Positions 1-48,078 of a stretch of DNA of 48,078 nucleotides are shown here, one piece after another; within the stretch, counting starts at the first letter, position 1, and each line of letters starts with the position of its first letter. The notes beneath the pieces are model-generated. The model was not told the origin of the DNA and did not search any database. It saw nothing but the letters and a program-made list of their open reading frames with translations. Source of the stretch: Gemmatimonadota bacterium (GTDB taxonomy: Bacteria > Gemmatimonadota > Gemmatimonadetes > Longimicrobiales > Gaopeijiaceae); NCBI GenBank assembly GCA_050050315.1, contig JASFUL010000001.1, forward strand, positions 1 to 48,078. The letters are read 5' to 3'. The translations under genes and the position numbers were made by a program.

Positions 1-427
1 GAGTCCAGAAGCGGCATTTGTCTTCGTGTTTCGCCGCCTTGAGCCGCATGATGACCTCCCGGTCATCTCCCGGTCCGAGCCGGGATCTCCGGCCCCCGCG
101 GTGGAGGACGCCCGCTCGCGGGGCGCCCCGGCGGCCGATGTCGAGGGGGTCGCTGTGTCGGCCGCCCGTGGGCCGCGGGACCCCGGGGGACCCGCGACTC
201 CGCCACGTACCCACCGATCCCCCCGCACCCGGCTGGAGCCGGGGAGGGGACGGCGTGCACGCGCTGAAACGTGATTTCAAGCACATTATAACGCTTTCCC
301 CCGTTTTCCACCACCCCCACCACCTCTCCTTCCGCGGGGCCTTTCCCGATCCGGTGCAGTGCGTTCATAATTCACCCTCCTTGAGCACCACGTCTTCGCC
401 CCTTTCCCGCCTCGCTGGAGCCCACGC

Positions 428-1012
428 ATGGACGAGAACACGCGCCTGGAGCTCATCCGCCAGGCGATGGGGGCCTCCCACGTCTTCTGCTCCACGGTCA
501 ACGAGTTCCTCGAGCATGCGCTGGAAGAGGTCACGGATGAGCCGCTGGCCATGTCCCAGGTCAAGCTCCTCCTCCTGATCGCCCGGCCGGAGCAGAGCTT
601 CAAGGTGACGGACGTGGCGCAGTTCCTCGGCGTGACGAATGCCGCGGCCAGCCGTGCCATCGACCGCCTGGTCCAGCGCGATCTCGTCGATCGGACGGTG
701 TCGCCCGAAGACCGCCGGGCGGTGCGGCTGGGGCTCACGAAGCGGGGTGAGCGGCTCCTCGCGGAGTTCGAGACCGTCCGGAGGGCTCGCCTCCTCGATC
801 TCCTGGAGGACTACCCAGACGACGACCTCCGGCAGGTGACCGTCCTCCTGGACCGCCTCTCCGTCCGCCTCCTGTCCCCCGAGGAGGAGGGGGGGCAGCG
901 CTGCTTGCGCTGCGGGATCCACTTCCGTAGGGGGTGTGTCCTGAGGGACGTACTCGGACGCGAATGCGTCGTGGCCAGTGGACTCTACGGACCCGAGAAG
1001 GAGGAAGCCTGA
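428..1012 (+). CDS. MarR-family transcriptional regulator with Cys-rich C-terminal extension
   Basis: 194-aa ORF. It has a winged-helix MarR signature (LLLIARPEQSFKVTDVAQFLGVTNAAASRAIDRLVQRDLVDRTVSPEDRRAVRLGLTKRGERLL). An extra tail of about 40 aa carries four Cys (CLRCG..RGC..REC). A GGAG lies about 9 nt upstream of the ATG. Confidence 0.85.
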   Translation: MDENTRLELIRQAMGASHVFCSTVNEFLEHALEEVTDEPLAMSQVKLLLLIARPEQSFKVTDVAQFLGVTNAAASRAIDRLVQRDLVDRTVSPEDRRAVRLGLTKRGERLLAEFETVRRARLLDLLEDYPDDDLRQVTVLLDRLSVRLLSPEEEGGQRCLRCGIHFRRGCVLRDVLGRECVVASGLYGPEKEEA

Positions 1013-1552
1013 ATGCGCACCCCCGTCACCGTCGCGGCCCTGGTCGCCGCCCTCGTCGTCATTCCAGGAAGGGCCGGGGCCCAGGGCGCGCCCGACGGCT
1101 TCCTCCAGGAGTTCCGCGGCCAGTTCGAGGCCTCGGCCCGGAAGCTGGTGGCTCTCGCCGGCGCGATGCCTGCCGACTCGTACGGCTGGCGTCCCATGGA
1201 GGGCGTGGCGTCGGTCGCCTCGGCCTACATGCACATCGCCCGCTACAACTACATGTATCCGGACCAGTCGCTGGGGGTGGATCCCCCGGAAGGCGTGCGC
1301 TACGAGGGTCTCGAGGACGACGTGACGGAGAAGGAGCAGGTCGTGGAGGTCCTGGCTGCCTCCCTGGACCACGTCCGTGGGGTGCTCGACGGGATGTCCG
1401 GGCCGGACCTGGAGCGACGCACCCGGCTGTACGGCCGGGACGTCCCGCAGTGGGCGGTCCTCCTCCAGCTCCTGGCGCACATGAACGAGCACCTGGGACA
1501 GCAGATCGCGTACGCCCGGATGAACGGCGTCGTGCCTCCCTGGTCTCGCTAG
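1013..1552 (+). CDS. DinB-family protein, predicted exported
   Basis: The ATG abuts the marR stop (TGAATG). There is an N-terminal signal-like segment (VAALVAALVVIPGRAGAQG). A DinB-type helical bundle is suggested by conserved His residues (YMHIARYNY, LLAHMNEHLGQQIAYARMNG). Confidence 0.8.
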   Translation: MRTPVTVAALVAALVVIPGRAGAQGAPDGFLQEFRGQFEASARKLVALAGAMPADSYGWRPMEGVASVASAYMHIARYNYMYPDQSLGVDPPEGVRYEGLEDDVTEKEQVVEVLAASLDHVRGVLDGMSGPDLERRTRLYGRDVPQWAVLLQLLAHMNEHLGQQIAYARMNGVVPPWSR

Positions 1553-1657
1553 CGGGTCCTGACTCGGAGTTGAGGCGACAGAAGGTCGTCGACCCCCGAG
1601 GGCACGAACCGGTAGGGATCGATCCCCTTCGTCGCTGCGAGGCGTTGGCTGACGTCG

Positions 1658-1754
1658 CGCTCTCCCCCGCTCGGAGGGGAGAAGTCCTACCGAGCGGGCG
1701 GGACGCGCTGCACCGTCGCTCTCTCCCCCCGCTCGGAGGGGAGAAGTCCTACCG
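1658..1754. repeat. Two direct copies (62-bp period) of a hairpin-containing intergenic repeat
   Basis: An exact 29-nt core, CCCCCGCTCGGAGGGGAGAAGTCCTACCG, occurs at 1664-1692 and 1726-1754. Each copy is preceded by CGCTCT(CT)C. Each copy contains the inverted repeat TCTCCCC-N8-GGGGAGA (for example 1661-1667 pairing with 1676-1682). Confidence 0.6.
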
Positions 1755-2020
1755 TGCGGTCGACCGACGTCCATCACTCCGAGCCTGGCGCGCCCCCGAC
1801 TCGCTCGGGACCGCCGGGTCCGTCCATTCCCGCGGGCCCGGCCGGGCTCGTCTCCTCCGGAGCGCGAATCCGGTCCTCGACGCCCTCCGGGGCTCAACAT
1901 CGAGGGCCGCAGGGGTGTCCCCCGCAGCGTAGCGAGCGTCCACCGGAACGGCCGCGGACATAAACCCGGGTCCTCGTTCGTCCATCCTCTGGACCTCACC
2001 GGTTCCCCGCGCGCCTTTCC

Positions 2021-5000
2021 ATGCACAGACGGAATCCATACATGACCCGGATGTCCCGTACGATCCTCCGGCTCGGCGTCCTCCTGGCCCTGGTCTGGCC
2101 CGCGGCCCTGGCCGCCCAGTCGCGCACCACCTCCGCCGTGCGGGGCACGGTCACCCTGGCGGACGGCACCCCCCTCGCCGACGTCACGGTCACGGTCCGA
2201 CAACAGGAGACGGGAGCGTCCCGGTCCGCCGCGACCAACCAGGCCGGACGGTTCCTCTTTCCCGTGCTCCAGCCCGGCGGCCCGTACAGCCTCACCGTGT
2301 CCCGCCTGGGGTACGCCGAGGAGACGCGCGAGGGCATGCAGCTCTCCGTCGGCGAGACCCGGACGGTGGACGTGGTGCTCCGGGAGGAGGCCGTGGAGCT
2401 GGAGGGCATCGAGGTCGGGGTCGAGCGGACCGAGGTCTTCAACCCCAGCCAGGTGGGAATCGCCACCCGCCTCACCGAGCGCATGGTCGAGGAGATGCCC
2501 ATCCTGTCGCGCAACATCATGGAGCTGGCCGTCCTCTCGCCGCTGGTGAAGACGACCGAGCAGGGAGGCTTCTCGGTGGCGGGGCAGAACGACCGGTACA
2601 ACTCCATCCTGGTGGACGGGGTGCTGAACAAGGACATGTTCGGCCTCACGGCGGGGGGGGTCCCGGGTGGCCAGGCCGGCGCCAAGCTCATCCCCCTGGA
2701 CGCGGTCGCCCAGTACGAGATCCTGATCGCGCCGTTCGACGTCCGCCTGTCCGGGTTCACCGGGGGCGTCATGAACGCGGTGACCCGGACGGGGACCAAC
2801 CAGTGGCGCATCCAGGGCCAGGGCGTCCACCGCAACGAGGTGCTCCTCGGGGACCTGACCCTTCCCACCGGCTCCACGGACACCGACGGCGTGGACCGCT
2901 CCCTCGTGAGCCTCTCCGTCGGCGGGCCCATCATCCGTGACGAGGCCCACTTCTTCGTGACCGGCGAGTGGGAGAAGCGCACGCAGCCGCCGCCCGGGTT
3001 CAACCTCTTCCGGGACGACCTGGCCCTGGTGAAGGTCTCCGAGTCCGAGGCGACGGACTTCCAGGAGGTCCTCGCGTCGCAGTACGGGCTGGACGCCGGG
3101 ACCGCGGCGCCCTACTCCCTGGGGCAGGAGCTCACCAACGTCTTCGCCCGGCTGGACTGGAACTTCGACAACGGGCTGCGCCTCACGGCCCGCAACGTCT
3201 TCGCCCGGGCGCAGAACGACGAGACGCCGAACCGGTCGGCCTTCGACCCGTACGGCCTCTCGTCCAACGGGGTCTTCCGGACGTCGACGAACAACACCAC
3301 CTCGATCCAGCTCTTCAGCGACTTCGGCACGACGGGCGCCAACGAGCTGAACCTGAACGTCCAGCACACCAGCGACCAGAGCGCGCCGGTAAGCGACTAT
3401 CCGCAGGTCGAGGTCGACCTCCGGAGCGACATCGGCGGGGCGACCTTCGAGCGGGGCGTCCGGGCGGGGTCGGAGTTCTTCGCCCAGCGCAACGACCTCA
3501 CGCAGACCACGGTGAGGCTCACCAACAGCTTGACGCTCAACCACGAGAACAGCGCCTACAAGCTGGGCGTCACGGGCGCCTACTACGACATCGAGCACCT
3601 CTACCTGCCCGGCGCGACCGGCTCCTACTTCTTCGCGAACGTCGACGACCTCGAGCAGAACGTCCCGCAGCGGTGGCAGCGGACGCTGCTGGCGGACGGC
3701 ATCGACCCGGCCGTGAACTTCTCCGTCCTGGAGTGGGGGGTGTTCGTCCAGAACCAGATCGACGCGGGCAAGGGCCTGACCATGCGGTTCGGCATCCGCC
3801 TGGACGTCCCCACCGTGCTGGACACGCCGGAGGAGAACCCGGTCATCGCCGACGTCTTCGAGCAGAGCACGGCCTCGCTGCCGGAGAACGCGTGGCTGAT
3901 CTCGCCCCGGTGGGGCTTCAACTGGCAGAGCGACGGGCCGCGCCGGACCCAGGTCCGGGGCGGGGCCGGGATGTTCACCGGACAGCTCCCGTTCATCTGG
4001 CTGTCCAACGCGTTCCACAACAACGGGCTGCGCTCGCGCACGCTCTACTGCGAGGGGAAGTACACCGACGCCGACAACACGGCCGGCACGGCCGCGCCCT
4101 TCGATCCGTCGACGCCCGCCACGGCCTGCTTCGGGGGGTCGGCTCCGCGCGTGCTCCGCTCGGTGACCGTCTTCCAGGACGGATTCAAGTATCCCCAGGA
4201 CCTCAAGTTCTCCATCGGCGTCGACCAGGAGCTCACCGACCGCGTGAGCGGCTCGCTGGGCCTGCTCTTCAGCAAGGCGCTGAACCAGGTAGGCCTCGAG
4301 GAGCTGAACCTGGACGACCCCTCCGACCTCGGGGACCTGGAGAACCTCGAAGGGTTCGGAGGGCTGCAGCGGCGCTACTTCGGCCACGCCGCCACGGACG
4401 GCTTCGCCCCGAACCGCGAGCAGCCCGGCTACGATCAGGTCCTGCTCGCCACCAACGACGGAGAGGACTGGGCTTTCTCGGGGAGCGCCGAGCTGCGGGG
4501 GCCCATCACCGACCGACTGAGCTTCCAGCTCGGGTACGCCTTCAGCCGCTCCTGGGACCGGACGAGCCTGATCTTCAGCGACATGATCTCGAACTACGGG
4601 TTCAACCCCACCGGGTTCAACCCGAACGACCCCGGCCTCACCACGTCCAACTTCGACCGTCCCCACAAGGTCGTCGCCACGGTGTTCGGCGCCCCCTTCG
4701 AGGCCCTGCCGAACACGCGGATCTCGCTCCTGTACACCGGCCAGTCGGGGCTCCCGTTCTCGTACGTCTACGGGGAGGACATGAACGGCGACGGATACCC
4801 GGGCGTCGGCCCGGCCTTCGACCGCTTCAACGACCTCGTGTACGTCCCGAACGAGGCGAGTGAGGTGAACTCCGGCTTCGCGACGCAGCGGCTCCTGGCC
4901 GCAGCCCTGCGGACCGACGAGTGCCTCGCGGAGCACAAGGGAGACATCCTGCCCCGCAACGCGTGCCGGGCGCCCTGGCAGAACCGGCTCGACCTCCGGG

Positions 5001-5317
5001 TGTCCCACGAGCTGCAGCTCGGCGACGCCGCCGTCCGCTTCGAGGGCGACCTCATCAACGTGCTGAACTTCCTGAACTCCGACTGGGGCCGCATCCAGTC
5101 GATCCGCTCGGTGGCCAACCTGCTGGACGTGAGCCGCCAGATCATCCTGGGTCGCCCCGGGCCCCTTTCCGCCCAGTGGGCGGGCCCCATCCTCCCCGCC
5201 GAGGACGAGGAGGGCGAGACGGTGTTCGACCCCGCCGACCCGTGGAACGTGCTTTCGCCCGATTCGCAGTGGCAGATGCAGTTCGGCGCCCGGGTCACCT
5301 TCGGAGGGAACAGGTAG
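2021..5317 (+). CDS. TonB-dependent receptor with N-terminal carboxypeptidase-regulatory-like domain
   Basis: 1098-aa ORF. It has a signal peptide (MSRTILRLGVLLALVWPAALAAQ). The CarboxypepD_reg-like beta-sandwich is visible (VRGTVTLADGTPLADVTVTV..NQAGRFLFPVLQPGGPYSLTVSRLGY), followed by a plug and a long beta-barrel rich in alternating aromatic/Gly/Asn strands. The start is ambiguous among the ATGs at 2021, 2042 and 2051. Confidence 0.9.
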   Translation: MHRRNPYMTRMSRTILRLGVLLALVWPAALAAQSRTTSAVRGTVTLADGTPLADVTVTVRQQETGASRSAATNQAGRFLFPVLQPGGPYSLTVSRLGYAEETREGMQLSVGETRTVDVVLREEAVELEGIEVGVERTEVFNPSQVGIATRLTERMVEEMPILSRNIMELAVLSPLVKTTEQGGFSVAGQNDRYNSILVDGVLNKDMFGLTAGGVPGGQAGAKLIPLDAVAQYEILIAPFDVRLSGFTGGVMNAVTRTGTNQWRIQGQGVHRNEVLLGDLTLPTGSTDTDGVDRSLVSLSVGGPIIRDEAHFFVTGEWEKRTQPPPGFNLFRDDLALVKVSESEATDFQEVLASQYGLDAGTAAPYSLGQELTNVFARLDWNFDNGLRLTARNVFARAQNDETPNRSAFDPYGLSSNGVFRTSTNNTTSIQLFSDFGTTGANELNLNVQHTSDQSAPVSDYPQVEVDLRSDIGGATFERGVRAGSEFFAQRNDLTQTTVRLTNSLTLNHENSAYKLGVTGAYYDIEHLYLPGATGSYFFANVDDLEQNVPQRWQRTLLADGIDPAVNFSVLEWGVFVQNQIDAGKGLTMRFGIRLDVPTVLDTPEENPVIADVFEQSTASLPENAWLISPRWGFNWQSDGPRRTQVRGGAGMFTGQLPFIWLSNAFHNNGLRSRTLYCEGKYTDADNTAGTAAPFDPSTPATACFGGSAPRVLRSVTVFQDGFKYPQDLKFSIGVDQELTDRVSGSLGLLFSKALNQVGLEELNLDDPSDLGDLENLEGFGGLQRRYFGHAATDGFAPNREQPGYDQVLLATNDGEDWAFSGSAELRGPITDRLSFQLGYAFSRSWDRTSLIFSDMISNYGFNPTGFNPNDPGLTTSNFDRPHKVVATVFGAPFEALPNTRISLLYTGQSGLPFSYVYGEDMNGDGYPGVGPAFDRFNDLVYVPNEASEVNSGFATQRLLAAALRTDECLAEHKGDILPRNACRAPWQNRLDLRVSHELQLGDAAVRFEGDLINVLNFLNSDWGRIQSIRSVANLLDVSRQIILGRPGPLSAQWAGPILPAEDEEGETVFDPADPWNVLSPDSQWQMQFGARVTFGGNR

Positions 5318-5341
5318 CGCGGGAGGGCCTATCAGCCCCCC

Positions 5342-5734
5342 ATGATCCCCCTCTCCATCGCGGTGGGCGGCGCCCTAGGGGCGCTCGCCCGCTACGGCCT
5401 CGGCGGCTGGGTCCACGGCTGGGCGGGGGCGGCCTTTCCCTGGGGCACCTTCGCCGTGAACGGGGTCGGATCCTTCGCCCTCGGGTTCTCCCTCCGCTGG
5501 GCCGAGGCCACGGCCGTCTCGCCCGAGGTGCGCGCGCTGGTCACCATCGGCCTGCTGGGCGCGTTCACCACCTTCAGCACGTACAGCTACGAGACCGTGG
5601 CCCTGCTTCGGGACGGCGAGTGGTCCCGCGGCGCGGCGTACGCCCTGGGGAGCCTGGCCCTCGGCCTGGTCGCCGTGGGCGCGGGCCTCGTGGCCGCGAA
5701 CTGGGCGCTCCACGGCTGGAGCTCTCCGGACTGA
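5342..5734 (+). CDS. crcB: Fluoride ion channel CrcB/FluC
   Basis: 130 aa with four hydrophobic segments. CrcB motifs are present (GGALGALARY, FPWGTFAVNGVGSFALGF, LLGAFTTFSTYSYE). Confidence 0.9.
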   Translation: MIPLSIAVGGALGALARYGLGGWVHGWAGAAFPWGTFAVNGVGSFALGFSLRWAEATAVSPEVRALVTIGLLGAFTTFSTYSYETVALLRDGEWSRGAAYALGSLALGLVAVGAGLVAANWALHGWSSPD

Positions 5735-5780
5735 TGGGACGCGCCGGCCCTCCGCCGCCCCCCGCCCCCCGCCAACGGAG

Positions 5781-6197
5781 GTGACGATGTCGCAGCGATT
5801 CCACGGCGAGCGCACCCTCATGCGGATCTTCATCGGCGAGAGCGACCGGTGCGAGGTCGGCGAGCACCGGGGGAAGCCGCTCTACGAGGCGCTCCTGCAC
5901 TTCTTCCGCCAGCGGGGGTTCGCCGGCGCCACCGTGCTGCGGGGCATCGCGGGGTTCGGCGCGAGCGCCCGCGTGCACACGGACCGCATCCTCCGCCTCT
6001 CGCTGGACCTGCCCATCGTCGTGGAGGTGGTCGAGACCGAGGCGCGGATCGAGGAGGTGCTCCCGGAGCTCGACCGGATGATCGGCGGCGCGCTCATCAC
6101 GCTGGAGCGCGCCCGGGTGATCCTCTACCGGCCGGCCGACGCCACCGACGACGAGCGGGACCGGCACCGGATGGAAGGCCTCGAGCCGGACGACTGA
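5781..6197 (+). CDS. DUF190 domain protein (CrcB-associated)
   Basis: The sequence RIFIGESDR..GKPLYEALLHFFRQRGFAGATVLRGIAGFGA..IVVEVVETE is typical of the DUF190 proteins encoded next to crcB. The start is GTG 5781 or ATG 5787. Confidence 0.85.
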   Translation: MTMSQRFHGERTLMRIFIGESDRCEVGEHRGKPLYEALLHFFRQRGFAGATVLRGIAGFGASARVHTDRILRLSLDLPIVVEVVETEARIEEVLPELDRMIGGALITLERARVILYRPADATDDERDRHRMEGLEPDD

Positions 6198-6308
6198 GCG
6201 ACTCCTTCCGACGTCCCGGGCCCCGGGCGGCCGCCGTATGACGCGCGGCCGACCTCCTGCTACCATTGTGGGATCCGAAGAGCGGACACCGGTCCGGGGA
6301 GGAGAAGC

Positions 6309-6575
6309 GTGAGCAGCGAGCGTCGTCAGAAGCGCAAGGAGATGCGGCTCGTCCAGAGCGAGGCGGCGTGGCTCCAGAAGGCCCTCTTCGCCCTGGGAAA
6401 GGCCGAGGACGCCCACGAGAAGCTCGCCGACTTCCGCGGCGAGGGAGATCCGGGCGAATACTCCTTCCACCTCAACGGTGAGGACGTCTCGGTGGAGTCC
6501 ATCGAGGAGGCGGTCGAGGGGCGTCTCCAGGGGCTCAAGGAGAAGCTCCGCGAGCGACGCCAGAGCCTGCGTTGA
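6309..6575 (+). CDS. Hypothetical small charged protein (88 aa)
   Basis: GTG start with GGAGGAG 5-6 nt upstream. The composition is balanced and Lys/Glu-rich (helical), unlike the Arg/Pro/Gly-rich spurious frames. I recognise no family. Confidence 0.45.
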   Translation: MSSERRQKRKEMRLVQSEAAWLQKALFALGKAEDAHEKLADFRGEGDPGEYSFHLNGEDVSVESIEEAVEGRLQGLKEKLRERRQSLR

Positions 6576-6645
6576 GGCCACCGGGCCCCCCTCCCGCGGT
6601 CCGTCCGACCCGGACCGTCTCCGGGGCCCGCGACGGGGAGGCGTG

Positions 6646-7494
6646 ATGGCGGGGAAGGGGTCGGCGCCTCCGGCGACGCTGGGGGAGGTCCGCGAGCGGG
6701 CGGCGGGCGTGGGCCCGATCGTCCTCGCGGTCGTCGGCTCCGACGGCGGGAGCGCGGTCGAGGCCGCCCGGCGGGCGGCGGCCTCGGGGCTGGTCGAGCC
6801 CGTCTTCCTCCGCGATCCGGACGAGGCGGCGGGGCGGGCCGGCGCCGGGGAGATCGACGTCCTCCTCAAGGGGACGGTGCGCAGCGACCAGCTGCTCCGG
6901 GCGGTCCTGGATCGTGCTCACAGCCTCCGCACCGACCGGCTCCTCTCCGACGTACTGCTCTACGAGGACACGCTGTCTGGCCGGCGCCGCCTCGTGGGCG
7001 TCACCGACGGAGGCGTGACCGTGGCCCCGGACGGGGACCAGCTCCGCCAGATCGTCCTCAACGCCGTCGGCGTGTTCCACGCCCTGGGCTTCGCCGAGCC
7101 CAGGGTGGCCCTCCTGAGCGCCACCGAGGCGGTGAGCGAGTCCGTCCCCTCCACCGTCCGGGCCCGGGCGCTCGCGGACGAGGCCATCGGGGGCGGACTC
7201 GGGAGGTGCCACGTGCAGGGCCCCCTGGCGCTGGACAACGCGCTTCTCCCTTCGGCGGCCGAGGCCAAGGGGATCGTCGGGCCGGTGGCCGGTCGCGCCG
7301 ACGTGCTCGTCACCTCGGGGATCGAGGCCGGCAACATCCTCGGCAAGTCCGTGAAGTACTTCGCCGGCTCCGTCACGGGACACGTCGTCGTGGGCGCCCG
7401 GGTGCCCGTGCTCATCCCCTCCCGCGTCGAGAGCGTGGAGGACAAGCTCGCCAGCATCGCGCTGGGCGCGCTGGCGGCCCGGGGGATGCGGTGA
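6646..7494 (+). CDS. ptb: Phosphate butyryltransferase/acetyltransferase (PTA_PTB family)
   Basis: I take ATG 6646 as the internal start of track ORF 6478-7494. Ptb-like motifs are present (DVLLKGTVRSDQLLRAVL, VTDGGVTVAPD, VALLSATE, GPLALDNAL, AGRADVLVTSGIEAGNILGKS, GARVPVLIPSR). Confidence 0.85.
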   Translation: MAGKGSAPPATLGEVRERAAGVGPIVLAVVGSDGGSAVEAARRAAASGLVEPVFLRDPDEAAGRAGAGEIDVLLKGTVRSDQLLRAVLDRAHSLRTDRLLSDVLLYEDTLSGRRRLVGVTDGGVTVAPDGDQLRQIVLNAVGVFHALGFAEPRVALLSATEAVSESVPSTVRARALADEAIGGGLGRCHVQGPLALDNALLPSAAEAKGIVGPVAGRADVLVTSGIEAGNILGKSVKYFAGSVTGHVVVGARVPVLIPSRVESVEDKLASIALGALAARGMR

Positions 7495-8687
7495 GGCCGG
7501 GCGGGTCGACCGGCGCCGGCCCGGTGGGCGGGGCTCCCGGTCCGGCCGGCGCCGGTCCGGGCCGGTCCCCGCCCCGGGTGCTGGCCCTGAACCCGGGCTC
7601 GACGTCCACCAAGGTCGCCCTCTACCAGGGAGCCCGGGTGGCCTTCGAGACCACCGTGCGCCACTCCGACGACGACCTGGAGCCGTTCCGCGACCGTCCG
7701 GTCCTGGACCAGCTCGTCTGGCGGCTGGAGGCGGTGAGGGCGGCGCTGACGGCGGGGGGCGTCGACCTGGACGCGCTGGACGCCGTCGTCGGTCGGGGCG
7801 GCCTTCTGCGTCCCCTGGAGGGAGGCGTCTACCGGGTCGGCGAGGCCATGCTGGCCGAGCTGCGCGAGGCGCCCCGGGGCGAGCACGCGTCCAACCTGGG
7901 CGCCTTCCTGGCCGCCGGGATCGCCGCCCAGGTCCCGGGAGACCGCCCCGCGTTCGTCGTCGATCCGGTGAGCGTGGACGAGTGGGAGGACGTGGCCCGG
8001 CTCTCCGGACTCCAGGGGGTGGACCGTGAGTGCCTGTCCCACGCGCTCAACACGCGGGCCGTGGCGAGGCGGTACGCCGACGAGACGGGGAGCCCCTACG
8101 CGACGCTCCGGCTCGTGGTGGCGCACCTGGGGAGCGGGATCTCCGTCTCGGCCCACCGGGACGGACGCATGGTGGACGTCACGAACTCCATGCAGGAGGG
8201 AGCGTACTCGACCGAACGCGCCGGGACCGTGCCCTCCCTGGCTCTGGTCCTGAGGGCCATCCGGGAGGGATGGAGCGAGGAGGACGCGGTCCGTCACCTC
8301 TTCCGGGAGGGGGGGATGTTCTCGTACCTGGGGACCCGTGACCTGCGGGAGGCGCTGCGGCGCGCCGAGGCGGGCGACGCCCGGGCGGACCTGGTGGTGC
8401 GCGCGATGCTCCACCAGATCCGGAAGGACGTGGGGGCGATGGCCTCCGTGCTCGAGGGCCGGGTGGACGCGGTCCTGCTCACGGGCGGCATGGTGAAGGC
8501 CGGCCGGATCACCGACGGGCTGCGCGACACCCTCCGGTGGATCGGGCCGGTGGTGACCTACCCGGGGGAGAACGAGCTGCGCGCCCTGGCGGAGGGGGCG
8601 ATCCGCGCCCTCCTGGGGTCGGAGCCGGCGAGGGAGTACGCGCCCGCCGCTCAGCCCCCGGACGCTTCGCCCGGGCGCCGCGTGTAG
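7491..8687 (+). CDS. buk: Butyrate kinase
   Basis: ASKHA-fold butyrate kinase motifs are present (VLALNPGSTSTKVAL, GRGGLLRPLEGGVYRV, EHASNLGA, VVAHLGSGISVSAHRDGRMVDV, TERAGTVP, LLTGGM, YPGENELRALAEGA). GTG 7491 overlaps the ptb stop (GTGA). GTG 7578, directly before the conserved N-terminus, is an equally plausible start. Confidence 0.85.
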   Translation: MRPGGSTGAGPVGGAPGPAGAGPGRSPPRVLALNPGSTSTKVALYQGARVAFETTVRHSDDDLEPFRDRPVLDQLVWRLEAVRAALTAGGVDLDALDAVVGRGGLLRPLEGGVYRVGEAMLAELREAPRGEHASNLGAFLAAGIAAQVPGDRPAFVVDPVSVDEWEDVARLSGLQGVDRECLSHALNTRAVARRYADETGSPYATLRLVVAHLGSGISVSAHRDGRMVDVTNSMQEGAYSTERAGTVPSLALVLRAIREGWSEEDAVRHLFREGGMFSYLGTRDLREALRRAEAGDARADLVVRAMLHQIRKDVGAMASVLEGRVDAVLLTGGMVKAGRITDGLRDTLRWIGPVVTYPGENELRALAEGAIRALLGSEPAREYAPAAQPPDASPGRRV

Positions 8688-8956
8688 ATCGACTTGAAGC
8701 GCAGCGCGGCCACGAGGCGGCACGCCTCGCACTCTCCCGCCAGATCCTCGGGCCGCACCGGGTCGGCGCACACCTCGAAGCCGAGCTCGCGGTAGAGATC
8801 CATCGCCTCCTCCGCCCGCGCGGCGTCGGCGATGAAGCGCCGCGTCCAGCCCGCCGCGATGCGCTCGGGGTCGGGCCGGATGGCCGCCTCGGAGACCGCC
8901 CGGTGGGCCTCCAGGCGGACCAGCGGTCCCAGGGTGCGGGCGACGTCCTCGTCCAC
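8651..8956 (-). CDS. Hypothetical 101-aa protein, last gene of the benzoyl-CoA reductase operon
   Basis: GTG start with GGGGAGAG about 8 nt upstream, 21 nt after the stop of the preceding ATPase gene. Third-position GC is very high throughout. It has three Cys (EVC, CEAC). I recognise no family. Confidence 0.55.
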   Translation of the reverse strand: MDEDVARTLGPLVRLEAHRAVSEAAIRPDPERIAAGWTRRFIADAARAEEAMDLYRELGFEVCADPVRPEDLAGECEACRLVAALRFKSIYTRRPGEASGG

Positions 8957-8977
8957 GACCGCGCTCTCCCCGGCCGG

Positions 8978-9823
8978 CTACGCCGTCGCGACCCGGCCGG
9001 TGGCCGCGTCCGGATCCGCCCGGAGCTTGCGCAGCCGCTGCCGGGCCAGCCACGCGGCGCCCAGAGCCGGGGTGAACTGGACCATGTCGCCCTCCGGTAC
9101 GTTCACCTCGGCCCCCAGCTCCCGGCGGATCACGTCGATCATCCGCTCGAAGCGGAGGATCCCGCCGATGAGCGTGAACTCGGGCTCCATCCGCACCCGC
9201 TTCATGAGCTGCACGGAACGCCCCACCAGTGACACGATGGCGCCGTGCATGATGTCCGCGGGGGCCGCCCCCTGGGAGAGGTGGTTGATGACCTCGGACT
9301 CGGCGAAGACGGCGCACACCCCCGAGATCGACACGGGCTCCTTGGAGGTCGCCACGAGCGGGCCGATCTCCTCGGTCTCGTAGCCCATGTAGCGGGCCGT
9401 CTTCTCGAGGAACGCCCCCGTTCCGGCGGCGCACTTGTCGTTCAGCCTGAAGGACTGCACCCGGGCCCCCTCGCCCAGGCGTGTGGCCTTCATGGTCTGT
9501 CCACCCACGTCCAGGATGGTCTCGGTCCCGGGGAAGAGGAGCGAGGCCCCCCGGGCCGCCGCGGTGAGGGAGGTGACGTGGAGGTCGCACGTCTCCACCT
9601 GGTGCCGGCCGAAGCCCGTGGCGATGGCGTACGCCACGTCGTCGAGGTCGAGGCCGGCTCCCGAGACGGCGGCCTCGAGCGCCTGCTGGCCCACCTCGGC
9701 CAGACGGAAGCCCGTCGGCTTCATGCACCGCCCCACCACCTCGCCGTCGCCGTCCATCACGAGCGCCTTGGTGTACGTCGACCCCACGTCGATCCCGGCC
9801 GTGTGCGTCCCGTGCGCGTTCAC
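8978..9823 (-). CDS. Benzoyl-CoA reductase ATPase subunit (BcrA/BzdQ-like; BcrAD_BadFG/HgdC family)
   Basis: I take the internal GTG 9823, which overlaps the upstream stop (GTGA). Motifs: [61 protein letters not shown]. Confidence 0.85.
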
Positions 9824-10662
9824 GCGGCACCTCCCGGGCCGGCGTCCGATCCGGCGCGTCCCGCGGAGGCCGGGACGCGGGCGGCGAGGACGTGGTCCAG
9901 CGCGAAGAGCGCGGCGCCCAGGGCCCCCATGTAGTGGGACTCCTCGCTCACGTTGAGCGGCACGCCCAGGCGTTCCTGGAGGGTCGCGATCATCGCCGTG
10001 TTGCGGGCCACCCCGCCGGTGAACGTGACCTCCTCCTCGACGCCGACCCGACGCAGCAGCCCCGCCGAGCGCGCCGCGATGGACTGGTGCACGCCCAGCA
10101 GGATGTCCTCGATCTTCTTGCCCTTGCCGAGCCAGGACAGCACTTCCGACTCCGCGAACACCGTGCACGTCGTGCTGATCTTGACCGGCCGCTCGCCCTC
10201 CAGCGCGGTGGGTCCGAGCCGGTCGAGGGGGATGTCGAGGGCCCTCGAGGCGGCCCCGAGGAAGCGTCCCGTGCCCGCGGCGCACTTGTCGTTCATGCAG
10301 AAGTCGAGGATCTCGCCCGCGGGCGACACGGAGATGGCCTTGGTGTCCTGGCCCCCCATGTCCACGACCGTGCGCGTGCGGGGGAACATGTGGGCCGCGC
10401 CCCGGCCGTGGCAGGAGATCTCGGTCACCTGGGTGTTGCCGAAAGTCACCTTGTAGCGGCCGTAGCCCGTGCCCACGACGTATTCGACCTCCTCCTCCTG
10501 GAGGTTCCCGGTCCGCAGCGCCTCCTCGAAGGCGCTCTCCGCCGCCCGGATCACGTTGGCGCCGGTCTCCACCAGGGCCCGGGCCGTGATGGCCCGATCC
10601 TCCCCGATGATCACGGCCTTGGTCTGGGTCGATCCGACGTCGACGCCGGCTGCGTATGCCAT
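9820..10662 (-). CDS. Benzoyl-CoA reductase ATPase subunit (BcrD/BzdP-like; HgdC-type activase fold)
   Basis: 280 aa with GGGAGGAG upstream of the ATG. Motifs: [80 protein letters not shown]. Confidence 0.85.
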
Positions 10663-10708
10663 CTCTCTCCTCCCTCGAACGACGGGTGTGACGCGGGTGC
10701 TCGTGGCG

Positions 10709-12061
10709 TTACGGCGACGGGGCCTCTCCGGCCGCGGTGGGGCCGGGGGCCTCCGCCGTGGCCGGACGCACCGCGGCCTGGGCGCGGCGGGACGCCAGAC
10801 CCTCGAAGAACGCGTCGATCCGGTTCTTCAGCTGGGCCTCCGACACGACGCGGCGGTCCATCATGTCCGACTCGATGAAGAGCGACGCCACGTCCCCCCG
10901 GTCCATGAGGGCCCGCCGGTTGTCGGCGAGCCCCGTGGAGACCGTGCGGCAGCTCTTGATCGGGTGGTAGACGACGCCGTCGGCCGAGAAATCGTCCAGC
11001 ATGGCGAGGAGGGCGTCGGTCTGGAAGAACATGCTGTCCATGGCGTCGCGGACGCTGAGCAGCAGACCCTCGGCCAGGCTCTCCAGGGGTCGCTCCAGGT
11101 CGTACTGGAAGCCCGCGTTCGTGCCTCCCGACGCGAACCACAGATAGGTCGAGTTCACGAACGCGCCGCCCCACTCCGCGAAGAGCTCGCCGAAGCGCCG
11201 GAAGATCGGGTAGCAGGGGACACCTACGAAGATCAGCCGGTACAGCTCCTCCGTGAGGGTCCCGATCCCGTGGTCGCGCTTGTACTCCATCTCCTCGACC
11301 AGCTCCTCGAAGTACGCCGCCCCCTCGGGACTCCCCCGCAGGGTGTTGGCCACGCCCAGGTAGATCGTGCCGTCGGTGAGTGCGTTGAAGAGCGCCGGGA
11401 CGGCCCGGTTGAGCTCGAGGACGCGCTTCCAGCAGCGGCTCATGGTGTTGGCGTGTTCCATCGACTCCCGGAGCCGGTCGATGTCGAAGGCCGTTCCGCT
11501 CACGTCCTCGAGGACCGGGATCAGCTCGCGGAGCTGGGCCAGCACGTACCGCCGGTCGTTCTCGAAGTCCGGGTGCCCCGGCCCGGGGTGGAGCCCGGCC
11601 TGCCGGCTGCCCGGCACGTCGAGGGTGAAGGTCGGGGCGCCGTGCATGCGCTCCCAGATCTCCGCCCACTTGATGTAGGTGTTGCAGGCGTTGGTGTTGA
11701 CGGCGATCGCGGGCGGGGGGACGCGGCCCATGGGCAGCCTCCCCCCCCGGAGCTGGGTCGCCACGTCGGCCTTCACGTACCCGCAGATGTCGGGAGAGTA
11801 GCCGTAGTCCTCGGCCTCGTTCAGGTACTCGTGCGCCACGTGGCGCACCGCCGTCTGGAGCGAGTTGATCTCGGGGAAGACCACGGGCAGGTCGAAGCAG
11901 CGGATGAGCTCCGCCAGGCTGCCCATGACGAAGACGTACGCCCCTCCCCCGCCTTCCTCGGCGGTGCGGGTGAGGTCTGCGAACCACTCCCGGAAGAGCC
12001 GCGCCCCTTCGGCGTTTCCCCTTCCCACGAGGTCCGTCGTGGTCGCTGTCGTTCCACCCAT
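10709..12061 (-). CDS. Benzoyl-CoA reductase subunit B-like (BcrB/BadE/BzdO; 2-hydroxyacyl-CoA dehydratase family)
   Basis: 450 aa. HgdB/BcrB-type features are present ([60 protein letters not shown]). It is a paralogue of the preceding gene. Confidence 0.85.
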
Positions 12062-12125
12062 CGGTGTCCCCCCGGTCGGTCGAGCGTCGGGGCCGCCGGC
12101 GCGCCGGCGGCTCGCGCGACGCGTC

Positions 12126-13298
12126 TCAGTCGAACATCAGGTTCTCGACGAAGGTCTCGAGCTGGATCTCGAGGTGGTCGAAGCTCGTCATGTTCTCCTC
12201 GAACTCGCTGACGAAGTACGGCACCCCGGCGTCGTCCAGGCTCCGCGTGTACGTCACCTGCTCCTCGAGCCCGGGCTCGCACATCTTGGCGGCGGTGACC
12301 ACGGCCGCCTCGGCGCCGGACGCCCGGACGCGCTCGAGCAACATGGCCTCCTTGGGCTTGCGGAGGTCGTGCTGGACCGGCGAGTAGCTGGAGCTCTCGA
12401 GATACGCCGTGGCCAGGGCCAGCAGGGGATCGTCGGCGTCGACGGGCACGTCCTCCAGGATCCAGCGCATCCCGATCATGAGGTCGTCGTCCACGACGTA
12501 GCAGGAGCGCGAGATCGCCCGGATCAGGTCCAGGGGCGGCTGCTCGCAGAAGCCCCCCTCGAAGACGACGCGAATCCGGTCGAGCCGGCGGGCGTCGCGG
12601 GCCTCGACGAGGGGGAGCGCCGTAGCCAGGAGCTCGTTGTGCTCCTCCCGCGGGACGAGGCCCCCGACCGCCGTGAGGACGTACGCCTCGTCGGCGGGGA
12701 GCAGCCACGGCGTGTCCCGCCGTATGCGGTACAGCTCGCGCAGGAGCGCGCGGTTCCGGTTGTACACGCCGAGGGAGCGGCGCAGCCCCTCGTCCGTGAC
12801 CTCGCCTCCGGTGGCCTCCTCCACGGTGCGACGGAGGCGGTCGTACTCGCCCCGGAGGTACGTCGGGGCCGAGGGCGAGTTGGCGTTCTGCGGGAGGTAG
12901 AGGATCTGGCAGGGGTACTCGAAGTTGCGCCCGAAGATACCCGCCAGGTTCCGGGCGGCGTCGCAGATGGGGTGCGTCACGAACAGGTCGAGCTCCACCC
13001 GGCCGCTCAGCGCCAGCTCCAGCGAGGTCTTGAGGATGCTGCAGAGGTAGGAGCCGAAGTGGGAGTCGGCCCGCGTGGGCTCCAGGGGCGCTCCGCGCAA
13101 GCGGAAGGGCAGGGCTCCCGCGGCGTGGACGATCTCCTCGGGGAAGTACACCTGGAAGTGTCCCACCACCGCGCCTCCCGCCTCCCGCCAGCGCCGCACG
13201 GTGGGGAAGTCCATGTCCTCCAGCAGCTCCCGGCAGGCGCCGAGGAGTCCCTCCAGGTCCCGGTCCCTCCACTCCGGGAAGACCTCCGGGGCGCTCAT
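12126..13298 (-). CDS. Benzoyl-CoA reductase subunit C-like (BcrC/BadD/BzdN; 2-hydroxyacyl-CoA dehydratase family)
   Basis: I take the internal ATG 13298, which overlaps the stop of the upstream crotonase (ATGA). 390 aa. Motifs: VVGHFQVYFPEEIVHAAGALPF, SYLCSILK, HPICDAARNL, VTAAKMCEPGLEE. Confidence 0.85.
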   Translation of the reverse strand: MSAPEVFPEWRDRDLEGLLGACRELLEDMDFPTVRRWREAGGAVVGHFQVYFPEEIVHAAGALPFRLRGAPLEPTRADSHFGSYLCSILKTSLELALSGRVELDLFVTHPICDAARNLAGIFGRNFEYPCQILYLPQNANSPSAPTYLRGEYDRLRRTVEEATGGEVTDEGLRRSLGVYNRNRALLRELYRIRRDTPWLLPADEAYVLTAVGGLVPREEHNELLATALPLVEARDARRLDRIRVVFEGGFCEQPPLDLIRAISRSCYVVDDDLMIGMRWILEDVPVDADDPLLALATAYLESSSYSPVQHDLRKPKEAMLLERVRASGAEAAVVTAAKMCEPGLEEQVTYTRSLDDAGVPYFVSEFEENMTSFDHLEIQLETFVENLMFD

Positions 13299-14050
13299 CG
13301 GTCGCTCCACTCGGGAGAGCGCTTCTCGACGAACGCCTTCAGCCCCTCCACCGCGTCGGCCGTCTGCATGAGCTCCTCCTGGTAGATCCTGGCGGCCCGG
13401 TCGAGGGCCTCGTCGAGGCCGGGGGCCGCGGCCCGCAGGGCCTTTTTCGTGGCCCGGAGCGACGCCCCGCTGTGACGGGCGATCCGTCCCGCCACCGCCC
13501 GGGCCCGAGCCTCGACCTGGTCGTCGGGCACGACCTCCCGGACCAGCCCCACGTCGAGCGCGGCGCCGGCGTCGAGGGGGTCGCCGGTGAACAGGAGCGC
13601 GGCGGCCGGGCCCGGCGCCACCATGCGGGGGAGGAAGGCGCACGCGGCCGGCGGGAGGACGCCCAGGACGATCTCGGGGACGCCCAGCACCGCTCCTTCG
13701 CCCGCGATCAGCAGGTCGGCGCAGGTGGCGAGCTCGAACCCACCCCCGAGACAGCGCCCGCGCACGGCCGCGACCACCGGGAGGGGGAAGTGGTGGAGGG
13801 CCCGCACGGTGTCCATGAACTCGGGGATCATCCGCTCGTGCTCCGGGGGGAGGTGCTCCTCCACGGACGCGCCGGCGGAGAAGTGCTTCCCCTCGGCCCG
13901 CAGCACCAGGACGCGGAGCCCGGGATCGGCCGCCAGGGCCGCGAGCTCCTCGCGGATCCGCCCCATCACGTCCCGCGTGAGGATGTTCAGGGGCGGGGCG
14001 TCCAGCACCAGCTCGCCGACGCCGCGCTCCACGTTGCTCGTCACGCTCAT
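13295..14050 (-). CDS. Enoyl-CoA hydratase/isomerase family, probable cyclohexa-1,5-dienecarbonyl-CoA hydratase (Dch/BzdW-like)
   Basis: 251 aa with a crotonase fold (VLVLRAEGKHFSAGASVEEH, VAAVRGRCLGGGFELATCADL). AGGAGG lies upstream of the ATG. The Dch assignment rests on context within the BCR/had/oah cluster. Confidence 0.8.
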   Translation of the reverse strand: MSVTSNVERGVGELVLDAPPLNILTRDVMGRIREELAALAADPGLRVLVLRAEGKHFSAGASVEEHLPPEHERMIPEFMDTVRALHHFPLPVVAAVRGRCLGGGFELATCADLLIAGEGAVLGVPEIVLGVLPPAACAFLPRMVAPGPAAALLFTGDPLDAGAALDVGLVREVVPDDQVEARARAVAGRIARHSGASLRATKKALRAAAPGLDEALDRAARIYQEELMQTADAVEGLKAFVEKRSPEWSDR

Positions 14051-14078
14051 CTCGTCCTCCTTCCTCCGTACGTCCTCG

Positions 14079-14825
14079 TCACATGCGCTGCCCGCCGTCC
14101 ACCCGCAGCACCTCCCCCGTCACGTGGCGGGCTCCCTCGGAGCACAGGAACGCGACCGCGGCCGCCACGTCCGACGGCTCGGCCAGCCGCCCGAGCACCG
14201 TCTCCGCCACGGCGGCCCGGACGAACTCCTCGGGCAGGGACGCGGTCATCTTCGTCCGGACCATCCCGGGGGCCACCACGTTGACGGTCACCCCCTTCGG
14301 CCCGAGCTCCCGGGCCAGCGTCTTCGCGAGCCCGATCATGCCGGCCTTGGACGCCGCGTAGTTGGCCTGCCCGAACTTGCCCCGGAGCCCGTTGATGGAG
14401 CTCACGGCGACGACGCGCCCCCATTCCGCCTCCCGCATCAAGGGGGCGACGGCCCGGGCCCACGCGAAGAACCCCTTGAGGTTCACGTCCAGCACGTCGT
14501 CCCACTCGGCCTCGCTCATCTTCCACGAGGCGCGGTCGCGGGCGATCCCCGCGTTGCTCACCAGGACATCGAGCCGTCCCAGCCTCTCCCGGACCTCCCG
14601 GACCACCGCGCCGGCCCGGTCGAGGTCCCGGACGTCGGCCACGTGCGTCGTGCAGCGGTGGCCCATCGCCTCGATCCCGCTGGCCACGTCCCGCATCCCC
14701 TCTACCAACCGATCCACCAGCGCCACGTCGCATCCCTCCGCCGCCAGGGCCCGCGCGACCTCGGCGCCGATACCCCCGCCGGCCCCCGTCACGAGGGCGA
14801 CCCTTCCCGCCAGTCCGGAGTCCAC
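14079..14825 (-). CDS. Short-chain dehydrogenase/reductase (FabG-like 3-oxo/3-hydroxyacyl reductase)
   Basis: GTG start with GGGAGAG upstream. Motifs: TGAGGGIG Rossmann, NAGI, and the catalytic S..YAASK motif (SSINGLRGKFGQANYAASKAG). Confidence 0.85.
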   Translation of the reverse strand: MDSGLAGRVALVTGAGGGIGAEVARALAAEGCDVALVDRLVEGMRDVASGIEAMGHRCTTHVADVRDLDRAGAVVREVRERLGRLDVLVSNAGIARDRASWKMSEAEWDDVLDVNLKGFFAWARAVAPLMREAEWGRVVAVSSINGLRGKFGQANYAASKAGMIGLAKTLARELGPKGVTVNVVAPGMVRTKMTASLPEEFVRAAVAETVLGRLAEPSDVAAAVAFLCSEGARHVTGEVLRVDGGQRM

Positions 14826-14848
14826 CGTCGCTCTCCCGGCTCCGGGCC

Positions 14849-16036
14849 TCAGCCGCCGTCACCCGTGCGGTACTGGGGCGAGACGGCGCGGACGAGGTCG
14901 TCGTTCCACGGGTGCCCGTCGGCCAGCATCTGGCGGAGCTTCACGAAGTCCACCTCCCGGTCGCCCTTGGGGCCCTCGTTGAAGGCCCGGAAGCCGGCCA
15001 GCGCCTCGGTCATCATGTTGAGCGACAGCCACTCCCGGTTGGAGACGTTGTTGACGTCCCAGATCCACTGCTTGTGCTTGCGCAGGGAGTTGACGGTCTT
15101 GGAGGTGCAGTCGGGCATCAGCATGAGGATGCGGGTGCAGAGCGCGTCCACCGCCTCGTCCAGGCGCGACAGGTCGGTCTCGCAGCGCGCCCGGAGCGCC
15201 TTCGCCTCGTCCCGGTCGGCGCCGGTCTTGAGGTCGCCGTACACGACCTTGCCGAAATCGTCGAGGAAGCGGTCGGTGACCACCGTGGGGTCCGGGATCC
15301 ACCGGCCGTCGAGCTTGAGTGCGGGCACGACCTCGTTGAGCAGGCCGTAGTGCAGGGCCTTGTGGGCGGACCACATGTCGCAGAGGACGCCGCTCTCCAT
15401 GGCCCGGGAGAAGCCGACGTACAGCGGCAGGAAGTCGGTGGAGCCTCCGTCCGGGGCCGACCCGTGCTTCGGTCCGGCCTGGCCGAAGCGCGCCGTATCC
15501 ACCGCGACGGAGAAGTCGCACGCCATTCCGATCTCCTGGCCCCCGGCGATCCGCATGCCGTTGACCCGGTTGATCACCGGCTTGTCGCACCGCAGGATGG
15601 CGTCGATCATGTCGTTGAAGAGCCGCATGTACTGCTTGTATTCCTGCGGATTGCCGGCGTAGTACTCGGCGTACTCCTTGGTATTGCCCCCGGTGCAGAA
15701 GGCCCGGTCTCCCACCGCCGTGAAGACGACGGTCACCACGCGCCGGTCCATGCTCGCCTGCCGGAAGGCCAGGATCACCTCCTTCACCGCGTCGGTGGTG
15801 TAGCTGTTGTACTGGGAGGGGTTGTTCAGCGCGATCCAGGCGTTGTAGAGCCCTTCGGCCTCGTTTCCGGCGGGATCGAGGACGGGCCTCAGCTCGTAGA
15901 GGATCTCCGTGAAGCCCTCGGTCGAGCGCTCGGGAACGAGGGTGTGGCTGCGGAGGTGGGGGGGCGGCCCGGCAGGTGGTTCCTGGGACCGGGGCGTCCC
16001 TTCGGTGCGGGTGTCGACGGTCTCGGTCGTGGTCAT
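14849..16036 (-). CDS. oah: 6-oxocyclohex-1-ene-1-carbonyl-CoA hydrolase-like ring-opening enzyme (Oah/BamA/BzdY-like)
   Basis: 395 aa. The crotonase core (VVFTAVGDRAFCTGGN, INRVNGMRIAGGQEIGMACDFSV) carries the long C-terminal extension typical of Oah/BamA (TSKTVNSLRKHKQWIWD..NREWLSLNMMTEALAGFRAFNEG). Confidence 0.85.
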   Translation of the reverse strand: MTTTETVDTRTEGTPRSQEPPAGPPPHLRSHTLVPERSTEGFTEILYELRPVLDPAGNEAEGLYNAWIALNNPSQYNSYTTDAVKEVILAFRQASMDRRVVTVVFTAVGDRAFCTGGNTKEYAEYYAGNPQEYKQYMRLFNDMIDAILRCDKPVINRVNGMRIAGGQEIGMACDFSVAVDTARFGQAGPKHGSAPDGGSTDFLPLYVGFSRAMESGVLCDMWSAHKALHYGLLNEVVPALKLDGRWIPDPTVVTDRFLDDFGKVVYGDLKTGADRDEAKALRARCETDLSRLDEAVDALCTRILMLMPDCTSKTVNSLRKHKQWIWDVNNVSNREWLSLNMMTEALAGFRAFNEGPKGDREVDFVKLRQMLADGHPWNDDLVRAVSPQYRTGDGG

Positions 16037-16124
16037 GGTCTCTCTCCGCTGTCTCGATGTGCCGCCCGGGGCGGCGGTCCGGCTCCATTGCGGTCCCGGG
16101 CGTCCGGCCCGGGACGTTCGTGCG

Positions 16125-17174
16125 TCAGGCTTCGGGTACGAGGATGGCCCGCCGCTCCAGCTCGTGGTCGGCCACCCGGCGGAGGATCTCCGCGCCCTCG
16201 TCGAGGGAATGTCGCTCGACGAAGGGCTCCAGCGTGATGCGTCCGTCGGTCACCATCCGCAGGGCGTCGGGATACAGATCGGGCAGGCATCCCCACGTGC
16301 CCTGGGCGGTCGCGTCCAGCGCCATCAGGTTGCTCAGGCGCACCCCCACCTTCGCCAGCGTGAAGCCCACGACCATCAGCGTGGACGCGTGGGTCAGCAG
16401 GCCCCACGCGGTGGTCTGGCCCTCGGGGTGGCCCGAGCACTCGAAGATCTTCCAGCGGGTCGACGGACACCCGCCTTCGAAGGCGGCCTTGCGGACCGCC
16501 GCCTTGATACTCCGGAAGTCCAGCGCGGACGCGTTCAGCGTGACGTTCGCCCCCCGGTCCTCCACGGCCGCGAGGCGGTCGGGCTCGACGTCGATGGCGA
16601 CGACGTGGGCGCCGAGGGCCCGGGCGATCTGGACGGCGTGGGTGCCCACGCCTCCGACGCCCACCACCACGGCGAGCTCGCCCGGGCCGAGGCCGCTCCG
16701 GACGATCGCCTGGTAGGGCGTGGTCACCGCGTCGGCCACGACCGAGAGATCGGCCAGGTCGTAGCCCCCCAGGTCGTCCACCGGGCAGAGTCCCCGGGCG
16801 GGGACGACGACGCACTCCGCGAAGCCTCCGTCGATGTCGTTGCCCGGCATGACCTGGGCCTGGCACGCGTTGCCCCGTCCCGCGCGACACAGGTCGCACT
16901 CCCCGCACGGGATTACGGCGGGGACGATCACCTCCCGTCCGACGAGGGTCTCGGCCCCAGGGCCCGCCGCGTCGACGGTCCCCGCGATCTCGTGGCCGAG
17001 GGTGAGGGGAAGGTCCTTCCGGGTGGGTACCCCGTCCTTCCAGAAACCCACGTCCGTGTGGCACACACCACAGCCCGCGACCTTCACGCGGACCTGGTCT
17101 TCCCCCGGCTCGGGCACCGGCACGTCCCGGAGCTCGAGGGGCTCGCCCTGGGCAACGAGCTGGAGGGCCTTCAT
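16125..17174 (-). CDS. had: Zn-dependent MDR alcohol dehydrogenase, probable 6-hydroxycyclohex-1-ene-1-carbonyl-CoA dehydrogenase (Had/BzdX-like)
   Basis: I take the internal ATG 17174 (MKALQLV). Motifs: CGVCHTD, GHEIAG, CGECDLCRAGRGNAC, VVVGVGGVGTHAVQIA. It is adjacent to oah. Confidence 0.85.
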   Translation of the reverse strand: MKALQLVAQGEPLELRDVPVPEPGEDQVRVKVAGCGVCHTDVGFWKDGVPTRKDLPLTLGHEIAGTVDAAGPGAETLVGREVIVPAVIPCGECDLCRAGRGNACQAQVMPGNDIDGGFAECVVVPARGLCPVDDLGGYDLADLSVVADAVTTPYQAIVRSGLGPGELAVVVGVGGVGTHAVQIARALGAHVVAIDVEPDRLAAVEDRGANVTLNASALDFRSIKAAVRKAAFEGGCPSTRWKIFECSGHPEGQTTAWGLLTHASTLMVVGFTLAKVGVRLSNLMALDATAQGTWGCLPDLYPDALRMVTDGRITLEPFVERHSLDEGAEILRRVADHELERRAILVPEA

Positions 17175-17247
17175 GGTCGGCTCCGTGTGTTGAGGCCGTC
17201 CGTTCGGGGACGGCGTCCGGCGGCCCCCACGGGCCGCGTGTCCCCGC

Positions 17248-17859
17248 TCAGGCGGCGAGTCCACCGAGCAGGTGTTCGGCGAAGCGCCGGCCCAGCTCGT
17301 CGGGCTCCGTGCTCCCTCCGGGCCGGTACCAGCGCGCGATCCAGTTGATGGCTCCCAGGATCACGAAGACGGAGGTCTTCGGGTCCACCTTCCGGAAGAC
17401 CCCCGACTCCGTGCCTCGCGCGATGATCCCGCGCAGCGTGTGCTCGTATCTATCGCGACCCGCGATGACCTCCGCCCGCCGCTCGGGCGGCAGGCTCGGG
17501 ACCTCGAACGCCAGGGGGGACCCCTCCAGCGTGTCGGTCATGACGCGGACGTGCTCGCGGATGATGTAGGTGAGGCGCTCGAGGGGATCCTCGCAGCACT
17601 GCTCGGACTCCTCGATGATGCGGTCCAGCTCGGCCAGGGACTCCCGGTGGCACGCGTAGAGGATGGAGTCCTTGTCGGGGAAGTAGTGGTAGAGGGCGGT
17701 CTTCTGGATGCCCAGGCGGCCCGCGATGTCGTCGAGCGTCGTGGCGTGCCAGCCCTGCTCCCGCACGGCCTCGAGGGCCGCGTGCAGGATCTCACGCCGG
17801 CGCCTGGCGCGCTTCTCGAGAACGCGGGGGGAAAGGGTGGCCGACGTGTCGTCGATCAA
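17248..17859 (-). CDS. TetR/AcrR-family transcriptional regulator
   Basis: HTH motif: REILHAALEAVREQGWHATTLDDIAGRLGIQKTALYHYFPDKDSIL. I prefer TTG 17859 (GGAGG 6 nt upstream). The upstream extension to ATG 17919 has AT-rich third positions and contains the operator palindrome. Confidence 0.85.
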   Translation of the reverse strand: MIDDTSATLSPRVLEKRARRRREILHAALEAVREQGWHATTLDDIAGRLGIQKTALYHYFPDKDSILYACHRESLAELDRIIEESEQCCEDPLERLTYIIREHVRVMTDTLEGSPLAFEVPSLPPERRAEVIAGRDRYEHTLRGIIARGTESGVFRKVDPKTSVFVILGAINWIARWYRPGGSTEPDELGRRFAEHLLGGLAA

Positions 17860-17886
17860 ACGGACACCTCCGAGATTTGAAGGTGT

Positions 17887-17901
17887 GTTCAATATTTGAA
17901 C
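17887..17901. promoter_or_regulatory. Perfect 6-3-6 palindrome GTTCAA-TAT-TTGAAC, putative TetR operator/promoter
   Basis: It lies in the only AT-rich patch of the region, about 28 nt upstream of the TetR TTG start. An extra TTGAA half-site sits at 17877-17881. Confidence 0.45.
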
Positions 17902-17985
17902 GACGGGTAGAATTCGCAAGGTCGGGGGGAAGAGTGGCGGGTCGCGCCTACCGCAGCGCCGGGGTCCGGTGGGGCCGGTGGCGGG

Positions 17986-18591
17986 TCAGAAGGAGAAGTG
18001 GACCGGGCCCACGCCCCACTCGTGGCCGACCGTGAACGCGGCCAGGTTCGCGTCGACGGTGCCGGCGGGGACCGTCTCCGCGATGGCGCCGCGCCACGCG
18101 TGGAGGGGCAGCTCCACGTGGTGCGAGACGACGCCGAGGAGCGCCACGCCGGCGAGCTTCGGGTTGCCGAGCTCGGTGGCCGTCCGCAGGGCCGGGAAGA
18201 GCTCGAGGTCGATGTCCCGGGCCCGCGCCAGCCCCTCGAGGTCGTCGGGATAGTCGGCGCTCCGCAGCGCCTCGATCAGCGGCGTGATCCGTTCGTCCCC
18301 GACGACGGCGAGCCCCCCCGGCCGGAGGAGGTCGAGGTGACGGGCGGCCTCGAGGCGCTCGAACGCCACCAGGAGGTCGGCCTCACCCTCGGGCACCACG
18401 GGCGCCAGCTCGTCCGCGCCCCAGCGTACGGCCGTCACCACCGTCCCGCCCCGCTGGGACATCCCGTGCACCTCCGACGTCACCACCGCCCGGCCCGCCC
18501 GTCGGGCGGCCTCGGCGAGGATCCGCGTCGAGAGGACCGATCCCTGTCCCCCCACTCCCGCCAGAACGATGTTCGTGGTCTGCCGGCTCAT
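17986..18591 (-). CDS. iorB: Indolepyruvate/2-oxoacid:ferredoxin oxidoreductase beta (gamma-domain) subunit
   Basis: This is the last 201 aa of track ORF 17986-20997. The ATG at 18591 overlaps the upstream stop (ATGA). Motif: NIVLAGVGGQGSVLSTRILAEAA..EVHGMSQRGG. Confidence 0.85.
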   Translation of the reverse strand: MSRQTTNIVLAGVGGQGSVLSTRILAEAARRAGRAVVTSEVHGMSQRGGTVVTAVRWGADELAPVVPEGEADLLVAFERLEAARHLDLLRPGGLAVVGDERITPLIEALRSADYPDDLEGLARARDIDLELFPALRTATELGNPKLAGVALLGVVSHHVELPLHAWRGAIAETVPAGTVDANLAAFTVGHEWGVGPVHFSF

Positions 18592-21500
18592 CCTCGTCCC
18601 TCCCTGCGTGCCAGGTGTTGCGACGCCAGCTCGGCCGTCCGACGGCCGGTGGCGATCGCCTGGGTGACCGTGCCGTGTCCGAAGGCGGCGTCTCCGCACG
18701 CGAAGACGCCGGGACGGGACGTGGCCCCGGTGAAGTTGGTGGAGATCCTTCCGTTGCTCCGGATGCCGGTGCCGTCGAGGAGGGAGAGGTCCGCGGCTTC
18801 GCCGACCGCCAGGATCACGGAGTCGAAGGGCTCGCCGGTCTCGCTTCCCCCGACGGTCTCGGCCCGCCGGCGTCCGTCCGCCTCGGCCGCCCCCTGTCGC
18901 ATCGCGACGGTCACGATCTCGGCGATGCCGCCGTCGGGTCGCGCGCGCACGCGGACGGGCTGTCGCTGGAAGAGGAAGCGCACGCCTTCCCGGCGTGCCT
19001 CGTCGACCTCCTCCGGGATGGCCGGCATCTCCTCTTCCGTCCGCCGGTAGACGACGACCGCCTCGGCGCCGAGGCGGACCGCCGCGCGGGCGCAGTCGAC
19101 CGCCGTGTTCCCACCCCCGACGATCGCCACCCGGCGACCGATCTCCGGTCGGAGGCCGGCGTTGAAGCGATCGAGGAAGGTGAGGCCCGGAACCACCGCG
19201 TCGCCCACCGACCGCGCCCCCTCCAGGTCGACCACGCGGGAGCGATGATGGCCGACGGCCAGGACCACGGCCCCGTAGCGGGCCTCGAGCTCCTGGAGCG
19301 TCACGTCCTCGCCGACCCGCACGCCACACCGGAAGTCGACGCCGATGGCGCGGAACCGCGCCAGCTCGCCGTCGAGCACCTCCCGGGCCAGGCGGAAGCC
19401 GGGGATCCCCACGCGCAGCATCCCCCCGGGCTCGTCGGCCGACTCGAACACCGTGACCCGCCAGCCGGCCCGGCGGAGCGTCCACGCCGCCGAGAGCCCC
19501 GCCGGTCCGGAGCCCACCACGGCGGCCTCGCCGTCGCGTTCCTCGACGGGTCCGAGGCCCTCCGGGGGGCGCTCGAGGGCCAGGTCGCCGAGCCAGCGCT
19601 CGACCGCCCGCACCGAGATCCGGTCGTCCCGGTCGGCGGCGGGGAACCGATCCACGAGGGAGGGGTGCTCCTCCGCCCGCCGGGCTCCCTGGGGCCACCC
19701 GAGGGAGTTCACCTCCCGCTCGCAGGGGTGGGGACACACGCGGGCGGCCACCGCCGGGAGGGGGTTGGACCGGAGCAGCAGGCGCAGCGCCTCGTCGACC
19801 CGATCCCGGTCCACGAGCTCGAGGAGGAGCGGGACGTCGATGCCCGCGTTGCAGTCCGAGCACACCTGCTGGCACTGGGTGCAGCCGATGCACAGCAGCG
19901 GGCTCACGTGCATGCGCCCGTCGAGCTGCTCGAGCGCCGGGCATCCCAGCTCGGAGCAGGCGAGACATTCGACGCACCGCTCGGGGTCGATCGTCACCGC
20001 CGCTCCGATGCGGAGCTTCTCTTCGAGGACGCACGCCGACCGGGCGACGAGGACCGAGGCCGCGTCGGTCGCGGCGGCCCGGTCCAGGGCTCGCCAGGTC
20101 CCCATCAGGTCGTAGGCGTCGACGCGCTCGACGTCCTCCACGCCCAGGGCGCGGGCGAGCCCCTCGATGTCCACCGCAGGGGCCTCGCCCCCCGAGAGCC
20201 GGTGACCGGTGCCCGGGTGGTCCTGGTGGCCGGTCATGGCCGTCGTGCGGTTGTCCATCACCACCGTGGTGGCCGACCCCTCGTTGTACACGACGTCGAG
20301 GAGGCCCGTGATGCCCGAGTGGTAGAACGTGGAGTCGCCGATCACCGAGACCACCGGCGGGCCGTCCCCCCGCAGCACGTGTGTCATCCCGTGGGCCATC
20401 CCGATGGAGGCGCCCATGCACAGGCACGCGTCCATGGCGTCCAGCGGTGGGAGCGCCCCCAGCGTGTAGCAGCCGATGTCCCCCGAGACGATGGCGCCCA
20501 GACGATGGAGCCCGTGGAAGACGCCGCGATGGGCGCACCCGGGACAGAGGGCCGGGGCGCGCACCGGAAGGGTCGGCAGGGGCGCGGACGGAGCGGCCCG
20601 CGAGTGGGGGTCGGTGGACACCTCCCGGTCCGTACGCTCGCGGGCCCGTCGTGCGCGGCCGTTCCCCAGGAGCGCCTCGACCGACAGCTCGCCCCAGCGC
20701 GGCCACGTCCTCGGTTCGCATTCGACGCCGAGGGCGCGCAGCTGCTCTTCCAGGAAGGGCTCGAGCTCCTCGACCACCAGGACGCGACGCCCTTCCGCGA
20801 AGCGCAGGATGGCGTCGACGGGGAGCGGATAGCTCATCCCGAGCTTCAGCACCGGCGCTCCCGGAAACGCCTCGGCCGCGTACAGGAACGGCACCCCGGC
20901 CGTCACGATCCCGAAGTCCCTCCCCCGGCCTTCCCGCGTCTCGGCCCACGCCTCGGCCTCCGCTTCGAGGGCCGGCATCCTCTGCCCCTCGATCCAACGG
21001 TGCCGGAGACGCCCGTGGGCCGGCAGCACGACGTTCTTCACGCGGTCCTTCCGGTACGGCCGACGGGGGCCGTCCCGGCGCGGGTCGCGGCCCACGAGCC
21101 CCCTCCCGTGCGAGAGGCGCGTGGTGCTCCGCAGCAGCACGGGCGTGTCAAAGCGCTCCGAGAGGTCGAACGCGCGGCGCGTGAAGAGCCGGGCTTCCTC
21201 GGGGGTCGAGGGCTCCAGCAGGGGAAGCCGGGCGGCCCGGGCGAAGTGGCGGTTGTCCTGCTCGTTCTGGGACGAGTGCATCCCCGGGTCGTCGGCCGTC
21301 ACGACCACCAGACCGCCGTTCACCCCCATGTAGGACGCGCTGAAGAGGGGGTCGGCCGCGACGTTCAGCCCCACGTGCTTCATGGTGGCCAGGGCGCGGC
21401 CGCCCGCCAGCGACGCTCCCACGGCCACCTCGAGGGCCACCTTCTCGTTGGGTGACCACTCGCAGTACGGGCCCGCGTCGCCCCCGTCCCCGGGGCCCCC

Positions 21501-21641
21501 GTCGGCGAGTCGTGCGAGGGTCTCGAGGATCTCGGTGCTCGGCGTGCCCGGATAGCCGGCGGCCACCCGGACGCCCCCCTCCCAGGCGCCCCGCGCGATC
21601 GCCTCGTTCCCGGAAAGGAGGGCGCGGGTATCTATGTCCAT
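18588..21641 (-). CDS. Fusion protein: indolepyruvate:ferredoxin oxidoreductase alpha (TPP + 2x[4Fe-4S]) fused to a GltD-like NAD(P)H-dependent FAD oxidoreductase
   Basis: I take the internal ATG 21641 (MDIDTRALLSGNEAIARGAWEGG). TPP motifs are present (GDIGCYTLG, GDSTFYHSGITGLL), as are ferredoxin motifs (CVECLACSELGCP, CIGCTQCQQVCSDC). These are followed by VCPHPCE, AAVVGSGPAGLSAA, VAIVGGGNTAVDCA and GVFACGDA. Confidence 0.85.
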   Translation of the reverse strand: MDIDTRALLSGNEAIARGAWEGGVRVAAGYPGTPSTEILETLARLADGGPGDGGDAGPYCEWSPNEKVALEVAVGASLAGGRALATMKHVGLNVAADPLFSASYMGVNGGLVVVTADDPGMHSSQNEQDNRHFARAARLPLLEPSTPEEARLFTRRAFDLSERFDTPVLLRSTTRLSHGRGLVGRDPRRDGPRRPYRKDRVKNVVLPAHGRLRHRWIEGQRMPALEAEAEAWAETREGRGRDFGIVTAGVPFLYAAEAFPGAPVLKLGMSYPLPVDAILRFAEGRRVLVVEELEPFLEEQLRALGVECEPRTWPRWGELSVEALLGNGRARRARERTDREVSTDPHSRAAPSAPLPTLPVRAPALCPGCAHRGVFHGLHRLGAIVSGDIGCYTLGALPPLDAMDACLCMGASIGMAHGMTHVLRGDGPPVVSVIGDSTFYHSGITGLLDVVYNEGSATTVVMDNRTTAMTGHQDHPGTGHRLSGGEAPAVDIEGLARALGVEDVERVDAYDLMGTWRALDRAAATDAASVLVARSACVLEEKLRIGAAVTIDPERCVECLACSELGCPALEQLDGRMHVSPLLCIGCTQCQQVCSDCNAGIDVPLLLELVDRDRVDEALRLLLRSNPLPAVAARVCPHPCEREVNSLGWPQGARRAEEHPSLVDRFPAADRDDRISVRAVERWLGDLALERPPEGLGPVEERDGEAAVVGSGPAGLSAAWTLRRAGWRVTVFESADEPGGMLRVGIPGFRLAREVLDGELARFRAIGVDFRCGVRVGEDVTLQELEARYGAVVLAVGHHRSRVVDLEGARSVGDAVVPGLTFLDRFNAGLRPEIGRRVAIVGGGNTAVDCARAAVRLGAEAVVVYRRTEEEMPAIPEEVDEARREGVRFLFQRQPVRVRARPDGGIAEIVTVAMRQGAAEADGRRRAETVGGSETGEPFDSVILAVGEAADLSLLDGTGIRSNGRISTNFTGATSRPGVFACGDAAFGHGTVTQAIATGRRTAELASQHLARREGRG

Positions 21642-21814
21642 CAGCCCTTCGGCTTCGAAAACGTCGTCGGCCCCGCCTCTGGCGGAGACTCGTGAAAAAA
21701 GGTGCAATCCCCGAGGGGCCTCCGGGTATCGGGGGATCCGCGCCCCGTCGTGTCGGGGTTTCCCCCACAATCTCCCTGTCCCGGCCCGCCCCCGGCGATT
21801 AAGCTTCAGACACC

Positions 21815-22651
21815 ATGTCCCGCGTGCGTTCCCCGGCCGTGGCCGGACGGTTCTACGCGGCCGATCCGTCGGTCCTCCGGGCCGCCGTGCGCGGCTACCT
21901 CCGGGAGGCGCGCGACGACCCCGCGCTCCCCCGGTCCGCACCACCCGAGGCCCTTGTCGCACCCCACGCCGGGTACGTCTTCTCGGGTCCCGTGGCCGGA
22001 AGCGCATACGCGGCGCTGGCCCGCTCCGGTCGCTCACCCACCACGGTCGTCCTCATCGGTCCGGCGCACTACCGGCCCGTGCGGGGGCTGGCGGTCCCCA
22101 CGGCCCGGGCGTTCCGAACCCCCCTCGGGACCGTGCCGGTGGACGGGGGCGCGATGGAGGCGGCGCGGGCGCTCCCCATCGTCCAGGAGGACGACCGCGC
22201 CCACGCGCCGGAGCACGCCCTCGAGACCCAGATCCCGTTCCTCCAGGTGGTGTTGGGAGACTTCGCCGTCGTGCCGCTGCTGGCCGGCGCTGCGTCGGGC
22301 GGCGAGGTGGCCGCCGTCCTGGACGCCCTGTGGGGCGAGAACACCCTCGTCGTGATCAGCTCGGACCTGAGCCACTACCTCCCCTACGGAGAGGCGCGCC
22401 GGCGGGACGCGCGCACGGCGGCGGCCGTCGAGGCGTTGGATCCGGGGGCGGTCGGGCCCGACGACGCGTGCGGGTGGATGCCGTTGCGGGGTCTCCTGGA
22501 GGCTGCGCGCGGACGGGGCCTGGGGGCCCGGACGCTGGACCTGCGCAACTCGGGCGACACGGTCGGCCCCCGGGACCGCGTGGTCGGATACGGGGCGTTC
22601 GCCTTCGGCGCCGCCGCCGGGGGGAGCGGCCGGGACGGGGGCCATGGCTGA
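21815..22651 (+). CDS. amrB: AmmeMemoRadiSam system protein B (Memo-like)
   Basis: Motifs: PAVAGRFYAADPSVL, APHAGYVFSG, HALETQIPFLQ, ISSDLSHYLPY, ACGWMPL, VVGYGAFAF. Confidence 0.85.
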   Translation: MSRVRSPAVAGRFYAADPSVLRAAVRGYLREARDDPALPRSAPPEALVAPHAGYVFSGPVAGSAYAALARSGRSPTTVVLIGPAHYRPVRGLAVPTARAFRTPLGTVPVDGGAMEAARALPIVQEDDRAHAPEHALETQIPFLQVVLGDFAVVPLLAGAASGGEVAAVLDALWGENTLVVISSDLSHYLPYGEARRRDARTAAAVEALDPGAVGPDDACGWMPLRGLLEAARGRGLGARTLDLRNSGDTVGPRDRVVGYGAFAFGAAAGGSGRDGGHG

Positions 22652-23771
22652 GACGCGCGGGGCCGGGGCCGCCCCTCCCGGGGGCGAGGCGGGCGCCTTC
22701 CAGACGGCGCTGGTCGACGGTCGCGTCCGCTGCGACGTGTGCCCACGGGAGTGCAAGCTGCGGGACGGCCAGCGGGGCCTCTGCTTCCTGCGCAGGAACG
22801 AAGGGGGACGGATCGTGCTGACGACGTACGGCCGTTCCAGCGGCTACTGCGTGGACCCCATCGAGAAGAAGCCGCTCAACCACTTCCTGCCGGGCACGCC
22901 GGTCCTCTCCTTCGGAACGGCCGGCTGCAACCTGACCTGCCGATTCTGCCAGAACTGGGACATCTCGAAGTCCCGCGAGATGGACCGCCTCATGGACGAG
23001 GCGGAACCGCGGACGATCGCCGAAGCGGCCGAGCGGCTGGGGTGCCGGAGCGTGGCCTTCACGTACAACGACCCGGTCATCTTCCACGAGTACGCGGTGG
23101 ACGTGGCGGACGCGTGCCGGGAGCGGGGCATCCACCCCGTCGCGGTCACGGCCGGGTACCAGAAGCCCGCGGCCCGCGAGGCGTTCTACGACCACATGGA
23201 CGCCGCCAACGTCGACCTCAAGGGCTTCCGCGAGGCGTTCTACCGGGAGCTGTGCACGGGCTCGCTCCAGCCGGTCCTCGACACCCTCCTCCACCTCCGC
23301 CACGGGACCGACGTCTGGTTCGAGATCACCACGCTCCTCATCCCCGGCGCCAACGACTCCGACGCCGAGATCCACGACCTGACGGCCTGGATCGTGGACC
23401 AGCTCGGACCCGACGTCCCGGTCCACTTCACCGCGTTCCACCCGGACTTCCGCATGCGGGACCGCCCCCCCACGCCGCCGGCGACGCTCCGGCGCGCCCG
23501 GAAGATCGGCCGGGCCAACGGCCTGCGCTTCGTCTACACGGGCAACGTCCACGACGCCGAGGGCGGGAGCACGTGGTGCCCGGGCTGCGGGCAGCTCCTG
23601 ATCGGTCGGGACTGGTACGTCCTCTCGGCATGGCACCTGGACGCCGGGGGATGCTGCAGCCGGTGCGGGACCGAGGTGCCCGGACGCTTCGAGGCGGAGC
23701 CGGGGACGTGGGGCGCCCGGCGCATGCCGGTCCGGCTGGGGGCCGTCCGGGATCCGGGGGGCTCCCAGTGA
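22644..23771 (+). CDS. amrS: AmmeMemoRadiSam system radical SAM enzyme
   Basis: It overlaps amrB by 8 nt. Motifs: RCDVCPRECKLRDGQRGLCFLRRN, DPIEKKPLNHFLPG, radical SAM CNLTCRFCQNW, HFTAFHPDF, and a C-terminal CPGCG..CSRCG. Confidence 0.85.
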   Translation: MAETRGAGAAPPGGEAGAFQTALVDGRVRCDVCPRECKLRDGQRGLCFLRRNEGGRIVLTTYGRSSGYCVDPIEKKPLNHFLPGTPVLSFGTAGCNLTCRFCQNWDISKSREMDRLMDEAEPRTIAEAAERLGCRSVAFTYNDPVIFHEYAVDVADACRERGIHPVAVTAGYQKPAAREAFYDHMDAANVDLKGFREAFYRELCTGSLQPVLDTLLHLRHGTDVWFEITTLLIPGANDSDAEIHDLTAWIVDQLGPDVPVHFTAFHPDFRMRDRPPTPPATLRRARKIGRANGLRFVYTGNVHDAEGGSTWCPGCGQLLIGRDWYVLSAWHLDAGGCCSRCGTEVPGRFEAEPGTWGARRMPVRLGAVRDPGGSQ

Positions 23772-24718
23772 CGCCGGCCTACCTGGAGCTCGGGCTCGAC
23801 GCGCTGCGGGGGCGGGCGCGACGGGCGCTCCGGGAGCTGGCCGACTGCCGGCTCTGTCCCCGCGACTGCGGCGTGGATCGGCGGTCGGGCAAGTGGTCGG
23901 CGTGCAAGACGGGCCGCTGGGCCGTGGTGTCCAGCGCCTTCCCCCACTTCGGAGAGGAGGACTGCCTGCGGGGGCGGTACGGGTCGGGCACGATCTTCTT
24001 CGCCCACTGCAACCTCCGCTGCGTCTTCTGTCAGAACTTCGAGATCAGCCAGGGCGTGCGGCCCGGACCCCCGAGGGCGGGCGGGGCCCGCCCGTCCTCG
24101 TCCGAGGCCCTCGCCCGCACGATGCTGCGGCTGCAGGCGCTCGGCTGTCACAACCTCAACTTCGTCACCCCGGAGCACGTGGTCCCCCAGATGCTCGAGG
24201 CGCTCGTCCTGGCGGTGGAGGGGGGGCTGGCGCTGCCGGTCGTCTACAACACGAGCGCCTACGACTCGCTCGAGAGCCTCCGTCTCCTCGACGGCGTCGT
24301 GGACATCTACATGCCGGACTTCAAGCTGTGGAGCCCGGAGGCGAGCGAGCGCTACCTGAAGGCCCGCGACTACCCGGAGGCCGCCCGGGCGGCGATCGCG
24401 GAGATGCACCGTCAGGTGGGCGACCTGGTCGTCGGGGCCGACGGCCTGGCCCGGCGGGGCGTGCTGGTCCGACACCTCGTGATGCCCGGGATGCCGGGCG
24501 AGACCGAGGCGATCCTCGACTGGCTCGCCGCCGAGCTCGGCCCGGGGACGTACGTGAACGTCATGGGGCAGTACGGGCCCGCCGGTCGCGTCCGCGGCTC
24601 GGCCTACGCCGAGATCGGCCGGCCGCTCCGGGGAGACGAGTTGGCCGCCGCCGTGGGGTACGCCCGGGACCTGGGGCTCCGGCTGGACGAGCGGCGGAGC
24701 CGGCGCCCGGCGCTCTGA
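23768..24718 (+). CDS. Radical SAM protein, PflX-like (PFL-activase-related, COG1313-type)
   Basis: GTG 23768 overlaps the amrS stop (GTGA). Motifs: CRLCPRDCGVDR, GEEDCLRG..GSGTIFFAHCNLRCVFCQNFEIS (CX3CX2C), CHNLNFVTPEH, YMPDFK. Confidence 0.8.
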   Translation: MTPAYLELGLDALRGRARRALRELADCRLCPRDCGVDRRSGKWSACKTGRWAVVSSAFPHFGEEDCLRGRYGSGTIFFAHCNLRCVFCQNFEISQGVRPGPPRAGGARPSSSEALARTMLRLQALGCHNLNFVTPEHVVPQMLEALVLAVEGGLALPVVYNTSAYDSLESLRLLDGVVDIYMPDFKLWSPEASERYLKARDYPEAARAAIAEMHRQVGDLVVGADGLARRGVLVRHLVMPGMPGETEAILDWLAAELGPGTYVNVMGQYGPAGRVRGSAYAEIGRPLRGDELAAAVGYARDLGLRLDERRSRRPAL

Positions 24719-24850
24719 GGCCCGGCCCGGAGGCGCGGGGTCCGCACCCGCCGGGCCCGCCGCCGGCCGTTCCGCACCCGCGGGTTGCAGCCCGGACGCC
24801 GGTCGCGCACCTTGGAGGCCCTCCCGAAGACCCCTTCAAGGTGAAAGGAA

Positions 24851-25759
24851 ATGAAGCTCGTACGCCCCGCCGCCCTGTCCCTCGCCCTTCTCCTCGCCAC
24901 CGGCTGCGCCGACCCCGGCGCCGACGCGTCGTCGGGGATGGCCGAGGACACCGCCGACGCGTCCGGGGCGGCCATGGAATCGACCGCTCCGAACGGCCCG
25001 CGCGTGGCGGCCACCCCCACGGGTCCGGACGAGCTCCCTCCGGCCATCGTCGGCCGGGGCGGGGAGCTCGAGGGCGAGCCGGTGCGCTACGTGGAGGGGG
25101 ACACCCTGACGACGGGATACGTCGCCGTGCCCGAGGGAGAGGGTCCGTTCCCCGCGCTCGTGCTCATCCACGAGTGGAACGGGCTCAGCGACCGGGTGCG
25201 GCAGGTGGCCGACGACTTCGCGGCCGAGGGGTACGTGACCCTGGCCGCCGACCTCTTCCTGGGCCGCACCGGGTCGAGCGCCGAGGAGAACCGGGCGCTC
25301 GTGGCCGAGGTCCAGGAGGACCCGGAGCAGATGATCGCGAACCTCGACGCCGCCGTGGCCTGGCTCGAGGCGCGGCCCGACGTGACCGGGCGCGTGGGCG
25401 CGATGGGATGGTGCTTCGGGGGCGGGGTCGCGCTCTCGTTCGGGCTGGACGGGGCCAACCACGAGGCCACGGCCATCTTCTACGGCCGGCTGGTCGACGA
25501 CCCCGAAGTCCTGGCCGGGATGGACCACGAGGTGTACGGCACCTTCGCCGAGGAGGACCAGGGGATTCCGCCCGAGGCGGTGCAGCGCTTCGAGGAGGCC
25601 CTGCGTGCCGCGGGCATCGAGAACGACCTCCACATCTACGACGACGTCGGTCACGGATTCTGGCTGCGCGTCGACGGGGATCCCGACACCCGCCGGGCCC
25701 CCGCTCTCGACGCCTGGCAGCGGCTCAAGGCGTACCTGGGGCGCACGCTCGGCGGCTGA
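24851..25759 (+). CDS. Dienelactone hydrolase family protein, probable lipoprotein
   Basis: The signal peptide ends LLLATGC. Alpha/beta-hydrolase DLH motifs are present (PALVLIHEWNGL, GAMGWCFGGG, DVGHGF). AAGG..GAAAGGA lies upstream of the ATG. Confidence 0.85.
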   Translation: MKLVRPAALSLALLLATGCADPGADASSGMAEDTADASGAAMESTAPNGPRVAATPTGPDELPPAIVGRGGELEGEPVRYVEGDTLTTGYVAVPEGEGPFPALVLIHEWNGLSDRVRQVADDFAAEGYVTLAADLFLGRTGSSAEENRALVAEVQEDPEQMIANLDAAVAWLEARPDVTGRVGAMGWCFGGGVALSFGLDGANHEATAIFYGRLVDDPEVLAGMDHEVYGTFAEEDQGIPPEAVQRFEEALRAAGIENDLHIYDDVGHGFWLRVDGDPDTRRAPALDAWQRLKAYLGRTLGG

Positions 25760-25886
25760 GACCCCCGCCGGCGCGCGCTCGCCCGGGGGTAAGCCGGGGT
25801 CGGGCGGGCAACCCTCCTCTCTCCCCTTGTAATCCTATGGGAGTGTTCCCGGAACCACGCACCCCGCACGTGAGGACGACCCCGCC

Positions 25887-27302
25887 ATGACCCGATCTGT
25901 CCGCCGCCCGCTCCGCGTCACACCGCCCCTGGCCGCGTGCCTCGTCGCCGGCCTCCTGTCGCCCGGCCCGGGGGCTGGCCAGGAGCGTTCCCGGGAAGCC
26001 CTGGTGGACTCGCTCGACTCCCTCGTCCGCGACGCCGTGGAGCGCGGCTTCTCCGGGCAGGTGCTGGTGGTGCGCGACAGGGACGTGCTCCTCCACGAGG
26101 GGTATGGGCCCGCCGATCCGGAAACCGGGATCCCGGTGGACACGGCCACGGTCTTCGCCATCGGCTCGGTGACGAAGCGCTTCACGCGGGCGGCCATCCT
26201 GAAGCTCGAGGAGCAGGGCCGACTCTCGACGAGCGACGCGGTCGGGCGCTTCGTCGACGGGCTCCCGCCCGAAAAGCGGGACATCACGATCCGGCAGCTG
26301 CTCGACATGGAGGCCGGCCTCCGGGAGTACCACGACGACTCGGGGGACCACCAGCCCATGACGCGGGACGAGGCCGTCCGGCGCATCGGGTCGCAGGAGC
26401 TCCGCTTCGAGCCCGGAACCGACCGGGCCTACTCCAACTCGGGCTACACCCTGCTGGCGGCCGTCGTGGAGGAGGCGTCGGGGCGCTCCTTCGAAGCATA
26501 CGTCCGTGACGAGCTCCTGGAGCCTGCGGGCATGGAGAACACCGGCTTCCACGGCGACGACCGGTGGCCGGACGAGCGGGTCGCGCGGGGCTACGGCATG
26601 CGGACCTACGGCGAGAACGCGCCCAGCACCTGGCCGGCCACGACGTGGGCGCTGAAGGGCGCCGGGGGAATGGTGGCGCCGGCGTCCGACCTGCTCCGCT
26701 TCATGGAGGCCCTCCGGGCGGGGAGGGTCGTGGGACCCGCCGCCCTCACCGACCTCTACCCCGAGGACGAGCCGAATCTGGTGTACGCCGGCGGGGACGA
26801 CTTCGGGTTCATCACCTTCGTGATGGAGCTCGACGACGGTCGACACGTCGTGATCGTGAACACCAACTCGGGCTACCGGGTCGAGTCGCTGGCCCGGGCG
26901 TTGGCCGAGGCCGTGCGGGGCGAGCCGCTGCCGGGGCGCCCCACGGAGGAGAGGTCCGAGGAGGGGGGCGCGCCTTCCGCCGGCGAGGGCCTCCCCGATT
27001 CGCCCCGCGGCCGGGCGGCCGGGTGGATCCTCGCGGCCCTGGAAGACGGCTCTCCCGAGGCGCTCCAGGAGCTCGTCGAGACCCGCTTCACCGCCGCCAT
27101 GCGGAACGCCTTTCCCATGGAGGAGCACCTGCGAGTCCTGGGCCAGCTCTCGGACCGGGTACGCGAGGTCGGGGTGCGCGGCGTGATGCCCGTGGCCGAG
27201 TACACGCTGGCCATCGTCCTGGAGGACGGGGGGCGCGTGGTGGCGGACATCACGCCCGAACCTCCCCACCTCATCGAGGGGATGGGGGTGGGCGGCGGCT
27301 GA
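25887..27302 (+). CDS. Serine hydrolase (beta-lactamase/PBP-like, class C-related), exported
   Basis: It has a signal-like N-terminus. The SxxK motif is FAIGSVTKRFT and the YxN-like motif is YSNSGY. There is an extra C-terminal domain of about 110 aa. Confidence 0.85.
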   Translation: MTRSVRRPLRVTPPLAACLVAGLLSPGPGAGQERSREALVDSLDSLVRDAVERGFSGQVLVVRDRDVLLHEGYGPADPETGIPVDTATVFAIGSVTKRFTRAAILKLEEQGRLSTSDAVGRFVDGLPPEKRDITIRQLLDMEAGLREYHDDSGDHQPMTRDEAVRRIGSQELRFEPGTDRAYSNSGYTLLAAVVEEASGRSFEAYVRDELLEPAGMENTGFHGDDRWPDERVARGYGMRTYGENAPSTWPATTWALKGAGGMVAPASDLLRFMEALRAGRVVGPAALTDLYPEDEPNLVYAGGDDFGFITFVMELDDGRHVVIVNTNSGYRVESLARALAEAVRGEPLPGRPTEERSEEGGAPSAGEGLPDSPRGRAAGWILAALEDGSPEALQELVETRFTAAMRNAFPMEEHLRVLGQLSDRVREVGVRGVMPVAEYTLAIVLEDGGRVVADITPEPPHLIEGMGVGGG

Positions 27303-27495
27303 GCGCCCCGGTAGCCCGTCCCGACGGGTTCTGCAACCCGACGTCCTCTTTTTCCGTCCTTATGCGGGAGGGGCGGGGCGTCGGGGGTCGGGCGAGGTGG
27401 TGCTCGGGCCGTGCGACGAACGCCGGACCGGGGGGTCTCGGGCCGTTTCCCCATCGGTCCCCGGACCCTGGCACACGCATCGTCGGAGCCCGTAC

Positions 27496-30000
27496 ATGGG
27501 AAACATCAAGCTGGCCTTCCGCACGCTCGTCAGGACCCCGTTCCTGACGGCGGTCGCCATCCTGTCGCTGGCCCTGGGAATCGGGGCGAACGCGGCCATC
27601 TTCTCGCTCTTCGACCAGATCCTCCTCAGCTCCCTGCCGGTGCGGGAGCCGGACCGCCTCGTCAACTTCACGGCGCCCGGGCCCAACCCCGGGTCCCAGT
27701 CCTGCAATCAGGCCGGGGGCTGCGACGAGGTCTTCAGCTATCCGATGGTCCGTGACCTCCAGGAGGGGGAGACGGGATTCGAGAGCGTCGTCGGGCACCG
27801 TCTGTTCGGGGTGAACCTCTCCCACTCGGCCCGGACGTCCAACGGTCAGGGGGTGATGGTCACGGGGAACTACTTCGAGGCCCTGGGGGTGCGGGCGGCC
27901 CTCGGCCGGCTCCTCACTCCCGCCGACGACGAGCAGGTCGGCGCCCACTTCGTGACCGTTCTCTCCCACCACTACTGGCAGAACGAGCTCGGCGGCGACC
28001 CGTCGGTCCTGAACTCCACGGTGGTGGTGAACGGCAAGCCGTTCACGATCGTGGGGGTGGCCCAGGAGGGGTTCGACGGCACGACCCTGGGAGGGGAGCC
28101 CGACGTCTTCGTGCCGATCACCATGCGCGAAGAGCTCATGCCCGGCTGGTGGGGCTTCGACGACCGGCGCAGCTACTGGGTCTACGCCTTCGGGCGGCTG
28201 GCGCCGGGGCTCACCGTGGAGCAGGCGGGGGAGCGGATCAACACCCTCTACGCCTCCATCGTCAACGAGGTGGAGGTGCCGCTCCAGGAGGGGATGACGG
28301 ACCAGCGCATGGAGCAGTTCAAGGCCAAGCAGATCGGGCTGGAGCCGGGCAACCGTGGGCAGAGCGGCGTCCACCGGGACGCCGAGACACCGCTGTACCT
28401 CCTCCTGGCCGTCACGGCCTTCGTCCTCGTGATCGCCTGCGCCAACGTGGCGAACCTGCTCCTGGCCCGGGGGGCGCAGCGGAGCCAGGAGATGGCCGTG
28501 CGCAGCTCCCTCGGCGCGCGGCGTGGGCAGCTCCTCCGACAGCTCCTCACGGAGTCGGTTCTCCTGGCCATTCTCGGCGGCGCGGCCTCCCTGCTGGTGG
28601 CGCGGTGGACCCTGGGCCTCATGGGGACCCTCCTGCCCCCCGACGCCACGGCCATGCTCAGCTTCTCGCTGGACCGCACGGCGATCCTGTTCACGGCGGG
28701 TCTCTCCCTGGGCACGGGGTTCCTCTTCGGCTTCTATCCCGCGCTGCACAACACCAGCCTCGACCTCACCAGCCGCCTCAAGGCCAGCGCCGGCCAGCCC
28801 TCGGGCTCCCGGGCGGCCCACCGGTTCCGGGCCGTCCTGGTGACGGCGCAGATCGCACTCTCCCTCACGCTCCTGGCGTCCGCCGGGCTCTTCCTCCGGA
28901 GCCTGGCCAACGTGAGCCGCGTCGAGCTCGGCATCCGGACCGACGACATGGTGACATTCGCGGTCTCACCGGTCCTCAACGGCTACGAGCCCGAGCGCAG
29001 GCAGGCGCTCTTCCAGGAGATCGAGCAGGAGCTCGCCGCGCTCCCGGGCGTCCAGGCCGTGTCCTCCTCCATGGTGCCGGTCCTCGCGGGTAGCTCGTGG
29101 GGGACGAGCGTCTCGGTGGAGGGCTTCCAGTGGGAGCCCGGCGTGGACGCGGGCACCCGGTACACCCGGGTAGGACCGCGCTTCTTCAGCACGCTGGGCA
29201 TGGCCCTCGTCGCCGGGCGCGAGTTCACCGAGAGCGACGGGGCCGGCGCCCCCGAGGTGGCGGTGGTCAACGAGACCTTCGCCCGGAAGTTCGGGATCGA
29301 GGGCCGGGAGGCCCTGGGCAAGTACCTGTCGCCGAACGGCACCAACCAGGACGAGCTCGACGTGCAGATCGTGGGCCTGGTCCGGGACGCGGCCTACAAC
29401 GACGTCAAGAACGAGGTCCAGCCGGTCCTCTACCTCCCCTACCGGCAGGACGAGAGCGTCGGGAGCCTGTACTTCTACGCCCGGACCGGCGGAGACCCCG
29501 CGCAGGTCATGAAGGCGATCCCCTCCCTGATCGGGAGGCTCGACCCGAACCTCCCGGTGGAGGATCTCAAGTCGATGGAGCAGCAGGTCCGGGAGAACGT
29601 CTTCCTCGACCGCTTCATCAGCATCCTGTCGGCCGCCTTCGCGGTGCTGGCCACGCTCCTGGCCTCCGTGGGGTTGTACGGCGTGCTGGCCTACACGGTG
29701 GCCCAGCGCACCCGGGAGATCGGCCTCCGCATGGCGCTCGGGGCGGACCGTGGACGCGTGCAGCGACTGGTCCTCCGTCAGGTGGTCCGGATGCTGGTGA
29801 TCGGGGGCGTCGTGGGCCTCGCGGGGGCCTACCTGCTGGGCCGCTTCGCCCAGTCCCTGCTCTTCGGGATGGAGGGGGTCGACGCCACGGTGCTCTCGAT
29901 GGTCACCGCCCTCATGGCGGCCGTGGCGTTGGGGGCCGCGTACCTGCCGGCGCTCCGGGCGTCCCACGTCGATCCCATGGAGGCGCTCCGGTACGAGTGA
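27496..30000 (+). CDS. ADOP-family duplicated ABC permease (MacB-like periplasmic domain + FtsX, twice)
   Basis: I take the internal ATG 27496 (MGNIKLAFRTLVRTPFLTAVAILSLALGIGANAAIFS). The architecture is duplicated, with two FtsX-type C-terminal TM bundles (..REIGLRMALGA..). No ATPase gene is adjacent. Confidence 0.85.
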   Translation: MGNIKLAFRTLVRTPFLTAVAILSLALGIGANAAIFSLFDQILLSSLPVREPDRLVNFTAPGPNPGSQSCNQAGGCDEVFSYPMVRDLQEGETGFESVVGHRLFGVNLSHSARTSNGQGVMVTGNYFEALGVRAALGRLLTPADDEQVGAHFVTVLSHHYWQNELGGDPSVLNSTVVVNGKPFTIVGVAQEGFDGTTLGGEPDVFVPITMREELMPGWWGFDDRRSYWVYAFGRLAPGLTVEQAGERINTLYASIVNEVEVPLQEGMTDQRMEQFKAKQIGLEPGNRGQSGVHRDAETPLYLLLAVTAFVLVIACANVANLLLARGAQRSQEMAVRSSLGARRGQLLRQLLTESVLLAILGGAASLLVARWTLGLMGTLLPPDATAMLSFSLDRTAILFTAGLSLGTGFLFGFYPALHNTSLDLTSRLKASAGQPSGSRAAHRFRAVLVTAQIALSLTLLASAGLFLRSLANVSRVELGIRTDDMVTFAVSPVLNGYEPERRQALFQEIEQELAALPGVQAVSSSMVPVLAGSSWGTSVSVEGFQWEPGVDAGTRYTRVGPRFFSTLGMALVAGREFTESDGAGAPEVAVVNETFARKFGIEGREALGKYLSPNGTNQDELDVQIVGLVRDAAYNDVKNEVQPVLYLPYRQDESVGSLYFYARTGGDPAQVMKAIPSLIGRLDPNLPVEDLKSMEQQVRENVFLDRFISILSAAFAVLATLLASVGLYGVLAYTVAQRTREIGLRMALGADRGRVQRLVLRQVVRMLVIGGVVGLAGAYLLGRFAQSLLFGMEGVDATVLSMVTALMAAVALGAAYLPALRASHVDPMEALRYE

Positions 30001-30010
30001 GGGCGCCGGA

Positions 30011-30883
30011 TCAGCCTCTCAGCCCCAGCGCCCCCTCCAGCTCCTCCCACCGGCGTCTCGCGACGCGGAGGCGGACCCCGGAGTCGAGGACCACCGTGCC
30101 CCCACCGTCGGGGTCCCGGGCCAGCTCGCCCACCCGATCCAGGCGCACGAGCGAGGAGCGGTGGATCCGCAGGAAGCCCGCCGGTCGGAGGAGCGTCTCG
30201 AGCCGACCGATCCGCTCCGACACCAGGTGGACCCGGTCGGCGACGTGGAGACGGGAGTAGTCGCCGTCGGCCTCGACGAAGTCGATGGTGTCCACGGCGA
30301 CGAGGACGGTTCGCGTGCCGGTCCGGACGGCCAGACGCTTCGGAGGAACCTCGCCCGCGGTCGCCTCCTCCTCCGGCCCGCGCCCCAGCAGCTCCGCCAC
30401 GGAGGCCTCGCCGGCCCGCCGGCCCTGGAGCACGGACCGGAGCGTGCGGTGCAGCGAGAGGGCGTCCCGGGCCTCGAGCCGGTGCAGCGCGCGCTCGACG
30501 GCGGCCAGGAACCGCGGACGACCGAACGGCTTCAGCACGTAGTCCAGGGCGTGCACCTCGAACGCCCGGAGGGCGTGGTGGTCGTAGGCCGTGACGATGA
30601 TCAGCCCGGGCGGCACCTCGTCGTCCAGCGCTTCGAGGACGCCGAAGCCGTCCAGGTCGGGCATCTGGATGTCGAGGAAGAGGAGATCGGGCGCGGTCCT
30701 CCTCACCGCCGCCACGGCCTCTTCGCCGTCGCCCGCTTCGGCCACCACCTCGACTCCCGGAGTGTCGGCCAGGAAGGTCGTGATGGCCTGCCTGGCGGCG
30801 GGCTCGTCGTCCACGACGACCGCCCGATAACGACGCGGCCGGACCGCGGGTCGTCCCGACCCGGAGCGGGGTCCCTCAGCCAC
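30011..30883 (-). CDS. LytTR-family response regulator
   Basis: Receiver domain: VVVDDEP..DLLFLDIQMPDLDG..IIVTAYDHHALRAFEVHALDYVLKP. LytTR domain: IDFVEADGDYSRLH..FLRIHRSSLV. The GTG start overlaps the kinase gene by 8 nt. Confidence 0.85.
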   Translation of the reverse strand: MAEGPRSGSGRPAVRPRRYRAVVVDDEPAARQAITTFLADTPGVEVVAEAGDGEEAVAAVRRTAPDLLFLDIQMPDLDGFGVLEALDDEVPPGLIIVTAYDHHALRAFEVHALDYVLKPFGRPRFLAAVERALHRLEARDALSLHRTLRSVLQGRRAGEASVAELLGRGPEEEATAGEVPPKRLAVRTGTRTVLVAVDTIDFVEADGDYSRLHVADRVHLVSERIGRLETLLRPAGFLRIHRSSLVRLDRVGELARDPDGGGTVVLDSGVRLRVARRRWEELEGALGLRG

Positions 30884-32054
30884 GGGTCGTCTCGAGCCCC
30901 TCGGCCGGGTCGCGGGCTCCGGGAGGATTCCCCTCCGCCGTCGCAGGGGGCTCCGGGCTCGGGACGCGGCGTCGCGCGGGGAGCTGCAGGACCACGAGCG
31001 TGCCCGCTCCTCGGCCTTCCACCGGTCCGGTCGCGTCCCGGATCTCGACCCGGTGCGCGTCTCCGTACAGCTGTTCCAGCCGGTCCCGCGTGTTGGCCAG
31101 ACCCGTTCCGCTTCCCGGGGAGGGGGTGGAGGCTCCCATGCCCGGGCCGTCGTCTTCCACCTCGATCCTGAGGCGGCCGTCGTCGACCCGGGCCCGCACG
31201 GCGACCCGCCCCGCCGCCGACGACGCCGAGATGCCGTGGCGGATGGCGTTCTCGACCAGCGGCTGGAGCAGCAACGGGGGGACGAGGCAGCCGGCCGCCC
31301 CGGGCGAGGCGTCCACCGAGGGCCGGAGGCGGTCCGGGAAGCGCATCGCCTCGATGGCCAGGTATTCCCGCACCATCTCGAGCTCCTCCGACAGGGGAAC
31401 CTCCACGCTGCGGCCGGTGGACTGGACCTTCTGGAACAGCGAGCCCAGGTGGTCGAGCATGGCGTCGGCGTCGTCGCTCCGCCCGGAGCGCCACAGCTGC
31501 CCGATGGTGTGGAGGGTGTTGAACAGGAAGTGCGGCCGGATCTGGGAGTTGAGAGCCTGGAGCCGCGCCCGGGCCAGCTGGCCCTCCAGACGCGCCACGC
31601 GCAGCTCCCGGGCCCGGGTCTCCCGGTAGTAGACCACGCCCTGGGTGCCCGCCACCACCACCGCGTAGATGAGGGCCGCCACGTGGATCCGCATCGTGGC
31701 CCAGAAGAGCCCGCCCTGGAGGAGCGCTCCGAGCCCCTGGTAGCTCCCGACCGAGATCCAGAAGCCCATCACCACGAGGACGTTGGCCGCGAACGTGACC
31801 AGCGGGAGCGCCGCGAGGTGCACCCACACGTTCCGCTTCCAGCTCCCGGACGTGACCGGGAAGCGCACGGAGAGCCAGACCACCGTCAGCGTCACGGGAA
31901 TCCAGGGCGCGGTCTGGATGAACGCGTCGCGGAGGCTCGACCAGAGGACCACCGGCTGTCCCTGGAGGCTCGCCTGCAGCCCCGACTGGGCGCCGAGGAC
32001 CGCCCCCACGAGGAGCCAGAGCACGCACACGCCACCGACGACGCGGGCCTTCAT
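30876..32054 (-). CDS. LytS-type sensor histidine kinase (multi-TM, His_kinase/HATPase_c)
   Basis: It has 5-6 N-terminal TM segments. Motifs: LQALNSQIRPHFLFNTLHTI, PPLLLQPLVENAIRHG, GTGLANTRDRL. Confidence 0.85.
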   Translation of the reverse strand: MKARVVGGVCVLWLLVGAVLGAQSGLQASLQGQPVVLWSSLRDAFIQTAPWIPVTLTVVWLSVRFPVTSGSWKRNVWVHLAALPLVTFAANVLVVMGFWISVGSYQGLGALLQGGLFWATMRIHVAALIYAVVVAGTQGVVYYRETRARELRVARLEGQLARARLQALNSQIRPHFLFNTLHTIGQLWRSGRSDDADAMLDHLGSLFQKVQSTGRSVEVPLSEELEMVREYLAIEAMRFPDRLRPSVDASPGAAGCLVPPLLLQPLVENAIRHGISASSAAGRVAVRARVDDGRLRIEVEDDGPGMGASTPSPGSGTGLANTRDRLEQLYGDAHRVEIRDATGPVEGRGAGTLVVLQLPARRRVPSPEPPATAEGNPPGARDPAEGLETTRG

Positions 32055-32132
32055 GTCCGGTTCATGCCTCCGCTTCCCCTGGACCGCGGGGGATCGTCGG
32101 TCGCGGGGCCGCCCGCGGAAGCCGCCCGCGCC

Positions 32133-34415
32133 TCACACGCCGAAGGTGTATGTGTACTTGATCAGGAAGGTGCGCGACATGGACAGGGGAAGCCGGGGGC
32201 CCGTCGGGTCCCGGAGGCGGTCGGTCGAAAGCCCTTCGTCCCATACGAGCCAGAGGTCCGTTCCCTCGGCGAAGTTGTAGCGCAGGCGGAGGTTCAGGTC
32301 CAGGCGGTCGGAGGTGGAGTTGTACTGGAGGAAGACGTTGCCGGACGCGTGGGCGTCGAGGGCCGTCCGCACCCGCAGACGTCCCAGGTGGATGTCCGCT
32401 CCCTGGTCGCGGTCGTCGAAGCGCAGGTGGGTGTACTGGTACTCCCCCCCGACCTCCAGGTGGGACGAGACGTTCCAGGTCGGGCTGAGAATGACCTGCG
32501 CGCGCCTCCCGTCGAAGAACGTACCCGCACGGGCGTCCAGGTCGGTCCGCAACTTGCGCCCCGACGACATCGACAGGGCGACCTGCAGATCGGCGAAGTA
32601 GTGCGTCCCGGCCGGGATCTCCACCTCGCCGCCGATGGGGAACGGCTCCAGGACGTCCTCCACGAAGAGCTTGGGCTCGATCCAGCCTCCGCTCCCCCCT
32701 TTCGTCTCCCACTGCACCCAGACGGCGTACTGTCCCGACTCCAGGGAGCCGTCGCCGTTGCGGAAGGTCGAGAAGGCCAGCATGCCGGGCCACACACGCC
32801 GGAAGCGGGACCCCTCGTCCATGAAGCGGTACCAGTTGAGGAGCAGGTTCGCTCGCGTGACGTCGGAACGGGGCAGGAACCCGACCGCGGGTCGGAAGGC
32901 CGGGCCGGAGTGGGTGTAGGCGACCTGGTAGGCGAGCCCGTCTCCCGTCCTCCGCTCCCAGCGGGCGTACACCCGACTCCGGTCGAGGAGGCCCGGATCG
33001 CCGCCGCTCTCCCCTTCCCCGTCCCCCGCCTCGGTGTCGTCGAAGGTGCTCGCCCACCGGACCGTCAGGTAGTCGTCGCCGAACAGACGGAGGAAGCCGT
33101 CGGCCCCGAACGAAAGGTCGTAGCGACCTTCGCTCAGGCGGGACGTGGCCATGACTCCGGCCCAGGAGAACGGGTTGAGGACGCGGCGGCGGAGCCGCGC
33201 GACGCCGAAGTTCTCGGACGGCAGGTCCCCCTGTGCCTCGGTCTGCATGGTCAGCGCCCCCACGTCCCACTCCCCGGTGCGGCCCACCAGGCGGGCGCCC
33301 CCGAGCACGGGGACGGGCTCGCGGTCCTGGTTCAGGCCGATGCGTCGCGAGTGGAAGAGCCGGCTGCCCCCACCCATGACGAAGTCGAAGACCCCGCTCC
33401 CCTCCTGGAAGAAGCGGCGCTTCTCGGGGAAGAAGAGGTCGAAGCGGTCCAGGTTGACCTGCTCGTCGTCGGCCTCGACCTGGGCGAAGTCGGTGTTCGC
33501 GGTCACGTCGAGGGTCAGGTTCCCGGAGAGGGCGTAGCGGAGATCGAGGCCCATCTCCCGGGCCGTCTGCCGCTCGGTCTCCAACGTGGGGCTCTGCAGG
33601 CCCTGGACCCTCCGGTCCACGCCGCCGAGGACGTAGGGGGTCACGTGGAGCGGTCGGGCGCTCCGGACGTCCTGGAGCACGACGTCCCGGGCCACCGAGG
33701 GTTGGCGGAAGAGGAACCTCGGGTCGATGGCCGGGAAGGTCACCCGCTCCTCCGTCCGCGAGATCAGCCGCGTCACGGTGAGCCCCATCGAGGCCCGGCC
33801 CCGCTCGTCGACCTGGAAGCCGAGGCTCGAGAACGGGATCCGGATCTCGGAGAACCACCCCTCCGACGTCACCGTCGCCTCGGTGGACCAGAAGGTGTCC
33901 CAGCTCTCGTTGAGCGCCTTTCCGTCGTCGGTGACGAGGAGATCGAAGCGGATCCCGGCGGGCGTCGTGCCGAACCACTTCGCGTTCTGGTTGTCGTTGA
34001 AGGCGTCGATGTAGATCGCGAAGGCGTCGTCGCCGTTCCAGCGGTCCCGGTAGAGCGAGTTGACCCGGATGCCCTCGGGCCGCTCGTCGTAGAACCACCC
34101 GGCGGCGTAGAGCGCCTCGTCGTCGTAGGCGACGCGGATCACGGTCCGCTGGCTGGGGCGTCCGCGGTACGTGGGGGCGTACATCGTGAGTGGCAGCGGA
34201 GTCACCGCCTCCCACGCGACCTCGTCCGGCCGCCCGTCGATGCGGACGGGGCCCGGAAGCCTCTGGAGCGCGAGCGGCTCGGCGCCGCCGGGGTCGGCCT
34301 CCACCTCCGGCCTCCCGCTGCCCCCGCTCGCCTCCTGCCCATGGAGGTCCCCCGGTCCTGCCAGCACGAGCACCCCCGCTACCGCCCCGATCATCCCGAT
34401 CCTCCACCTCCGCAT
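32133..34415 (-). CDS. Exported CBM9-like + DUF5916-type beta-barrel protein
   Basis: I take the internal ATG 34415 (GGGAGG upstream). It has a signal peptide (MIGAVAGVLVLAGPGDLHGQ) and a CBM9-like N-domain (IDGRPDEVAW..DDEALY..DDAFAIYIDAFNDNQN..FEIRIPFSSL-like). The long C-terminal region is rich in alternating Y/F/R strands and ends in an aromatic-rich tail (LIKYTYTFGV). Confidence 0.75.
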   Translation of the reverse strand: MRRWRIGMIGAVAGVLVLAGPGDLHGQEASGGSGRPEVEADPGGAEPLALQRLPGPVRIDGRPDEVAWEAVTPLPLTMYAPTYRGRPSQRTVIRVAYDDEALYAAGWFYDERPEGIRVNSLYRDRWNGDDAFAIYIDAFNDNQNAKWFGTTPAGIRFDLLVTDDGKALNESWDTFWSTEATVTSEGWFSEIRIPFSSLGFQVDERGRASMGLTVTRLISRTEERVTFPAIDPRFLFRQPSVARDVVLQDVRSARPLHVTPYVLGGVDRRVQGLQSPTLETERQTAREMGLDLRYALSGNLTLDVTANTDFAQVEADDEQVNLDRFDLFFPEKRRFFQEGSGVFDFVMGGGSRLFHSRRIGLNQDREPVPVLGGARLVGRTGEWDVGALTMQTEAQGDLPSENFGVARLRRRVLNPFSWAGVMATSRLSEGRYDLSFGADGFLRLFGDDYLTVRWASTFDDTEAGDGEGESGGDPGLLDRSRVYARWERRTGDGLAYQVAYTHSGPAFRPAVGFLPRSDVTRANLLLNWYRFMDEGSRFRRVWPGMLAFSTFRNGDGSLESGQYAVWVQWETKGGSGGWIEPKLFVEDVLEPFPIGGEVEIPAGTHYFADLQVALSMSSGRKLRTDLDARAGTFFDGRRAQVILSPTWNVSSHLEVGGEYQYTHLRFDDRDQGADIHLGRLRVRTALDAHASGNVFLQYNSTSDRLDLNLRLRYNFAEGTDLWLVWDEGLSTDRLRDPTGPRLPLSMSRTFLIKYTYTFGV

Positions 34416-34646
34416 CGTCGCCTCCCGCGCTCGATCGAACGTCCCGGCCCCTGCGAGCCCCACCCGGAGGCTCCGATCCGACCTGCCGAAGGTGTCCGGG
34501 GCGACGACGACCCGCGGGGGGGAGAGCCGTGAGCGGTGGGAGCGCGCGGTCCGCCGGTGGACCGGGTCCGGTGAGCGGCCCGCCGTTCCGGCGGCGGGGC
34601 ATCGAAGGGGCGCGCGGCGGAAGGACCCCGGGCGGCCAGCACGAGC

Positions 34647-35576
34647 ATGGCCTACATTCGGGTCATGTCACCCCCGTCTCCAGAGAGGATCGCGGCATCG
34701 GACCCCGGTGGATCCCGCGTGGAGGAGGGCCACGTCCGGCTCGCGTACCGGGAGGGACCTCCGTCGGAAGCGCTGGTCCCGTACGTGAAGCGCTTCTACC
34801 AGCTCCGCGCCGTCCCGGGGCGGGAGGTCGGGAGGTCCGGAGGGCTCGACCCGGCGGATCCCCTGCTGCGGCGGATCTTCCCCAACGGGGACGCCAACCT
34901 GGTTTTCGATCTCGGCCCCGGGCGCGGCTTCTCCAGCCCGGCCCGGCCGACCCGCTCCCACGGGCGGAGGGCGCTGGCGCTGGGTGTCCTGCCCGACCCC
35001 GTTCCCGTCTCCCTCTCCGCCGGCGTCGACCTCTTCGGCGTGGCGTTCGGCGTGGCGAGGGCGTACCCGTTCCTGCCCGTTCCCGCGTCGGGGCTCGCCG
35101 GAGCGATCGTGGGACTGGCGGAGCTCTGGGGCGAGACCACGCGCGACGTCGAAACGGCGCTCGAGCGTGCCCCGACCTTCGAGGAGCGGGTCGCGACCCT
35201 CGAGGGCGCCCTGCTGAGGCGCCGGCCCGACCGGCCCCCACGGGACGCCGACCTCCAGGCCGTGCTCGAGCACGTGCGCTCGGTCGGCGGACGGGTGCGG
35301 GTACGGTCGCTCGCATCCGGTGCGGGGCTCTCGCGACAGCGCTTCACGCGGTGGTTCGGAGACGCCGTGGGCCTGGCGCCCAAGCGCTTCGTCCGGCTGT
35401 CCCGCCTCCACTCCCTCCTGGACCGGGTTCTCGGAGGGCCGGTGGAGGACTGGAGCCGACTCGCGATGCGCTTGGGGTACTACGATCAGGCCCACATGAT
35501 CTCCGACTTCCGATGGCTGACGGGCTCGTCCCCTGCCCGGTTCGTCGCCGTCCGTCACGCGGGCGGTCGCGTGTAG
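34647..35576 (+). CDS. AraC-family transcriptional regulator
   Basis: The C-terminal double HTH reads SLASGAGLSRQRFTRWFGDAVGLAPKRFVRLSRLHSLL..LAMRLGYYDQAHMISDFRWLTGSSP. The start is ATG 34647 or 34665. Confidence 0.8.
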   Translation: MAYIRVMSPPSPERIAASDPGGSRVEEGHVRLAYREGPPSEALVPYVKRFYQLRAVPGREVGRSGGLDPADPLLRRIFPNGDANLVFDLGPGRGFSSPARPTRSHGRRALALGVLPDPVPVSLSAGVDLFGVAFGVARAYPFLPVPASGLAGAIVGLAELWGETTRDVETALERAPTFEERVATLEGALLRRRPDRPPRDADLQAVLEHVRSVGGRVRVRSLASGAGLSRQRFTRWFGDAVGLAPKRFVRLSRLHSLLDRVLGGPVEDWSRLAMRLGYYDQAHMISDFRWLTGSSPARFVAVRHAGGRV

Positions 35577-36124
35577 ACCAAGTCGAACACCCGCCGCCCC
35601 CCCGCCGCCATGGCCGACACCTCCCACACGTGCCGGTCCGGGGCCTCCACCCGCAGAACGTGTCTCAACGTGGTGTCCCGCAGGTCCAGCATGGGCTCGT
35701 CGGCCAGGCCGAAGAGGACGAGCTCCCGTGGGCCCGACGACGGTGTCTCCACACCGCAGAAGACCAGGAGGTGGGTATTCTGGCTCTCGCAGAAGGTGCC
35801 GACCCAGGCGTGCTTGTAGCGATCGTAGCCGAGGACGCGCGTGGCCGAGTACGGCTCCGGACGCATGCGGCCCGAGGCGTCGGGAGCCTGGATCTCGCCC
35901 TCGAGCTCCTCCACCAGGAAGCGCCCGCCGTGGGCCAGCCTCTTCGACGCGTGGGCTTCCGTCTCGAAGATCTCCCCGCCCCCGTGGAATCGCACGGAGA
36001 CACGCCAATCTCCGGAGAGCTGGCCCAGGAGCTCGTGTTCGGGTCCGAGGGAACGGACCGCCTTCCACTTCTCCAGGGAGGCCAGGAAGTTCTCGGGCAC
36101 GGACGGGTCGCGTTCGGTCGACAC
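35555..36124 (-). CDS. DUF1579 domain protein
   Basis: GTG start with AGGAGG 7 nt upstream. The lipocalin-like DUF1579 pattern is present (LGQLSGDW..GGRFLVEE..LGYDRYKHAWVGTFCES). Its 3' end overlaps the araC-like gene by 22 nt (convergent). Confidence 0.75.
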   Translation of the reverse strand: MSTERDPSVPENFLASLEKWKAVRSLGPEHELLGQLSGDWRVSVRFHGGGEIFETEAHASKRLAHGGRFLVEELEGEIQAPDASGRMRPEPYSATRVLGYDRYKHAWVGTFCESQNTHLLVFCGVETPSSGPRELVLFGLADEPMLDLRDTTLRHVLRVEAPDRHVWEVSAMAAGGRRVFDLVYTRPPA

Positions 36125-36300
36125 TCGGGCTCCTCCTTCGGGCGATTCGGACTCCGTGGGACCTCCTCACGCTCACATCCTGGGAGAGGCCGGGTCGCTC
36201 CGTATTGGAGAAACGGAACCGGTGGCCGGCTTGCCGCCCGTACGGCTCCCGCGCAGGTTGTTCCTCCCTCCGCTCTTCCTTCCTTCCGCAGGGGACGACG

Positions 36301-39300
36301 ATGACGAAGCCGGCCGCGCCTCACACCCTCCTGGCGGCGCTCGCCGTCGTCGCCGCGATCCCGGCGGGTCCCGCCGCATCCCCGGCGCTGGCGCAGGAGA
36401 CCGGAGGGGACGGCGCCGGCTGGGACGTGAGCGCACCCCACGGCCCGACCGAGACGGTCCGCTTCACCACCGACGAGGCCACGTGGGTCACGGTCGACGT
36501 GAGCCCCGACGGCTCGACCCTCGTGTTCGACGTACTCGGCGACCTCTACACGATGCCGGTGGGGGGAGGCCGGGCGACGCGCATCACCTCGGGCCCGGCG
36601 TACGACGTCCAGCCGCGGTGGAGCCCGGACGGCAGCGAGATCGCCTTCACCAGCGACCGGGCGGGCGGCGACAACCTGTGGATCGCGGACGCCGACGGGT
36701 CGGACCCGCGCCAGGTCTCGGACGAGTCCTTCCGGCTCGTCAACGGCCCGGCGTGGACGCCCGACGGACGGTACCTGCTGGGACGCAAGCACTTCACCAG
36801 CACCCGCTCGCTGGGCGCGGGCGAGGTCTGGATGTGGCACCGCACCGGCGGCGGGGGCATCCAGATCACCGAGCGGCGGAACGACCAGCTCGACCAGGGC
36901 AACGAGATCGCCGTGGGGCCGGACGGGCGGTACGTGTACTTCTCGGAGGACGCCACCGGCGGCCCGGTCTTCCAGTACAACAAGGACCCCAACCCGGGCA
37001 TCTACAGGGTCCGGCGCCTGGACCGGGAGACGGGGGAGGTCGAGACGCTCATCGCCGGCCCGGGCGGCGCGGCGCGTCCGGTGCCGTCCCCCGACGGCGG
37101 GAAGGTGGCGTTCGTCCGCCGCGTGCGGGGCGAGACCGCGCTGTACGTCTACGATCTGGCCACCGGCGCCGAGCGGCCCGTGTGGGACGGCCTGGACCAC
37201 GACCAGCAGGAGGCGTGGGCCATCTTCGGGGTCTACCCGAACTTCTCGTGGACGCCCGACTCGCGGGAGATCGTGATCTGGGCGCAGGGTGGCCTCTGGC
37301 GGGTGGACCCGGCCAGCCGCGAGACCACGGAGATCCCCTTCGAGGTCGAGGTCGAGCAGACGTTGACCGAGGCCCTGCGCTTCCCGGTGGAGGTGCAGCC
37401 GGAGCGCTTCGAGGCGAGGATGATCACCGGCGCCCGGACGTCGCCCGACGGGCGCACGCTGGTCTTCCACGCCGTGGGCCACCTCTGGACCCGACGGCTG
37501 CCCGACGGCGAGCCCCGCCGACTGACCGACGCGGAGCACTTCGAGTACGAGCCGTCCTTCAGCCCGGACGGGCGCACGGTCGTCTACACGACGTGGGACG
37601 ACGAGGCGTACGGGGCCGTCCGGACCGTCGCCGTCGACGGCTCCGACCCGCGCCGTCTCACCGACGCGCCCGGCTACTACTTCGAGCCGCGCTTCAGCCC
37701 GGACGGGTCGACCATCGTCTACCGCAGGGGGGGCGGCAACGCCCTTCTGGGCACGCTCTACTCCACCGACACCGGCATCTGGCTCATGGACGCCGACGGA
37801 TCGAACGCCCGTCGCCTCCGGGAGGACGGGACGGACGCGCGCTTCGGCCCCACGGACGAGCGGATTCTCTTTCGGACGGGGGGAGGGCTGGACAAGCAGC
37901 TCCGGAGCGTCGACCTGCACGACGCCGGGGAGCGCACCGTCTTCGAGGCGCGCTATCCCGTCGAGATCGTGCCGAGCCCCGACGGCCGGTGGGTGGCGTG
38001 GACCGAGCTGTTCGACGTCTACGTCGCGCCCTGGCCCAGGACCGGGCACCCCGTCGCGCTCTCCCGGGACATGACCGGCGTGCCGGTGCAGCGGCTGACC
38101 CGCGACGCCGGCACCGACCTCCACTGGAGCGCGGACTCTCGCACGCTTCACTGGATGTACGGCCCCGAGTACTTCAGCCGCGACCTGGACGAGACGTTCG
38201 CCTTCCTCGAAGGGGCGCCCGACGAGATCCCGCCGCCCGACACCACCGGGCTCCCCGTCGGCCTCACCGTCGACGCCGACGTGCCCGGCGGGACGTTCGC
38301 CGTCACGGGCGCGCGCATCGTGACCATGGACGGCGACGAGGTGATCGAGGACGGTACGGTGCTCGTCCGGGGCGACCGGATCGCCTCCGTGGGCCCGTCG
38401 GCCGAGGTGGAGGTGCCGGCGGACGCCGTCGTCGTGGACGGGACCGGGAGGACGGTCATTCCGGGCATCGTCGACGTCCACGCCCACGCGAACCACTTCT
38501 TCGACGGGCCCACGCCCCGACAGAACTGGACGTACTACGCGAACCTGGCCTTCGGCGTCACCACCATGCACGACCCGTCGGCCAACACGGAGTTCGTCTT
38601 CCGGCAGAAGGAGCTCCAGCAGGCCGGCGAGATCGTGGCCCCGCGGATCCTCTCCACCGGCACGGTCCTGTACGGCGCCGAGGGGGACTTCCGCGCCACC
38701 GTGGACCGGCTGGAGGACGCCGTGGGCCACGTGCGTCGCCTGAAGCAGGTCGGCGCGGTCAGCGTGAAGAGCTACAATCAGCCCCGCCGGGACCAGCGCC
38801 AGCAGGTTCTCCGCGCCGCCCGGGAGCTGGGGATGATGGTGGTGCCCGAGGGCGGCTCCACCTTCTTCCACAACGTCACCATGATCCTCGACGGCCACAC
38901 GGGGATCGAGCACAACCTCCCCGTGGCACCCTTGTACCGGGACGTGATCGAGCTGTGGCGCCACTCGGGCACGGGCTACACGCCCACGCTCGTGGTGAAC
39001 TACGCCGGGCCGAGCGGAGAGCGCTGGTGGTACGAGAACACCGACGTCTGGCGGGACGAGCACCTCCTGGACTTCTTCCCCCGGCCCCTGCTGGACGCCA
39101 TGAGCCGCCGGCCCACGAAGTCCCCCGAGGACGAGTACCACCACATCACCGTCGCCGAGCAGACGAAGAAGCTCGTCGACCAGGGGAACCTCGTGCAGCT
39201 CGGGGCCCACGGGCAGCTACAGGGACTGGCCGCCCACTGGGAGCTCTGGATGCTCGCGCAGGGCGGCATGACGCCCCTGGAGGCGCTTCGCTCGGCGACG

Positions 39301-39570
39301 CTCTACGGCGCCCGCTACCTCGGCCTGGACGCCGACCTCGGCTCCCTCGAGGAAGGCAAGCTGGCCGACCTCGTCGTGATCGATGGCAACCCCCTCACGG
39401 ATCTCCGCGAGAGCCGCAACGTGGCCTACGTGATGGTGAACGGGCGGCTGTTCGACGCCGCCACGATGGACGAGGTCGGGGGGCTCGAGCGACAGCGGCG
39501 CCCCTTCTGGTGGCAGCGCGAGCCCCTCGACGACGAGTTCATCTGGCGGGACGGCGGGGGGATGCGGTAG
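36301..39570 (+). CDS. Exported TolB-like PD40 beta-propeller + amidohydrolase fusion protein
   Basis: I take the internal ATG 36301 and a signal peptide. PD40 motifs repeat (PRWSPDGSEIAFTSDR, PSPDGGKVAFV, SPDGRTLVF, FSPDGRTVVY, FSPDGSTIVY). The C-terminal amidohydrolase metal site is present (IPGIVDVHAH, GHTGIEH, VQLGAHG). Confidence 0.85.
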   Translation: MTKPAAPHTLLAALAVVAAIPAGPAASPALAQETGGDGAGWDVSAPHGPTETVRFTTDEATWVTVDVSPDGSTLVFDVLGDLYTMPVGGGRATRITSGPAYDVQPRWSPDGSEIAFTSDRAGGDNLWIADADGSDPRQVSDESFRLVNGPAWTPDGRYLLGRKHFTSTRSLGAGEVWMWHRTGGGGIQITERRNDQLDQGNEIAVGPDGRYVYFSEDATGGPVFQYNKDPNPGIYRVRRLDRETGEVETLIAGPGGAARPVPSPDGGKVAFVRRVRGETALYVYDLATGAERPVWDGLDHDQQEAWAIFGVYPNFSWTPDSREIVIWAQGGLWRVDPASRETTEIPFEVEVEQTLTEALRFPVEVQPERFEARMITGARTSPDGRTLVFHAVGHLWTRRLPDGEPRRLTDAEHFEYEPSFSPDGRTVVYTTWDDEAYGAVRTVAVDGSDPRRLTDAPGYYFEPRFSPDGSTIVYRRGGGNALLGTLYSTDTGIWLMDADGSNARRLREDGTDARFGPTDERILFRTGGGLDKQLRSVDLHDAGERTVFEARYPVEIVPSPDGRWVAWTELFDVYVAPWPRTGHPVALSRDMTGVPVQRLTRDAGTDLHWSADSRTLHWMYGPEYFSRDLDETFAFLEGAPDEIPPPDTTGLPVGLTVDADVPGGTFAVTGARIVTMDGDEVIEDGTVLVRGDRIASVGPSAEVEVPADAVVVDGTGRTVIPGIVDVHAHANHFFDGPTPRQNWTYYANLAFGVTTMHDPSANTEFVFRQKELQQAGEIVAPRILSTGTVLYGAEGDFRATVDRLEDAVGHVRRLKQVGAVSVKSYNQPRRDQRQQVLRAARELGMMVVPEGGSTFFHNVTMILDGHTGIEHNLPVAPLYRDVIELWRHSGTGYTPTLVVNYAGPSGERWWYENTDVWRDEHLLDFFPRPLLDAMSRRPTKSPEDEYHHITVAEQTKKLVDQGNLVQLGAHGQLQGLAAHWELWMLAQGGMTPLEALRSATLYGARYLGLDADLGSLEEGKLADLVVIDGNPLTDLRESRNVAYVMVNGRLFDAATMDEVGGLERQRRPFWWQREPLDDEFIWRDGGGMR

Positions 39571-39579
39571 GAGGCCGGC

Positions 39580-40116
39580 GTGACGGAATCGGCCGCCGAC
39601 GGAAGGCCGGACACCGGGCCGGAGGCGGCGTCGGAGTCCCGCGGGAAGAAGGGACCCCGCGGGAAGAAGAAGGCCGGGAAGAAGAAGGCGAAGCCCCGCG
39701 GCACCTTGGGATGGCGCGAGTGGCTCACGCTGCCGGACCTCGGCATCGACCGCATCAAGGCCAAGGTGGACACGGGCGCCCGGTCGTCGTCGCTGCACGC
39801 CTACGACGTGCGACGGTTCGAGCGGAAGGGGACCTCCTGGATCCGCTTCAAGGTGCACCCCATCCAGGACGACTCGCGGACCACGGTGGAAGCCGAGGCT
39901 CCCCTGGTGGAGATGCGCAAGGTGCGGAGCTCCAGCGGCGTACAGACGCTCCGGCCGGTGATCCACACCCAGGTGGAGCTGGGCGGCGACCGGTGGGAGA
40001 TCGAGCTTACCCTGGTCCGCAGGGACATGATGGGTTTCAGGATGCTGCTCGGCCGCCAGGCGGTCCGGAGACGCTACCTCGTGGACCCCGGTCGCTCGTT
40101 TCTCGCGGGTCGTTGA
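39580..40116 (+). CDS. RimK-associated retropepsin-like / 'ATP-dependent zinc protease' family protein (RimB-like, DUF785) with polybasic N-terminal tail
   Basis: GTG start with GGAGG 5 nt upstream. Motifs: LGWREWLTLPDLG..IKAKVDTGARSSSLHA, MLLGRQA. The N-terminus reads GKKGPRGKKKAGKKKAKPRG. Confidence 0.8.
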   Translation: MTESAADGRPDTGPEAASESRGKKGPRGKKKAGKKKAKPRGTLGWREWLTLPDLGIDRIKAKVDTGARSSSLHAYDVRRFERKGTSWIRFKVHPIQDDSRTTVEAEAPLVEMRKVRSSSGVQTLRPVIHTQVELGGDRWEIELTLVRRDMMGFRMLLGRQAVRRRYLVDPGRSFLAGR

Positions 40117-40134
40117 CGTTCCTCGGAGACCTTG

Positions 40135-41088
40135 ATGGAGCTTATGAAGATGAAGATCGGAATCCTCTCGCGTAAGGCGTCGCTCTACTCGACCGGGAGG
40201 CTCCGCGACGCCGCCAGGGAGCGCGGTCACCACGTCCGCATCGTCGACCCGCTCCGGTGCTACATGAACATCACGGCCAAGGCGCCGCGGGTGGTGTACC
40301 TGGGCGAGGACCTCCGCTTCGACGCGGTGATCCCGCGCATCGGCGCGTCGGTGACCTTCTACGGCACGGCCGTGGTGCGCCAGTTCGAGATGATGGGGGT
40401 CTACACGATTCCCGAGTCGCTGGCCATATCCCGCTCCCGCGACAAGCTGCGGTCGCTCCAGCTCCTGTCCCGGGAGGGGGTCGGCCTTCCGGTCACGGGC
40501 TTCGCACGGGCGCCGCAGGACATCGACGGAGTCATCGACCTGGTGGGTGGGGCCCCGCTGATCATCAAGCTGCTCGAGGGGACGCAGGGGAGGGGCGTGG
40601 TCCTGGCCGAGACGAAGAAGGCCGCCGAGTCGGTCATCGGCGCCTTCCGTCAGCTCGACGCGAACATCCTGGTCCAGCAGTTCATCGCCGAGGCCGGTGG
40701 CTCCGACATCCGGGCGTTCGTGGTCGGAAGTCGCGTCGTGGCCGCCATGGAGCGGCACGCGGCGCCGGGCGAGTTCCGCTCGAACCTCCACCGGGGCGGC
40801 ACGGCGAACCCGGTCACCCTCACGCGCAGGGAGCGCAACACCGCGGTCCGGGCGGCGCGAGTGATGGGGTTGTCCGTGGCCGGTGTCGACCTCCTGCGGT
40901 CCAGTAGCGGACCCGTGGTCATGGAGGTGAACTCGTCACCGGGGCTGGAGGGGATCGAGCTCGCCACCGGCATCGACGTCGCGGGAGAGATCATCGAGTT
41001 CATCGAGAGCCACGTGGATGCGGGCGACGACGACGAGCCGGTGACGGGGCCGGCGGAGGCCCCCGCGGGTCGAGGCGAGGAAGAGTAG
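40135..41088 (+). CDS. rimK: RimK-type ATP-grasp alpha-L-glutamate ligase (ribosomal protein S6 modification)
   Basis: Motifs: [87 protein letters not shown]. Possible starts are 40135, 40144 and 40150. Confidence 0.9.
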
Positions 41089-42042
41089 GTGGGTGGACCG
41101 GCGCCCTTCCAGCTCGGCGGCCACGAGGTGCCCCCGGGACAGCGCCGCCGGGTGGAGATCCCGGTGGCCCGCCTTCCCATGGGGGCCGACATGGCCCTTT
41201 CGGTGGACGTGCTGCACGGCGTCCGGGAGGGCCCGGCCCTGTGGCTGAGTGGCGCGATCCACGGCGACGAGCTGGATGGGATCGAGATCATCCACGAGGT
41301 GCTCGACGACCTCCCCCCGCGTGCCCTGGCCGGCACGGTGGTCGCGGTACCGATCGTGAACCTCTACGGGGCCATGAACGAGTCGCGGTACCTGCCGGAC
41401 CGCCGCGACCTGAACCGCTCCTTTCCCGGAACGGCGCGGGGCTCCCTGGCCGGACAGCTCGCGCACCTGTTCATGCGCGAGATCGTCGGCCGGTGCGGGT
41501 ACGGCATCGACTACCACTGCGGTTCCGACGATCGGGACAACCTGCCCCAGGTGCGCGGTGACCTGGCCGACGACGAGACGCGACGGCTGGCCCTGGCCTT
41601 CGCGGCGCCGGTCACTGTGCCCGGCAAGCCTCCCGAGGGCTCGCTGCGGAGGGCGGCCGTGAAGGTCGGGGCCCGGGTGATCCTCTACGAGGGTGGAGAG
41701 GCCCGTCGCTTCACGCGGGCCGCCATCGGGGCGGGTGTCCGGGGCACGTGGAGGGTGATGGCCGCCCTCGGAATGACCGCTCCCGCGGACGAAGACGAGC
41801 CCGAGCCGACGGTCGAGGCGCGGACGACCCAGTGGCTGCGGGCCGTCCGCAGCGGCATCTGCCGGACGGAGATCGAGCTCGGCCAGAAGGTGCAGAAGAA
41901 CCAGCTCGTCGCGACCATCCGCGACCCGCTGAGCAGCCGGTCGAAGCAGGTGCGCGCCCGCTCGGCGGGCATCGTGATCGGCCGCCGCATCAACCCCCTC
42001 GTCTACAGGGGCGAGGCCGTGGCCCACGTGGCCGTGACCTGA
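41089..42042 (+). CDS. Succinylglutamate desuccinylase/aspartoacylase (AstE_AspA, zinc carboxypeptidase-like) family protein
   Basis: The GTG start abuts the rimK stop (TAGGTG). Motifs: SGAIHGDELDGIEI (Zn-binding HxxE), NRSFPG, IDYHCG. Confidence 0.8.
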   Translation: MGGPAPFQLGGHEVPPGQRRRVEIPVARLPMGADMALSVDVLHGVREGPALWLSGAIHGDELDGIEIIHEVLDDLPPRALAGTVVAVPIVNLYGAMNESRYLPDRRDLNRSFPGTARGSLAGQLAHLFMREIVGRCGYGIDYHCGSDDRDNLPQVRGDLADDETRRLALAFAAPVTVPGKPPEGSLRRAAVKVGARVILYEGGEARRFTRAAIGAGVRGTWRVMAALGMTAPADEDEPEPTVEARTTQWLRAVRSGICRTEIELGQKVQKNQLVATIRDPLSSRSKQVRARSAGIVIGRRINPLVYRGEAVAHVAVT

Positions 42043-42129
42043 GCCGGATCCTCGAGGGGGGCACGTGCCGGGGCCCGGAGCGTATACGCCGGGCGGGGAC
42101 CCACCCCGCGTCAAGACCGATCACGGGCG

Positions 42130-42483
42130 GTGTCGATGGACCATCTGACGGACGATCAGCTGACCGAGCTGAGGGACGAGCTCGAGCGGCAGCTCGCGCG
42201 CCTCGAAAGGAGCATGGAGCTCACCGACGAGGCGGCCCGGCCCGTGGAGCTCGACCAGCAGGCGGTGGGCCGGCTGTCGCGCATGGACTCGCTGATCAGC
42301 CAGGGGATGGCGCAGAAGCTCCAGGACCGCGAGCGTGCCCGGCTCTCGGCCCTGCTCGACGCCTTCCGGCGCCTCGAGGAGGGCGCGTACGGGGTGTGCT
42401 CCACCTGCGACGGCCCCATCCCCTTCGGCCGCCTCGCGATCGTGCCCGAGACGTCCACCTGCGCAGCCTGCAGCGACGCGTGA
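42130..42483 (+). CDS. TraR/DksA-family C4 zinc-finger regulator
   Basis: It has a coiled-coil N-terminal part and the zinc finger CSTCDGPIPFGRLAIVPETSTCAAC. The start is GTG 42130 or ATG 42136. Confidence 0.8.
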   Translation: MSMDHLTDDQLTELRDELERQLARLERSMELTDEAARPVELDQQAVGRLSRMDSLISQGMAQKLQDRERARLSALLDAFRRLEEGAYGVCSTCDGPIPFGRLAIVPETSTCAACSDA

Positions 42484-43673
42484 GCGAGGCCGGAGGGGAC
42501 GGCGCGCCGCTCCCGCTGGACGGCGTGCGCGTGGTGGACCTCTCCCAGAACCTGGCGGGGCCCTTCGCGACCCAGATCCTGGGCGACCTGGGCGCCGACG
42601 TGGTGAAGGTCGAGCCGCCGGGGGGCGATCCGGCCCGGGCCTGGGGTCCCCCGTTCGTGGACGGCGAGAGCCCCCTCTTCCTGTGCGCCAACCGCAACAA
42701 GAGGAGCGTGGTCCTCGACCTCGAGCGGGAGGAGGAGCGTCGCGTCCTCGCGGCGCTGGCCTCGGGGGCGGACGTCTTCGTCCAGGCGTTCCGGAGCGGG
42801 GTGATCGAACGGCTCGGCTTCGACGAAGCCCGGGTCCGGGCGCTGCGGGAGGACGTGATCTACGTGTCCGTCACGGCCTACGGCGACGGGGGCCCGCTCC
42901 GGGACCAGCCGGGCTACGACCCGCTCATGCAGGCCCACGGCGGCCTGATGTCCGTCACCGGCCACCCCGGCGGCGCGCCGGCGAGGGTGGGCACGAGCGT
43001 CGTCGACCTGGGCACGGGCCTCTGGGTCGCGACGGCCGTGCTGGCCGCGCTCCGCACCCGGGACGCGACCGGGCGGGGAGCCCACGTCACCACGTCCCTC
43101 CTCGACACCGCCGTGGGCTGGATGGCCTACCATCTCCAGGGCCACCTCGCCAGCGGGGACGTTCCGGGTCTCTCGGGCACGGGGATCGGGATGATCGCGC
43201 CGTACGAGGCCTTCCCGACCCGGGAGGGCTTCGTGATGATCGCCGCCGGCAACGACGCCACGTTCCGGCGCCTGTGCGCGGCCCTCGGGGTGCCCGGGCT
43301 GGCCGCCGACCCGCGCTACGCGACGAATCCCATGCGCGTCGAGCGCCGGGACGAGCTGGTGGTCGCGCTGTCGGCGCGCACCCGGGAGCACGCCCCGGAC
43401 GCCTTGCTGGAGACGCTGCGGGACGCGTCCGTCCCGTGCGCCAGGATCCAGAACGTGGGAGAGGTGGTCCGGGACGTCCAGGTGCGAGCCTCGGGCATGC
43501 TCCGCGACGCTCCGGCGAGCGAACGATGGCCCCGGGGAAGCTACGTCGACGTCGCGGCGCCTCCGCGCTGGGACGGGCGCCGCGCGCCGGTCCGTCGGCC
43601 TCCGCCCGCCGTCGGCGAGCACACGGCCGAGATCCTCTCGGAGGTGGACCCTCCGGACGGCCCGCCTCCCTGA
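42480..43673 (+). CDS. Family III CoA-transferase (CaiB/BaiF)
   Basis: GTG 42480 overlaps the dksA-like stop (GTGA). Motifs: LDGVRVVDLSQNLAGPFATQILGDLGADVVKVEPP, NRNKRSV, GYDPLMQAHGGLMSVTG, VVDLGTG. Confidence 0.85.
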   Translation: MSEAGGDGAPLPLDGVRVVDLSQNLAGPFATQILGDLGADVVKVEPPGGDPARAWGPPFVDGESPLFLCANRNKRSVVLDLEREEERRVLAALASGADVFVQAFRSGVIERLGFDEARVRALREDVIYVSVTAYGDGGPLRDQPGYDPLMQAHGGLMSVTGHPGGAPARVGTSVVDLGTGLWVATAVLAALRTRDATGRGAHVTTSLLDTAVGWMAYHLQGHLASGDVPGLSGTGIGMIAPYEAFPTREGFVMIAAGNDATFRRLCAALGVPGLAADPRYATNPMRVERRDELVVALSARTREHAPDALLETLRDASVPCARIQNVGEVVRDVQVRASGMLRDAPASERWPRGSYVDVAAPPRWDGRRAPVRRPPPAVGEHTAEILSEVDPPDGPPP

Positions 43674-43805
43674 CGTCATCCTTGCACGAACCGGTGGGGC
43701 GCGTCCGGGGGCTCCCTGTTGCGGACGCCGTGCCGCACCCCCATCCTACCCCTGCCCCGCGTCGGGGCTCGCGCACCTTCCCGTGAATCCACGCACGGAG
43801 GACCC

Positions 43806-44042
43806 ATGAAGATCCGCGCATCGATGCTCCTTGCCGGTCTCACCGCTCTCGCTCTCGGTTGTGGCGGCGCGGACGAGGCGGACACGGGCGAGATGGGTGA
43901 GATGGAGTCGGAGATGGTCGACTCCGCCGGCGGCATGATGGAAGAGGGCGAGATGGGCGACACCATGATGCCCGACACCATGCAGGGCATGCCCGAAGAA
44001 ATGATGGAGGACACCACCGGAGGGATGTCCGGAGGGCGGTGA
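43806..44042 (+). CDS. Small methionine/glutamate-rich putative lipoprotein (78 aa)
   Basis: GGAGGA lies 3 nt upstream of the ATG. The signal peptide ends ALALGC. The mature 59 aa contain 13 Met, 11 Glu and 6 Asp, with no His, no aromatic residues and no further Cys. Third-position GC is high. Confidence 0.6.
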   Translation: MKIRASMLLAGLTALALGCGGADEADTGEMGEMESEMVDSAGGMMEEGEMGDTMMPDTMQGMPEEMMEDTTGGMSGGR

Positions 44043-44109
44043 GCCCGGCCCCGGGGGGTCCGCTGCGGTCGTCGGGACCACGACGTCGACGACCGCGGGG
44101 CCCCCTCCG

Positions 44110-44940
44110 GTGAAGCGACATCACCTCGTCGTCCGCGTCACCCACTGGGTGAACGTGGTGGCGTTGACGATCATGGTGACCAGCGGTCTCCGGATCTTCA
44201 ACGCCTATCCCCGCTTCGCGCCCCGGGGCGGGACCTTCTGCTGCTATCCGTTCGAGGGGCGGTCCATCCCGGACTGGCTCACCTTCGGGGGCTGGCTGGC
44301 CGGCGCGCGCAACTGGCACTTCGCCATGATGTGGGTGCTGGTGGTCAACGGCCTGCTCTACCTGGGCTGGTTGTACCTGCACGGCGAATGGCGCACGGTC
44401 ACCCCTCGCCGCGGGGACCTGCGCGACGCGTGGCAGATGACCCGGTTCTACCTCTTCCTCCGTCCCGACCATCCGCCCCAGGCCAAGCACAACGCCCTCC
44501 AGCGGCTCTCGTACTTCGCCATGCCCCTCGTGGGCGTCGTGGCCGTGCTGACCGGCCTGGCCATCTGGAAACCCACCTCCCTCGGTTGGCTGACCGGGGT
44601 CTTCGGCGGGTACGTCTGGGCCCGGTACTGGCACTTCGTCGCCATGCTCGCGCTCGTGGCGTTCTCGCTGGTGCACGTCTTCATGGTGATCAGCGTGGAT
44701 CCGTGGTCCATGAGGGCCATGATCACCGGCGGGTACGACGAGTCGCGCTCTCCCGCCGCCCGCAACGCCCGGCCGTTCGTGAACCTCGGGAAGGCGCCGG
44801 CGCGGGAGGGCCGGGAGGTCGGGCCAGGCGGTCCCGGGGGAGACGCTCCCTCCGAGCCCGCGGCTTCCGACGCCGCCCCCGACGACGCCTCGCCCACCGA
44901 CGCCGCCCCCGACGTCGACGCGCGGACGGAGAAGCCATGA
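44110..44940 (+). CDS. Membrane b-type cytochrome (cytochrome b561 / Ni-hydrogenase cyt b-like, 4 TM)
   Basis: Motifs: RVTHWVNVVAL, NWHFAMMW, KHNALQRLSY, YWHFVAMLALVAFSLVHVF. These give conserved His on the TM helices. The C-terminal tail is Pro/Asp/Ala-rich and looks disordered. Confidence 0.8.
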   Translation: MKRHHLVVRVTHWVNVVALTIMVTSGLRIFNAYPRFAPRGGTFCCYPFEGRSIPDWLTFGGWLAGARNWHFAMMWVLVVNGLLYLGWLYLHGEWRTVTPRRGDLRDAWQMTRFYLFLRPDHPPQAKHNALQRLSYFAMPLVGVVAVLTGLAIWKPTSLGWLTGVFGGYVWARYWHFVAMLALVAFSLVHVFMVISVDPWSMRAMITGGYDESRSPAARNARPFVNLGKAPAREGREVGPGGPGGDAPSEPAASDAAPDDASPTDAAPDVDARTEKP

Positions 44941-45641
44941 TGGACCGGAGGAAGTTCCTGGCCCTCGGCGGCATGTCCTTTTCGGCCTTCCTGGCCGGGT
45001 GTGACTCCCGCGGTCCCCGCGCCGCTCGTCCGCTGCTCGACTTCGCCCAGCGCCAGAACGAGAAGATCGAGCGGATCCTGACGCGCCACACGGCCATCGA
45101 CGTGGCCGAGGACTACCCCCTGGCCGGACGCGCGCTGCCCGCCTACTACGTGTCGCGCAGCGTACCCGTCTGGGACGAGGCGCAACGGGGTCGCTGGCGC
45201 CTCGAGGTGACGGGGCTGGTGGATCGACCGCTCCGACTCTCCCTCGACGAGCTCCAGCGGCTCCCGTCGGTGACCCAGCGGGTGAACCACTACTGCGTCG
45301 AGGGGTGGATGGCCGTCACCGAGTGGACGGGGGTCCGCCTCCGCGAGCTGGCCGACGCCGCCGGCGTGAGGTCGGACGCCGCGTTCGTGGACTTCGAGTC
45401 GTTCGACTCGGGCTACCACGAGAGCTGGGACCTGGAGAGCGCCCTCCACCCCCAGACGCTGGTCGCCTACGGGTGGGAGGGAAACCTCCTCGGGGCGATG
45501 CACGGGGCGCCCGCGCGGCTGCACTCGCCCGCGAAGCTCGGCTACAAGAACGTGAAGTACCTGACCCGGGTGGTGTTCATGCCCGCGGCCAACGGCGGCT
45601 ACTGGAGCGACCAGGGCTACGAGTGGTACGGCGGAACGTGA
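44937..45641 (+). CDS. Molybdopterin-dependent oxidoreductase (sulfite-oxidase fold, YedY/MsrP-like), TAT-exported lipoprotein
   Basis: The ATG overlaps the cyt b stop (ATGA). It has a twin-arginine motif (DRRKFL) plus the lipobox LAGC. Oxidored_molyb motifs are present (QRVNHYCVEGW, HGAPARLHSPAKLGYKNVKYL). Confidence 0.85.
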   Translation: MMDRRKFLALGGMSFSAFLAGCDSRGPRAARPLLDFAQRQNEKIERILTRHTAIDVAEDYPLAGRALPAYYVSRSVPVWDEAQRGRWRLEVTGLVDRPLRLSLDELQRLPSVTQRVNHYCVEGWMAVTEWTGVRLRELADAAGVRSDAAFVDFESFDSGYHESWDLESALHPQTLVAYGWEGNLLGAMHGAPARLHSPAKLGYKNVKYLTRVVFMPAANGGYWSDQGYEWYGGT

Positions 45642-45649
45642 GGCGCGCG

Positions 45650-48078
45650 ATGGATACGAGGGTCCGGATGTCGACGTTCGTCCTCCTGCTCCTGGCGGCG
45701 GTCGCCGCACCCGCCGGGGGCGGGGCGCAGTCCCCGGAATCCCCCGGCGCAGCGCACGTCGACCGGGCGCTCTCGGGGCTCCGGCTGCGGGGGATCGGTC
45801 CGGCCGTCATGGGCGGTCGCATCGCCGACATCGCCGTGAGCCCCGCGGACCCGAGCACGTGGTACGTCGCCGTGGGGTCGGGGAACCTCTGGAAGACGGT
45901 GAACGCCGGGATCACCTGGACGCCCGTCTTCGACGACCGGTCGTCGTACTCCCTCGGGACCGTCGCGGTGGATCCCTCCAACCCCGACGTCGTCTGGCTC
46001 GGGACGGGCGAGAACGTGAGCGGTCGTCACGTGGCGTGGGGGGACGGCGTGTACCGCAGCGGGGACGCGGGCCGGACGTGGCGGCGTGCGGGGCTGGAGC
46101 GGTCGGAGCACGTGGGGCGCATCCTCGTGGATCCTCGGGACGGAGACGTGGTCCTGGTGGCCGCCGAGGGTCCCCTCTGGTCCCCGGGCGGTCAGCGCGG
46201 CGTCTTCCGGACGACCGACGGGGGCGAGACCTGGGAGGCCGTGCTGGAGATCGACGAGGACACGGGCGTCACTGATCTCGAGCGTCACCCCACCGACCCG
46301 GACGTGCTCTACGCGGCGGCCTACCAGCGCCGGCGCCACGTGTGGGGCTTCCTGGCCGGGGGGCCGTCCTCGGGCATCTGGAAGTCCACGGACGGGGGCG
46401 CGACCTGGCGGCGAGTCGAGACCGGGCTGCCATCGGGCGACGTGGGGAAGATCGGGCTGGCGGTCACGCCGGCGGATCCCGACCGGGTGTACGCGACCGT
46501 CGAGGCGCAGCCTCCCGAGCGGGGCTTCTACCGTTCCGACGACCGGGGCGAGAGCTGGCGGAAGACGAGCTCGTACGTCTCGGGAGGGACCGGGCCCCAC
46601 TACTACCAGGAGATCGAAGCCTCCCCCGTCGCCGCCGACGTCGTCTACCAGATGGACGTCTTCATCCAGGTCACCCGCGACGGCGGGACCACCTTCGACT
46701 ACCTCGGCACGGGGAGCGAGGCCCACAGCGACAACCACGCCCTCTGGATCGACCCGGCCGACGGGCGCCACCTCCTGGCCGGGACGGACGGCGGCCTGTA
46801 CGAGTCGTTCGACGAGGGCTCCACCTGGCGGCACTTTCCCAACCTGCCGATCTCCCAATTCTACAAGCTCGCGCTGAGCAGCCGGTCGCCCTACTACGAC
46901 ATCCTCGGGGGGGCCCAGGACCTGGGTACCCTCGTCGGGCCCGTCCGCACGACGAACGTCGAAGGAGTCCGGAACCGCGACTGGACGGTGCCCATGGGTG
47001 CCGACGGGTACGGGGTCGCCATCGACCCGGAGGATCCCGACGTCCTCTATCTCGAGACCCAGGTGGGCAACCTCTTCCGGTACGACCGCCGGAGCGACGA
47101 GGCGCTGAGCATCCAGCCCCAGCCCGCTCCCGGCGATCCCGCCGAGCGCTGGAACTGGGACGCGCCGATCCTGGTGAGCCCCCACGACCCCCACCGGCTC
47201 TGGTTCGCCTCGCAGCGACTGTGGCGGAGCGACGACCGTGGGGACTCGTGGACCCCGGTGAGCGGCGACCTCACCCGGAACCGGAACCGCTACGAGCTGC
47301 CCTACATGGACCGCGTGCGGAGCGTCGACGCGCTCTTCGACCTCGGGGCCATGTCGCAGTACGCCACGCTCACGGCCATCTCCGAGTCGCCCGTCGCGGA
47401 GGGGGTGCTCTACGTGGGGAGCGACGACGGCCTGATCCAGGTGAGCGAGGACGGAGGCGCCGGGTGGCGTCGGGCCGCCGCGCTGCCGGACACCCCCGAG
47501 CTGGCGTTCGTGAACGACGTCGAGGCGTCGCTCCACGACGCCGGCACCGTGTTCGCCGTGGCCGACGCCCACAAGCTGGGCGACTACCGGCCCCTGGTGT
47601 TCGAGAGCGGCGACCGGGGGCGGACGTGGCGCTCGATCGCCGGCGACCTGCCCGGCGGGACGATCGTGTGGGCCGTGCAGCAGGACCACGTGGACCCCGA
47701 CCTCCTGTTCGCCGCCACCGAGTACGGCCTCTACTTCACGCCCGACCGGGGCGCGAGCTGGCACGAGCTCGGGGCCGGCGTGCCGACCATCGCGTTCCGC
47801 GACCTGAAGCTGCAGCGGCGGGACGGCGACCTGGTGGGCGCCAGCTTCGGCCGGGGGTTCTGGGTGCTGGACGACTACTCCCCGCTGCGGGAGATCGCCG
47901 CGAGCGCGCTGGAGGCCGACGCCACCCTGATGCCGATCCGGGACCCCTGGTGGTACGTGCCCAACATCCCCATGCAGGCCCGGGGCAAGCCGACCCTCGG
48001 CAGCGACGACTACACCGCCCCCAACCCGCCCTTCGGGGCCGTGATGACCTACTGGCTGCGGGACGTCCCGGAAACCCT
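45650..48078 (+). CDS. BNR/Asp-box, sortilin(VPS10)-like repeat protein, exported (3' end outside the window)
   Basis: This frame is absent from the track because it has no stop before the window end. My own translation gives MDTRVRMSTFVLLLLAAVAAPAGGGAQ.., IADIAVSPADPSTWYVAVGSGNLWKTVNAGITWTPVF, repeated S/T-x-D-x-G-x-T-W motifs (SGDAGRTW, TTDGGETW, STDGGATW, SDDRGESW, SEDGGAGW, SGDRGRTW), and GRGFWVLDD near the end. Confidence 0.8.
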   Translation, partial: MDTRVRMSTFVLLLLAAVAAPAGGGAQSPESPGAAHVDRALSGLRLRGIGPAVMGGRIADIAVSPADPSTWYVAVGSGNLWKTVNAGITWTPVFDDRSSYSLGTVAVDPSNPDVVWLGTGENVSGRHVAWGDGVYRSGDAGRTWRRAGLERSEHVGRILVDPRDGDVVLVAAEGPLWSPGGQRGVFRTTDGGETWEAVLEIDEDTGVTDLERHPTDPDVLYAAAYQRRRHVWGFLAGGPSSGIWKSTDGGATWRRVETGLPSGDVGKIGLAVTPADPDRVYATVEAQPPERGFYRSDDRGESWRKTSSYVSGGTGPHYYQEIEASPVAADVVYQMDVFIQVTRDGGTTFDYLGTGSEAHSDNHALWIDPADGRHLLAGTDGGLYESFDEGSTWRHFPNLPISQFYKLALSSRSPYYDILGGAQDLGTLVGPVRTTNVEGVRNRDWTVPMGADGYGVAIDPEDPDVLYLETQVGNLFRYDRRSDEALSIQPQPAPGDPAERWNWDAPILVSPHDPHRLWFASQRLWRSDDRGDSWTPVSGDLTRNRNRYELPYMDRVRSVDALFDLGAMSQYATLTAISESPVAEGVLYVGSDDGLIQVSEDGGAGWRRAAALPDTPELAFVNDVEASLHDAGTVFAVADAHKLGDYRPLVFESGDRGRTWRSIAGDLPGGTIVWAVQQDHVDPDLLFAATEYGLYFTPDRGASWHELGAGVPTIAFRDLKLQRRDGDLVGASFGRGFWVLDDYSPLREIAASALEADATLMPIRDPWWYVPNIPMQARGKPTLGSDDYTAPNPPFGAVMTYWLRDVPET

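Follow-up and report, generated by a model that had tools for sequence, protein, structure and literature searches.

This locus raises the question of whether a cluster of genes on a Gemmatimonadota contig encodes an anaerobic route for reducing and opening the benzoyl-CoA ring and, if so, which kind of reductase it uses. Class I reductases fall into three recognised types, BCR, MBR and BZD (PMC11971306). An earlier note on this DNA had described ten co-directional genes on the minus strand, and a codon-usage gene caller together with ORF lists bore this out, placing the region at 8651-17901 of the window, that is, of the whole 48,078-nucleotide stretch analysed. The 'very short gaps or 4-nt overlaps' of that note were roughly right: the intergenic distances, in transcription order, are 73, 88, 23, 28, -16, 64, 46, -4 and 21 nt, and thus range from -16 to 88 nt, the 4-nt overlap being the one between the alpha and delta ATPase genes. 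Each of the nine larger genes is matched by HMMs (E-values 1e-15 to 1e-171) and has a GC3 above 0.88, far beyond chance. The cluster is flanked by genes for an IOR oxidoreductase (IorAB), phosphotransbutyrylase (Ptb) and butyrate kinase (Buk). We consider it very likely that these genes form an operon, controlled by TetR, that encodes the anaerobic central pathway via benzoyl-CoA, with an MBR-type reductase, in a member of the Gemmatimonadota related to Longimicrobiales.

The reductase genes are arranged gamma-beta-alpha-delta (C-B-A-D), the order also found in BcrCBAD of Thauera aromatica. For each of the four subunits, the best match is the solved 3-methylbenzoyl-CoA reductase (MBR) MbdN/O/Q/P (PDB 9g87/9gai), over the full length and at 53-71% identity. 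The gamma subunit (12126-13310, minus strand; 394 aa, HGD-D fold, MbdN/BcrC-like) aligns end to end with MbdN (9g87_B; 530.7 bits, 59% identity) and shares all 7 of its Cys with it, while the beta subunit (10709-12061, minus strand; 450 aa, HGD-D fold, MbdO/BcrB-like) matches MbdO (9g87_A; 504.2 bits, 53% identity) and has its three cluster Cys in common with it. The alpha ATPase (9820-10662, minus strand; 280 aa, MbdQ-like) matches MbdQ (9gai_D; 413 bits, 71% identity), and the delta ATPase (8978-9823, minus strand; 281 aa, MbdP-like) matches MbdP (9gai_C; 295.9 bits, 55% identity). Both ATPases carry the BcrAD_BadFG domain (PF01869; 207.6 bits for alpha, 177.3 bits for delta) and are small, as in MBR (about 270-280 aa in both systems). 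The gamma subunit is predicted to be the electron-transfer FeS subunit and the beta subunit the substrate-binding active-site subunit.

None of the four subunits reaches the curated cut-offs of the BcrABCD and BzdNOQ equivalog models. The BcrC (TIGR02263), BcrB, BcrA and BcrD models gave 258, 203, 204 and 127 bits against cut-offs of 421, 487, 578 and 313, and the alpha subunit, in which the long N-terminal portion of BcrA is missing, matches only positions 229-432 of that profile. Because the four subunits and the Dch-like protein lie below the equivalog cut-offs, the assignment rests on similarity to the MBR structures and not on an equivalog model; judged by that similarity, the reductase is class I and of MBR type (MbdONQP), not Bcr or Bzd. 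Genes for hydratase, dehydrogenase and hydrolase enzymes, together with a TetR-family regulator gene, are likewise part of the mbd cluster (PMC4424350). The two systems differ in their hosts, a beta-proteobacterium for MBR against Gemmatimonadota here, and in the tree a long branch separates the present clade from Thauera MbdO. Moreover, the Gemmatimonadota cluster lacks a clustered ferredoxin (MbdM), CoA ligase and ABC transporter, and in it a conserved 101-aa gene, possibly an extra one, comes after the delta subunit.

The enzymes encoded upstream of the reductase supply the steps that would follow it, and the pathway logic is that of BcrCBAD with Dch, Had and Oah. The gene at 16125-17174 (minus strand; Pfam ADH_N, ADH_zinc_N) matches the NCBIfam equivalog TIGR03201 (dearomat_had) over its full length with 464.9 bits (cut-off 338.65), which identifies its product by sequence as the Zn-dependent MDR enzyme 6-hydroxycyclohex-1-ene-1-carbonyl-CoA dehydrogenase (Had). 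The product of the gene at 14849-16036 (minus strand) passed the Oah/BamA model, TIGR03200 (dearomat_oah), with 569.6 bits against 464.45 in an alignment spanning positions 2-358 of the 360 in the profile, and is assigned as the ring-cleaving crotonase 6-oxocyclohex-1-ene-1-carbonyl-CoA hydrolase (Oah/BamA type). These two scores support what the earlier note had proposed, an ATP-dependent aryl-CoA ring reductase of class I accompanied by the Dch, Had and Oah steps; of the HMM check suggested there (benz_CoA_red, Dch, Had and Oah models), the Had and Oah parts held, whereas the Dch-like protein and the four reductase subunits remained below their cut-offs. For the Dch-like crotonase (13295-14050, minus strand), the top NCBIfam match is TIGR03189 (dienoyl_CoA_hyt; cut-off 292.5), with 183.2 bits. 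In 50 of 68 loci its gene immediately precedes that of the gamma subunit, and the protein is probably a divergent cyclohexa-1,5-diene-1-carbonyl-CoA hydratase. The FabG-like SDR (14079-14825, minus strand; Pfam adh_short) reaches about 250-270 bits with FabG and acetoacetyl-CoA reductase models, mostly below cut-offs; the only models that it passes, NF009466 and NF005559, describe broad subfamilies. Related loci retain this gene as part of the module, and in 15-18 of them an SCP-x-type thiolase and a DUF35/ChsH2 OB-fold protein come after it; its product may act in the lower pathway as a 3-hydroxypimelyl-CoA dehydrogenase. Domain searches of the 48-kb window found no lower-pathway thiolase or glutaryl-CoA dehydrogenase. 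Among its 41 called genes there is neither a ferredoxin nor an AMP-ligase domain; unlike in Bcr, the reductase genes are not followed by one for a ferredoxin, and the earlier statement that benzoate-CoA ligase and ferredoxin genes are absent is confirmed.

The residues that bind the clusters and substrate can be compared with those of BzdNOPQ from Aromatoleum sp. CIB (PDB 8s02; PMC11971306), an enzyme of the same family and architecture, in which the Cys ligands of BzdO, Tyr97, and His131 as the partner of the catalytic water have been assigned. In the beta subunit, Cys93, Cys126 and Cys371 align with BzdO Cys95, Cys128 and Cys380, and Tyr95 with Tyr97; E64, a conserved Glu within the motif FPEINSLQ, is probably the equivalent of Glu65. 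The position of BzdO His131 is occupied by Tyr129, and by Phe in Thauera MbdO. The motifs of the bridging cluster are present in the alpha ATPase as NDKC127AAGTG and TTC166TVFAE, and Cys131 and Cys170 of the delta ATPase lie within the same two motifs. Of the double-cubane [8Fe-9S] site of BzdN, only 3 Cys columns are kept in the gamma subunit and three are not conserved. The replaced His131 and the partial double-cubane site were counted against the main reading, as were the scores below the equivalog cut-offs and the ferredoxin, ligase and lower-pathway genes missing from the window.

The alternative that survives best, though it is clearly the less likely one, is a dearomatising reductase with another aryl-CoA substrate (e.g., 3-methyl-, halo- or hydroxy-benzoyl-CoA), whose substituted ring would be taken on by the downstream enzymes. 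This would suit the name of the nearest characterised relative, 3-methylbenzoyl-CoA reductase, the divergence of the Dch-like hydratase and the dissimilarity of position 129 to BzdO. However, Had and Oah pass equivalog models that were derived from the pathway for the unsubstituted ring, and neither the window nor most of the related loci contain a second reductase of Bcr or Bzd type, which would leave this enzyme as the organism's only ring reductase. In addition, the MBR of Thauera chlorobenzoica reduces benzoyl-CoA too.

Recent lateral acquisition of the cluster was also weighed. At least 563 stretches in a species-representative genome set encode relatives; the best 80 of these, which were kept for comparison, are 73-83% identical and belong to Gemmatimonadota, Eisenbacteria, Acidobacteriota, Chloroflexota and further groups, with the ten-gene set conserved in two arrangements. 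That beta subunits of different phyla are so similar, and that the Eisenbacteria, Acidobacteriota and Chloroflexota subclades nest among Gemmatimonadota sequences, indicates inter-phylum transfer at some point. A recent transfer into this genome is nevertheless improbable, since the G+C content (0.70-0.735) and codon usage of the cluster match the rest of the window, no mobile-element genes flank it, and the sequence from the window falls among other Longimicrobiales/Gemmatimonadota loci, one of which (L002) has the same neighbours (Ptb, Buk, IorAB). The host is a member of the Gemmatimonadota close to Longimicrobiales; the contig is not proteobacterial, as the earlier note had expected; rarity and recent lateral acquisition are not supported. 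The cluster is not rare: it is common among soil and sediment bacteria that have not been cultured and very widespread in Gemmatimonadota and other uncultured phyla, pipelines already label relatives bcr (JGI annotation 'benzoyl-CoA reductase subunit B'), and a MAG survey placed a Gemmatimonadota genome among degraders of lignin-derived aromatics (PMC11704145). Annotation by NCBI calls the homologues '2-hydroxyacyl-CoA dehydratase family protein'. To our knowledge, the pathway has yet to be characterised biochemically in these lineages, Gemmatimonadota included.

That NCBI label, the restriction of Pfam matches for the reductase subunits to HGD-D and BcrAD_BadFG, and the flanking IOR, phosphotransbutyrylase and butyrate kinase genes would fit a 2-hydroxyacyl-CoA dehydratase with its activator, serving amino-acid fermentation together with IorAB and Ptb-Buk. 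HadBC and HadI (2-hydroxyisocaproyl-CoA dehydratase and activator; PDB 3o3m, 4eht) belong to the same superfamily (BCR/HAD radical enzymes) and share the folds and cluster-binding Cys. We regard this reading as very improbable: the beta, gamma, alpha and delta subunits match MbdO/N/Q/P with 504/531/413/296 bits against 102/123/219/169 bits for HadB/HadC/HadI, Mbd scores being 2-5 times those to HadBC/HadI and BzdNO, which sets the subunits apart from dehydratases and activases. Furthermore, dehydratases have one homodimeric activator from a single gene, whereas two distinct ATPase paralogues occur here, and the genes are embedded among the Dch-like, Had and Oah genes of a ring-cleavage pathway. 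The Azoarcus bzdNOPQ type with C-B-D-A order, which the earlier note had favoured and to which the small ATPases (about 280 aa) and their BzdQ matches (185 and 128 bits) might point, is refuted, since the bzdN and bzdO models, whose cut-offs are about 450, give 87 and 93 bits, the BzdNO structure matches gamma and beta at about 90 bits, and the first ATPase is alpha and the second delta by identity to MbdQ and MbdP, an order different from that of bzd.

At the head of the MBR-type operon lies the gene for a TetR-family regulator (17248-17859, minus strand; 203 aa), which scores below cut-off with TetR-family models. A TTG start at 17859 is preferred to 17919 because a palindrome occupies 17877-17901 and relatives are ~204 aa long. 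In the PDB, 3vpr matches it best (114 bits); orthology to MbdR was rejected, as 4uds gave only 44 bits. Among the 52 loci whose upstream DNA extends far enough, 38 have the regulator at the head of the cluster; it is probably an acyl-CoA-responsive repressor of the operon. The composite palindrome, GTTCAA-N3-TTGAAC-N4-(G)TTCAA, forms an AT-rich island immediately upstream of the TetR start and is the sole match in the window (expected 0.08). Of 40 related loci, 29 carry it no more than 220 nt upstream of their TetR gene, compared with 15 matches in the remaining 724 kb of those loci. We propose it as the putative TetR operator and operon promoter region, through which the protein may repress transcription until an aryl-CoA inducer is bound.

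[quoted passage not shown] In beta, a three-cysteine [4Fe-4S] cluster beside the aromatic ring would convert benzoyl-CoA, and probably also methyl- or halo-substituted analogues, to the cyclic 1,5-dienoyl-CoA. The diene would be hydrated by the Dch-like crotonase, the 6-hydroxy compound oxidised by Had and the ring opened by Oah to 3-hydroxypimelyl-CoA, whose beta-oxidation the SDR may begin. The electron donor could involve the adjacent fused IorA-GltD/IorB oxidoreductase, a candidate for electron input or an accessory role.

The operon is mostly ordinary; the exception is the conserved small orf101 (8651-8956, minus strand), which encodes a 101-aa protein of unknown function. It is a real gene, given its 81 homologues and 897 clusters at 50% identity. 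The protein has no Pfam or NCBIfam family match, and its PDB sequence matches, weak and partial alignments to designed helical-repeat proteins, were taken as spurious. Its AF2 model has a mean pLDDT of 82.5, and Foldseek against the PDB returned nothing below E = 0.1. The core motif reads GWERRF...LY..LG(F/Y)EV...CxxC...IYTR, with D29, W37, R40, F41, R47, Y55, G59, C76, C79, Y91, T92 and R93 invariant. This protein with its invariant CxxC is likewise a candidate for electron input or an accessory role; its gene lies directly downstream of the delta ATPase (MbdP) gene in 64 of 67 loci, and it does so in distant family members too.

The window has a G+C content of 72% from end to end, and because of this spurious frames crowd the raw ORF lists. 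A gene caller whose codon-usage model had been trained on this same sequence resolved 41 genes, among them an unbroken minus-strand run that leads from an IorA-GltD fusion through IorB and a TetR regulator to a 101-aa ORF (orf101). All coordinates of this run are codon-usage calls on the minus strand. From TetR to orf101 the successive gaps are 73, 88, 23, 28, -16, 64, 46, -4 and 21 nt, the 4-nt overlap being that of the alpha and delta ATPase genes. The ten genes listed from TetR to orf101 in the earlier note are real and lie at the coordinates it gave, with one amendment: the TetR gene (17248-17859) stands, but its start had been placed at 17919, and a TTG at 17859 is the more likely one.

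Class I benzoyl-CoA reductases comprise three types, BCR, MBR (methylbenzoyl-CoA reductase, MbdONQP) and BZD (Fuchs et al. 2025, PMC11971306). In the window, two HGD-D-fold proteins of 394 aa (gamma, 12126-13310) and 450 aa (beta, 10709-12061) are encoded next to two different BcrAD_BadFG ATPases of 280 aa (alpha, 9820-10662) and 281 aa (delta, 8978-9823), the composition that marks class I. Pfam detects PF06050 twice, at 205.8 and 210.8 bits, and PF01869 twice, at 207.6 and 177.3 bits; HGD-D and BcrAD_BadFG are the only Pfam families matched by the four subunits. The decisive evidence for the subtype is a PDB sequence search, with the solved 3-methylbenzoyl-CoA reductase (9g87, 9gai, 9gal, 9gba) as reference; a literature search returned no paper on the 9g87 and 9gai structures. 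Each subunit aligns end to end with one chain of this enzyme: gamma with MbdN (531 bits, 59% identity), beta with MbdO (504 bits, 53%), alpha with MbdQ (413 bits, 71%) and delta with MbdP (296 bits, 55%), the runner-up matches to the four reaching 90-219 bits. Over their full length, all four are closer to MbdN, MbdO, MbdQ and MbdP than to the other solved or modelled types. Judged by these alignments, the reductase is of the known MBR type, of which it is a new and uncharacterised member.

On the four subunits the Thauera Bcr models outscore the Bzd models, all remaining well under cut-off. None of the BCR-type NCBIfam equivalogs (TIGR02259-02263) is passed: the scores are 204 against a cut-off of 578 for BcrA, 203 against 487 for BcrB, 258 against 421 for BcrC and 127 against 313 for BcrD, and the values for TIGR02260 (203 bits) and TIGR02263 (258 bits) are well under the Mbd scores in a comparison where Bcr and Bad are represented by HMMs alone. 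The bzdNOPQ subtype with a C-B-D-A order, which had been proposed from a first reading, is ruled out by both of its elements. The bzdN, bzdO and bzdQ models (TIGR03190, TIGR03191, TIGR03192) give 87, 93 and 185 bits against cut-offs of 454, 449 and 380, all four subunits fall below the Bcr and Bzd cut-offs, and the BzdNO chains in the PDB reach about 90 bits against 504 and 531 bits for MbdO and MbdN; the genes run gamma-beta-alpha-delta, with the MbdQ-like ATPase before the MbdP-like one, unlike the delta-before-alpha order of BZD. A 2-hydroxyacyl-CoA dehydratase with its activator, which would have overturned the assignment to class I, can be dismissed, since the 130 and 134 bits obtained with the HadB and HadC models fall far short of their cut-offs (700-750), the PDB chains match poorly for HadBC (102 and 123 bits; activator HadI, 219 and 169 bits), and two ATPase paralogues are present rather than one activator.

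The residues expected to bind metal clusters and substrate are largely retained. C127 and C166 of alpha and C131 and C170 of delta lie within the motifs NDKCAAGTG and CxVFAESE, both of which are common to MbdQ and MbdP in alignments; we take the two cysteines of each ATPase, as in the HgdC structure, to be ligands of the bridging [4Fe-4S] cluster. In the beta subunit, C93, C126, C371 and Y95 align with C95, C128, C380 and Y97 of BzdO, the BZD-type subunit of Aromatoleum sp. CIB, where Cys95, Cys128 and Cys380 are cluster ligands and Tyr97 binds the thioester (PMC11971306). E64 of beta is invariant among the relatives, and we infer that it is the equivalent of BzdO Glu65. The active site thus keeps the three-cysteine [4Fe-4S] set with its Tyr and Glu, but not His131, the residue that in BzdO forms a hydrogen bond to the catalytic water at the active-site cluster (PMC11971306). 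This position is tyrosine (residue 129) throughout the environmental clade and phenylalanine in Thauera MbdO, from which it would follow that the MBR type must position or activate the water otherwise than BzdO does. The gamma subunit keeps just three Cys columns of BzdN and has all seven cysteines in common with MbdN, so it should bind the same cluster as MbdN, whatever its kind. As a class I trait, the enzyme is predicted to reduce benzoyl-CoA by two electrons to the 1,5-dienoyl-CoA in an ATP-dependent reaction.

Genes for the subsequent ring cleavage precede the reductase. Oah (14849-16036) passes the TIGR03200 equivalog at 569.6 bits (cut-off 464.45; profile positions 2-358 of 360) and Had (16125-17174) passes TIGR03201 at 464.9 bits (cut-off 338.65; positions 3-349 of 349), and both are models named in the earlier note. 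For the crotonase (13295-14050), the dienoyl-CoA hydratase family TIGR03189 scores best of all families, yet at 183.2 bits against a cut-off of 292.5 the equivalog is not passed. The Dch assignment is made because the gene lies immediately 5' of the gamma gene in 50 of 68 loci. The SDR (14079-14825) is followed, in 15-18 related loci, many of them from Gemmatimonadota, by an SCP-x-type thiolase and a DUF35/ChsH2 (zinc-ribbon/OB-fold) protein inserted before Dch, a neighbourhood that supports its candidacy for the lower-pathway 3-hydroxypimelyl-CoA dehydrogenase. Members of the pair, which is absent from the window, are found for example in the related loci L030 (7114-8268) and L034 (6648-7100). 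With the Pfam and PDB matches and the Had and Oah equivalogs, the cluster is, on homology, a class I (ATP-dependent) reductase with ring cleavage, as first read.

The 120 best beta-subunit homologues share 77-84% identity, and the named ones belong to Longimicrobiales, Gemmatimonadales or Gemmatimonadota MAGs. NCBI labels such proteins '2-hydroxyacyl-CoA dehydratase family protein' and JGI 'benzoyl-CoA reductase subunit B'. When one genome per GTDB species was scanned, at least 563 stretches encoding relatives were found, so that the earlier note overestimated rarity; the best 80 of these were kept (73-83% identity), mostly Gemmatimonadota, the remainder being Eisenbacteria, Acidobacteriota (Blastocatellia, Terriglobia, Thermoanaerobaculia), Rokubacteria, Chloroflexota and one Acidimicrobiia MAG. 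In a neighbor-joining tree with Thauera MbdO as sole outgroup, the window clusters with two Longimicrobiales/Gemmatimonadota loci (L001 and L002), which together with the named homologues bears out a Gemmatimonadota host. A long branch lies between Thauera MbdO and the whole environmental clade, in which the sequences of the other phyla make up subclades nested among those of Gemmatimonadota. Because the G+C and codon usage of the cluster are those of its flanks and no mobile-element genes are adjacent to it, there is no sign of recent acquisition; old transfers between phyla are likely.

A conserved module emerged when the 80 loci were searched by tblastn with the window proteins and all neighbouring genes were then clustered. 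N-O-Q-P (gamma-beta-alpha-delta) occurs in essentially all of them, and TetR, Had, Oah and SDR are each found in 36-41 of the 52 loci with sufficient upstream DNA. Two arrangements occur: TetR-Had-Oah-SDR-Dch-NOQP-orf101, as in the window, and TetR-Oah-SDR-Dch-NOQP-orf101-Had, optionally followed by hemerythrin, as in locus L086. Three loci (e.g. L029, 367-2813) carry a second, more divergent MbdN-/MbdO-like pair about 7-8 kb 5' of the main cluster, which suggests paralogous catalytic modules. Six loci have a beta-eliminating lyase of the tyrosine phenol-lyase/tryptophanase family about 4 kb 3' of the reductase (e.g. L025, 12690-14045), and through this enzyme the breakdown of aromatic amino acids may be connected with the pathway.

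To our knowledge, work on class I benzoyl-CoA reductases has dealt almost entirely with a few denitrifying Proteobacteria, and our literature search returned no biochemical work on the pathway in the lineages found here. A mangrove MAG survey counts one Gemmatimonadota MAG among the organisms that degrade lignin-derived aromatics, a function for which it describes such lineages as 'rarely reported' (PMC11704145). In a 2024 study, reference genomes of the FCB superphylum lacked bcr, Longimicrobium terrae having just two other benzoyl-CoA pathway genes, and bcr was present in many Krumholzibacteriota MAGs (PMC10936416). A tight MBR-type clade with Dch, Had, Oah, SDR and TetR is standard in many uncultured soil and sediment Gemmatimonadota, Eisenbacteria, Acidobacteriota and Chloroflexota; with the cluster this common, these groups could be important anoxic sinks for lignin-derived and pollutant aromatics. 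The NCBIfam Bcr and Bzd equivalogs miss the MBR type, and a model for it is needed because NCBI labels the homologues as dehydratase-family proteins.

A constant companion of the reductase is orf101 (8651-8956), which lies directly 3' of the delta ATPase gene in 64 of the 67 loci with enough contig. A profile search retrieves 897 clusters at 50% identity; of the distant members looked up, three (L084, L085 and L086) have a BcrAD_BadFG ATPase gene upstream, and for a fourth (L081) the upstream fragment, when translated, closely resembles the C-terminus of the MbdP-like subunit of the window. A search for plasmid-borne MBR clusters as annotated proteobacterial references for orf101 returned distant dehydratase-family matches alone (25-28% identity). 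No family match is found in Pfam or NCBIfam, and weak, partial PDB sequence matches to designed helical-repeat proteins were taken as spurious. The AF2 model, a confident one (pLDDT 82.5), shows a long helix at the N-terminus and, after it, a small alpha/beta unit of three strands; Foldseek gives no PDB match to the model under E = 0.1. Among the invariant residues are those of a CxxC (C76, C79) and of the motifs GWERRF and IYTR. So tight a linkage points to orf101 as an accessory or partner of the reductase; an electron-transfer or protective function for it is speculative.

Proteobacterial class I systems have a ferredoxin gene clustered with the reductase. Neither a ferredoxin nor a CoA ligase gene occurs in the window, where the inventory of genes and domains agrees with the first reading that benzoate-CoA ligase and ferredoxin were missing, and neither recurs around the cluster among the 80 related loci. 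An invariant companion gene and an absent ferredoxin gene pose the question of how low-potential electrons reach the enzyme in this clade. A bolder proposal, which we consider improbable, is that orf101 is an unrecognised fifth component of a very widespread environmental class I ring-reductase clade, either as a dedicated redox partner or adaptor for electron entry, in place of the clustered ferredoxin and possibly fed by the neighbouring IorA-GltD fusion, or as a protection or repair factor for an oxygen-labile FeS enzyme. A hemerythrin (HHE) gene often follows orf101 or the Had-like gene, in 12 of the 80 loci (e.g. L082, 568-1209; L085, 2024-2578; L086, 11253-11702), the window having none; it may be an oxygen- or iron-sensing or repair partner of the oxygen-labile reductase.

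Upstream of the operon and co-directional with it lie IorB (17986-18591) and a 1017-aa fusion (18588-21641) of IorA, the alpha subunit of indolepyruvate:ferredoxin oxidoreductase, whose C-terminus continues into a GltD-like Fer4_20 (4Fe-4S) and a Pyr_redox_2 NAD(P)H/FAD domain. Homologous fusions, about 100 in number and about 1000 aa in length, occur in Longimicrobiales and Bipolaricaulota/Acetothermia, annotated just as 'IorA' or 'FAD-dependent oxidoreductase'; in the fused enzyme, 2-oxoacids may be oxidised with direct coupling to NAD(P)+. The 126-nt gap to TetR and a terminator-like hairpin where iorB ends suggest that iorAB is transcribed apart from the operon. By analogy with KGOR in Thauera, IorAB might regenerate a low-potential donor, but support for this is weak; an obligatory partnership is rejected, since IorAB lies within 10 kb of the cluster in just 8 of 80 loci. 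On the other side, plus-strand genes for phosphotransbutyrylase (Ptb, 6643-7494) and butyrate kinase (Buk, 7578-8687) converge with the operon, the 3' ends of the butyrate kinase gene and orf101 overlapping by 37 nt. In L002, the closest long relative, Ptb, Buk, IorB and IorA-GltD also lie near the reductase cluster, in rearranged order. Recurring flank genes of the related loci encode thiolase with DUF35, HMGL-like, TPR, hemerythrin, PaaX, isocitrate/isopropylmalate dehydrogenase, beta-eliminating lyase and transglutaminase-like proteins.

Just 5' of the TetR start, at 17877-17901, an AT-rich composite palindrome consists of GTTCAATATTTGAAC overlapping TTGAAGGTGTGTTCAA (plus strand). In 29 of 40 related loci the GTTCAA/TTGAAC motif recurs within 220 nt 5' of the TetR gene, whereas the remaining 724 kb of these loci hold 15 matches in all; the motif is a putative operator. 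The regulator's best PDB match is 3vpr, an acyl-CoA-responsive TetR type (114 bits). MbdR (4uds), the repressor of the mbd cluster, matches it at 44 bits, about fifteenth in rank, and recognises ATAC-N10-GTAT rather than a GTTCAA/TTGAAC-based motif; orthology with it was rejected on both counts. By analogy with MbdR (PMC4424350), the operon is likely to be autoregulated and induced by an aryl-CoA. A scan for sigma-70 promoters gave no match, and terminator-like matches are about as numerous as expected from shuffles.

Three further loci in the window deserve mention. Family III CoA-transferases activate benzoate in some anaerobes, and one is encoded at 42480-43673 (plus strand, 410 bits), about 25 kb from the operon, where it could stand in for the absent benzoate-CoA ligase. 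Divergent from iorA, AmmeMemoRadiSam genes (21839-24718, plus strand) encode a Memo-like protein B, the radical SAM enzyme of the system (627 bits) and another protein with a radical SAM domain. At 5342-6197 (plus strand), a gene for a CrcB fluoride channel and the DUF190 gene after it form an ordinary fluoride-resistance pair.

What the first reader, a model, noticed from the sequence alone, without database searches (positions are those of the whole stretch)
17986..21641. IorA fused to a GltD-like NAD(P)H-FAD module: a candidate dedicated low-potential electron generator for the reductase
Seen: one uninterrupted 1017-aa ORF contains two parts.
- An IorA-type TPP enzyme with its two ferredoxin-like [4Fe-4S] motifs.
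- A complete glutamate-synthase-small-subunit-like module: an Fe-S Cys motif (VCPHPCE), the FAD site GSGPAGLSAA and the NAD(P)H site VGGGNTAVDCA.

The ORF is ATGA-coupled to iorB and lies directly upstream of the TetR/BCR block on the same strand.

Established: class I BCR requires reduced low-potential ferredoxin. From memory, Thauera co-induces a 2-oxoglutarate:ferredoxin oxidoreductase and Azoarcus uses an NADP-linked 2-oxoglutarate oxidoreductase. GltD-like modules are the NAD(P)H entry points of several bifurcating Fe-S flavoenzymes.

Inference: the fusion may link 2-oxoacid oxidation and NAD(P)(H) in one complex. It may even deliver electrons to the BCR without a free ferredoxin, which would explain the missing fdx gene.
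Basis: partly seen in the sequence, partly recalled or inferred. Interest (0 to 1): 0.65.

Follow-up and report, generated by a model that had tools for sequence, protein, structure and literature searches.

The report
IorA fused to NfnB-like NADPH flavoprotein
This is a real, conserved gene that joins the catalytic subunit of an aromatic 2-oxoacid oxidoreductase to an NADPH-binding flavoprotein, so the enzyme probably passes its electrons to NADP+ rather than to ferredoxin. Its tie to the neighbouring benzoyl-CoA reductase genes holds in this bacterial lineage but is not a general property of the fusion.

Summary
A 1017-aa ORF on the minus strand (18588..21641) contains a full-length IorA followed by a GltD/NfnB-like FAD/NAD(P)H module. 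It overlaps iorB by ATGA and lies upstream of TetR, had, oah, dch and a divergent class I BCR block.

The fusion is not an artefact. About 100 sequence clusters of the same ~1000-aa architecture exist (48-66% identity; Longimicrobiales, Bipolaricaulota and others), and they align colinearly across the junction.

The junction is adapted. A five-Cys motif (C584-C597) merges IorA's second ferredoxin motif with the flavoprotein's first Fe-S motif, and the last Cys of the second Fe-S motif is lost. This implies four [4Fe-4S] clusters rather than five.

The flavoprotein half is closest to NfnB-type modules. No NfnA-like partner gene is present in any locus.

Across 14 loci:
- IorB is adjacent in 14.
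- An acyl-CoA-to-ATP module (Ptb plus kinase, or an ADP-forming synthetase) is adjacent in 10.
- BCR genes are nearby in 4 of 13, all from one clade.

The best reading is an NADP+-reducing arylpyruvate-type oxidoreductase that feeds substrate-level phosphorylation. A role as a dedicated, ferredoxin-free BCR reductant is not excluded, but it is unsupported. I rate it a new variant of a known kind, of moderate interest.

The parts
18588..21641 (-). Fusion gene, 1017 aa: IorA plus an NfnB/GltD-like flavoprotein
   Evidence: ORF and translation. Pfam and NCBIfam matches. About 100 full-length homologue clusters. AF2 model with pLDDT 91.4 and pTM 0.88.
19857..21626 (-). IorA part, residues 6-595: POR_N, the TPP domain (GDSTFYHSG 435-443) and a 2x[4Fe-4S] ferredoxin domain. 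The proximal-cluster Cys are C366, C369, C391 and C537.
   Evidence: TIGR03336 scores 632 bits and covers model positions 2-591 of 595. These Cys are invariant in 121 sequences.
19851..19892 (-). Junction, residues 584-597: the five-Cys motif C584-x2-C587-x2-C590-x3-C594-x2-C597. It merges ferredoxin motif 2 with NfnB/DPD motif 1.
   Evidence: Stand-alone IorA proteins end at C594. HMMER aligns the T. maritima NfnB motif C39-x2-C42-x4-C47-x3-C51 onto C587..C597. C597 is invariant in all fusions.
18603..19853 (-). NfnB/GltD-like module, residues 597-1013:
- VCPHPCE (C636, C640; the last Cys of the motif is replaced by V644)
- FAD site GSGPAG 710-715
- NAD(P)H site GGGNTA 842-847
- YRR 865-867
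   Evidence: PDB sequence hits: NfnABC 9n5u_A at 256 bits, NfnI-L 5jca_L at 212 bits, true GltD at 143 bits. Foldseek TM-score 0.76-0.78, normalised to the target, against NfnI-L and NfnB. Invariant residues.
17986..18591 (-). iorB (201 aa), translationally coupled to the fusion gene by an ATGA overlap
   Evidence: PF01558 at E 1e-33, and IorB NCBIfam models. Overlap read directly. Adjacent to the fusion in 14 of 14 loci.
17248..17919 (-). TetR-family regulator. It overlaps the start of had by 17 nt.
   Evidence: TetR_N plus TetR_C_24.
16125..17264 (-). [quoted passage not shown]
   Evidence: TIGR03201 scores 464 bits against a cut-off of 339.
14849..16036 (-). [quoted passage not shown]
   Evidence: TIGR03200 scores 570 bits against a cut-off of 464.
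14079..14825 (-). SDR, FabG/acetoacetyl-CoA-reductase-like
13295..14050 (-). dch-like enoyl-CoA hydratase
   Evidence: Best NCBIfam hit is TIGR03189 at 183 bits, below its cut-off of 292.
12126..13298 (-). BcrC-like HGD-D subunit. Its start overlaps the dch stop codon.
   Evidence: TIGR02263 at E 1e-76, below its cut-off. Start position.
10709..12061 (-). BcrB-like HGD-D subunit
   Evidence: TIGR02260 at E 5e-60, below its cut-off.
8978..10662 (-). Two BcrA/D-type ATPase subunits, at 9820..10662 and 8978..9823
   Evidence: PF01869 and TIGR00241; best equivalog hits are benz_CoA_red_A and benz_CoA_red_D.
8651..8977 (-). Small conserved ORF after the ATPase genes. It has only a CxxC pair and is not a ferredoxin.
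   Evidence: No family hit. Homologues sit at the same position in L081, L085 and L171.
6478..8687 (+). Phosphate butyryltransferase-like gene (about 6478..7494) and butyrate kinase gene (about 7575..8687), convergent with the end of the BCR block. Both start positions are approximate.
   Evidence: PF01515. Butyrate kinase model TIGR02707 at 394 bits against a cut-off of 289. The same pair lies next to iorB in L001, L081, L085, L088, L089, L171, L172 and L173.

Best explanation
The gene encodes the large subunit of a two-subunit indolepyruvate-type 2-oxoacid oxidoreductase (IorA-flavoprotein plus IorB) that has acquired its own NADP+-reducing exit.

Proposed mechanism:
1. TPP-dependent oxidative decarboxylation of an arylpyruvate-type 2-oxoacid yields the acyl-CoA and two low-potential electrons.
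2. The electrons travel one at a time through the TPP-proximal [4Fe-4S], then the two clusters of the IorA ferredoxin domain, then a single remaining NfnB-type [4Fe-4S] next to the flavin. That makes four clusters in all.
3. The junction is a hybrid ferredoxin/DPD-II domain, in which the flavoprotein's own distal cluster has been replaced by the IorA ferredoxin cluster.
4. FAD collects both electrons and reduces NADP+.
5. The acyl-CoA is then converted by the linked phosphotransacylase and acyl kinase to the acid plus ATP.

In this window and its closest relatives the module sits beside a benzoyl-CoA degradation cluster. The most likely reason is that both belong to one aromatic-compound or aromatic-amino-acid regulon (TetR here, PaaX elsewhere).

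What is shown: the ORF, its domains, the invariant cofactor motifs, the coupling to iorB, and the neighbourhood statistics.
What is inferred: the electron path, the cluster count, NADP+ as acceptor, the substrate class and the physiological role.
For: Domain architecture and motifs.

Conservation:
- About 100 clusters of full-length fusions, colinear across the junction.
- Invariant Cys sets: C366/369/391/537, C556/559/562/567, C584/587/590/594, C597 and C636/640.
- Invariant GSGPAG, GGGNTA and Y865-R866-R867.
- The NADPH-site segment aligns almost residue for residue with the NADP(H)-bound NfnI-L and with T. maritima NfnB.

Structure:
- The flavoprotein half is structurally NfnB-like. Foldseek probability is 1.0, and the TM-score normalised to the target is 0.76-0.78.
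- The whole-chain AF2 model is confident, with pLDDT 91.4 and pTM 0.88. This suggests a fixed inter-domain geometry.

Partners:
- No NfnA/PyrK-like gene in the window or in 13 other loci.
- IorB is adjacent in 14 of 14 loci.
- Ptb plus acyl kinase is adjacent in 9 of 14, and an ADP-forming acyl-CoA synthetase in 1 of 14.
- Among 52 stand-alone iorAB loci the count for Ptb/Buk is 0.

Precedents and parallels:
- The trio of OFOR, phosphotransacylase and acyl kinase has been demonstrated biochemically as the oxidative branch of aromatic amino acid fermentation (PMC13285125).
- In Bipolaricaulota-type loci the neighbouring four-subunit OFORs also carry GltD-like modules, so NAD(P) coupling of OFORs is a general strategy there.
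- A second, topologically different IorA/GltD-like fusion class exists.
Against: - There is no biochemical evidence for this family. The acceptor, NADP+ versus NAD+ versus an external ferredoxin, is inferred from motifs only.
- The IorA part scores just below the curated IOR_alpha cut-off (632 against 651 bits), so the substrate could differ from classical arylpyruvates.
- The four-cluster model rests on Cys bookkeeping and on ligand assignments for DPD and NfnB recalled from memory. I could not inspect model coordinates.
- Within the Longimicrobiales-like clade the fusion is linked to BCR genes in two different gene orders, and no ferredoxin gene is nearby. A pure amino-acid-fermentation role does not explain this.
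- The neighbourhood counts are not phylogenetically independent.
Confidence: 0.6

Rival explanations
1. The IOR-flavoprotein complex is the low-potential electron generator for the adjacent class I BCR. Electrons would leave the Fe-S wire for a ferredoxin encoded elsewhere, or go directly to the BCR ATPase-module cluster. The NADP(H) module would act as an overflow or priming valve, by analogy with the BCR-associated 2-oxoglutarate oxidoreductases of Thauera and Azoarcus.
For: - The genes are co-directional and tightly packed from iorA to the last BCR gene, with overlapping stops and starts.
- BCR genes lie within 10 kb of the fusion in the window, L081, L085 and L171, in two different gene orders. 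The count for 52 stand-alone iorAB loci is 0.
- The neighbour-joining tree places the window basal to that clade, so the linkage may be old.
- No ferredoxin gene is present in the window or in the three other BCR-linked loci.
- There is precedent for OFORs in BCR clusters, including an NADP+-reducing one in Azoarcus evansii (cited in PMC8163825; PMC5736913).
Against: - The fusion is older and broader than the BCR linkage. Nine of 13 evaluable loci lack BCR genes, including all Bipolaricaulota-type loci.
- Closely related Longimicrobiales loci keep the fusion, IorB, Ptb and Buk but have no BCR genes nearby (L001, L089, L172).
- A wired NADP+ exit lowers the reducing power available to BCR.
- The distal ferredoxin cluster is now followed by the flavoprotein module, not left at the end of the chain.
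- No docking or carrier element was found. The small conserved ORF has only a CxxC pair.
Confidence: 0.2
2. A pathway link, not an electron link. The enzyme makes an aromatic acyl-CoA that enters or regulates the neighbouring pathway. One option is benzoyl-CoA from phenylglyoxylate, as the NAD+-dependent phenylglyoxylate dehydrogenase does. Another is phenylacetyl-CoA from phenylpyruvate, acting as the inducer sensed by PaaX.
For: - A PaaX-family regulator sits between the BCR block and the fusion in L081, L085 and L171. From my own knowledge, its known effector in other bacteria is phenylacetyl-CoA.
- IorAB converts phenylpyruvate to phenylacetyl-CoA in Aromatoleum (PMC9765128).
- Phenylglyoxylate dehydrogenase is a five-subunit OFOR that yields benzoyl-CoA with NAD+.
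- The window has no benzoate-CoA ligase gene.
Against: - No phenylacetyl-CoA alpha-oxidation genes (padBCD-like) are in the window.
- Substrate specificity cannot be read from the sequence.
- The window has a TetR regulator where the other loci have PaaX.
- The fusion also occurs where no aromatic-pathway genes are nearby.
Confidence: 0.12
3. A flavin-based electron-bifurcating or confurcating enzyme, or an enzyme that runs in reverse. In the first case the NfnB-like FAD splits NADPH electrons between the low-potential Fe-S wire and a second acceptor. In the second case the complex carboxylates arylacetyl-CoA reductively.
For: The flavoprotein half is most similar to the bifurcating-type NfnB, NfnI-L and NfnABC modules, not to glutamate synthase beta. 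The role of GltD-like modules in Nfn is reviewed in PMC8097209.
Against: - No NfnA/PyrK-like or other second-branch partner gene is present in any of the 14 loci.
- Only one Fe-S path leads away from the flavin.
- Reductive carboxylation with NADPH alone is strongly endergonic, by standard potentials recalled from my own knowledge.
- The linked Ptb/Buk or ADP-forming synthetase genes fit the catabolic direction.
Confidence: 0.05
4. An assembly or frameshift artefact has joined separate iorA and gltD-like genes.
For: None found.
Against: - The ORF is uninterrupted and has gene-like base composition by codon position throughout (GC of 0.77, 0.56 and 0.89 at positions 1-3).
- About 100 independent clusters from NCBI, ENA, JGI and Logan assemblies share the same length and a gap-free junction.
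- The junction carries family-specific invariant residues: C597 is present and the last Cys of the second Fe-S motif is lost.
Confidence: 0.01

Closest known systems
Canonical indolepyruvate:ferredoxin oxidoreductase IorAB (for example Pyrococcus furiosus; TIGR03336/TIGR03334)
   Same: - Full-length IorA core with a TPP site, four proximal-cluster Cys and a 2x[4Fe-4S] ferredoxin domain.
- A separate IorB, translationally coupled.
- 52-55% identity to stand-alone IorA proteins over residues 6-595.
   Different: - Carries a 420-residue NfnB-like FAD/NAD(P)H module directly after the last ferredoxin Cys.
- The presumed acceptor is NADP+, not free ferredoxin.
- The score is slightly below the curated IOR_alpha cut-off.
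NfnB / NfnI-L / NfnABC / StnC, the GltD-like NADPH-FAD-[4Fe-4S] modules of electron-bifurcating transhydrogenases (PDB 4ylf_B, 5jca_L, 9n5u_A, 9bov_A, 8oh5_C)
   Same: - Best sequence and fold matches for residues ~590-1013.
- Same FAD and NADPH motifs, including YRR.
- Same VCPxxCE motif next to the flavin.
   Different: - No NfnA or other second-branch partner.
- Motif 1 is merged with the IorA ferredoxin motif, and the last Cys of motif 2 is absent. Probably only the flavin-proximal cluster is retained.
- The module is fused to a TPP enzyme.
Glutamate synthase small subunit GltD and the N-terminal half of dihydropyrimidine dehydrogenase
   Same: Same superfamily and fold. In these enzymes the FAD acts as a plain two-electron/one-electron switch between NADPH and an Fe-S chain. 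That is the behaviour proposed here, running in the opposite direction.
   Different: Lower similarity (143 bits against 212-256 bits for the Nfn types). All curated GltD-family cut-offs are missed. The distal cluster ligands are missing.
NAD(P)+-reducing 2-oxoacid oxidoreductases: Azoarcus evansii 2-oxoglutarate:NADP+ oxidoreductase, phenylglyoxylate:NAD+ oxidoreductase (PadE-I), and Euglena/Cryptosporidium pyruvate:NADP+ oxidoreductase
   Same: Same functional idea: an OFOR whose electrons end on a pyridine nucleotide through a bound flavin. The first two operate in anaerobic aromatic degradation next to benzoyl-CoA reductase. Details of these enzymes are from my own knowledge.
   Different: - The OFOR types differ: KorAB-type, a five-subunit type and PFOR, against the IOR type here.
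- As far as I recall, the flavoprotein modules also differ.
- Homology between their flavin parts and this module could not be tested. The key paper is not held, and no Pad flavoprotein model was hit.
OFOR delta-subunit/GltD-like fusions, and the second IorA/GltD-like fusion class of ~1100-1190 aa
   Same: A GltD/NfnB-like module is attached to the ferredoxin element of a 2-oxoacid oxidoreductase. These genes lie directly beside class 1 fusions in Bipolaricaulota-type loci. The second class has 37-44% identity over the whole length.
   Different: - In those proteins the flavoprotein precedes the ferredoxin domain. In the long IorA class it is inserted between the TPP domain and a C-terminal ferredoxin domain.
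- The second motif keeps its last Cys.
- The window protein has the flavoprotein last, with the merged five-Cys junction.

Membership tests
IOR alpha subunit (TIGR03336) | Full-length match to the IOR_alpha model at or above the curated score | tested here: inconclusive
   The match covers model positions 2-591 of 595 at E 6e-190. The score is 632.4 bits against a cut-off of 650.9.
IOR alpha subunit (TIGR03336) | TPP-binding motif, four Cys for the proximal [4Fe-4S], and two CxxCxxCxxxC ferredoxin motifs | tested here: met
   GDSTFYHSG at 435-443. C366, C369, C391, C537, C556/559/562/567 and C584/587/590/594 are invariant in 121 sequences, including stand-alone IorA proteins.
IOR alpha subunit (TIGR03336) | Adjacent iorB partner gene | tested here: met
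   ATGA overlap with a PF01558/IorB gene. IorB is adjacent in 14 of 14 fusion loci.
IOR alpha subunit (TIGR03336) | Arylpyruvate-dependent reduction of ferredoxin | not testable with these tools
   This requires an enzyme assay.
GltD/NfnB-like NAD(P)H:Fe-S flavoprotein | FAD and NAD(P)H dinucleotide-binding motifs and the corresponding fold | tested here: met
   - GSGPAG at 710-715, GGGNTA at 842-847 and YRR at 865-867 are all invariant.
- Pyr_redox_2 at E 5e-34.
- Foldseek probability 1.0 against NfnB, NfnI-L and GltD.
GltD/NfnB-like NAD(P)H:Fe-S flavoprotein | An N-terminal domain of its own with two [4Fe-4S] clusters (motif C-x2-C-x4-C-x3-C plus motif C-x(3-5)-C-x3-C) | tested here: not met
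   - Only C597, C636 and C640 are not already part of the IorA ferredoxin motifs.
- The last Cys of the second motif is V644.
- The Fer4_20 match is partial, 24-83 of 113.
GltD/NfnB-like NAD(P)H:Fe-S flavoprotein | Curated family score (gltA, gltD_gamma_fam, GOGAT_sm_gam, PRK12771) | tested here: not met
   All hits fall below their cut-offs. The best is PRK12771 at 342 bits against 516.
Electron-bifurcating Nfn (NfnAB/NfnABC/Stn) | A second-branch partner: an NfnA/PyrK-like [2Fe-2S]-FAD subunit, or NuoE/F-like subunits | tested here: not met
   No such domain is found in any Pfam-scanned gene of the window or in the gene tables of the 13 other loci.
BCR electron-donor system (Thauera KorAB+Fdx; Azoarcus KGOR+BzdV+BzdM) | Genomic linkage of the OFOR to BCR genes | tested here: inconclusive
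   The feature is met in the window and in L081, L085 and L171. It is absent in 9 of 13 evaluable fusion loci, including close relatives.
BCR electron-donor system (Thauera KorAB+Fdx; Azoarcus KGOR+BzdV+BzdM) | A low-potential ferredoxin gene within the cluster | tested here: not met
   The only CxxCxxCxxxC motifs in the 48-kb window are inside the fusion gene. L081, L085 and L171 have no gene whose only domain is Fer4.
BCR electron-donor system (Thauera KorAB+Fdx; Azoarcus KGOR+BzdV+BzdM) | Co-induction with BCR and reduction of BCR in vitro | not testable with these tools
   This requires expression data and biochemistry.

The most novel reading that the evidence does not exclude
In Longimicrobiales-type Gemmatimonadota the IorA-NfnB-like/IorB complex is the physiological, ferredoxin-free reductant of a divergent class I benzoyl-CoA reductase. 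Low-potential electrons from 2-oxoacid decarboxylation would be handed from the hybrid Fe-S wire directly to the BCR ATPase module. The NADP(H)-flavin site would buffer or gate the flow. That would be a new way to power ATP-dependent ring reduction.
Probability: 0.08. Interest if true: 0.8.

Novelty: new variant of a known kind. Interest (0 to 1): 0.45.

Why it matters
If the enzyme is an NADP+-reducing IOR, several things follow:
- 2-oxoacid:ferredoxin oxidoreductases have been hard-wired to pyridine nucleotides with GltD/NfnB-like modules at least twice in the IOR family alone.
- The enzyme would be a compact, ferredoxin-independent route from aromatic 2-oxoacids to acyl-CoA, NADPH and ATP.
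- Metabolic reconstructions should then stop counting these genes as ferredoxin reducers in Gemmatimonadota and Bipolaricaulota.

The merged five-Cys junction is a tidy natural example of two Fe-S domains sharing one cluster site.

The recurring linkage to a ferredoxin-less class I BCR cluster also offers a tractable system. It could be used to ask how ATP-dependent benzoyl-CoA reductases obtain low-potential electrons in organisms whose linked 2-oxoacid oxidoreductase appears to reduce NADP+. As far as I know, that question is still unresolved for the Azoarcus type.

Tried and rejected
- **Genome-contig scan with the full protein.** Of the 80 loci, 78 were plain iorAB. Only L001 and the truncated L002 were fusions. 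The 78 were reused as a baseline.
- **Metagenome-contig scan with a junction/flavoprotein alignment.** The pattern RVCPHPC[DE] is shared by many unrelated NfnB-like proteins. Only L091 was a class 1 fusion, so the scan gave no usable neighbourhood statistics.
- **Regulatory and RNA searches.** These looked for operator palindromes in the iorA upstream region and the iorB-tetR gap, promoters and terminators, Rfam families and tRNAs. Nothing informative turned up.
- **The small ORF 8651..8977 as the missing ferredoxin.** Rejected: only a CxxC pair is conserved.
- **PadF as a GltD-like flavoprotein.** I had recalled this, but PadF is the ~100-aa delta subunit. No Pad flavoprotein model was hit by the module, so no homology claim is made.
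- **Ebenau-Jehle et al. 2003 on the Azoarcus KGOR.** The paper is not held. What kind of protein BzdV is could not be established from the held papers.
- **Cluster-member look-up for taxonomy.** It returned no organism names.
- **Literature searches pairing IorA or indolepyruvate with GltD, NfnB or SudA.** No description of this fusion was found.

Full report
**1. What is there**

The window has about 72% G+C, so long spurious ORFs abound. The true reading frame was identified from base composition by codon position (third-position GC 0.89) and from homology.

The finding corresponds to a minus-strand ORF at 18588..21641 that encodes 1017 aa. It starts at an ATG preceded by GAAGGG. The longer GTG-initiated extension to 22037 overlaps the divergent Memo-like gene and is not matched by homologues.

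Domain searches give the following:
- NCBIfam IOR_alpha (TIGR03336) aligns end to end: residues 6-595 against model positions 2-591 of 595, E 6e-190, 632 bits against a curated cut-off of 651.
- A series of GltD-family models cover residues 584-1013, all below their cut-offs.
- Pfam finds POR_N, TPP_enzyme_C, Fer4_10, a partial Fer4_20 and Pyr_redox_2.

The stop codon overlaps the iorB start as ATGA.

Downstream on the same strand, with short gaps or overlapping stop and start codons, lie these genes:
- a TetR regulator
- had and oah, both above their NCBIfam equivalog cut-offs
- an SDR
- a dch-like hydratase
- two HGD-D subunits whose best hits are BcrC and BcrB
- two BcrA/D-type ATPases
- a small conserved ORF

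The reductase subunits fall below the curated BCR cut-offs, so I call the enzyme a divergent class I BCR-like reductase.

Convergent with the end of that block are a phosphate butyryltransferase-like gene and a butyrate kinase gene.

No other ferredoxin-type Cys motif exists anywhere in the 48 kb.

**2. The fusion is real and adapted**

A search of 5.8 billion proteins returned about 100 clusters (90% identity level) of ~1000-aa proteins. They cover 97-100% of the query at 48-66% identity. The source names that exist are Longimicrobiales and Bipolaricaulota/Acetothermia.

These proteins align without gaps across the junction. A frameshift or assembly artefact is therefore excluded for practical purposes.

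Stand-alone IorA proteins end exactly at the fourth Cys of the second ferredoxin motif (C594). In the fusions the chain continues 'xDC(N/P)AGxD(V/I)P...'. This is the start of the NfnB/DPD domain-II helix bundle.

HMMER aligns the first Fe-S motif of T. maritima NfnB, C39-x2-C42-x4-C47-x3-C51, onto C587, C590, C594 (offset by one residue) and C597. The five-Cys string C584-x2-C587-x2-C590-x3-C594-x2-C597 is therefore two things at once: IorA's ferredoxin motif 2, and the flavoprotein's motif 1.

In the second flavoprotein motif only C636 and C640 (VCPHPCE) are present. The final Cys, present in NfnABC (VCPAFCEEEC) and NfnB, is V644 here and is never Cys in this class.

The Cys bookkeeping runs as follows. 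The ligand assignments for ferredoxins and for pig DPD are recalled from my own knowledge. For DPD they are: nFeS1 = C79, C82, C87, C140; nFeS2 = C91, C130, C136, Q156.
- Eleven invariant Cys remain after the four proximal-cluster Cys (C366, C369, C391, C537).
- Eleven Cys are enough for three clusters, not four.
- These would be the two ferredoxin clusters plus the flavin-proximal cluster (C597, C636, C640 and one non-Cys ligand).
- The flavoprotein's distal cluster therefore appears to have been replaced by the IorA ferredoxin cluster.

This is an inference, because I could not read the model coordinates. The AF2 model itself is confident as a whole chain (pLDDT 91.4, pTM 0.88), which suggests a fixed domain arrangement.

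**3. What the flavoprotein half resembles**

By sequence, the best solved relatives are the following:

| Relative | Bits |
|---|---|
| NADPH/FAD module of Thermococcus sibiricus NfnABC (9n5u_A) | 256 |
| P. furiosus NfnI-L (5jca_L) | 212 |
| T. maritima NfnB (4ylf_B) | 210 |
| Caldicellulosiruptor Nfn-ABC (9bov_A) | 207 |
| Xfn (5vj7_A) | 194 |
| Sporomusa StnC (8oh5_C) | 192 |
| True glutamate synthase beta | 143 |

By fold the order is the same. No solved structure covers both halves: the TM-score normalised to the query is at most 0.37.

The NAD(P)H-site segment, including Y865-R866-R867, is invariant in the family. It is nearly identical to the NADP(H)-binding Nfn proteins, so I infer NADP(H).

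Nfn-type bifurcation needs a second electron branch (review PMC8097209). No NfnA/PyrK-like or NuoE/F-like gene occurs in the window or in any of the 13 other loci. The flavin is therefore more likely a plain two-electron/one-electron converter, as in GltD and DPD.

**4. Genomic company**

I obtained 13 further class 1 loci.

| Locus type | Loci (query protein) | Arrangement |
|---|---|---|
| Same full set as the window, different order | L081 (P0004), L085 (P0010), L171 (P0009) | [ADH, small ORF, 2 BcrAD, 2 HGD-D, 2 ECH] <- PaaX <- -> MaoC, fusion, IorB -> <- kinase, Ptb |
| No BCR genes, downstream side otherwise syntenic with the row above | L001, L089, L172, L173; L088 (upstream side cut off) | fusion, IorB -> <- kinase, Ptb |
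| ADP-forming synthetase in place of Ptb/kinase | L090 | ADP-forming acyl-CoA synthetase directly after IorB; an Oah homologue (60% identity to the window's) plus a Dch-like gene 8-10 kb upstream |
| Bipolaricaulota type | L082/L083, L086 | The fusion follows a four-subunit OFOR whose delta subunit is itself fused to a GltD-like module |
| Other | L087 | Two further OFORs with GltD-like partners, and a glutamate dehydrogenase gene |
| Other | L084 | No BCR genes and no phosphorylation module |

The tally:
- IorB adjacent: 14 of 14.
- Ptb plus kinase, or an ADP-forming synthetase: 10 of 14.
- BCR genes within 10 kb: 4 of 13 evaluable.

As a baseline, 52 stand-alone iorAB loci of at least 12 kb from many phyla showed 0 Ptb/Buk and 0 BCR hits.

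A neighbour-joining tree puts the window basal to the Longimicrobiales-like clade, with BCR-linked and BCR-free loci interleaved. In that clade the BCR linkage is thus probably old and sometimes lost. In the window the BCR block sits between iorB and buk-ptb. In the L081 type it sits upstream of the fusion. These counts are not phylogenetically independent.

**5. A wider family**

An exhaustive search of 1.84 billion representatives placed the window protein in essentially one 50%-identity cluster (representative P0042). It also revealed at least 30 further clusters of 1090-1190-aa proteins at 35-44% identity that match over the whole length.

In these proteins the GltD-like module is inserted after the TPP domain, and the 2x[4Fe-4S] ferredoxin domain follows at the C-terminus. 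The second motif keeps its last Cys (RVCxRPCExxC). One member also has IorB fused.

IOR and GltD-like modules have therefore been joined in at least two topologies.

**6. Interpretation**

The best-supported mechanism is an NADP+-reducing IOR:
1. TPP-dependent decarboxylation of an arylpyruvate-type 2-oxoacid.
2. Electron transfer through four [4Fe-4S] clusters to FAD.
3. Hydride transfer to NADP+.
4. Conversion of the acyl-CoA by Ptb and Buk (elsewhere by an ADP-forming synthetase) to the acid plus ATP.

The trio of OFOR, phosphotransacylase and acyl kinase has been demonstrated as the oxidative branch of aromatic amino acid fermentation (PMC13285125). IorAB makes phenylacetyl-CoA from phenylpyruvate in Aromatoleum (PMC9765128).

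It has real points in its favour within this clade:
- the linkage recurs in two gene orders;
- no fdx gene is present in any BCR-linked locus;
- there is precedent for BCR-associated OFORs, including an NADP+-reducing one in Azoarcus.

Against it:
- the fusion is broader and older than the linkage;
- close relatives keep the fusion without BCR genes;
- an NADP+ exit dissipates the low potential that BCR needs.

A third possibility is a pathway or regulatory link, through phenylacetyl-CoA sensed by PaaX, or benzoyl-CoA made from phenylglyoxylate. The sequence data cannot separate these options.

**7. Novelty**

I found no paper describing an IorA-GltD/NfnB fusion. Source annotations are generic: 'indolepyruvate ferredoxin oxidoreductase alpha subunit' or 'FAD-dependent oxidoreductase'.

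The principle of an OFOR wired to a pyridine nucleotide is already known, as far as I recall, from three enzymes: pyruvate:NADP+ oxidoreductase, the Azoarcus KGOR and phenylglyoxylate:NAD+ oxidoreductase.

I therefore rate this a new variant of a known kind, with moderate interest. The hybrid Fe-S junction and the recurrent pairing with a ferredoxin-less BCR cluster are the features most worth experimental follow-up.

Noticed in passing
P0122-P0131, P0135, P0141-P0146, P0183 and others; not in the window: A second, more diverse class of IorA/GltD-like fusions, 1090-1190 aa long. The flavoprotein is inserted between the TPP domain and a C-terminal 2x[4Fe-4S] domain. P0135 (1384 aa) also has IorB fused at the end.
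   Followed up: partly
L082 6296-7951, L086 6293-7948, L087 1-875 and 4524-6281: In Bipolaricaulota-type contigs the neighbouring four-subunit 2-oxoacid oxidoreductases also carry GltD-like modules, either fused to the delta/ferredoxin subunit or as a separate gene. One contig (L087) therefore holds three OFOR systems, each with an apparent NAD(P)H module, next to ACS/CODH genes.
   Followed up: partly
window 8651-8977 (-); L081 1881-2147, L085 1767-2039, L171 1605-1880: A small ORF of 88-108 aa with no family hit always follows the second BCR ATPase gene. Conserved features are GW(T/R)RRF, LYR, a CxxC pair and a YTR motif. Its function is unknown, and it is not a ferredoxin.
   Followed up: partly
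L081, L085, L171 (about 8300-9800 in each): A PaaX-family regulator and a divergent MaoC-like dehydratase gene lie between the BCR block and the fusion gene. The window has a TetR regulator in the corresponding role. PaaX hints that phenylacetyl-CoA is the signal.
   Followed up: no
window 8978-17264 (-): A benzoyl-CoA degradation cluster sits in what looks like a Longimicrobiales-related (Gemmatimonadota) genome. had and oah pass the curated cut-offs, while the four reductase subunits are divergent. The window has no benzoate-CoA ligase gene. The ptb-buk pair could in principle activate an aromatic acid.
   Followed up: partly
window 21815-23771 (+): Divergent from the fusion gene are a Memo-like gene (21815..22651) and an overlapping radical SAM gene (22644..23771). 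This resembles an AmmeMemoRadiSam-type pair. The following ORF, 23893..24844, has no Pfam hit.
   Followed up: no
L081, L085, L089, L171, L172 downstream of ptb: A syntenic block follows ptb: an unannotated ~441-aa protein, a cbb3-type cytochrome c (~150 aa), a DAO-family flavoprotein (~460 aa) and RecQ. It is shared by BCR-linked and BCR-free loci. This suggests the BCR block was gained or lost as a cassette.
   Followed up: no
window 39571-42042 (+) and 35521-39570 (+): A gene trio of an ATP-dependent zinc protease-like protein, a RimK ATP-grasp protein and a succinylglutamate desuccinylase/aspartoacylase-like protein. It is preceded by a 1349-aa protein that combines PD40 beta-propeller repeats with an amidohydrolase domain.
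   Followed up: no
L090 1-1700 and 13635-15911: In this fusion locus an ADP-forming acyl-CoA synthetase takes the place of Ptb/Buk directly after iorB. An Oah homologue (60% identity to the window's) and a Dch-like gene lie 8-10 kb upstream. BCR genes, if present, would lie beyond the fetched flank.
   Followed up: no

Follow-up and report, generated by a model that had tools for sequence, protein, structure and literature searches.

A methionine-rich lipoprotein gene linked to a PF01292-type cytochrome b and a short MsrP-like molybdoenzyme in Gemmatimonadota: a candidate rechargeable oxidant sink of the cell envelope

The repair of oxidized methionines in the bacterial periplasm is currently described in terms of MsrP and MsrQ (2026 review, PMC13488963). 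In E. coli, the overlapping genes of this pair (YedY/YedZ) encode a soluble, Tat-exported molybdenum cofactor (Moco) enzyme (1xdq) and a membrane haem-b protein, the latter being a 6-TM flavocytochrome with a ferric-reductase domain and haem b/FMN. MsrP-type enzymes favour unfolded substrates with clustered methionines, and a proline following the methionine is an unfavourable context for the MsrP of R. sphaeroides (10.1101/243626). Known substrates of E. coli MsrP include Met-rich or unfolded envelope proteins and Spy, the latter shown experimentally (PMC12503329), and the enzyme also repairs CusF, a Met-based copper chaperone (PMC9302797). In Azospira suillum PS, the yedY1Z1-mrpX operon additionally encodes MrpX, a mostly charged protein with a signal peptide and about 20% Met (Melnyk et al., 2015, PMC4436054), which has been proposed to act as a sacrificial methionine sink recycled by respiratory electrons. 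Here we describe three consecutive genes in a 48,078-nucleotide stretch of Gemmatimonadota DNA (hereafter the window), which most likely represent a differently built version of the MrpX/MsrPQ system.

The first gene of the trio (43806..44042, + strand) encodes a predicted Met-rich acidic lipoprotein of 78 aa, whose product reads MKIRASMLLAGLTALALGC and continues with GG. A Shine-Dalgarno sequence (GGAGG, 43797..43801, +), read from the sequence and the same in L081, a 91%-identical contig, lies 4 nt 5′ of its ATG. The codons of the signal peptide (43806–43859, +) are followed by that of the lipobox Cys19 (43860–43862, +) and by the mature part (43863–44039, +), which is predicted to be disordered, is rich in Met, Glu, Asp, and Gly, and includes the conserved motif GMPEEMM. 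The 59 residues past the cysteine comprise 13 Met, 11 Glu, 6 Asp, and one Arg (22% Met, 29% Asp/Glu, 31% charged), are crowded with MxxM, MM, and MxxxM spacings, and contain no His, Cys, or aromatic residue. A strong SD, 78 codons, a lipoprotein signal, 13 Met, 17 acidic residues, and the lack of His, Cys, and aromatic residues had all been listed in a preliminary description of this DNA, and each was found in the sequence. The six-frame scan of the window detected no other stretch with at least 8 Met per 40 residues, and the GC1/2/3 values of the ORF (0.63/0.47/0.82) represent a coding-type profile.

A 67-nt spacer (44043..44109, +), which appears consistent with co-transcription, separates this ORF from the gene of a 276-aa di-haem cytochrome b (44110..44940, +), which has a GTG start and encodes a 4-TM, PF01292/HyaC-like protein with a low-complexity acidic C-terminal tail. 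In the Pfam search the protein matched PF01292 (Ni_hydr_CYTB) over its full length at 1.4e-28 and gave no match to Ferric_reduct (PF01794-type), in agreement with the earlier suggestion that the membrane partner located 67 nt downstream is of the PF01292 type and not an MsrQ. The best NCBIfam match was TIGR02125 with 83.5 bits, under the cut-off. Hydropathy analysis indicated four TM segments, with the His ligands on those spanning residues 6–24, 70–90, and 173–201, and His12, His70, His175, and His189 were invariant in all 90 relatives compared. Cytochromes of the PF01292 family run both ways: the subunits of hydrogenases and formate dehydrogenases donate electrons to quinone, and PhsC takes electrons from quinol.

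The stop codon of the cytochrome gene overlaps (ATGA) the start of the third gene (44937..45641, +), the product of which is a short YedY/MsrP-like Moco protein of 234 aa, predicted to be Tat-exported and lipid-anchored. Its twin-arginine codons are at 44946–44951 (+), the codon of the lipobox Cys22 is at 45000–45002 (+), and that of the Mo-ligand Cys120 is at 45294–45296 (+). The only Pfam domain is PF00174 (3.3e-36). In an alignment of 14 relatives, RRKF (residues 4–7, including R4, R5, and F7 of the Tat signal), the lipobox LAGC, and NHYCVEGW proved to be invariant; the gene overlap, the length, the twin-arginine signal, LAGC, HYCVEGW, and the short, lipid-anchored character noted in the preliminary description were all present. 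The NCBIfam search placed MsrP (NF003767) at the top with 92 bits against a cut-off of 207, the match covering positions 97–263 of the 320-position profile, whereas the sulfite dehydrogenases SorA, SorT, and SoxC scored 27–69 bits against cut-offs of 420–600. Similarly, the PDB profile search returned 1xdq at 1e-19 versus SorA at 2e-9, and 1xdy/1xdq ranked first in Foldseek with 30–32% identity. The C120-V-E-G-W motif aligns with Cys102-Val-Glu104-Ala-Trp of the E. coli enzyme, and the GAPxR and K-x-G-x-K motifs are also kept. Neither a sulfite-dehydrogenase dimerisation domain nor a cytochrome c partner was found by Pfam and NCBIfam searches. Judged by sequence and fold, the closest characterised relative of the Moco protein is E. 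coli YedY/MsrP and not the sulfite dehydrogenases. By the same comparisons, the protein does not qualify as an MsrP equivalog, nor its partner as an MsrQ. The AlphaFold model of the Moco protein was of moderate quality (pLDDT 64.5), the N-terminal 75 residues being unmodelled.

Like the Azospira operon, the present locus combines a small exported protein with roughly one-fifth Met and mainly charged remaining residues, a Tat-exported SUOX-fold Moco enzyme, and a membrane b-type cytochrome. However, the Met-rich gene is the first here and the last in Azospira, the cytochrome belongs to PF01292 instead of YedZ/MsrQ, the Moco subunit is a lipid-anchored protein of 234 aa, and the host lineage is Gemmatimonadota instead of Proteobacteria. 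Compared by composition, the lipoprotein is acidic and lipid-anchored (Met/Gly/Glu/Asp/Thr with one basic residue), whereas MrpX is soluble and consists of Met/Lys/Glu/Asp (10.1101/243626). With E. coli MsrP/MsrQ the pair shares the Moco-binding fold, the C-V-E-x-W cysteine, GAPxR, K-x-G-x-K, the Tat signal, and the overlap of the genes for the Moco enzyme and the haem-b protein, but the Moco protein is only 29–32% identical to MsrP, about 100 residues shorter, without the C-terminal extension, and a lipoprotein, and its partner has four TM segments instead of six. No earlier description of an architecture composed of a Met-rich lipoprotein, a PF01292 cytochrome, and a Moco lipoprotein was found in the searchable literature. 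Unlike in Azospira, no sigma/anti-sigma gene of the SigF/NrsF type occurs beside the operon in the window or at the eight other loci with a Met-rich ORF, and no RCS-type regulator (SigF/NrsF, HprSR) was found adjoining it. No terminator-like or promoter-like site was found on the + strand between 43500 and 45900, and the aligned upstream regions of the window, L081, and L086 had no common promoter motif except within the close pair. The Rfam search matched neither a Moco riboswitch nor any other RNA family, and the tandem-repeat finder returned solely a marginal 9-nt repeat of 2.2 copies.

The cytochrome b/Moco pair proved to be a large uncharacterised family with more than 4,600 database homologues. 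The PF01292 cytochrome was paired with the Moco gene in all 78 Gemmatimonadota loci, and the pair is also present on proteobacterial plasmids of Agrobacterium, Rhizobium, and Variovorax (e.g., NC_015184.1 and CP063168.1), where it is annotated as “Cytochrome b/b6 domain-containing protein” and “molybdopterin-binding protein”. The plasmid pairs are 38% identical over the full length to that of the window and share the stop/start overlap, the PF01292 cytochrome, the Tat signal, the lipobox with Asp at +2, and the GYEWY(A/G)G C-terminus, the active-site motif being DCVEGW. They differ in lacking the Met-rich ORF, and the genes in front of them encode a TetR regulator and an exported hypothetical protein of 208 aa, for which Pfam gave no match. 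Clustering of the neighbours over 80 loci revealed no conserved regulator; the pair of Gemmatimonadaceae lies within a block of housekeeping genes (topA, trmFO, xerC, hslV, and hslU). In another subclade (7 loci), an LTXXQ/Spy-family gene with Met-rich tails, which carry M-H-M and M-x-M motifs, lies directly 3′ of the Moco gene. Met-rich stretches were otherwise rare in the approximately 700 kb surveyed, where only an HslU segment scored in addition.

In the cytochrome b tree, all nine contigs carrying the Met-rich ORF fell into a single clade of 12, and in each of them the ORF is located immediately 5′ of the cytochrome gene on the same strand, with a gap of 3–67 nt (67 in the window, 3–47 in the relatives). 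The other neighbours differ from contig to contig in every case and include a CoA-transferase, a flavin reductase, Usp, a sigma-54 activator, a hydrolase, an LPG synthase, and a sulfatase. The preliminary description had held that absence of the small ORF, or its not being Met-rich, in syntenic loci would count against the proposal. The outcome was mixed. Absence was the rule outside this clade (74 of 74 species-representative syntenic loci and L085, approximately 75 loci altogether), and within the clade 9 of 12 contigs carried the ORF, with its high Met content, right next to the cytochrome gene. Consequently, the Met-rich ORF is an accessory, restricted to one clade, of a far wider two-gene module rather than its universal third part, and the core function of the pair must be independent of a Met-rich partner because most of the family, including the proteobacterial versions, has none.

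The suspicion that the small ORF is not a gene but an accident of GC-rich DNA could draw on the lack of a matching Pfam or NCBIfam family, on the mere two or three sequence relatives among 5.8 and 1.8 billion proteins, and on the several spurious antisense ORFs overlapping the region. However, the comparison with L081 revealed 13 synonymous and only 2 non-synonymous changes together with an in-frame indel of four codons, that is, the ORF is under purifying selection. Eight homologous or analogous ORFs were found at the equivalent position in the other contigs and aligned with that of the window. Although their pairwise identity drops as low as 37–59%, they retain a Met content of 15–24%, and the signal peptide and the lipobox Cys are kept in 8/8 full-length versions (canonical lipobox in 7), GMPEEMM being the best-conserved motif. 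With a strong SD in addition, we consider a chance frame scarcely credible and this explanation effectively refuted already. A leader peptide or attenuator was also considered for the small ORF and rejected on the grounds of the conserved signal peptide and lipobox and the purifying selection.

Considering these results, we propose that the operon could form a rechargeable oxidant sink of the envelope, a reading to which we assign about an even chance. Quinol would reduce both b haems of the PF01292 cytochrome, which would then hand the electrons to the Tat-exported Moco lipoprotein; the Asp at +2 past its lipid-modified Cys suggests that this protein is retained at the inner membrane, beside the cytochrome. 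The Moco enzyme would be an S-oxide reductase, as is its nearest characterised relative, MsrP, and may re-reduce methionine sulfoxides, namely those of the co-encoded poly-Met protein, which is lipid-anchored and predicted to be disordered, and probably those of further envelope proteins. The exposed thioethers of the poly-Met protein would scavenge HOCl, chloramines, and other oxidants. We infer the course of the electrons, the identity of the substrate, and the scavenging function from the following. Among characterised proteins, YedY/MsrP comes closest to the Moco protein, every partner is a PF01292 cytochrome in which four haem His residues are invariant, and the Met-rich lipoprotein fits what has been published on the composition and operon logic of MrpX (PMC4436054; 10.1101/243626). 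The tight linkage of the ORF to the pair amid varied neighbours in nine contigs of one clade argues for the sink, and so does the second, independent link to a Met-rich Spy-family gene, Spy being an MsrP substrate. The scarcity of other Met-rich stretches in the loci and the preference of MsrP-type enzymes for unfolded, Met-clustered substrates point in the same direction. On the other hand, the distance from MsrP (92 versus 207 bits, about 30% identity) allows for another S- or N-oxide or an unrelated substrate, PF01292 cytochromes work in either direction, most of the family has no Met-rich partner, and no RCS-type regulator is adjacent. The GMPEEMM motif places a Pro after Met, the context unfavourable for the R. 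sphaeroides enzyme, and its conservation hints at specific binding rather than just bulk scavenging.

The MxxM/MxxxM spacing also fits Cu(I) binding, and the lipoprotein might instead be a Cu(I)/Ag(I)-binding thioether “sponge” or chaperone of the envelope, the Met ligands of which are kept reduced by the Moco reductase, much as those of CusF are by E. coli MsrP, or which is linked to it otherwise. The density of MxxM, MM, and MxxxM in an exported, Cys-free mature protein resembles CusF and the Met-rich region of CueO, and Cu(I) is recruited by segments of this kind in proteins such as CueO, CusF, and CopA (PMC11494321; PMC9302797). The conserved GMPEEMM suggests a defined site, the LTXXQ tails of the other subclade have M-H-M and M-x-M motifs, and E. 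coli MsrPQ is copper-induced via CusSR (PMC9302797). Nevertheless, the protein lacks the His/Trp co-ligands and the folded-domain signature of CusF and CueO and has far more Met and acidic residues, its extreme acidity and Gly richness predict disorder instead of a folded copper site, no copper-resistance or trafficking gene was found either in the window or in the regions flanking the other eight loci, and the cytochrome b/Moco pair is its sole constant neighbour. A copper-binding function is fairly unlikely in our estimation, though it need not be mutually exclusive with the oxidant sink.

The other reading concerns the pair itself, which may work as a dehydrogenase that reduces quinone or as a reductase of some other small S-/N-oxide or oxyanion, with the Met-rich protein as an ancillary factor in enzyme or membrane protection, as a decoy, or in assembly. 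Such a function would be in line with the identity of just about 30% between the Moco protein and MsrP, with its position under every NCBIfam cut-off, with the wide occurrence of the family without a Met-rich partner, including the plasmids with the TetR and 208-aa protein genes, and with TIGR02125 as best match of the cytochrome, HyaC-like cytochromes usually taking electrons from periplasmic dehydrogenases. Moreover, other SUOX homologues of marine Gemmatimonadota were read as sulfite oxidases by a metagenomic survey (PMC11316326), that is, a default annotation of this kind exists for the phylum. We regard this function as unlikely, since the active-site motif is of the YedY-type CVEGW and not of the sulfite-oxidase type, no dimerisation domain or partnering cytochrome c is present, and two independent links to Met-rich exported proteins would be hard to account for.

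Returning to methionine-sulfoxide reduction, we can suggest tentatively, as a possibility somewhat short of probable, that the pair of a PF01292 cytochrome and a short Moco lipoprotein constitutes a second type, so far unrecognised, of envelope methionine-sulfoxide reductase linked to the respiratory chain, which does without MsrQ, has thousands of members across Gemmatimonadota, and also occurs on proteobacterial plasmids. One clade would have recruited a dedicated lipid-anchored poly-Met “antioxidant brush” to it and another a Met-rich Spy-like chaperone as co-encoded client. If so, MsrP-type chemistry would be wired to the quinone pool via a different cytochrome family and tethered to the membrane, and sacrificial Met-rich proteins would have at least two origins, that of MrpX and that of the present lipoprotein. 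A large family with no more specific annotation than “molybdopterin-dependent oxidoreductase / cytochrome b” would thereby gain a function, in a phylum of which few members have been cultured, and caution would be advisable before such SUOX homologues are called sulfite oxidases in metagenomic surveys.

The Met-rich protein itself is hardly accessible to homology searches. The 78-aa query found just two or three relatives, including P0122 (93% identical) and P0123 (59% identical), in a word-indexed search of 5.8 billion proteins and when 1.84 billion representatives were scanned in full with HMMER, because its low complexity defeats such tools. Metagenome contigs searched with the small-protein alignment yielded no related loci. 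A degenerate DNA pattern for GMPEEMM matched 80 loci, among which one was a true case (L174, the same contig as L095) and the remainder fell by chance within unrelated proteins. Of the eight relatives known for the Met-rich ORF, six escaped the homology searches and were revealed by synteny alone.

The small Met-rich ORF of the window (43806-44042, + strand) has GGAGG four bases 5′ of its ATG, and its encoded product reads MKIRASMLLAGLTALALGC followed by GGADEADTGEMGEMESEMVDSAGGMMEEGEMGDTMMPDTMQGMPEEMMEDTTGGMSGGR. The part after the lipobox Cys consists of 59 residues, including 13 Met, 11 Glu, 6 Asp, and 1 Arg, and is devoid of His, Cys, and aromatic residues; inspection of the sequence and the composition count reproduced the SD-box, the lipoprotein signal, and the Met-rich acidic character reported in the preliminary description. 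A six-frame scan of the 48-kb window turned up no other stretch with at least 8 Met per 40 residues, and the GC content of the ORF by codon position followed a gene-like profile. That it represents a chance open frame and not a gene is effectively excluded by comparison with locus L081, where 13 synonymous and 2 non-synonymous differences were counted at 91% nucleotide identity.

Homology searches with the small protein yielded just two relatives, each encoded immediately 5′ of a cytochrome b gene: P0122, which is 93% identical and has 4 extra residues inserted in frame, and P0123, 59% identical, whose upstream genes are quite different. Contigs pulled by cytochrome b relatives were then inspected, and an acidic, Met-rich lipoprotein ORF was seen in the matching place in L090, L091, L092, L095, and L096 and, truncated by the end of the contig, in L083; L093 and L094 had none there. 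Six of the eight relatives came to light by synteny alone, having escaped both the word-indexed and the full HMMER search, which covered billions of proteins; small low-complexity genes of this type are probably much under-counted. Full-length copies number eight, with 74-104 aa, a Met content of 15-24%, and an Asp/Glu content of 15-30%; basic, His, and aromatic residues are nearly absent. Seven carry a canonical lipobox, the exception being L086 with AVEC. In their alignment, Cys19 and several Met are invariant, the motif GMPEEMM is conserved, and the C-terminus is Gly-rich. The spacers to the cytochrome gene range from 3 to 67 nt, and the flanking genes vary by context (CoA-transferase, flavin reductase, Usp, sigma-54 activator, hydrolase, LPG synthase, sulfatase). 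In L091, the sigma-54 activator gene (L091:502-1785) is divergent and lies upstream of the Met-rich ORF.

Ahead of the cytochrome gene, no Met-rich ORF was found at any of the 74 species-representative loci with sufficient upstream DNA, and a lower-threshold six-frame Met scan of all loci returned only an unrelated HslU segment. The ORF was missing even from L085, the Moco protein of which is 73% identical. In a neighbour-joining tree of cytochrome b, all nine Met-rich-positive loci fell into one clade of twelve, where L025, L093, and L094 were the negatives, and none of the ~75 loci beyond this clade had the ORF. The preliminary description had regarded absence from syntenic loci as evidence against its reading: such absence is seen across most of the family, yet in the window's own clade 9 of 12 loci carry the ORF. 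The simplest history would be one gain and a few losses. The cytochrome b/Moco pair was the only constant companion of the ORF, and this company, the clade distribution, and the substitution pattern against L081 together show it to be a real gene under selection and a clade-specific accessory.

The cytochrome b gene (276 aa, + strand) starts with GTG at 44110, 67 bases past the small ORF. The protein matches PF01292 (prokaryotic cytochrome b561/Ni_hydr_CYTB) end to end (1.4e-28), a Pfam-type domain search found no ferric-reductase domain in it, and its hydropathy profile shows four hydrophobic segments. All 90/90 relatives retain His12, His70, His175, and His189, the di-haem pattern of the PF01292 family. 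The assignment to a four-helix b-type cytochrome of PF01292 rather than MsrQ type was thereby upheld, and by its domain content the protein does not qualify as MsrQ. A vicinal Cys44-Cys45 pair (FCCYPF, 44239-44244) in the first periplasmic loop is kept in 97% of 90 Gemmatimonadota sequences and not in the proteobacterial homologues L088 and L089. The cytoplasmic C-terminal tail (44788-44937) is low-complexity, rich in Ala, Pro, Asp, and Glu, and highly variable in length, the protein of the 91%-identical contig L081 (L081:1402-2418) having 338 aa.

The Moco protein gene (44937-45641, + strand, 234 aa; PF00174, 3.3e-36) begins with an ATG overlapping the cytochrome b TGA. Its product contains a twin-arginine RRKF, the lipobox LAGC (Cys22, then Asp), and NHYCVEGW with Cys120, all invariant in 14 relatives, and the short, Tat-exported, lipobox-bearing enzyme of sulfite-oxidase fold described previously was thus recovered in every feature. 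Among NCBIfam models the MsrP equivalog ranked first, at 92 bits far under its 207-bit cut-off, while sulfite-dehydrogenase models gave 27-69 bits against cut-offs of 420-600. Searched against solved structures, the family profile gave 1e-19 for E. coli YedY (1xdq) and 2e-9 for SorA. The AlphaFold model has a well-modelled core and an only moderate overall mean pLDDT of 64.5, and its top Foldseek matches were 1xdy/1xdq (30-32% identity). Aligned with E. coli MsrP, the Moco protein shares the Mo ligand Cys and the Glu two residues on (in mature YedY, Cys102 and Glu104), the Trp that comes next, GAPxR, and K-x-G-x-K. The dimerisation domain and cytochrome c partner of sulfite dehydrogenases are absent. 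Considering these profile, fold, and motif results, we concluded that the active-site framework is YedY-like, yet the protein stands outside the MsrP equivalog family.

At E <= 1e-5 the database contained more than 4,600 Moco protein homologues. Identity is 63-81% for the best 120; those with names come nearly all from Gemmatimonadota (Longimicrobium, Gemmatimonadaceae), and they are annotated only as "molybdopterin-dependent oxidoreductase" or "YedYZ catalytic subunit." Among 80 loci of species-representative genomes, a cytochrome b gene was directly upstream in all 78 with upstream DNA, and no other neighbour was conserved; in Gemmatimonadaceae the pair is set among topA, trmFO, xerC, hslV, and hslU. 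Plasmids of Agrobacterium, Rhizobium, and Variovorax carry this two-gene architecture too (38% identity, full length), with a PF01292 cytochrome, overlapping stop and start, Tat signal, lipobox LSGC-D, DCVEGW, and a GYEWYAG C-terminus. These modules (L088:1748-5769, NC_015184.1; L089:1685-5466, CP063168.1) are annotated only generically and comprise, in order, a TetR regulator, a 208-aa exported hypothetical protein for which no Pfam family was found, the cytochrome b, the Tat-lipoprotein Moco protein, and a DUF308-like membrane protein. The 78/78 pairing and the plasmid copies indicate that this distinct architecture is real and widespread. No description of it was found in the searchable literature, and a 2026 review still has MsrP requiring MsrQ (PMC13488963).

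A second, independent association with Met-rich envelope proteins was seen in a different subclade, within Gemmatimonadaceae: at seven loci, the gene directly 3′ of the Moco gene and on the same strand encodes an exported protein of the LTXXQ (Spy/CpxP) family (L004:5715-6509, L010:5831-6592, L032:5838-6545, L033:5751-6506, L037:5892-6638, L045:5886-6650, L049:2154-3020). The protein matches PF07813 (7.6e-11), and the Gly/Met/Arg-rich tails contain 6-11% Met, e.g., GMQMGPGMQMGPGRGG. E. coli Spy is Met-oxidised under chlorite stress and repaired by MsrP, of which it is a proven substrate (PMC12503329). In the Met-rich-positive L083, a sigma-54-dependent activator followed by msrA (4705-5364) and msrB (5361-5891) was found downstream of the Moco gene (L083:2834-5891), all within 4 kb, the msr genes at a distance of ~3 kb. 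Both associations are circumstantial, yet point in the same direction as the Met-rich link.

In the electron path we propose, quinol would reduce the di-haem cytochrome b, which in turn would reduce the Mo centre of the Tat-exported lipoprotein. In E. coli, Asp at +2 keeps lipoproteins at the inner membrane by Lol avoidance, and if this rule can be transferred to this phylum, the invariant +2 Asp would retain the Moco protein there. The Met-rich lipoprotein may be sorted to the outer membrane because its +2 residue is Gly or Ala, and its disordered chain of ~60 residues would expose every thioether. Methionine sulfoxides on this chain, and probably on other envelope proteins too, would be the substrate; electron-flow direction, substrate, and scavenging role of the three-gene set are all inferred. 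The mechanism is consistent with MsrP favouring unfolded proteins in which Met is clustered (10.1101/243626), and the same sink-and-recycle logic was shown by experiment for MrpX/YedY1Z1 of Azospira (PMC4436054). Of the sacrificial-methionine interpretation in the preliminary description, the architecture was borne out, but the Met-rich component proved clade-specific and is not found in most of the family.

The main alternative, that the Met-rich lipoprotein binds Cu(I)/Ag(I), would suit the MxxM/MxxxM motifs and the conserved GMPEEMM, but seems rather unlikely considering that copper genes occur neither in any of the nine contexts nor elsewhere in the window, and that His or Trp ligands are lacking. 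The copper and oxidant-sink readings can coexist, since in E. coli MsrPQ is induced by copper and restores oxidised Met ligands of CusF (PMC9302797). The cytochrome b/Moco pair may also, though with lower probability than the sink reading, perform a chemistry other than MetO reduction: the Moco protein is just ~30% identical to MsrP, most pairs have no Met-rich partner, and PF01292 cytochromes are able to run in either electron direction. Combining a sacrificial Met-rich peptide with a Moco reductase is a known principle; new are the construction, with a PF01292 cytochrome for MsrQ and a short lipid-anchored Moco subunit in Gemmatimonadota, and the lipid-anchored, purely acidic Met-rich protein without detectable family.

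A large exported Sortilin/VPS10-BNR repeat protein (45650-48078; >809 aa, extending past the window end), which is not conserved as a neighbour in other loci, begins 8 nt past the Moco stop codon and may be co-transcribed. The - strand genes at 9820-12136 and 18588-22052, having no relation to the Met-rich/Moco finding, include a 2-hydroxyacyl-CoA dehydratase D-component with its BcrAD/BadFG-type activator ATPase and a 1,154-aa fusion of POR/TPP, 4Fe-4S, and pyridine-nucleotide-disulfide oxidoreductase domains.
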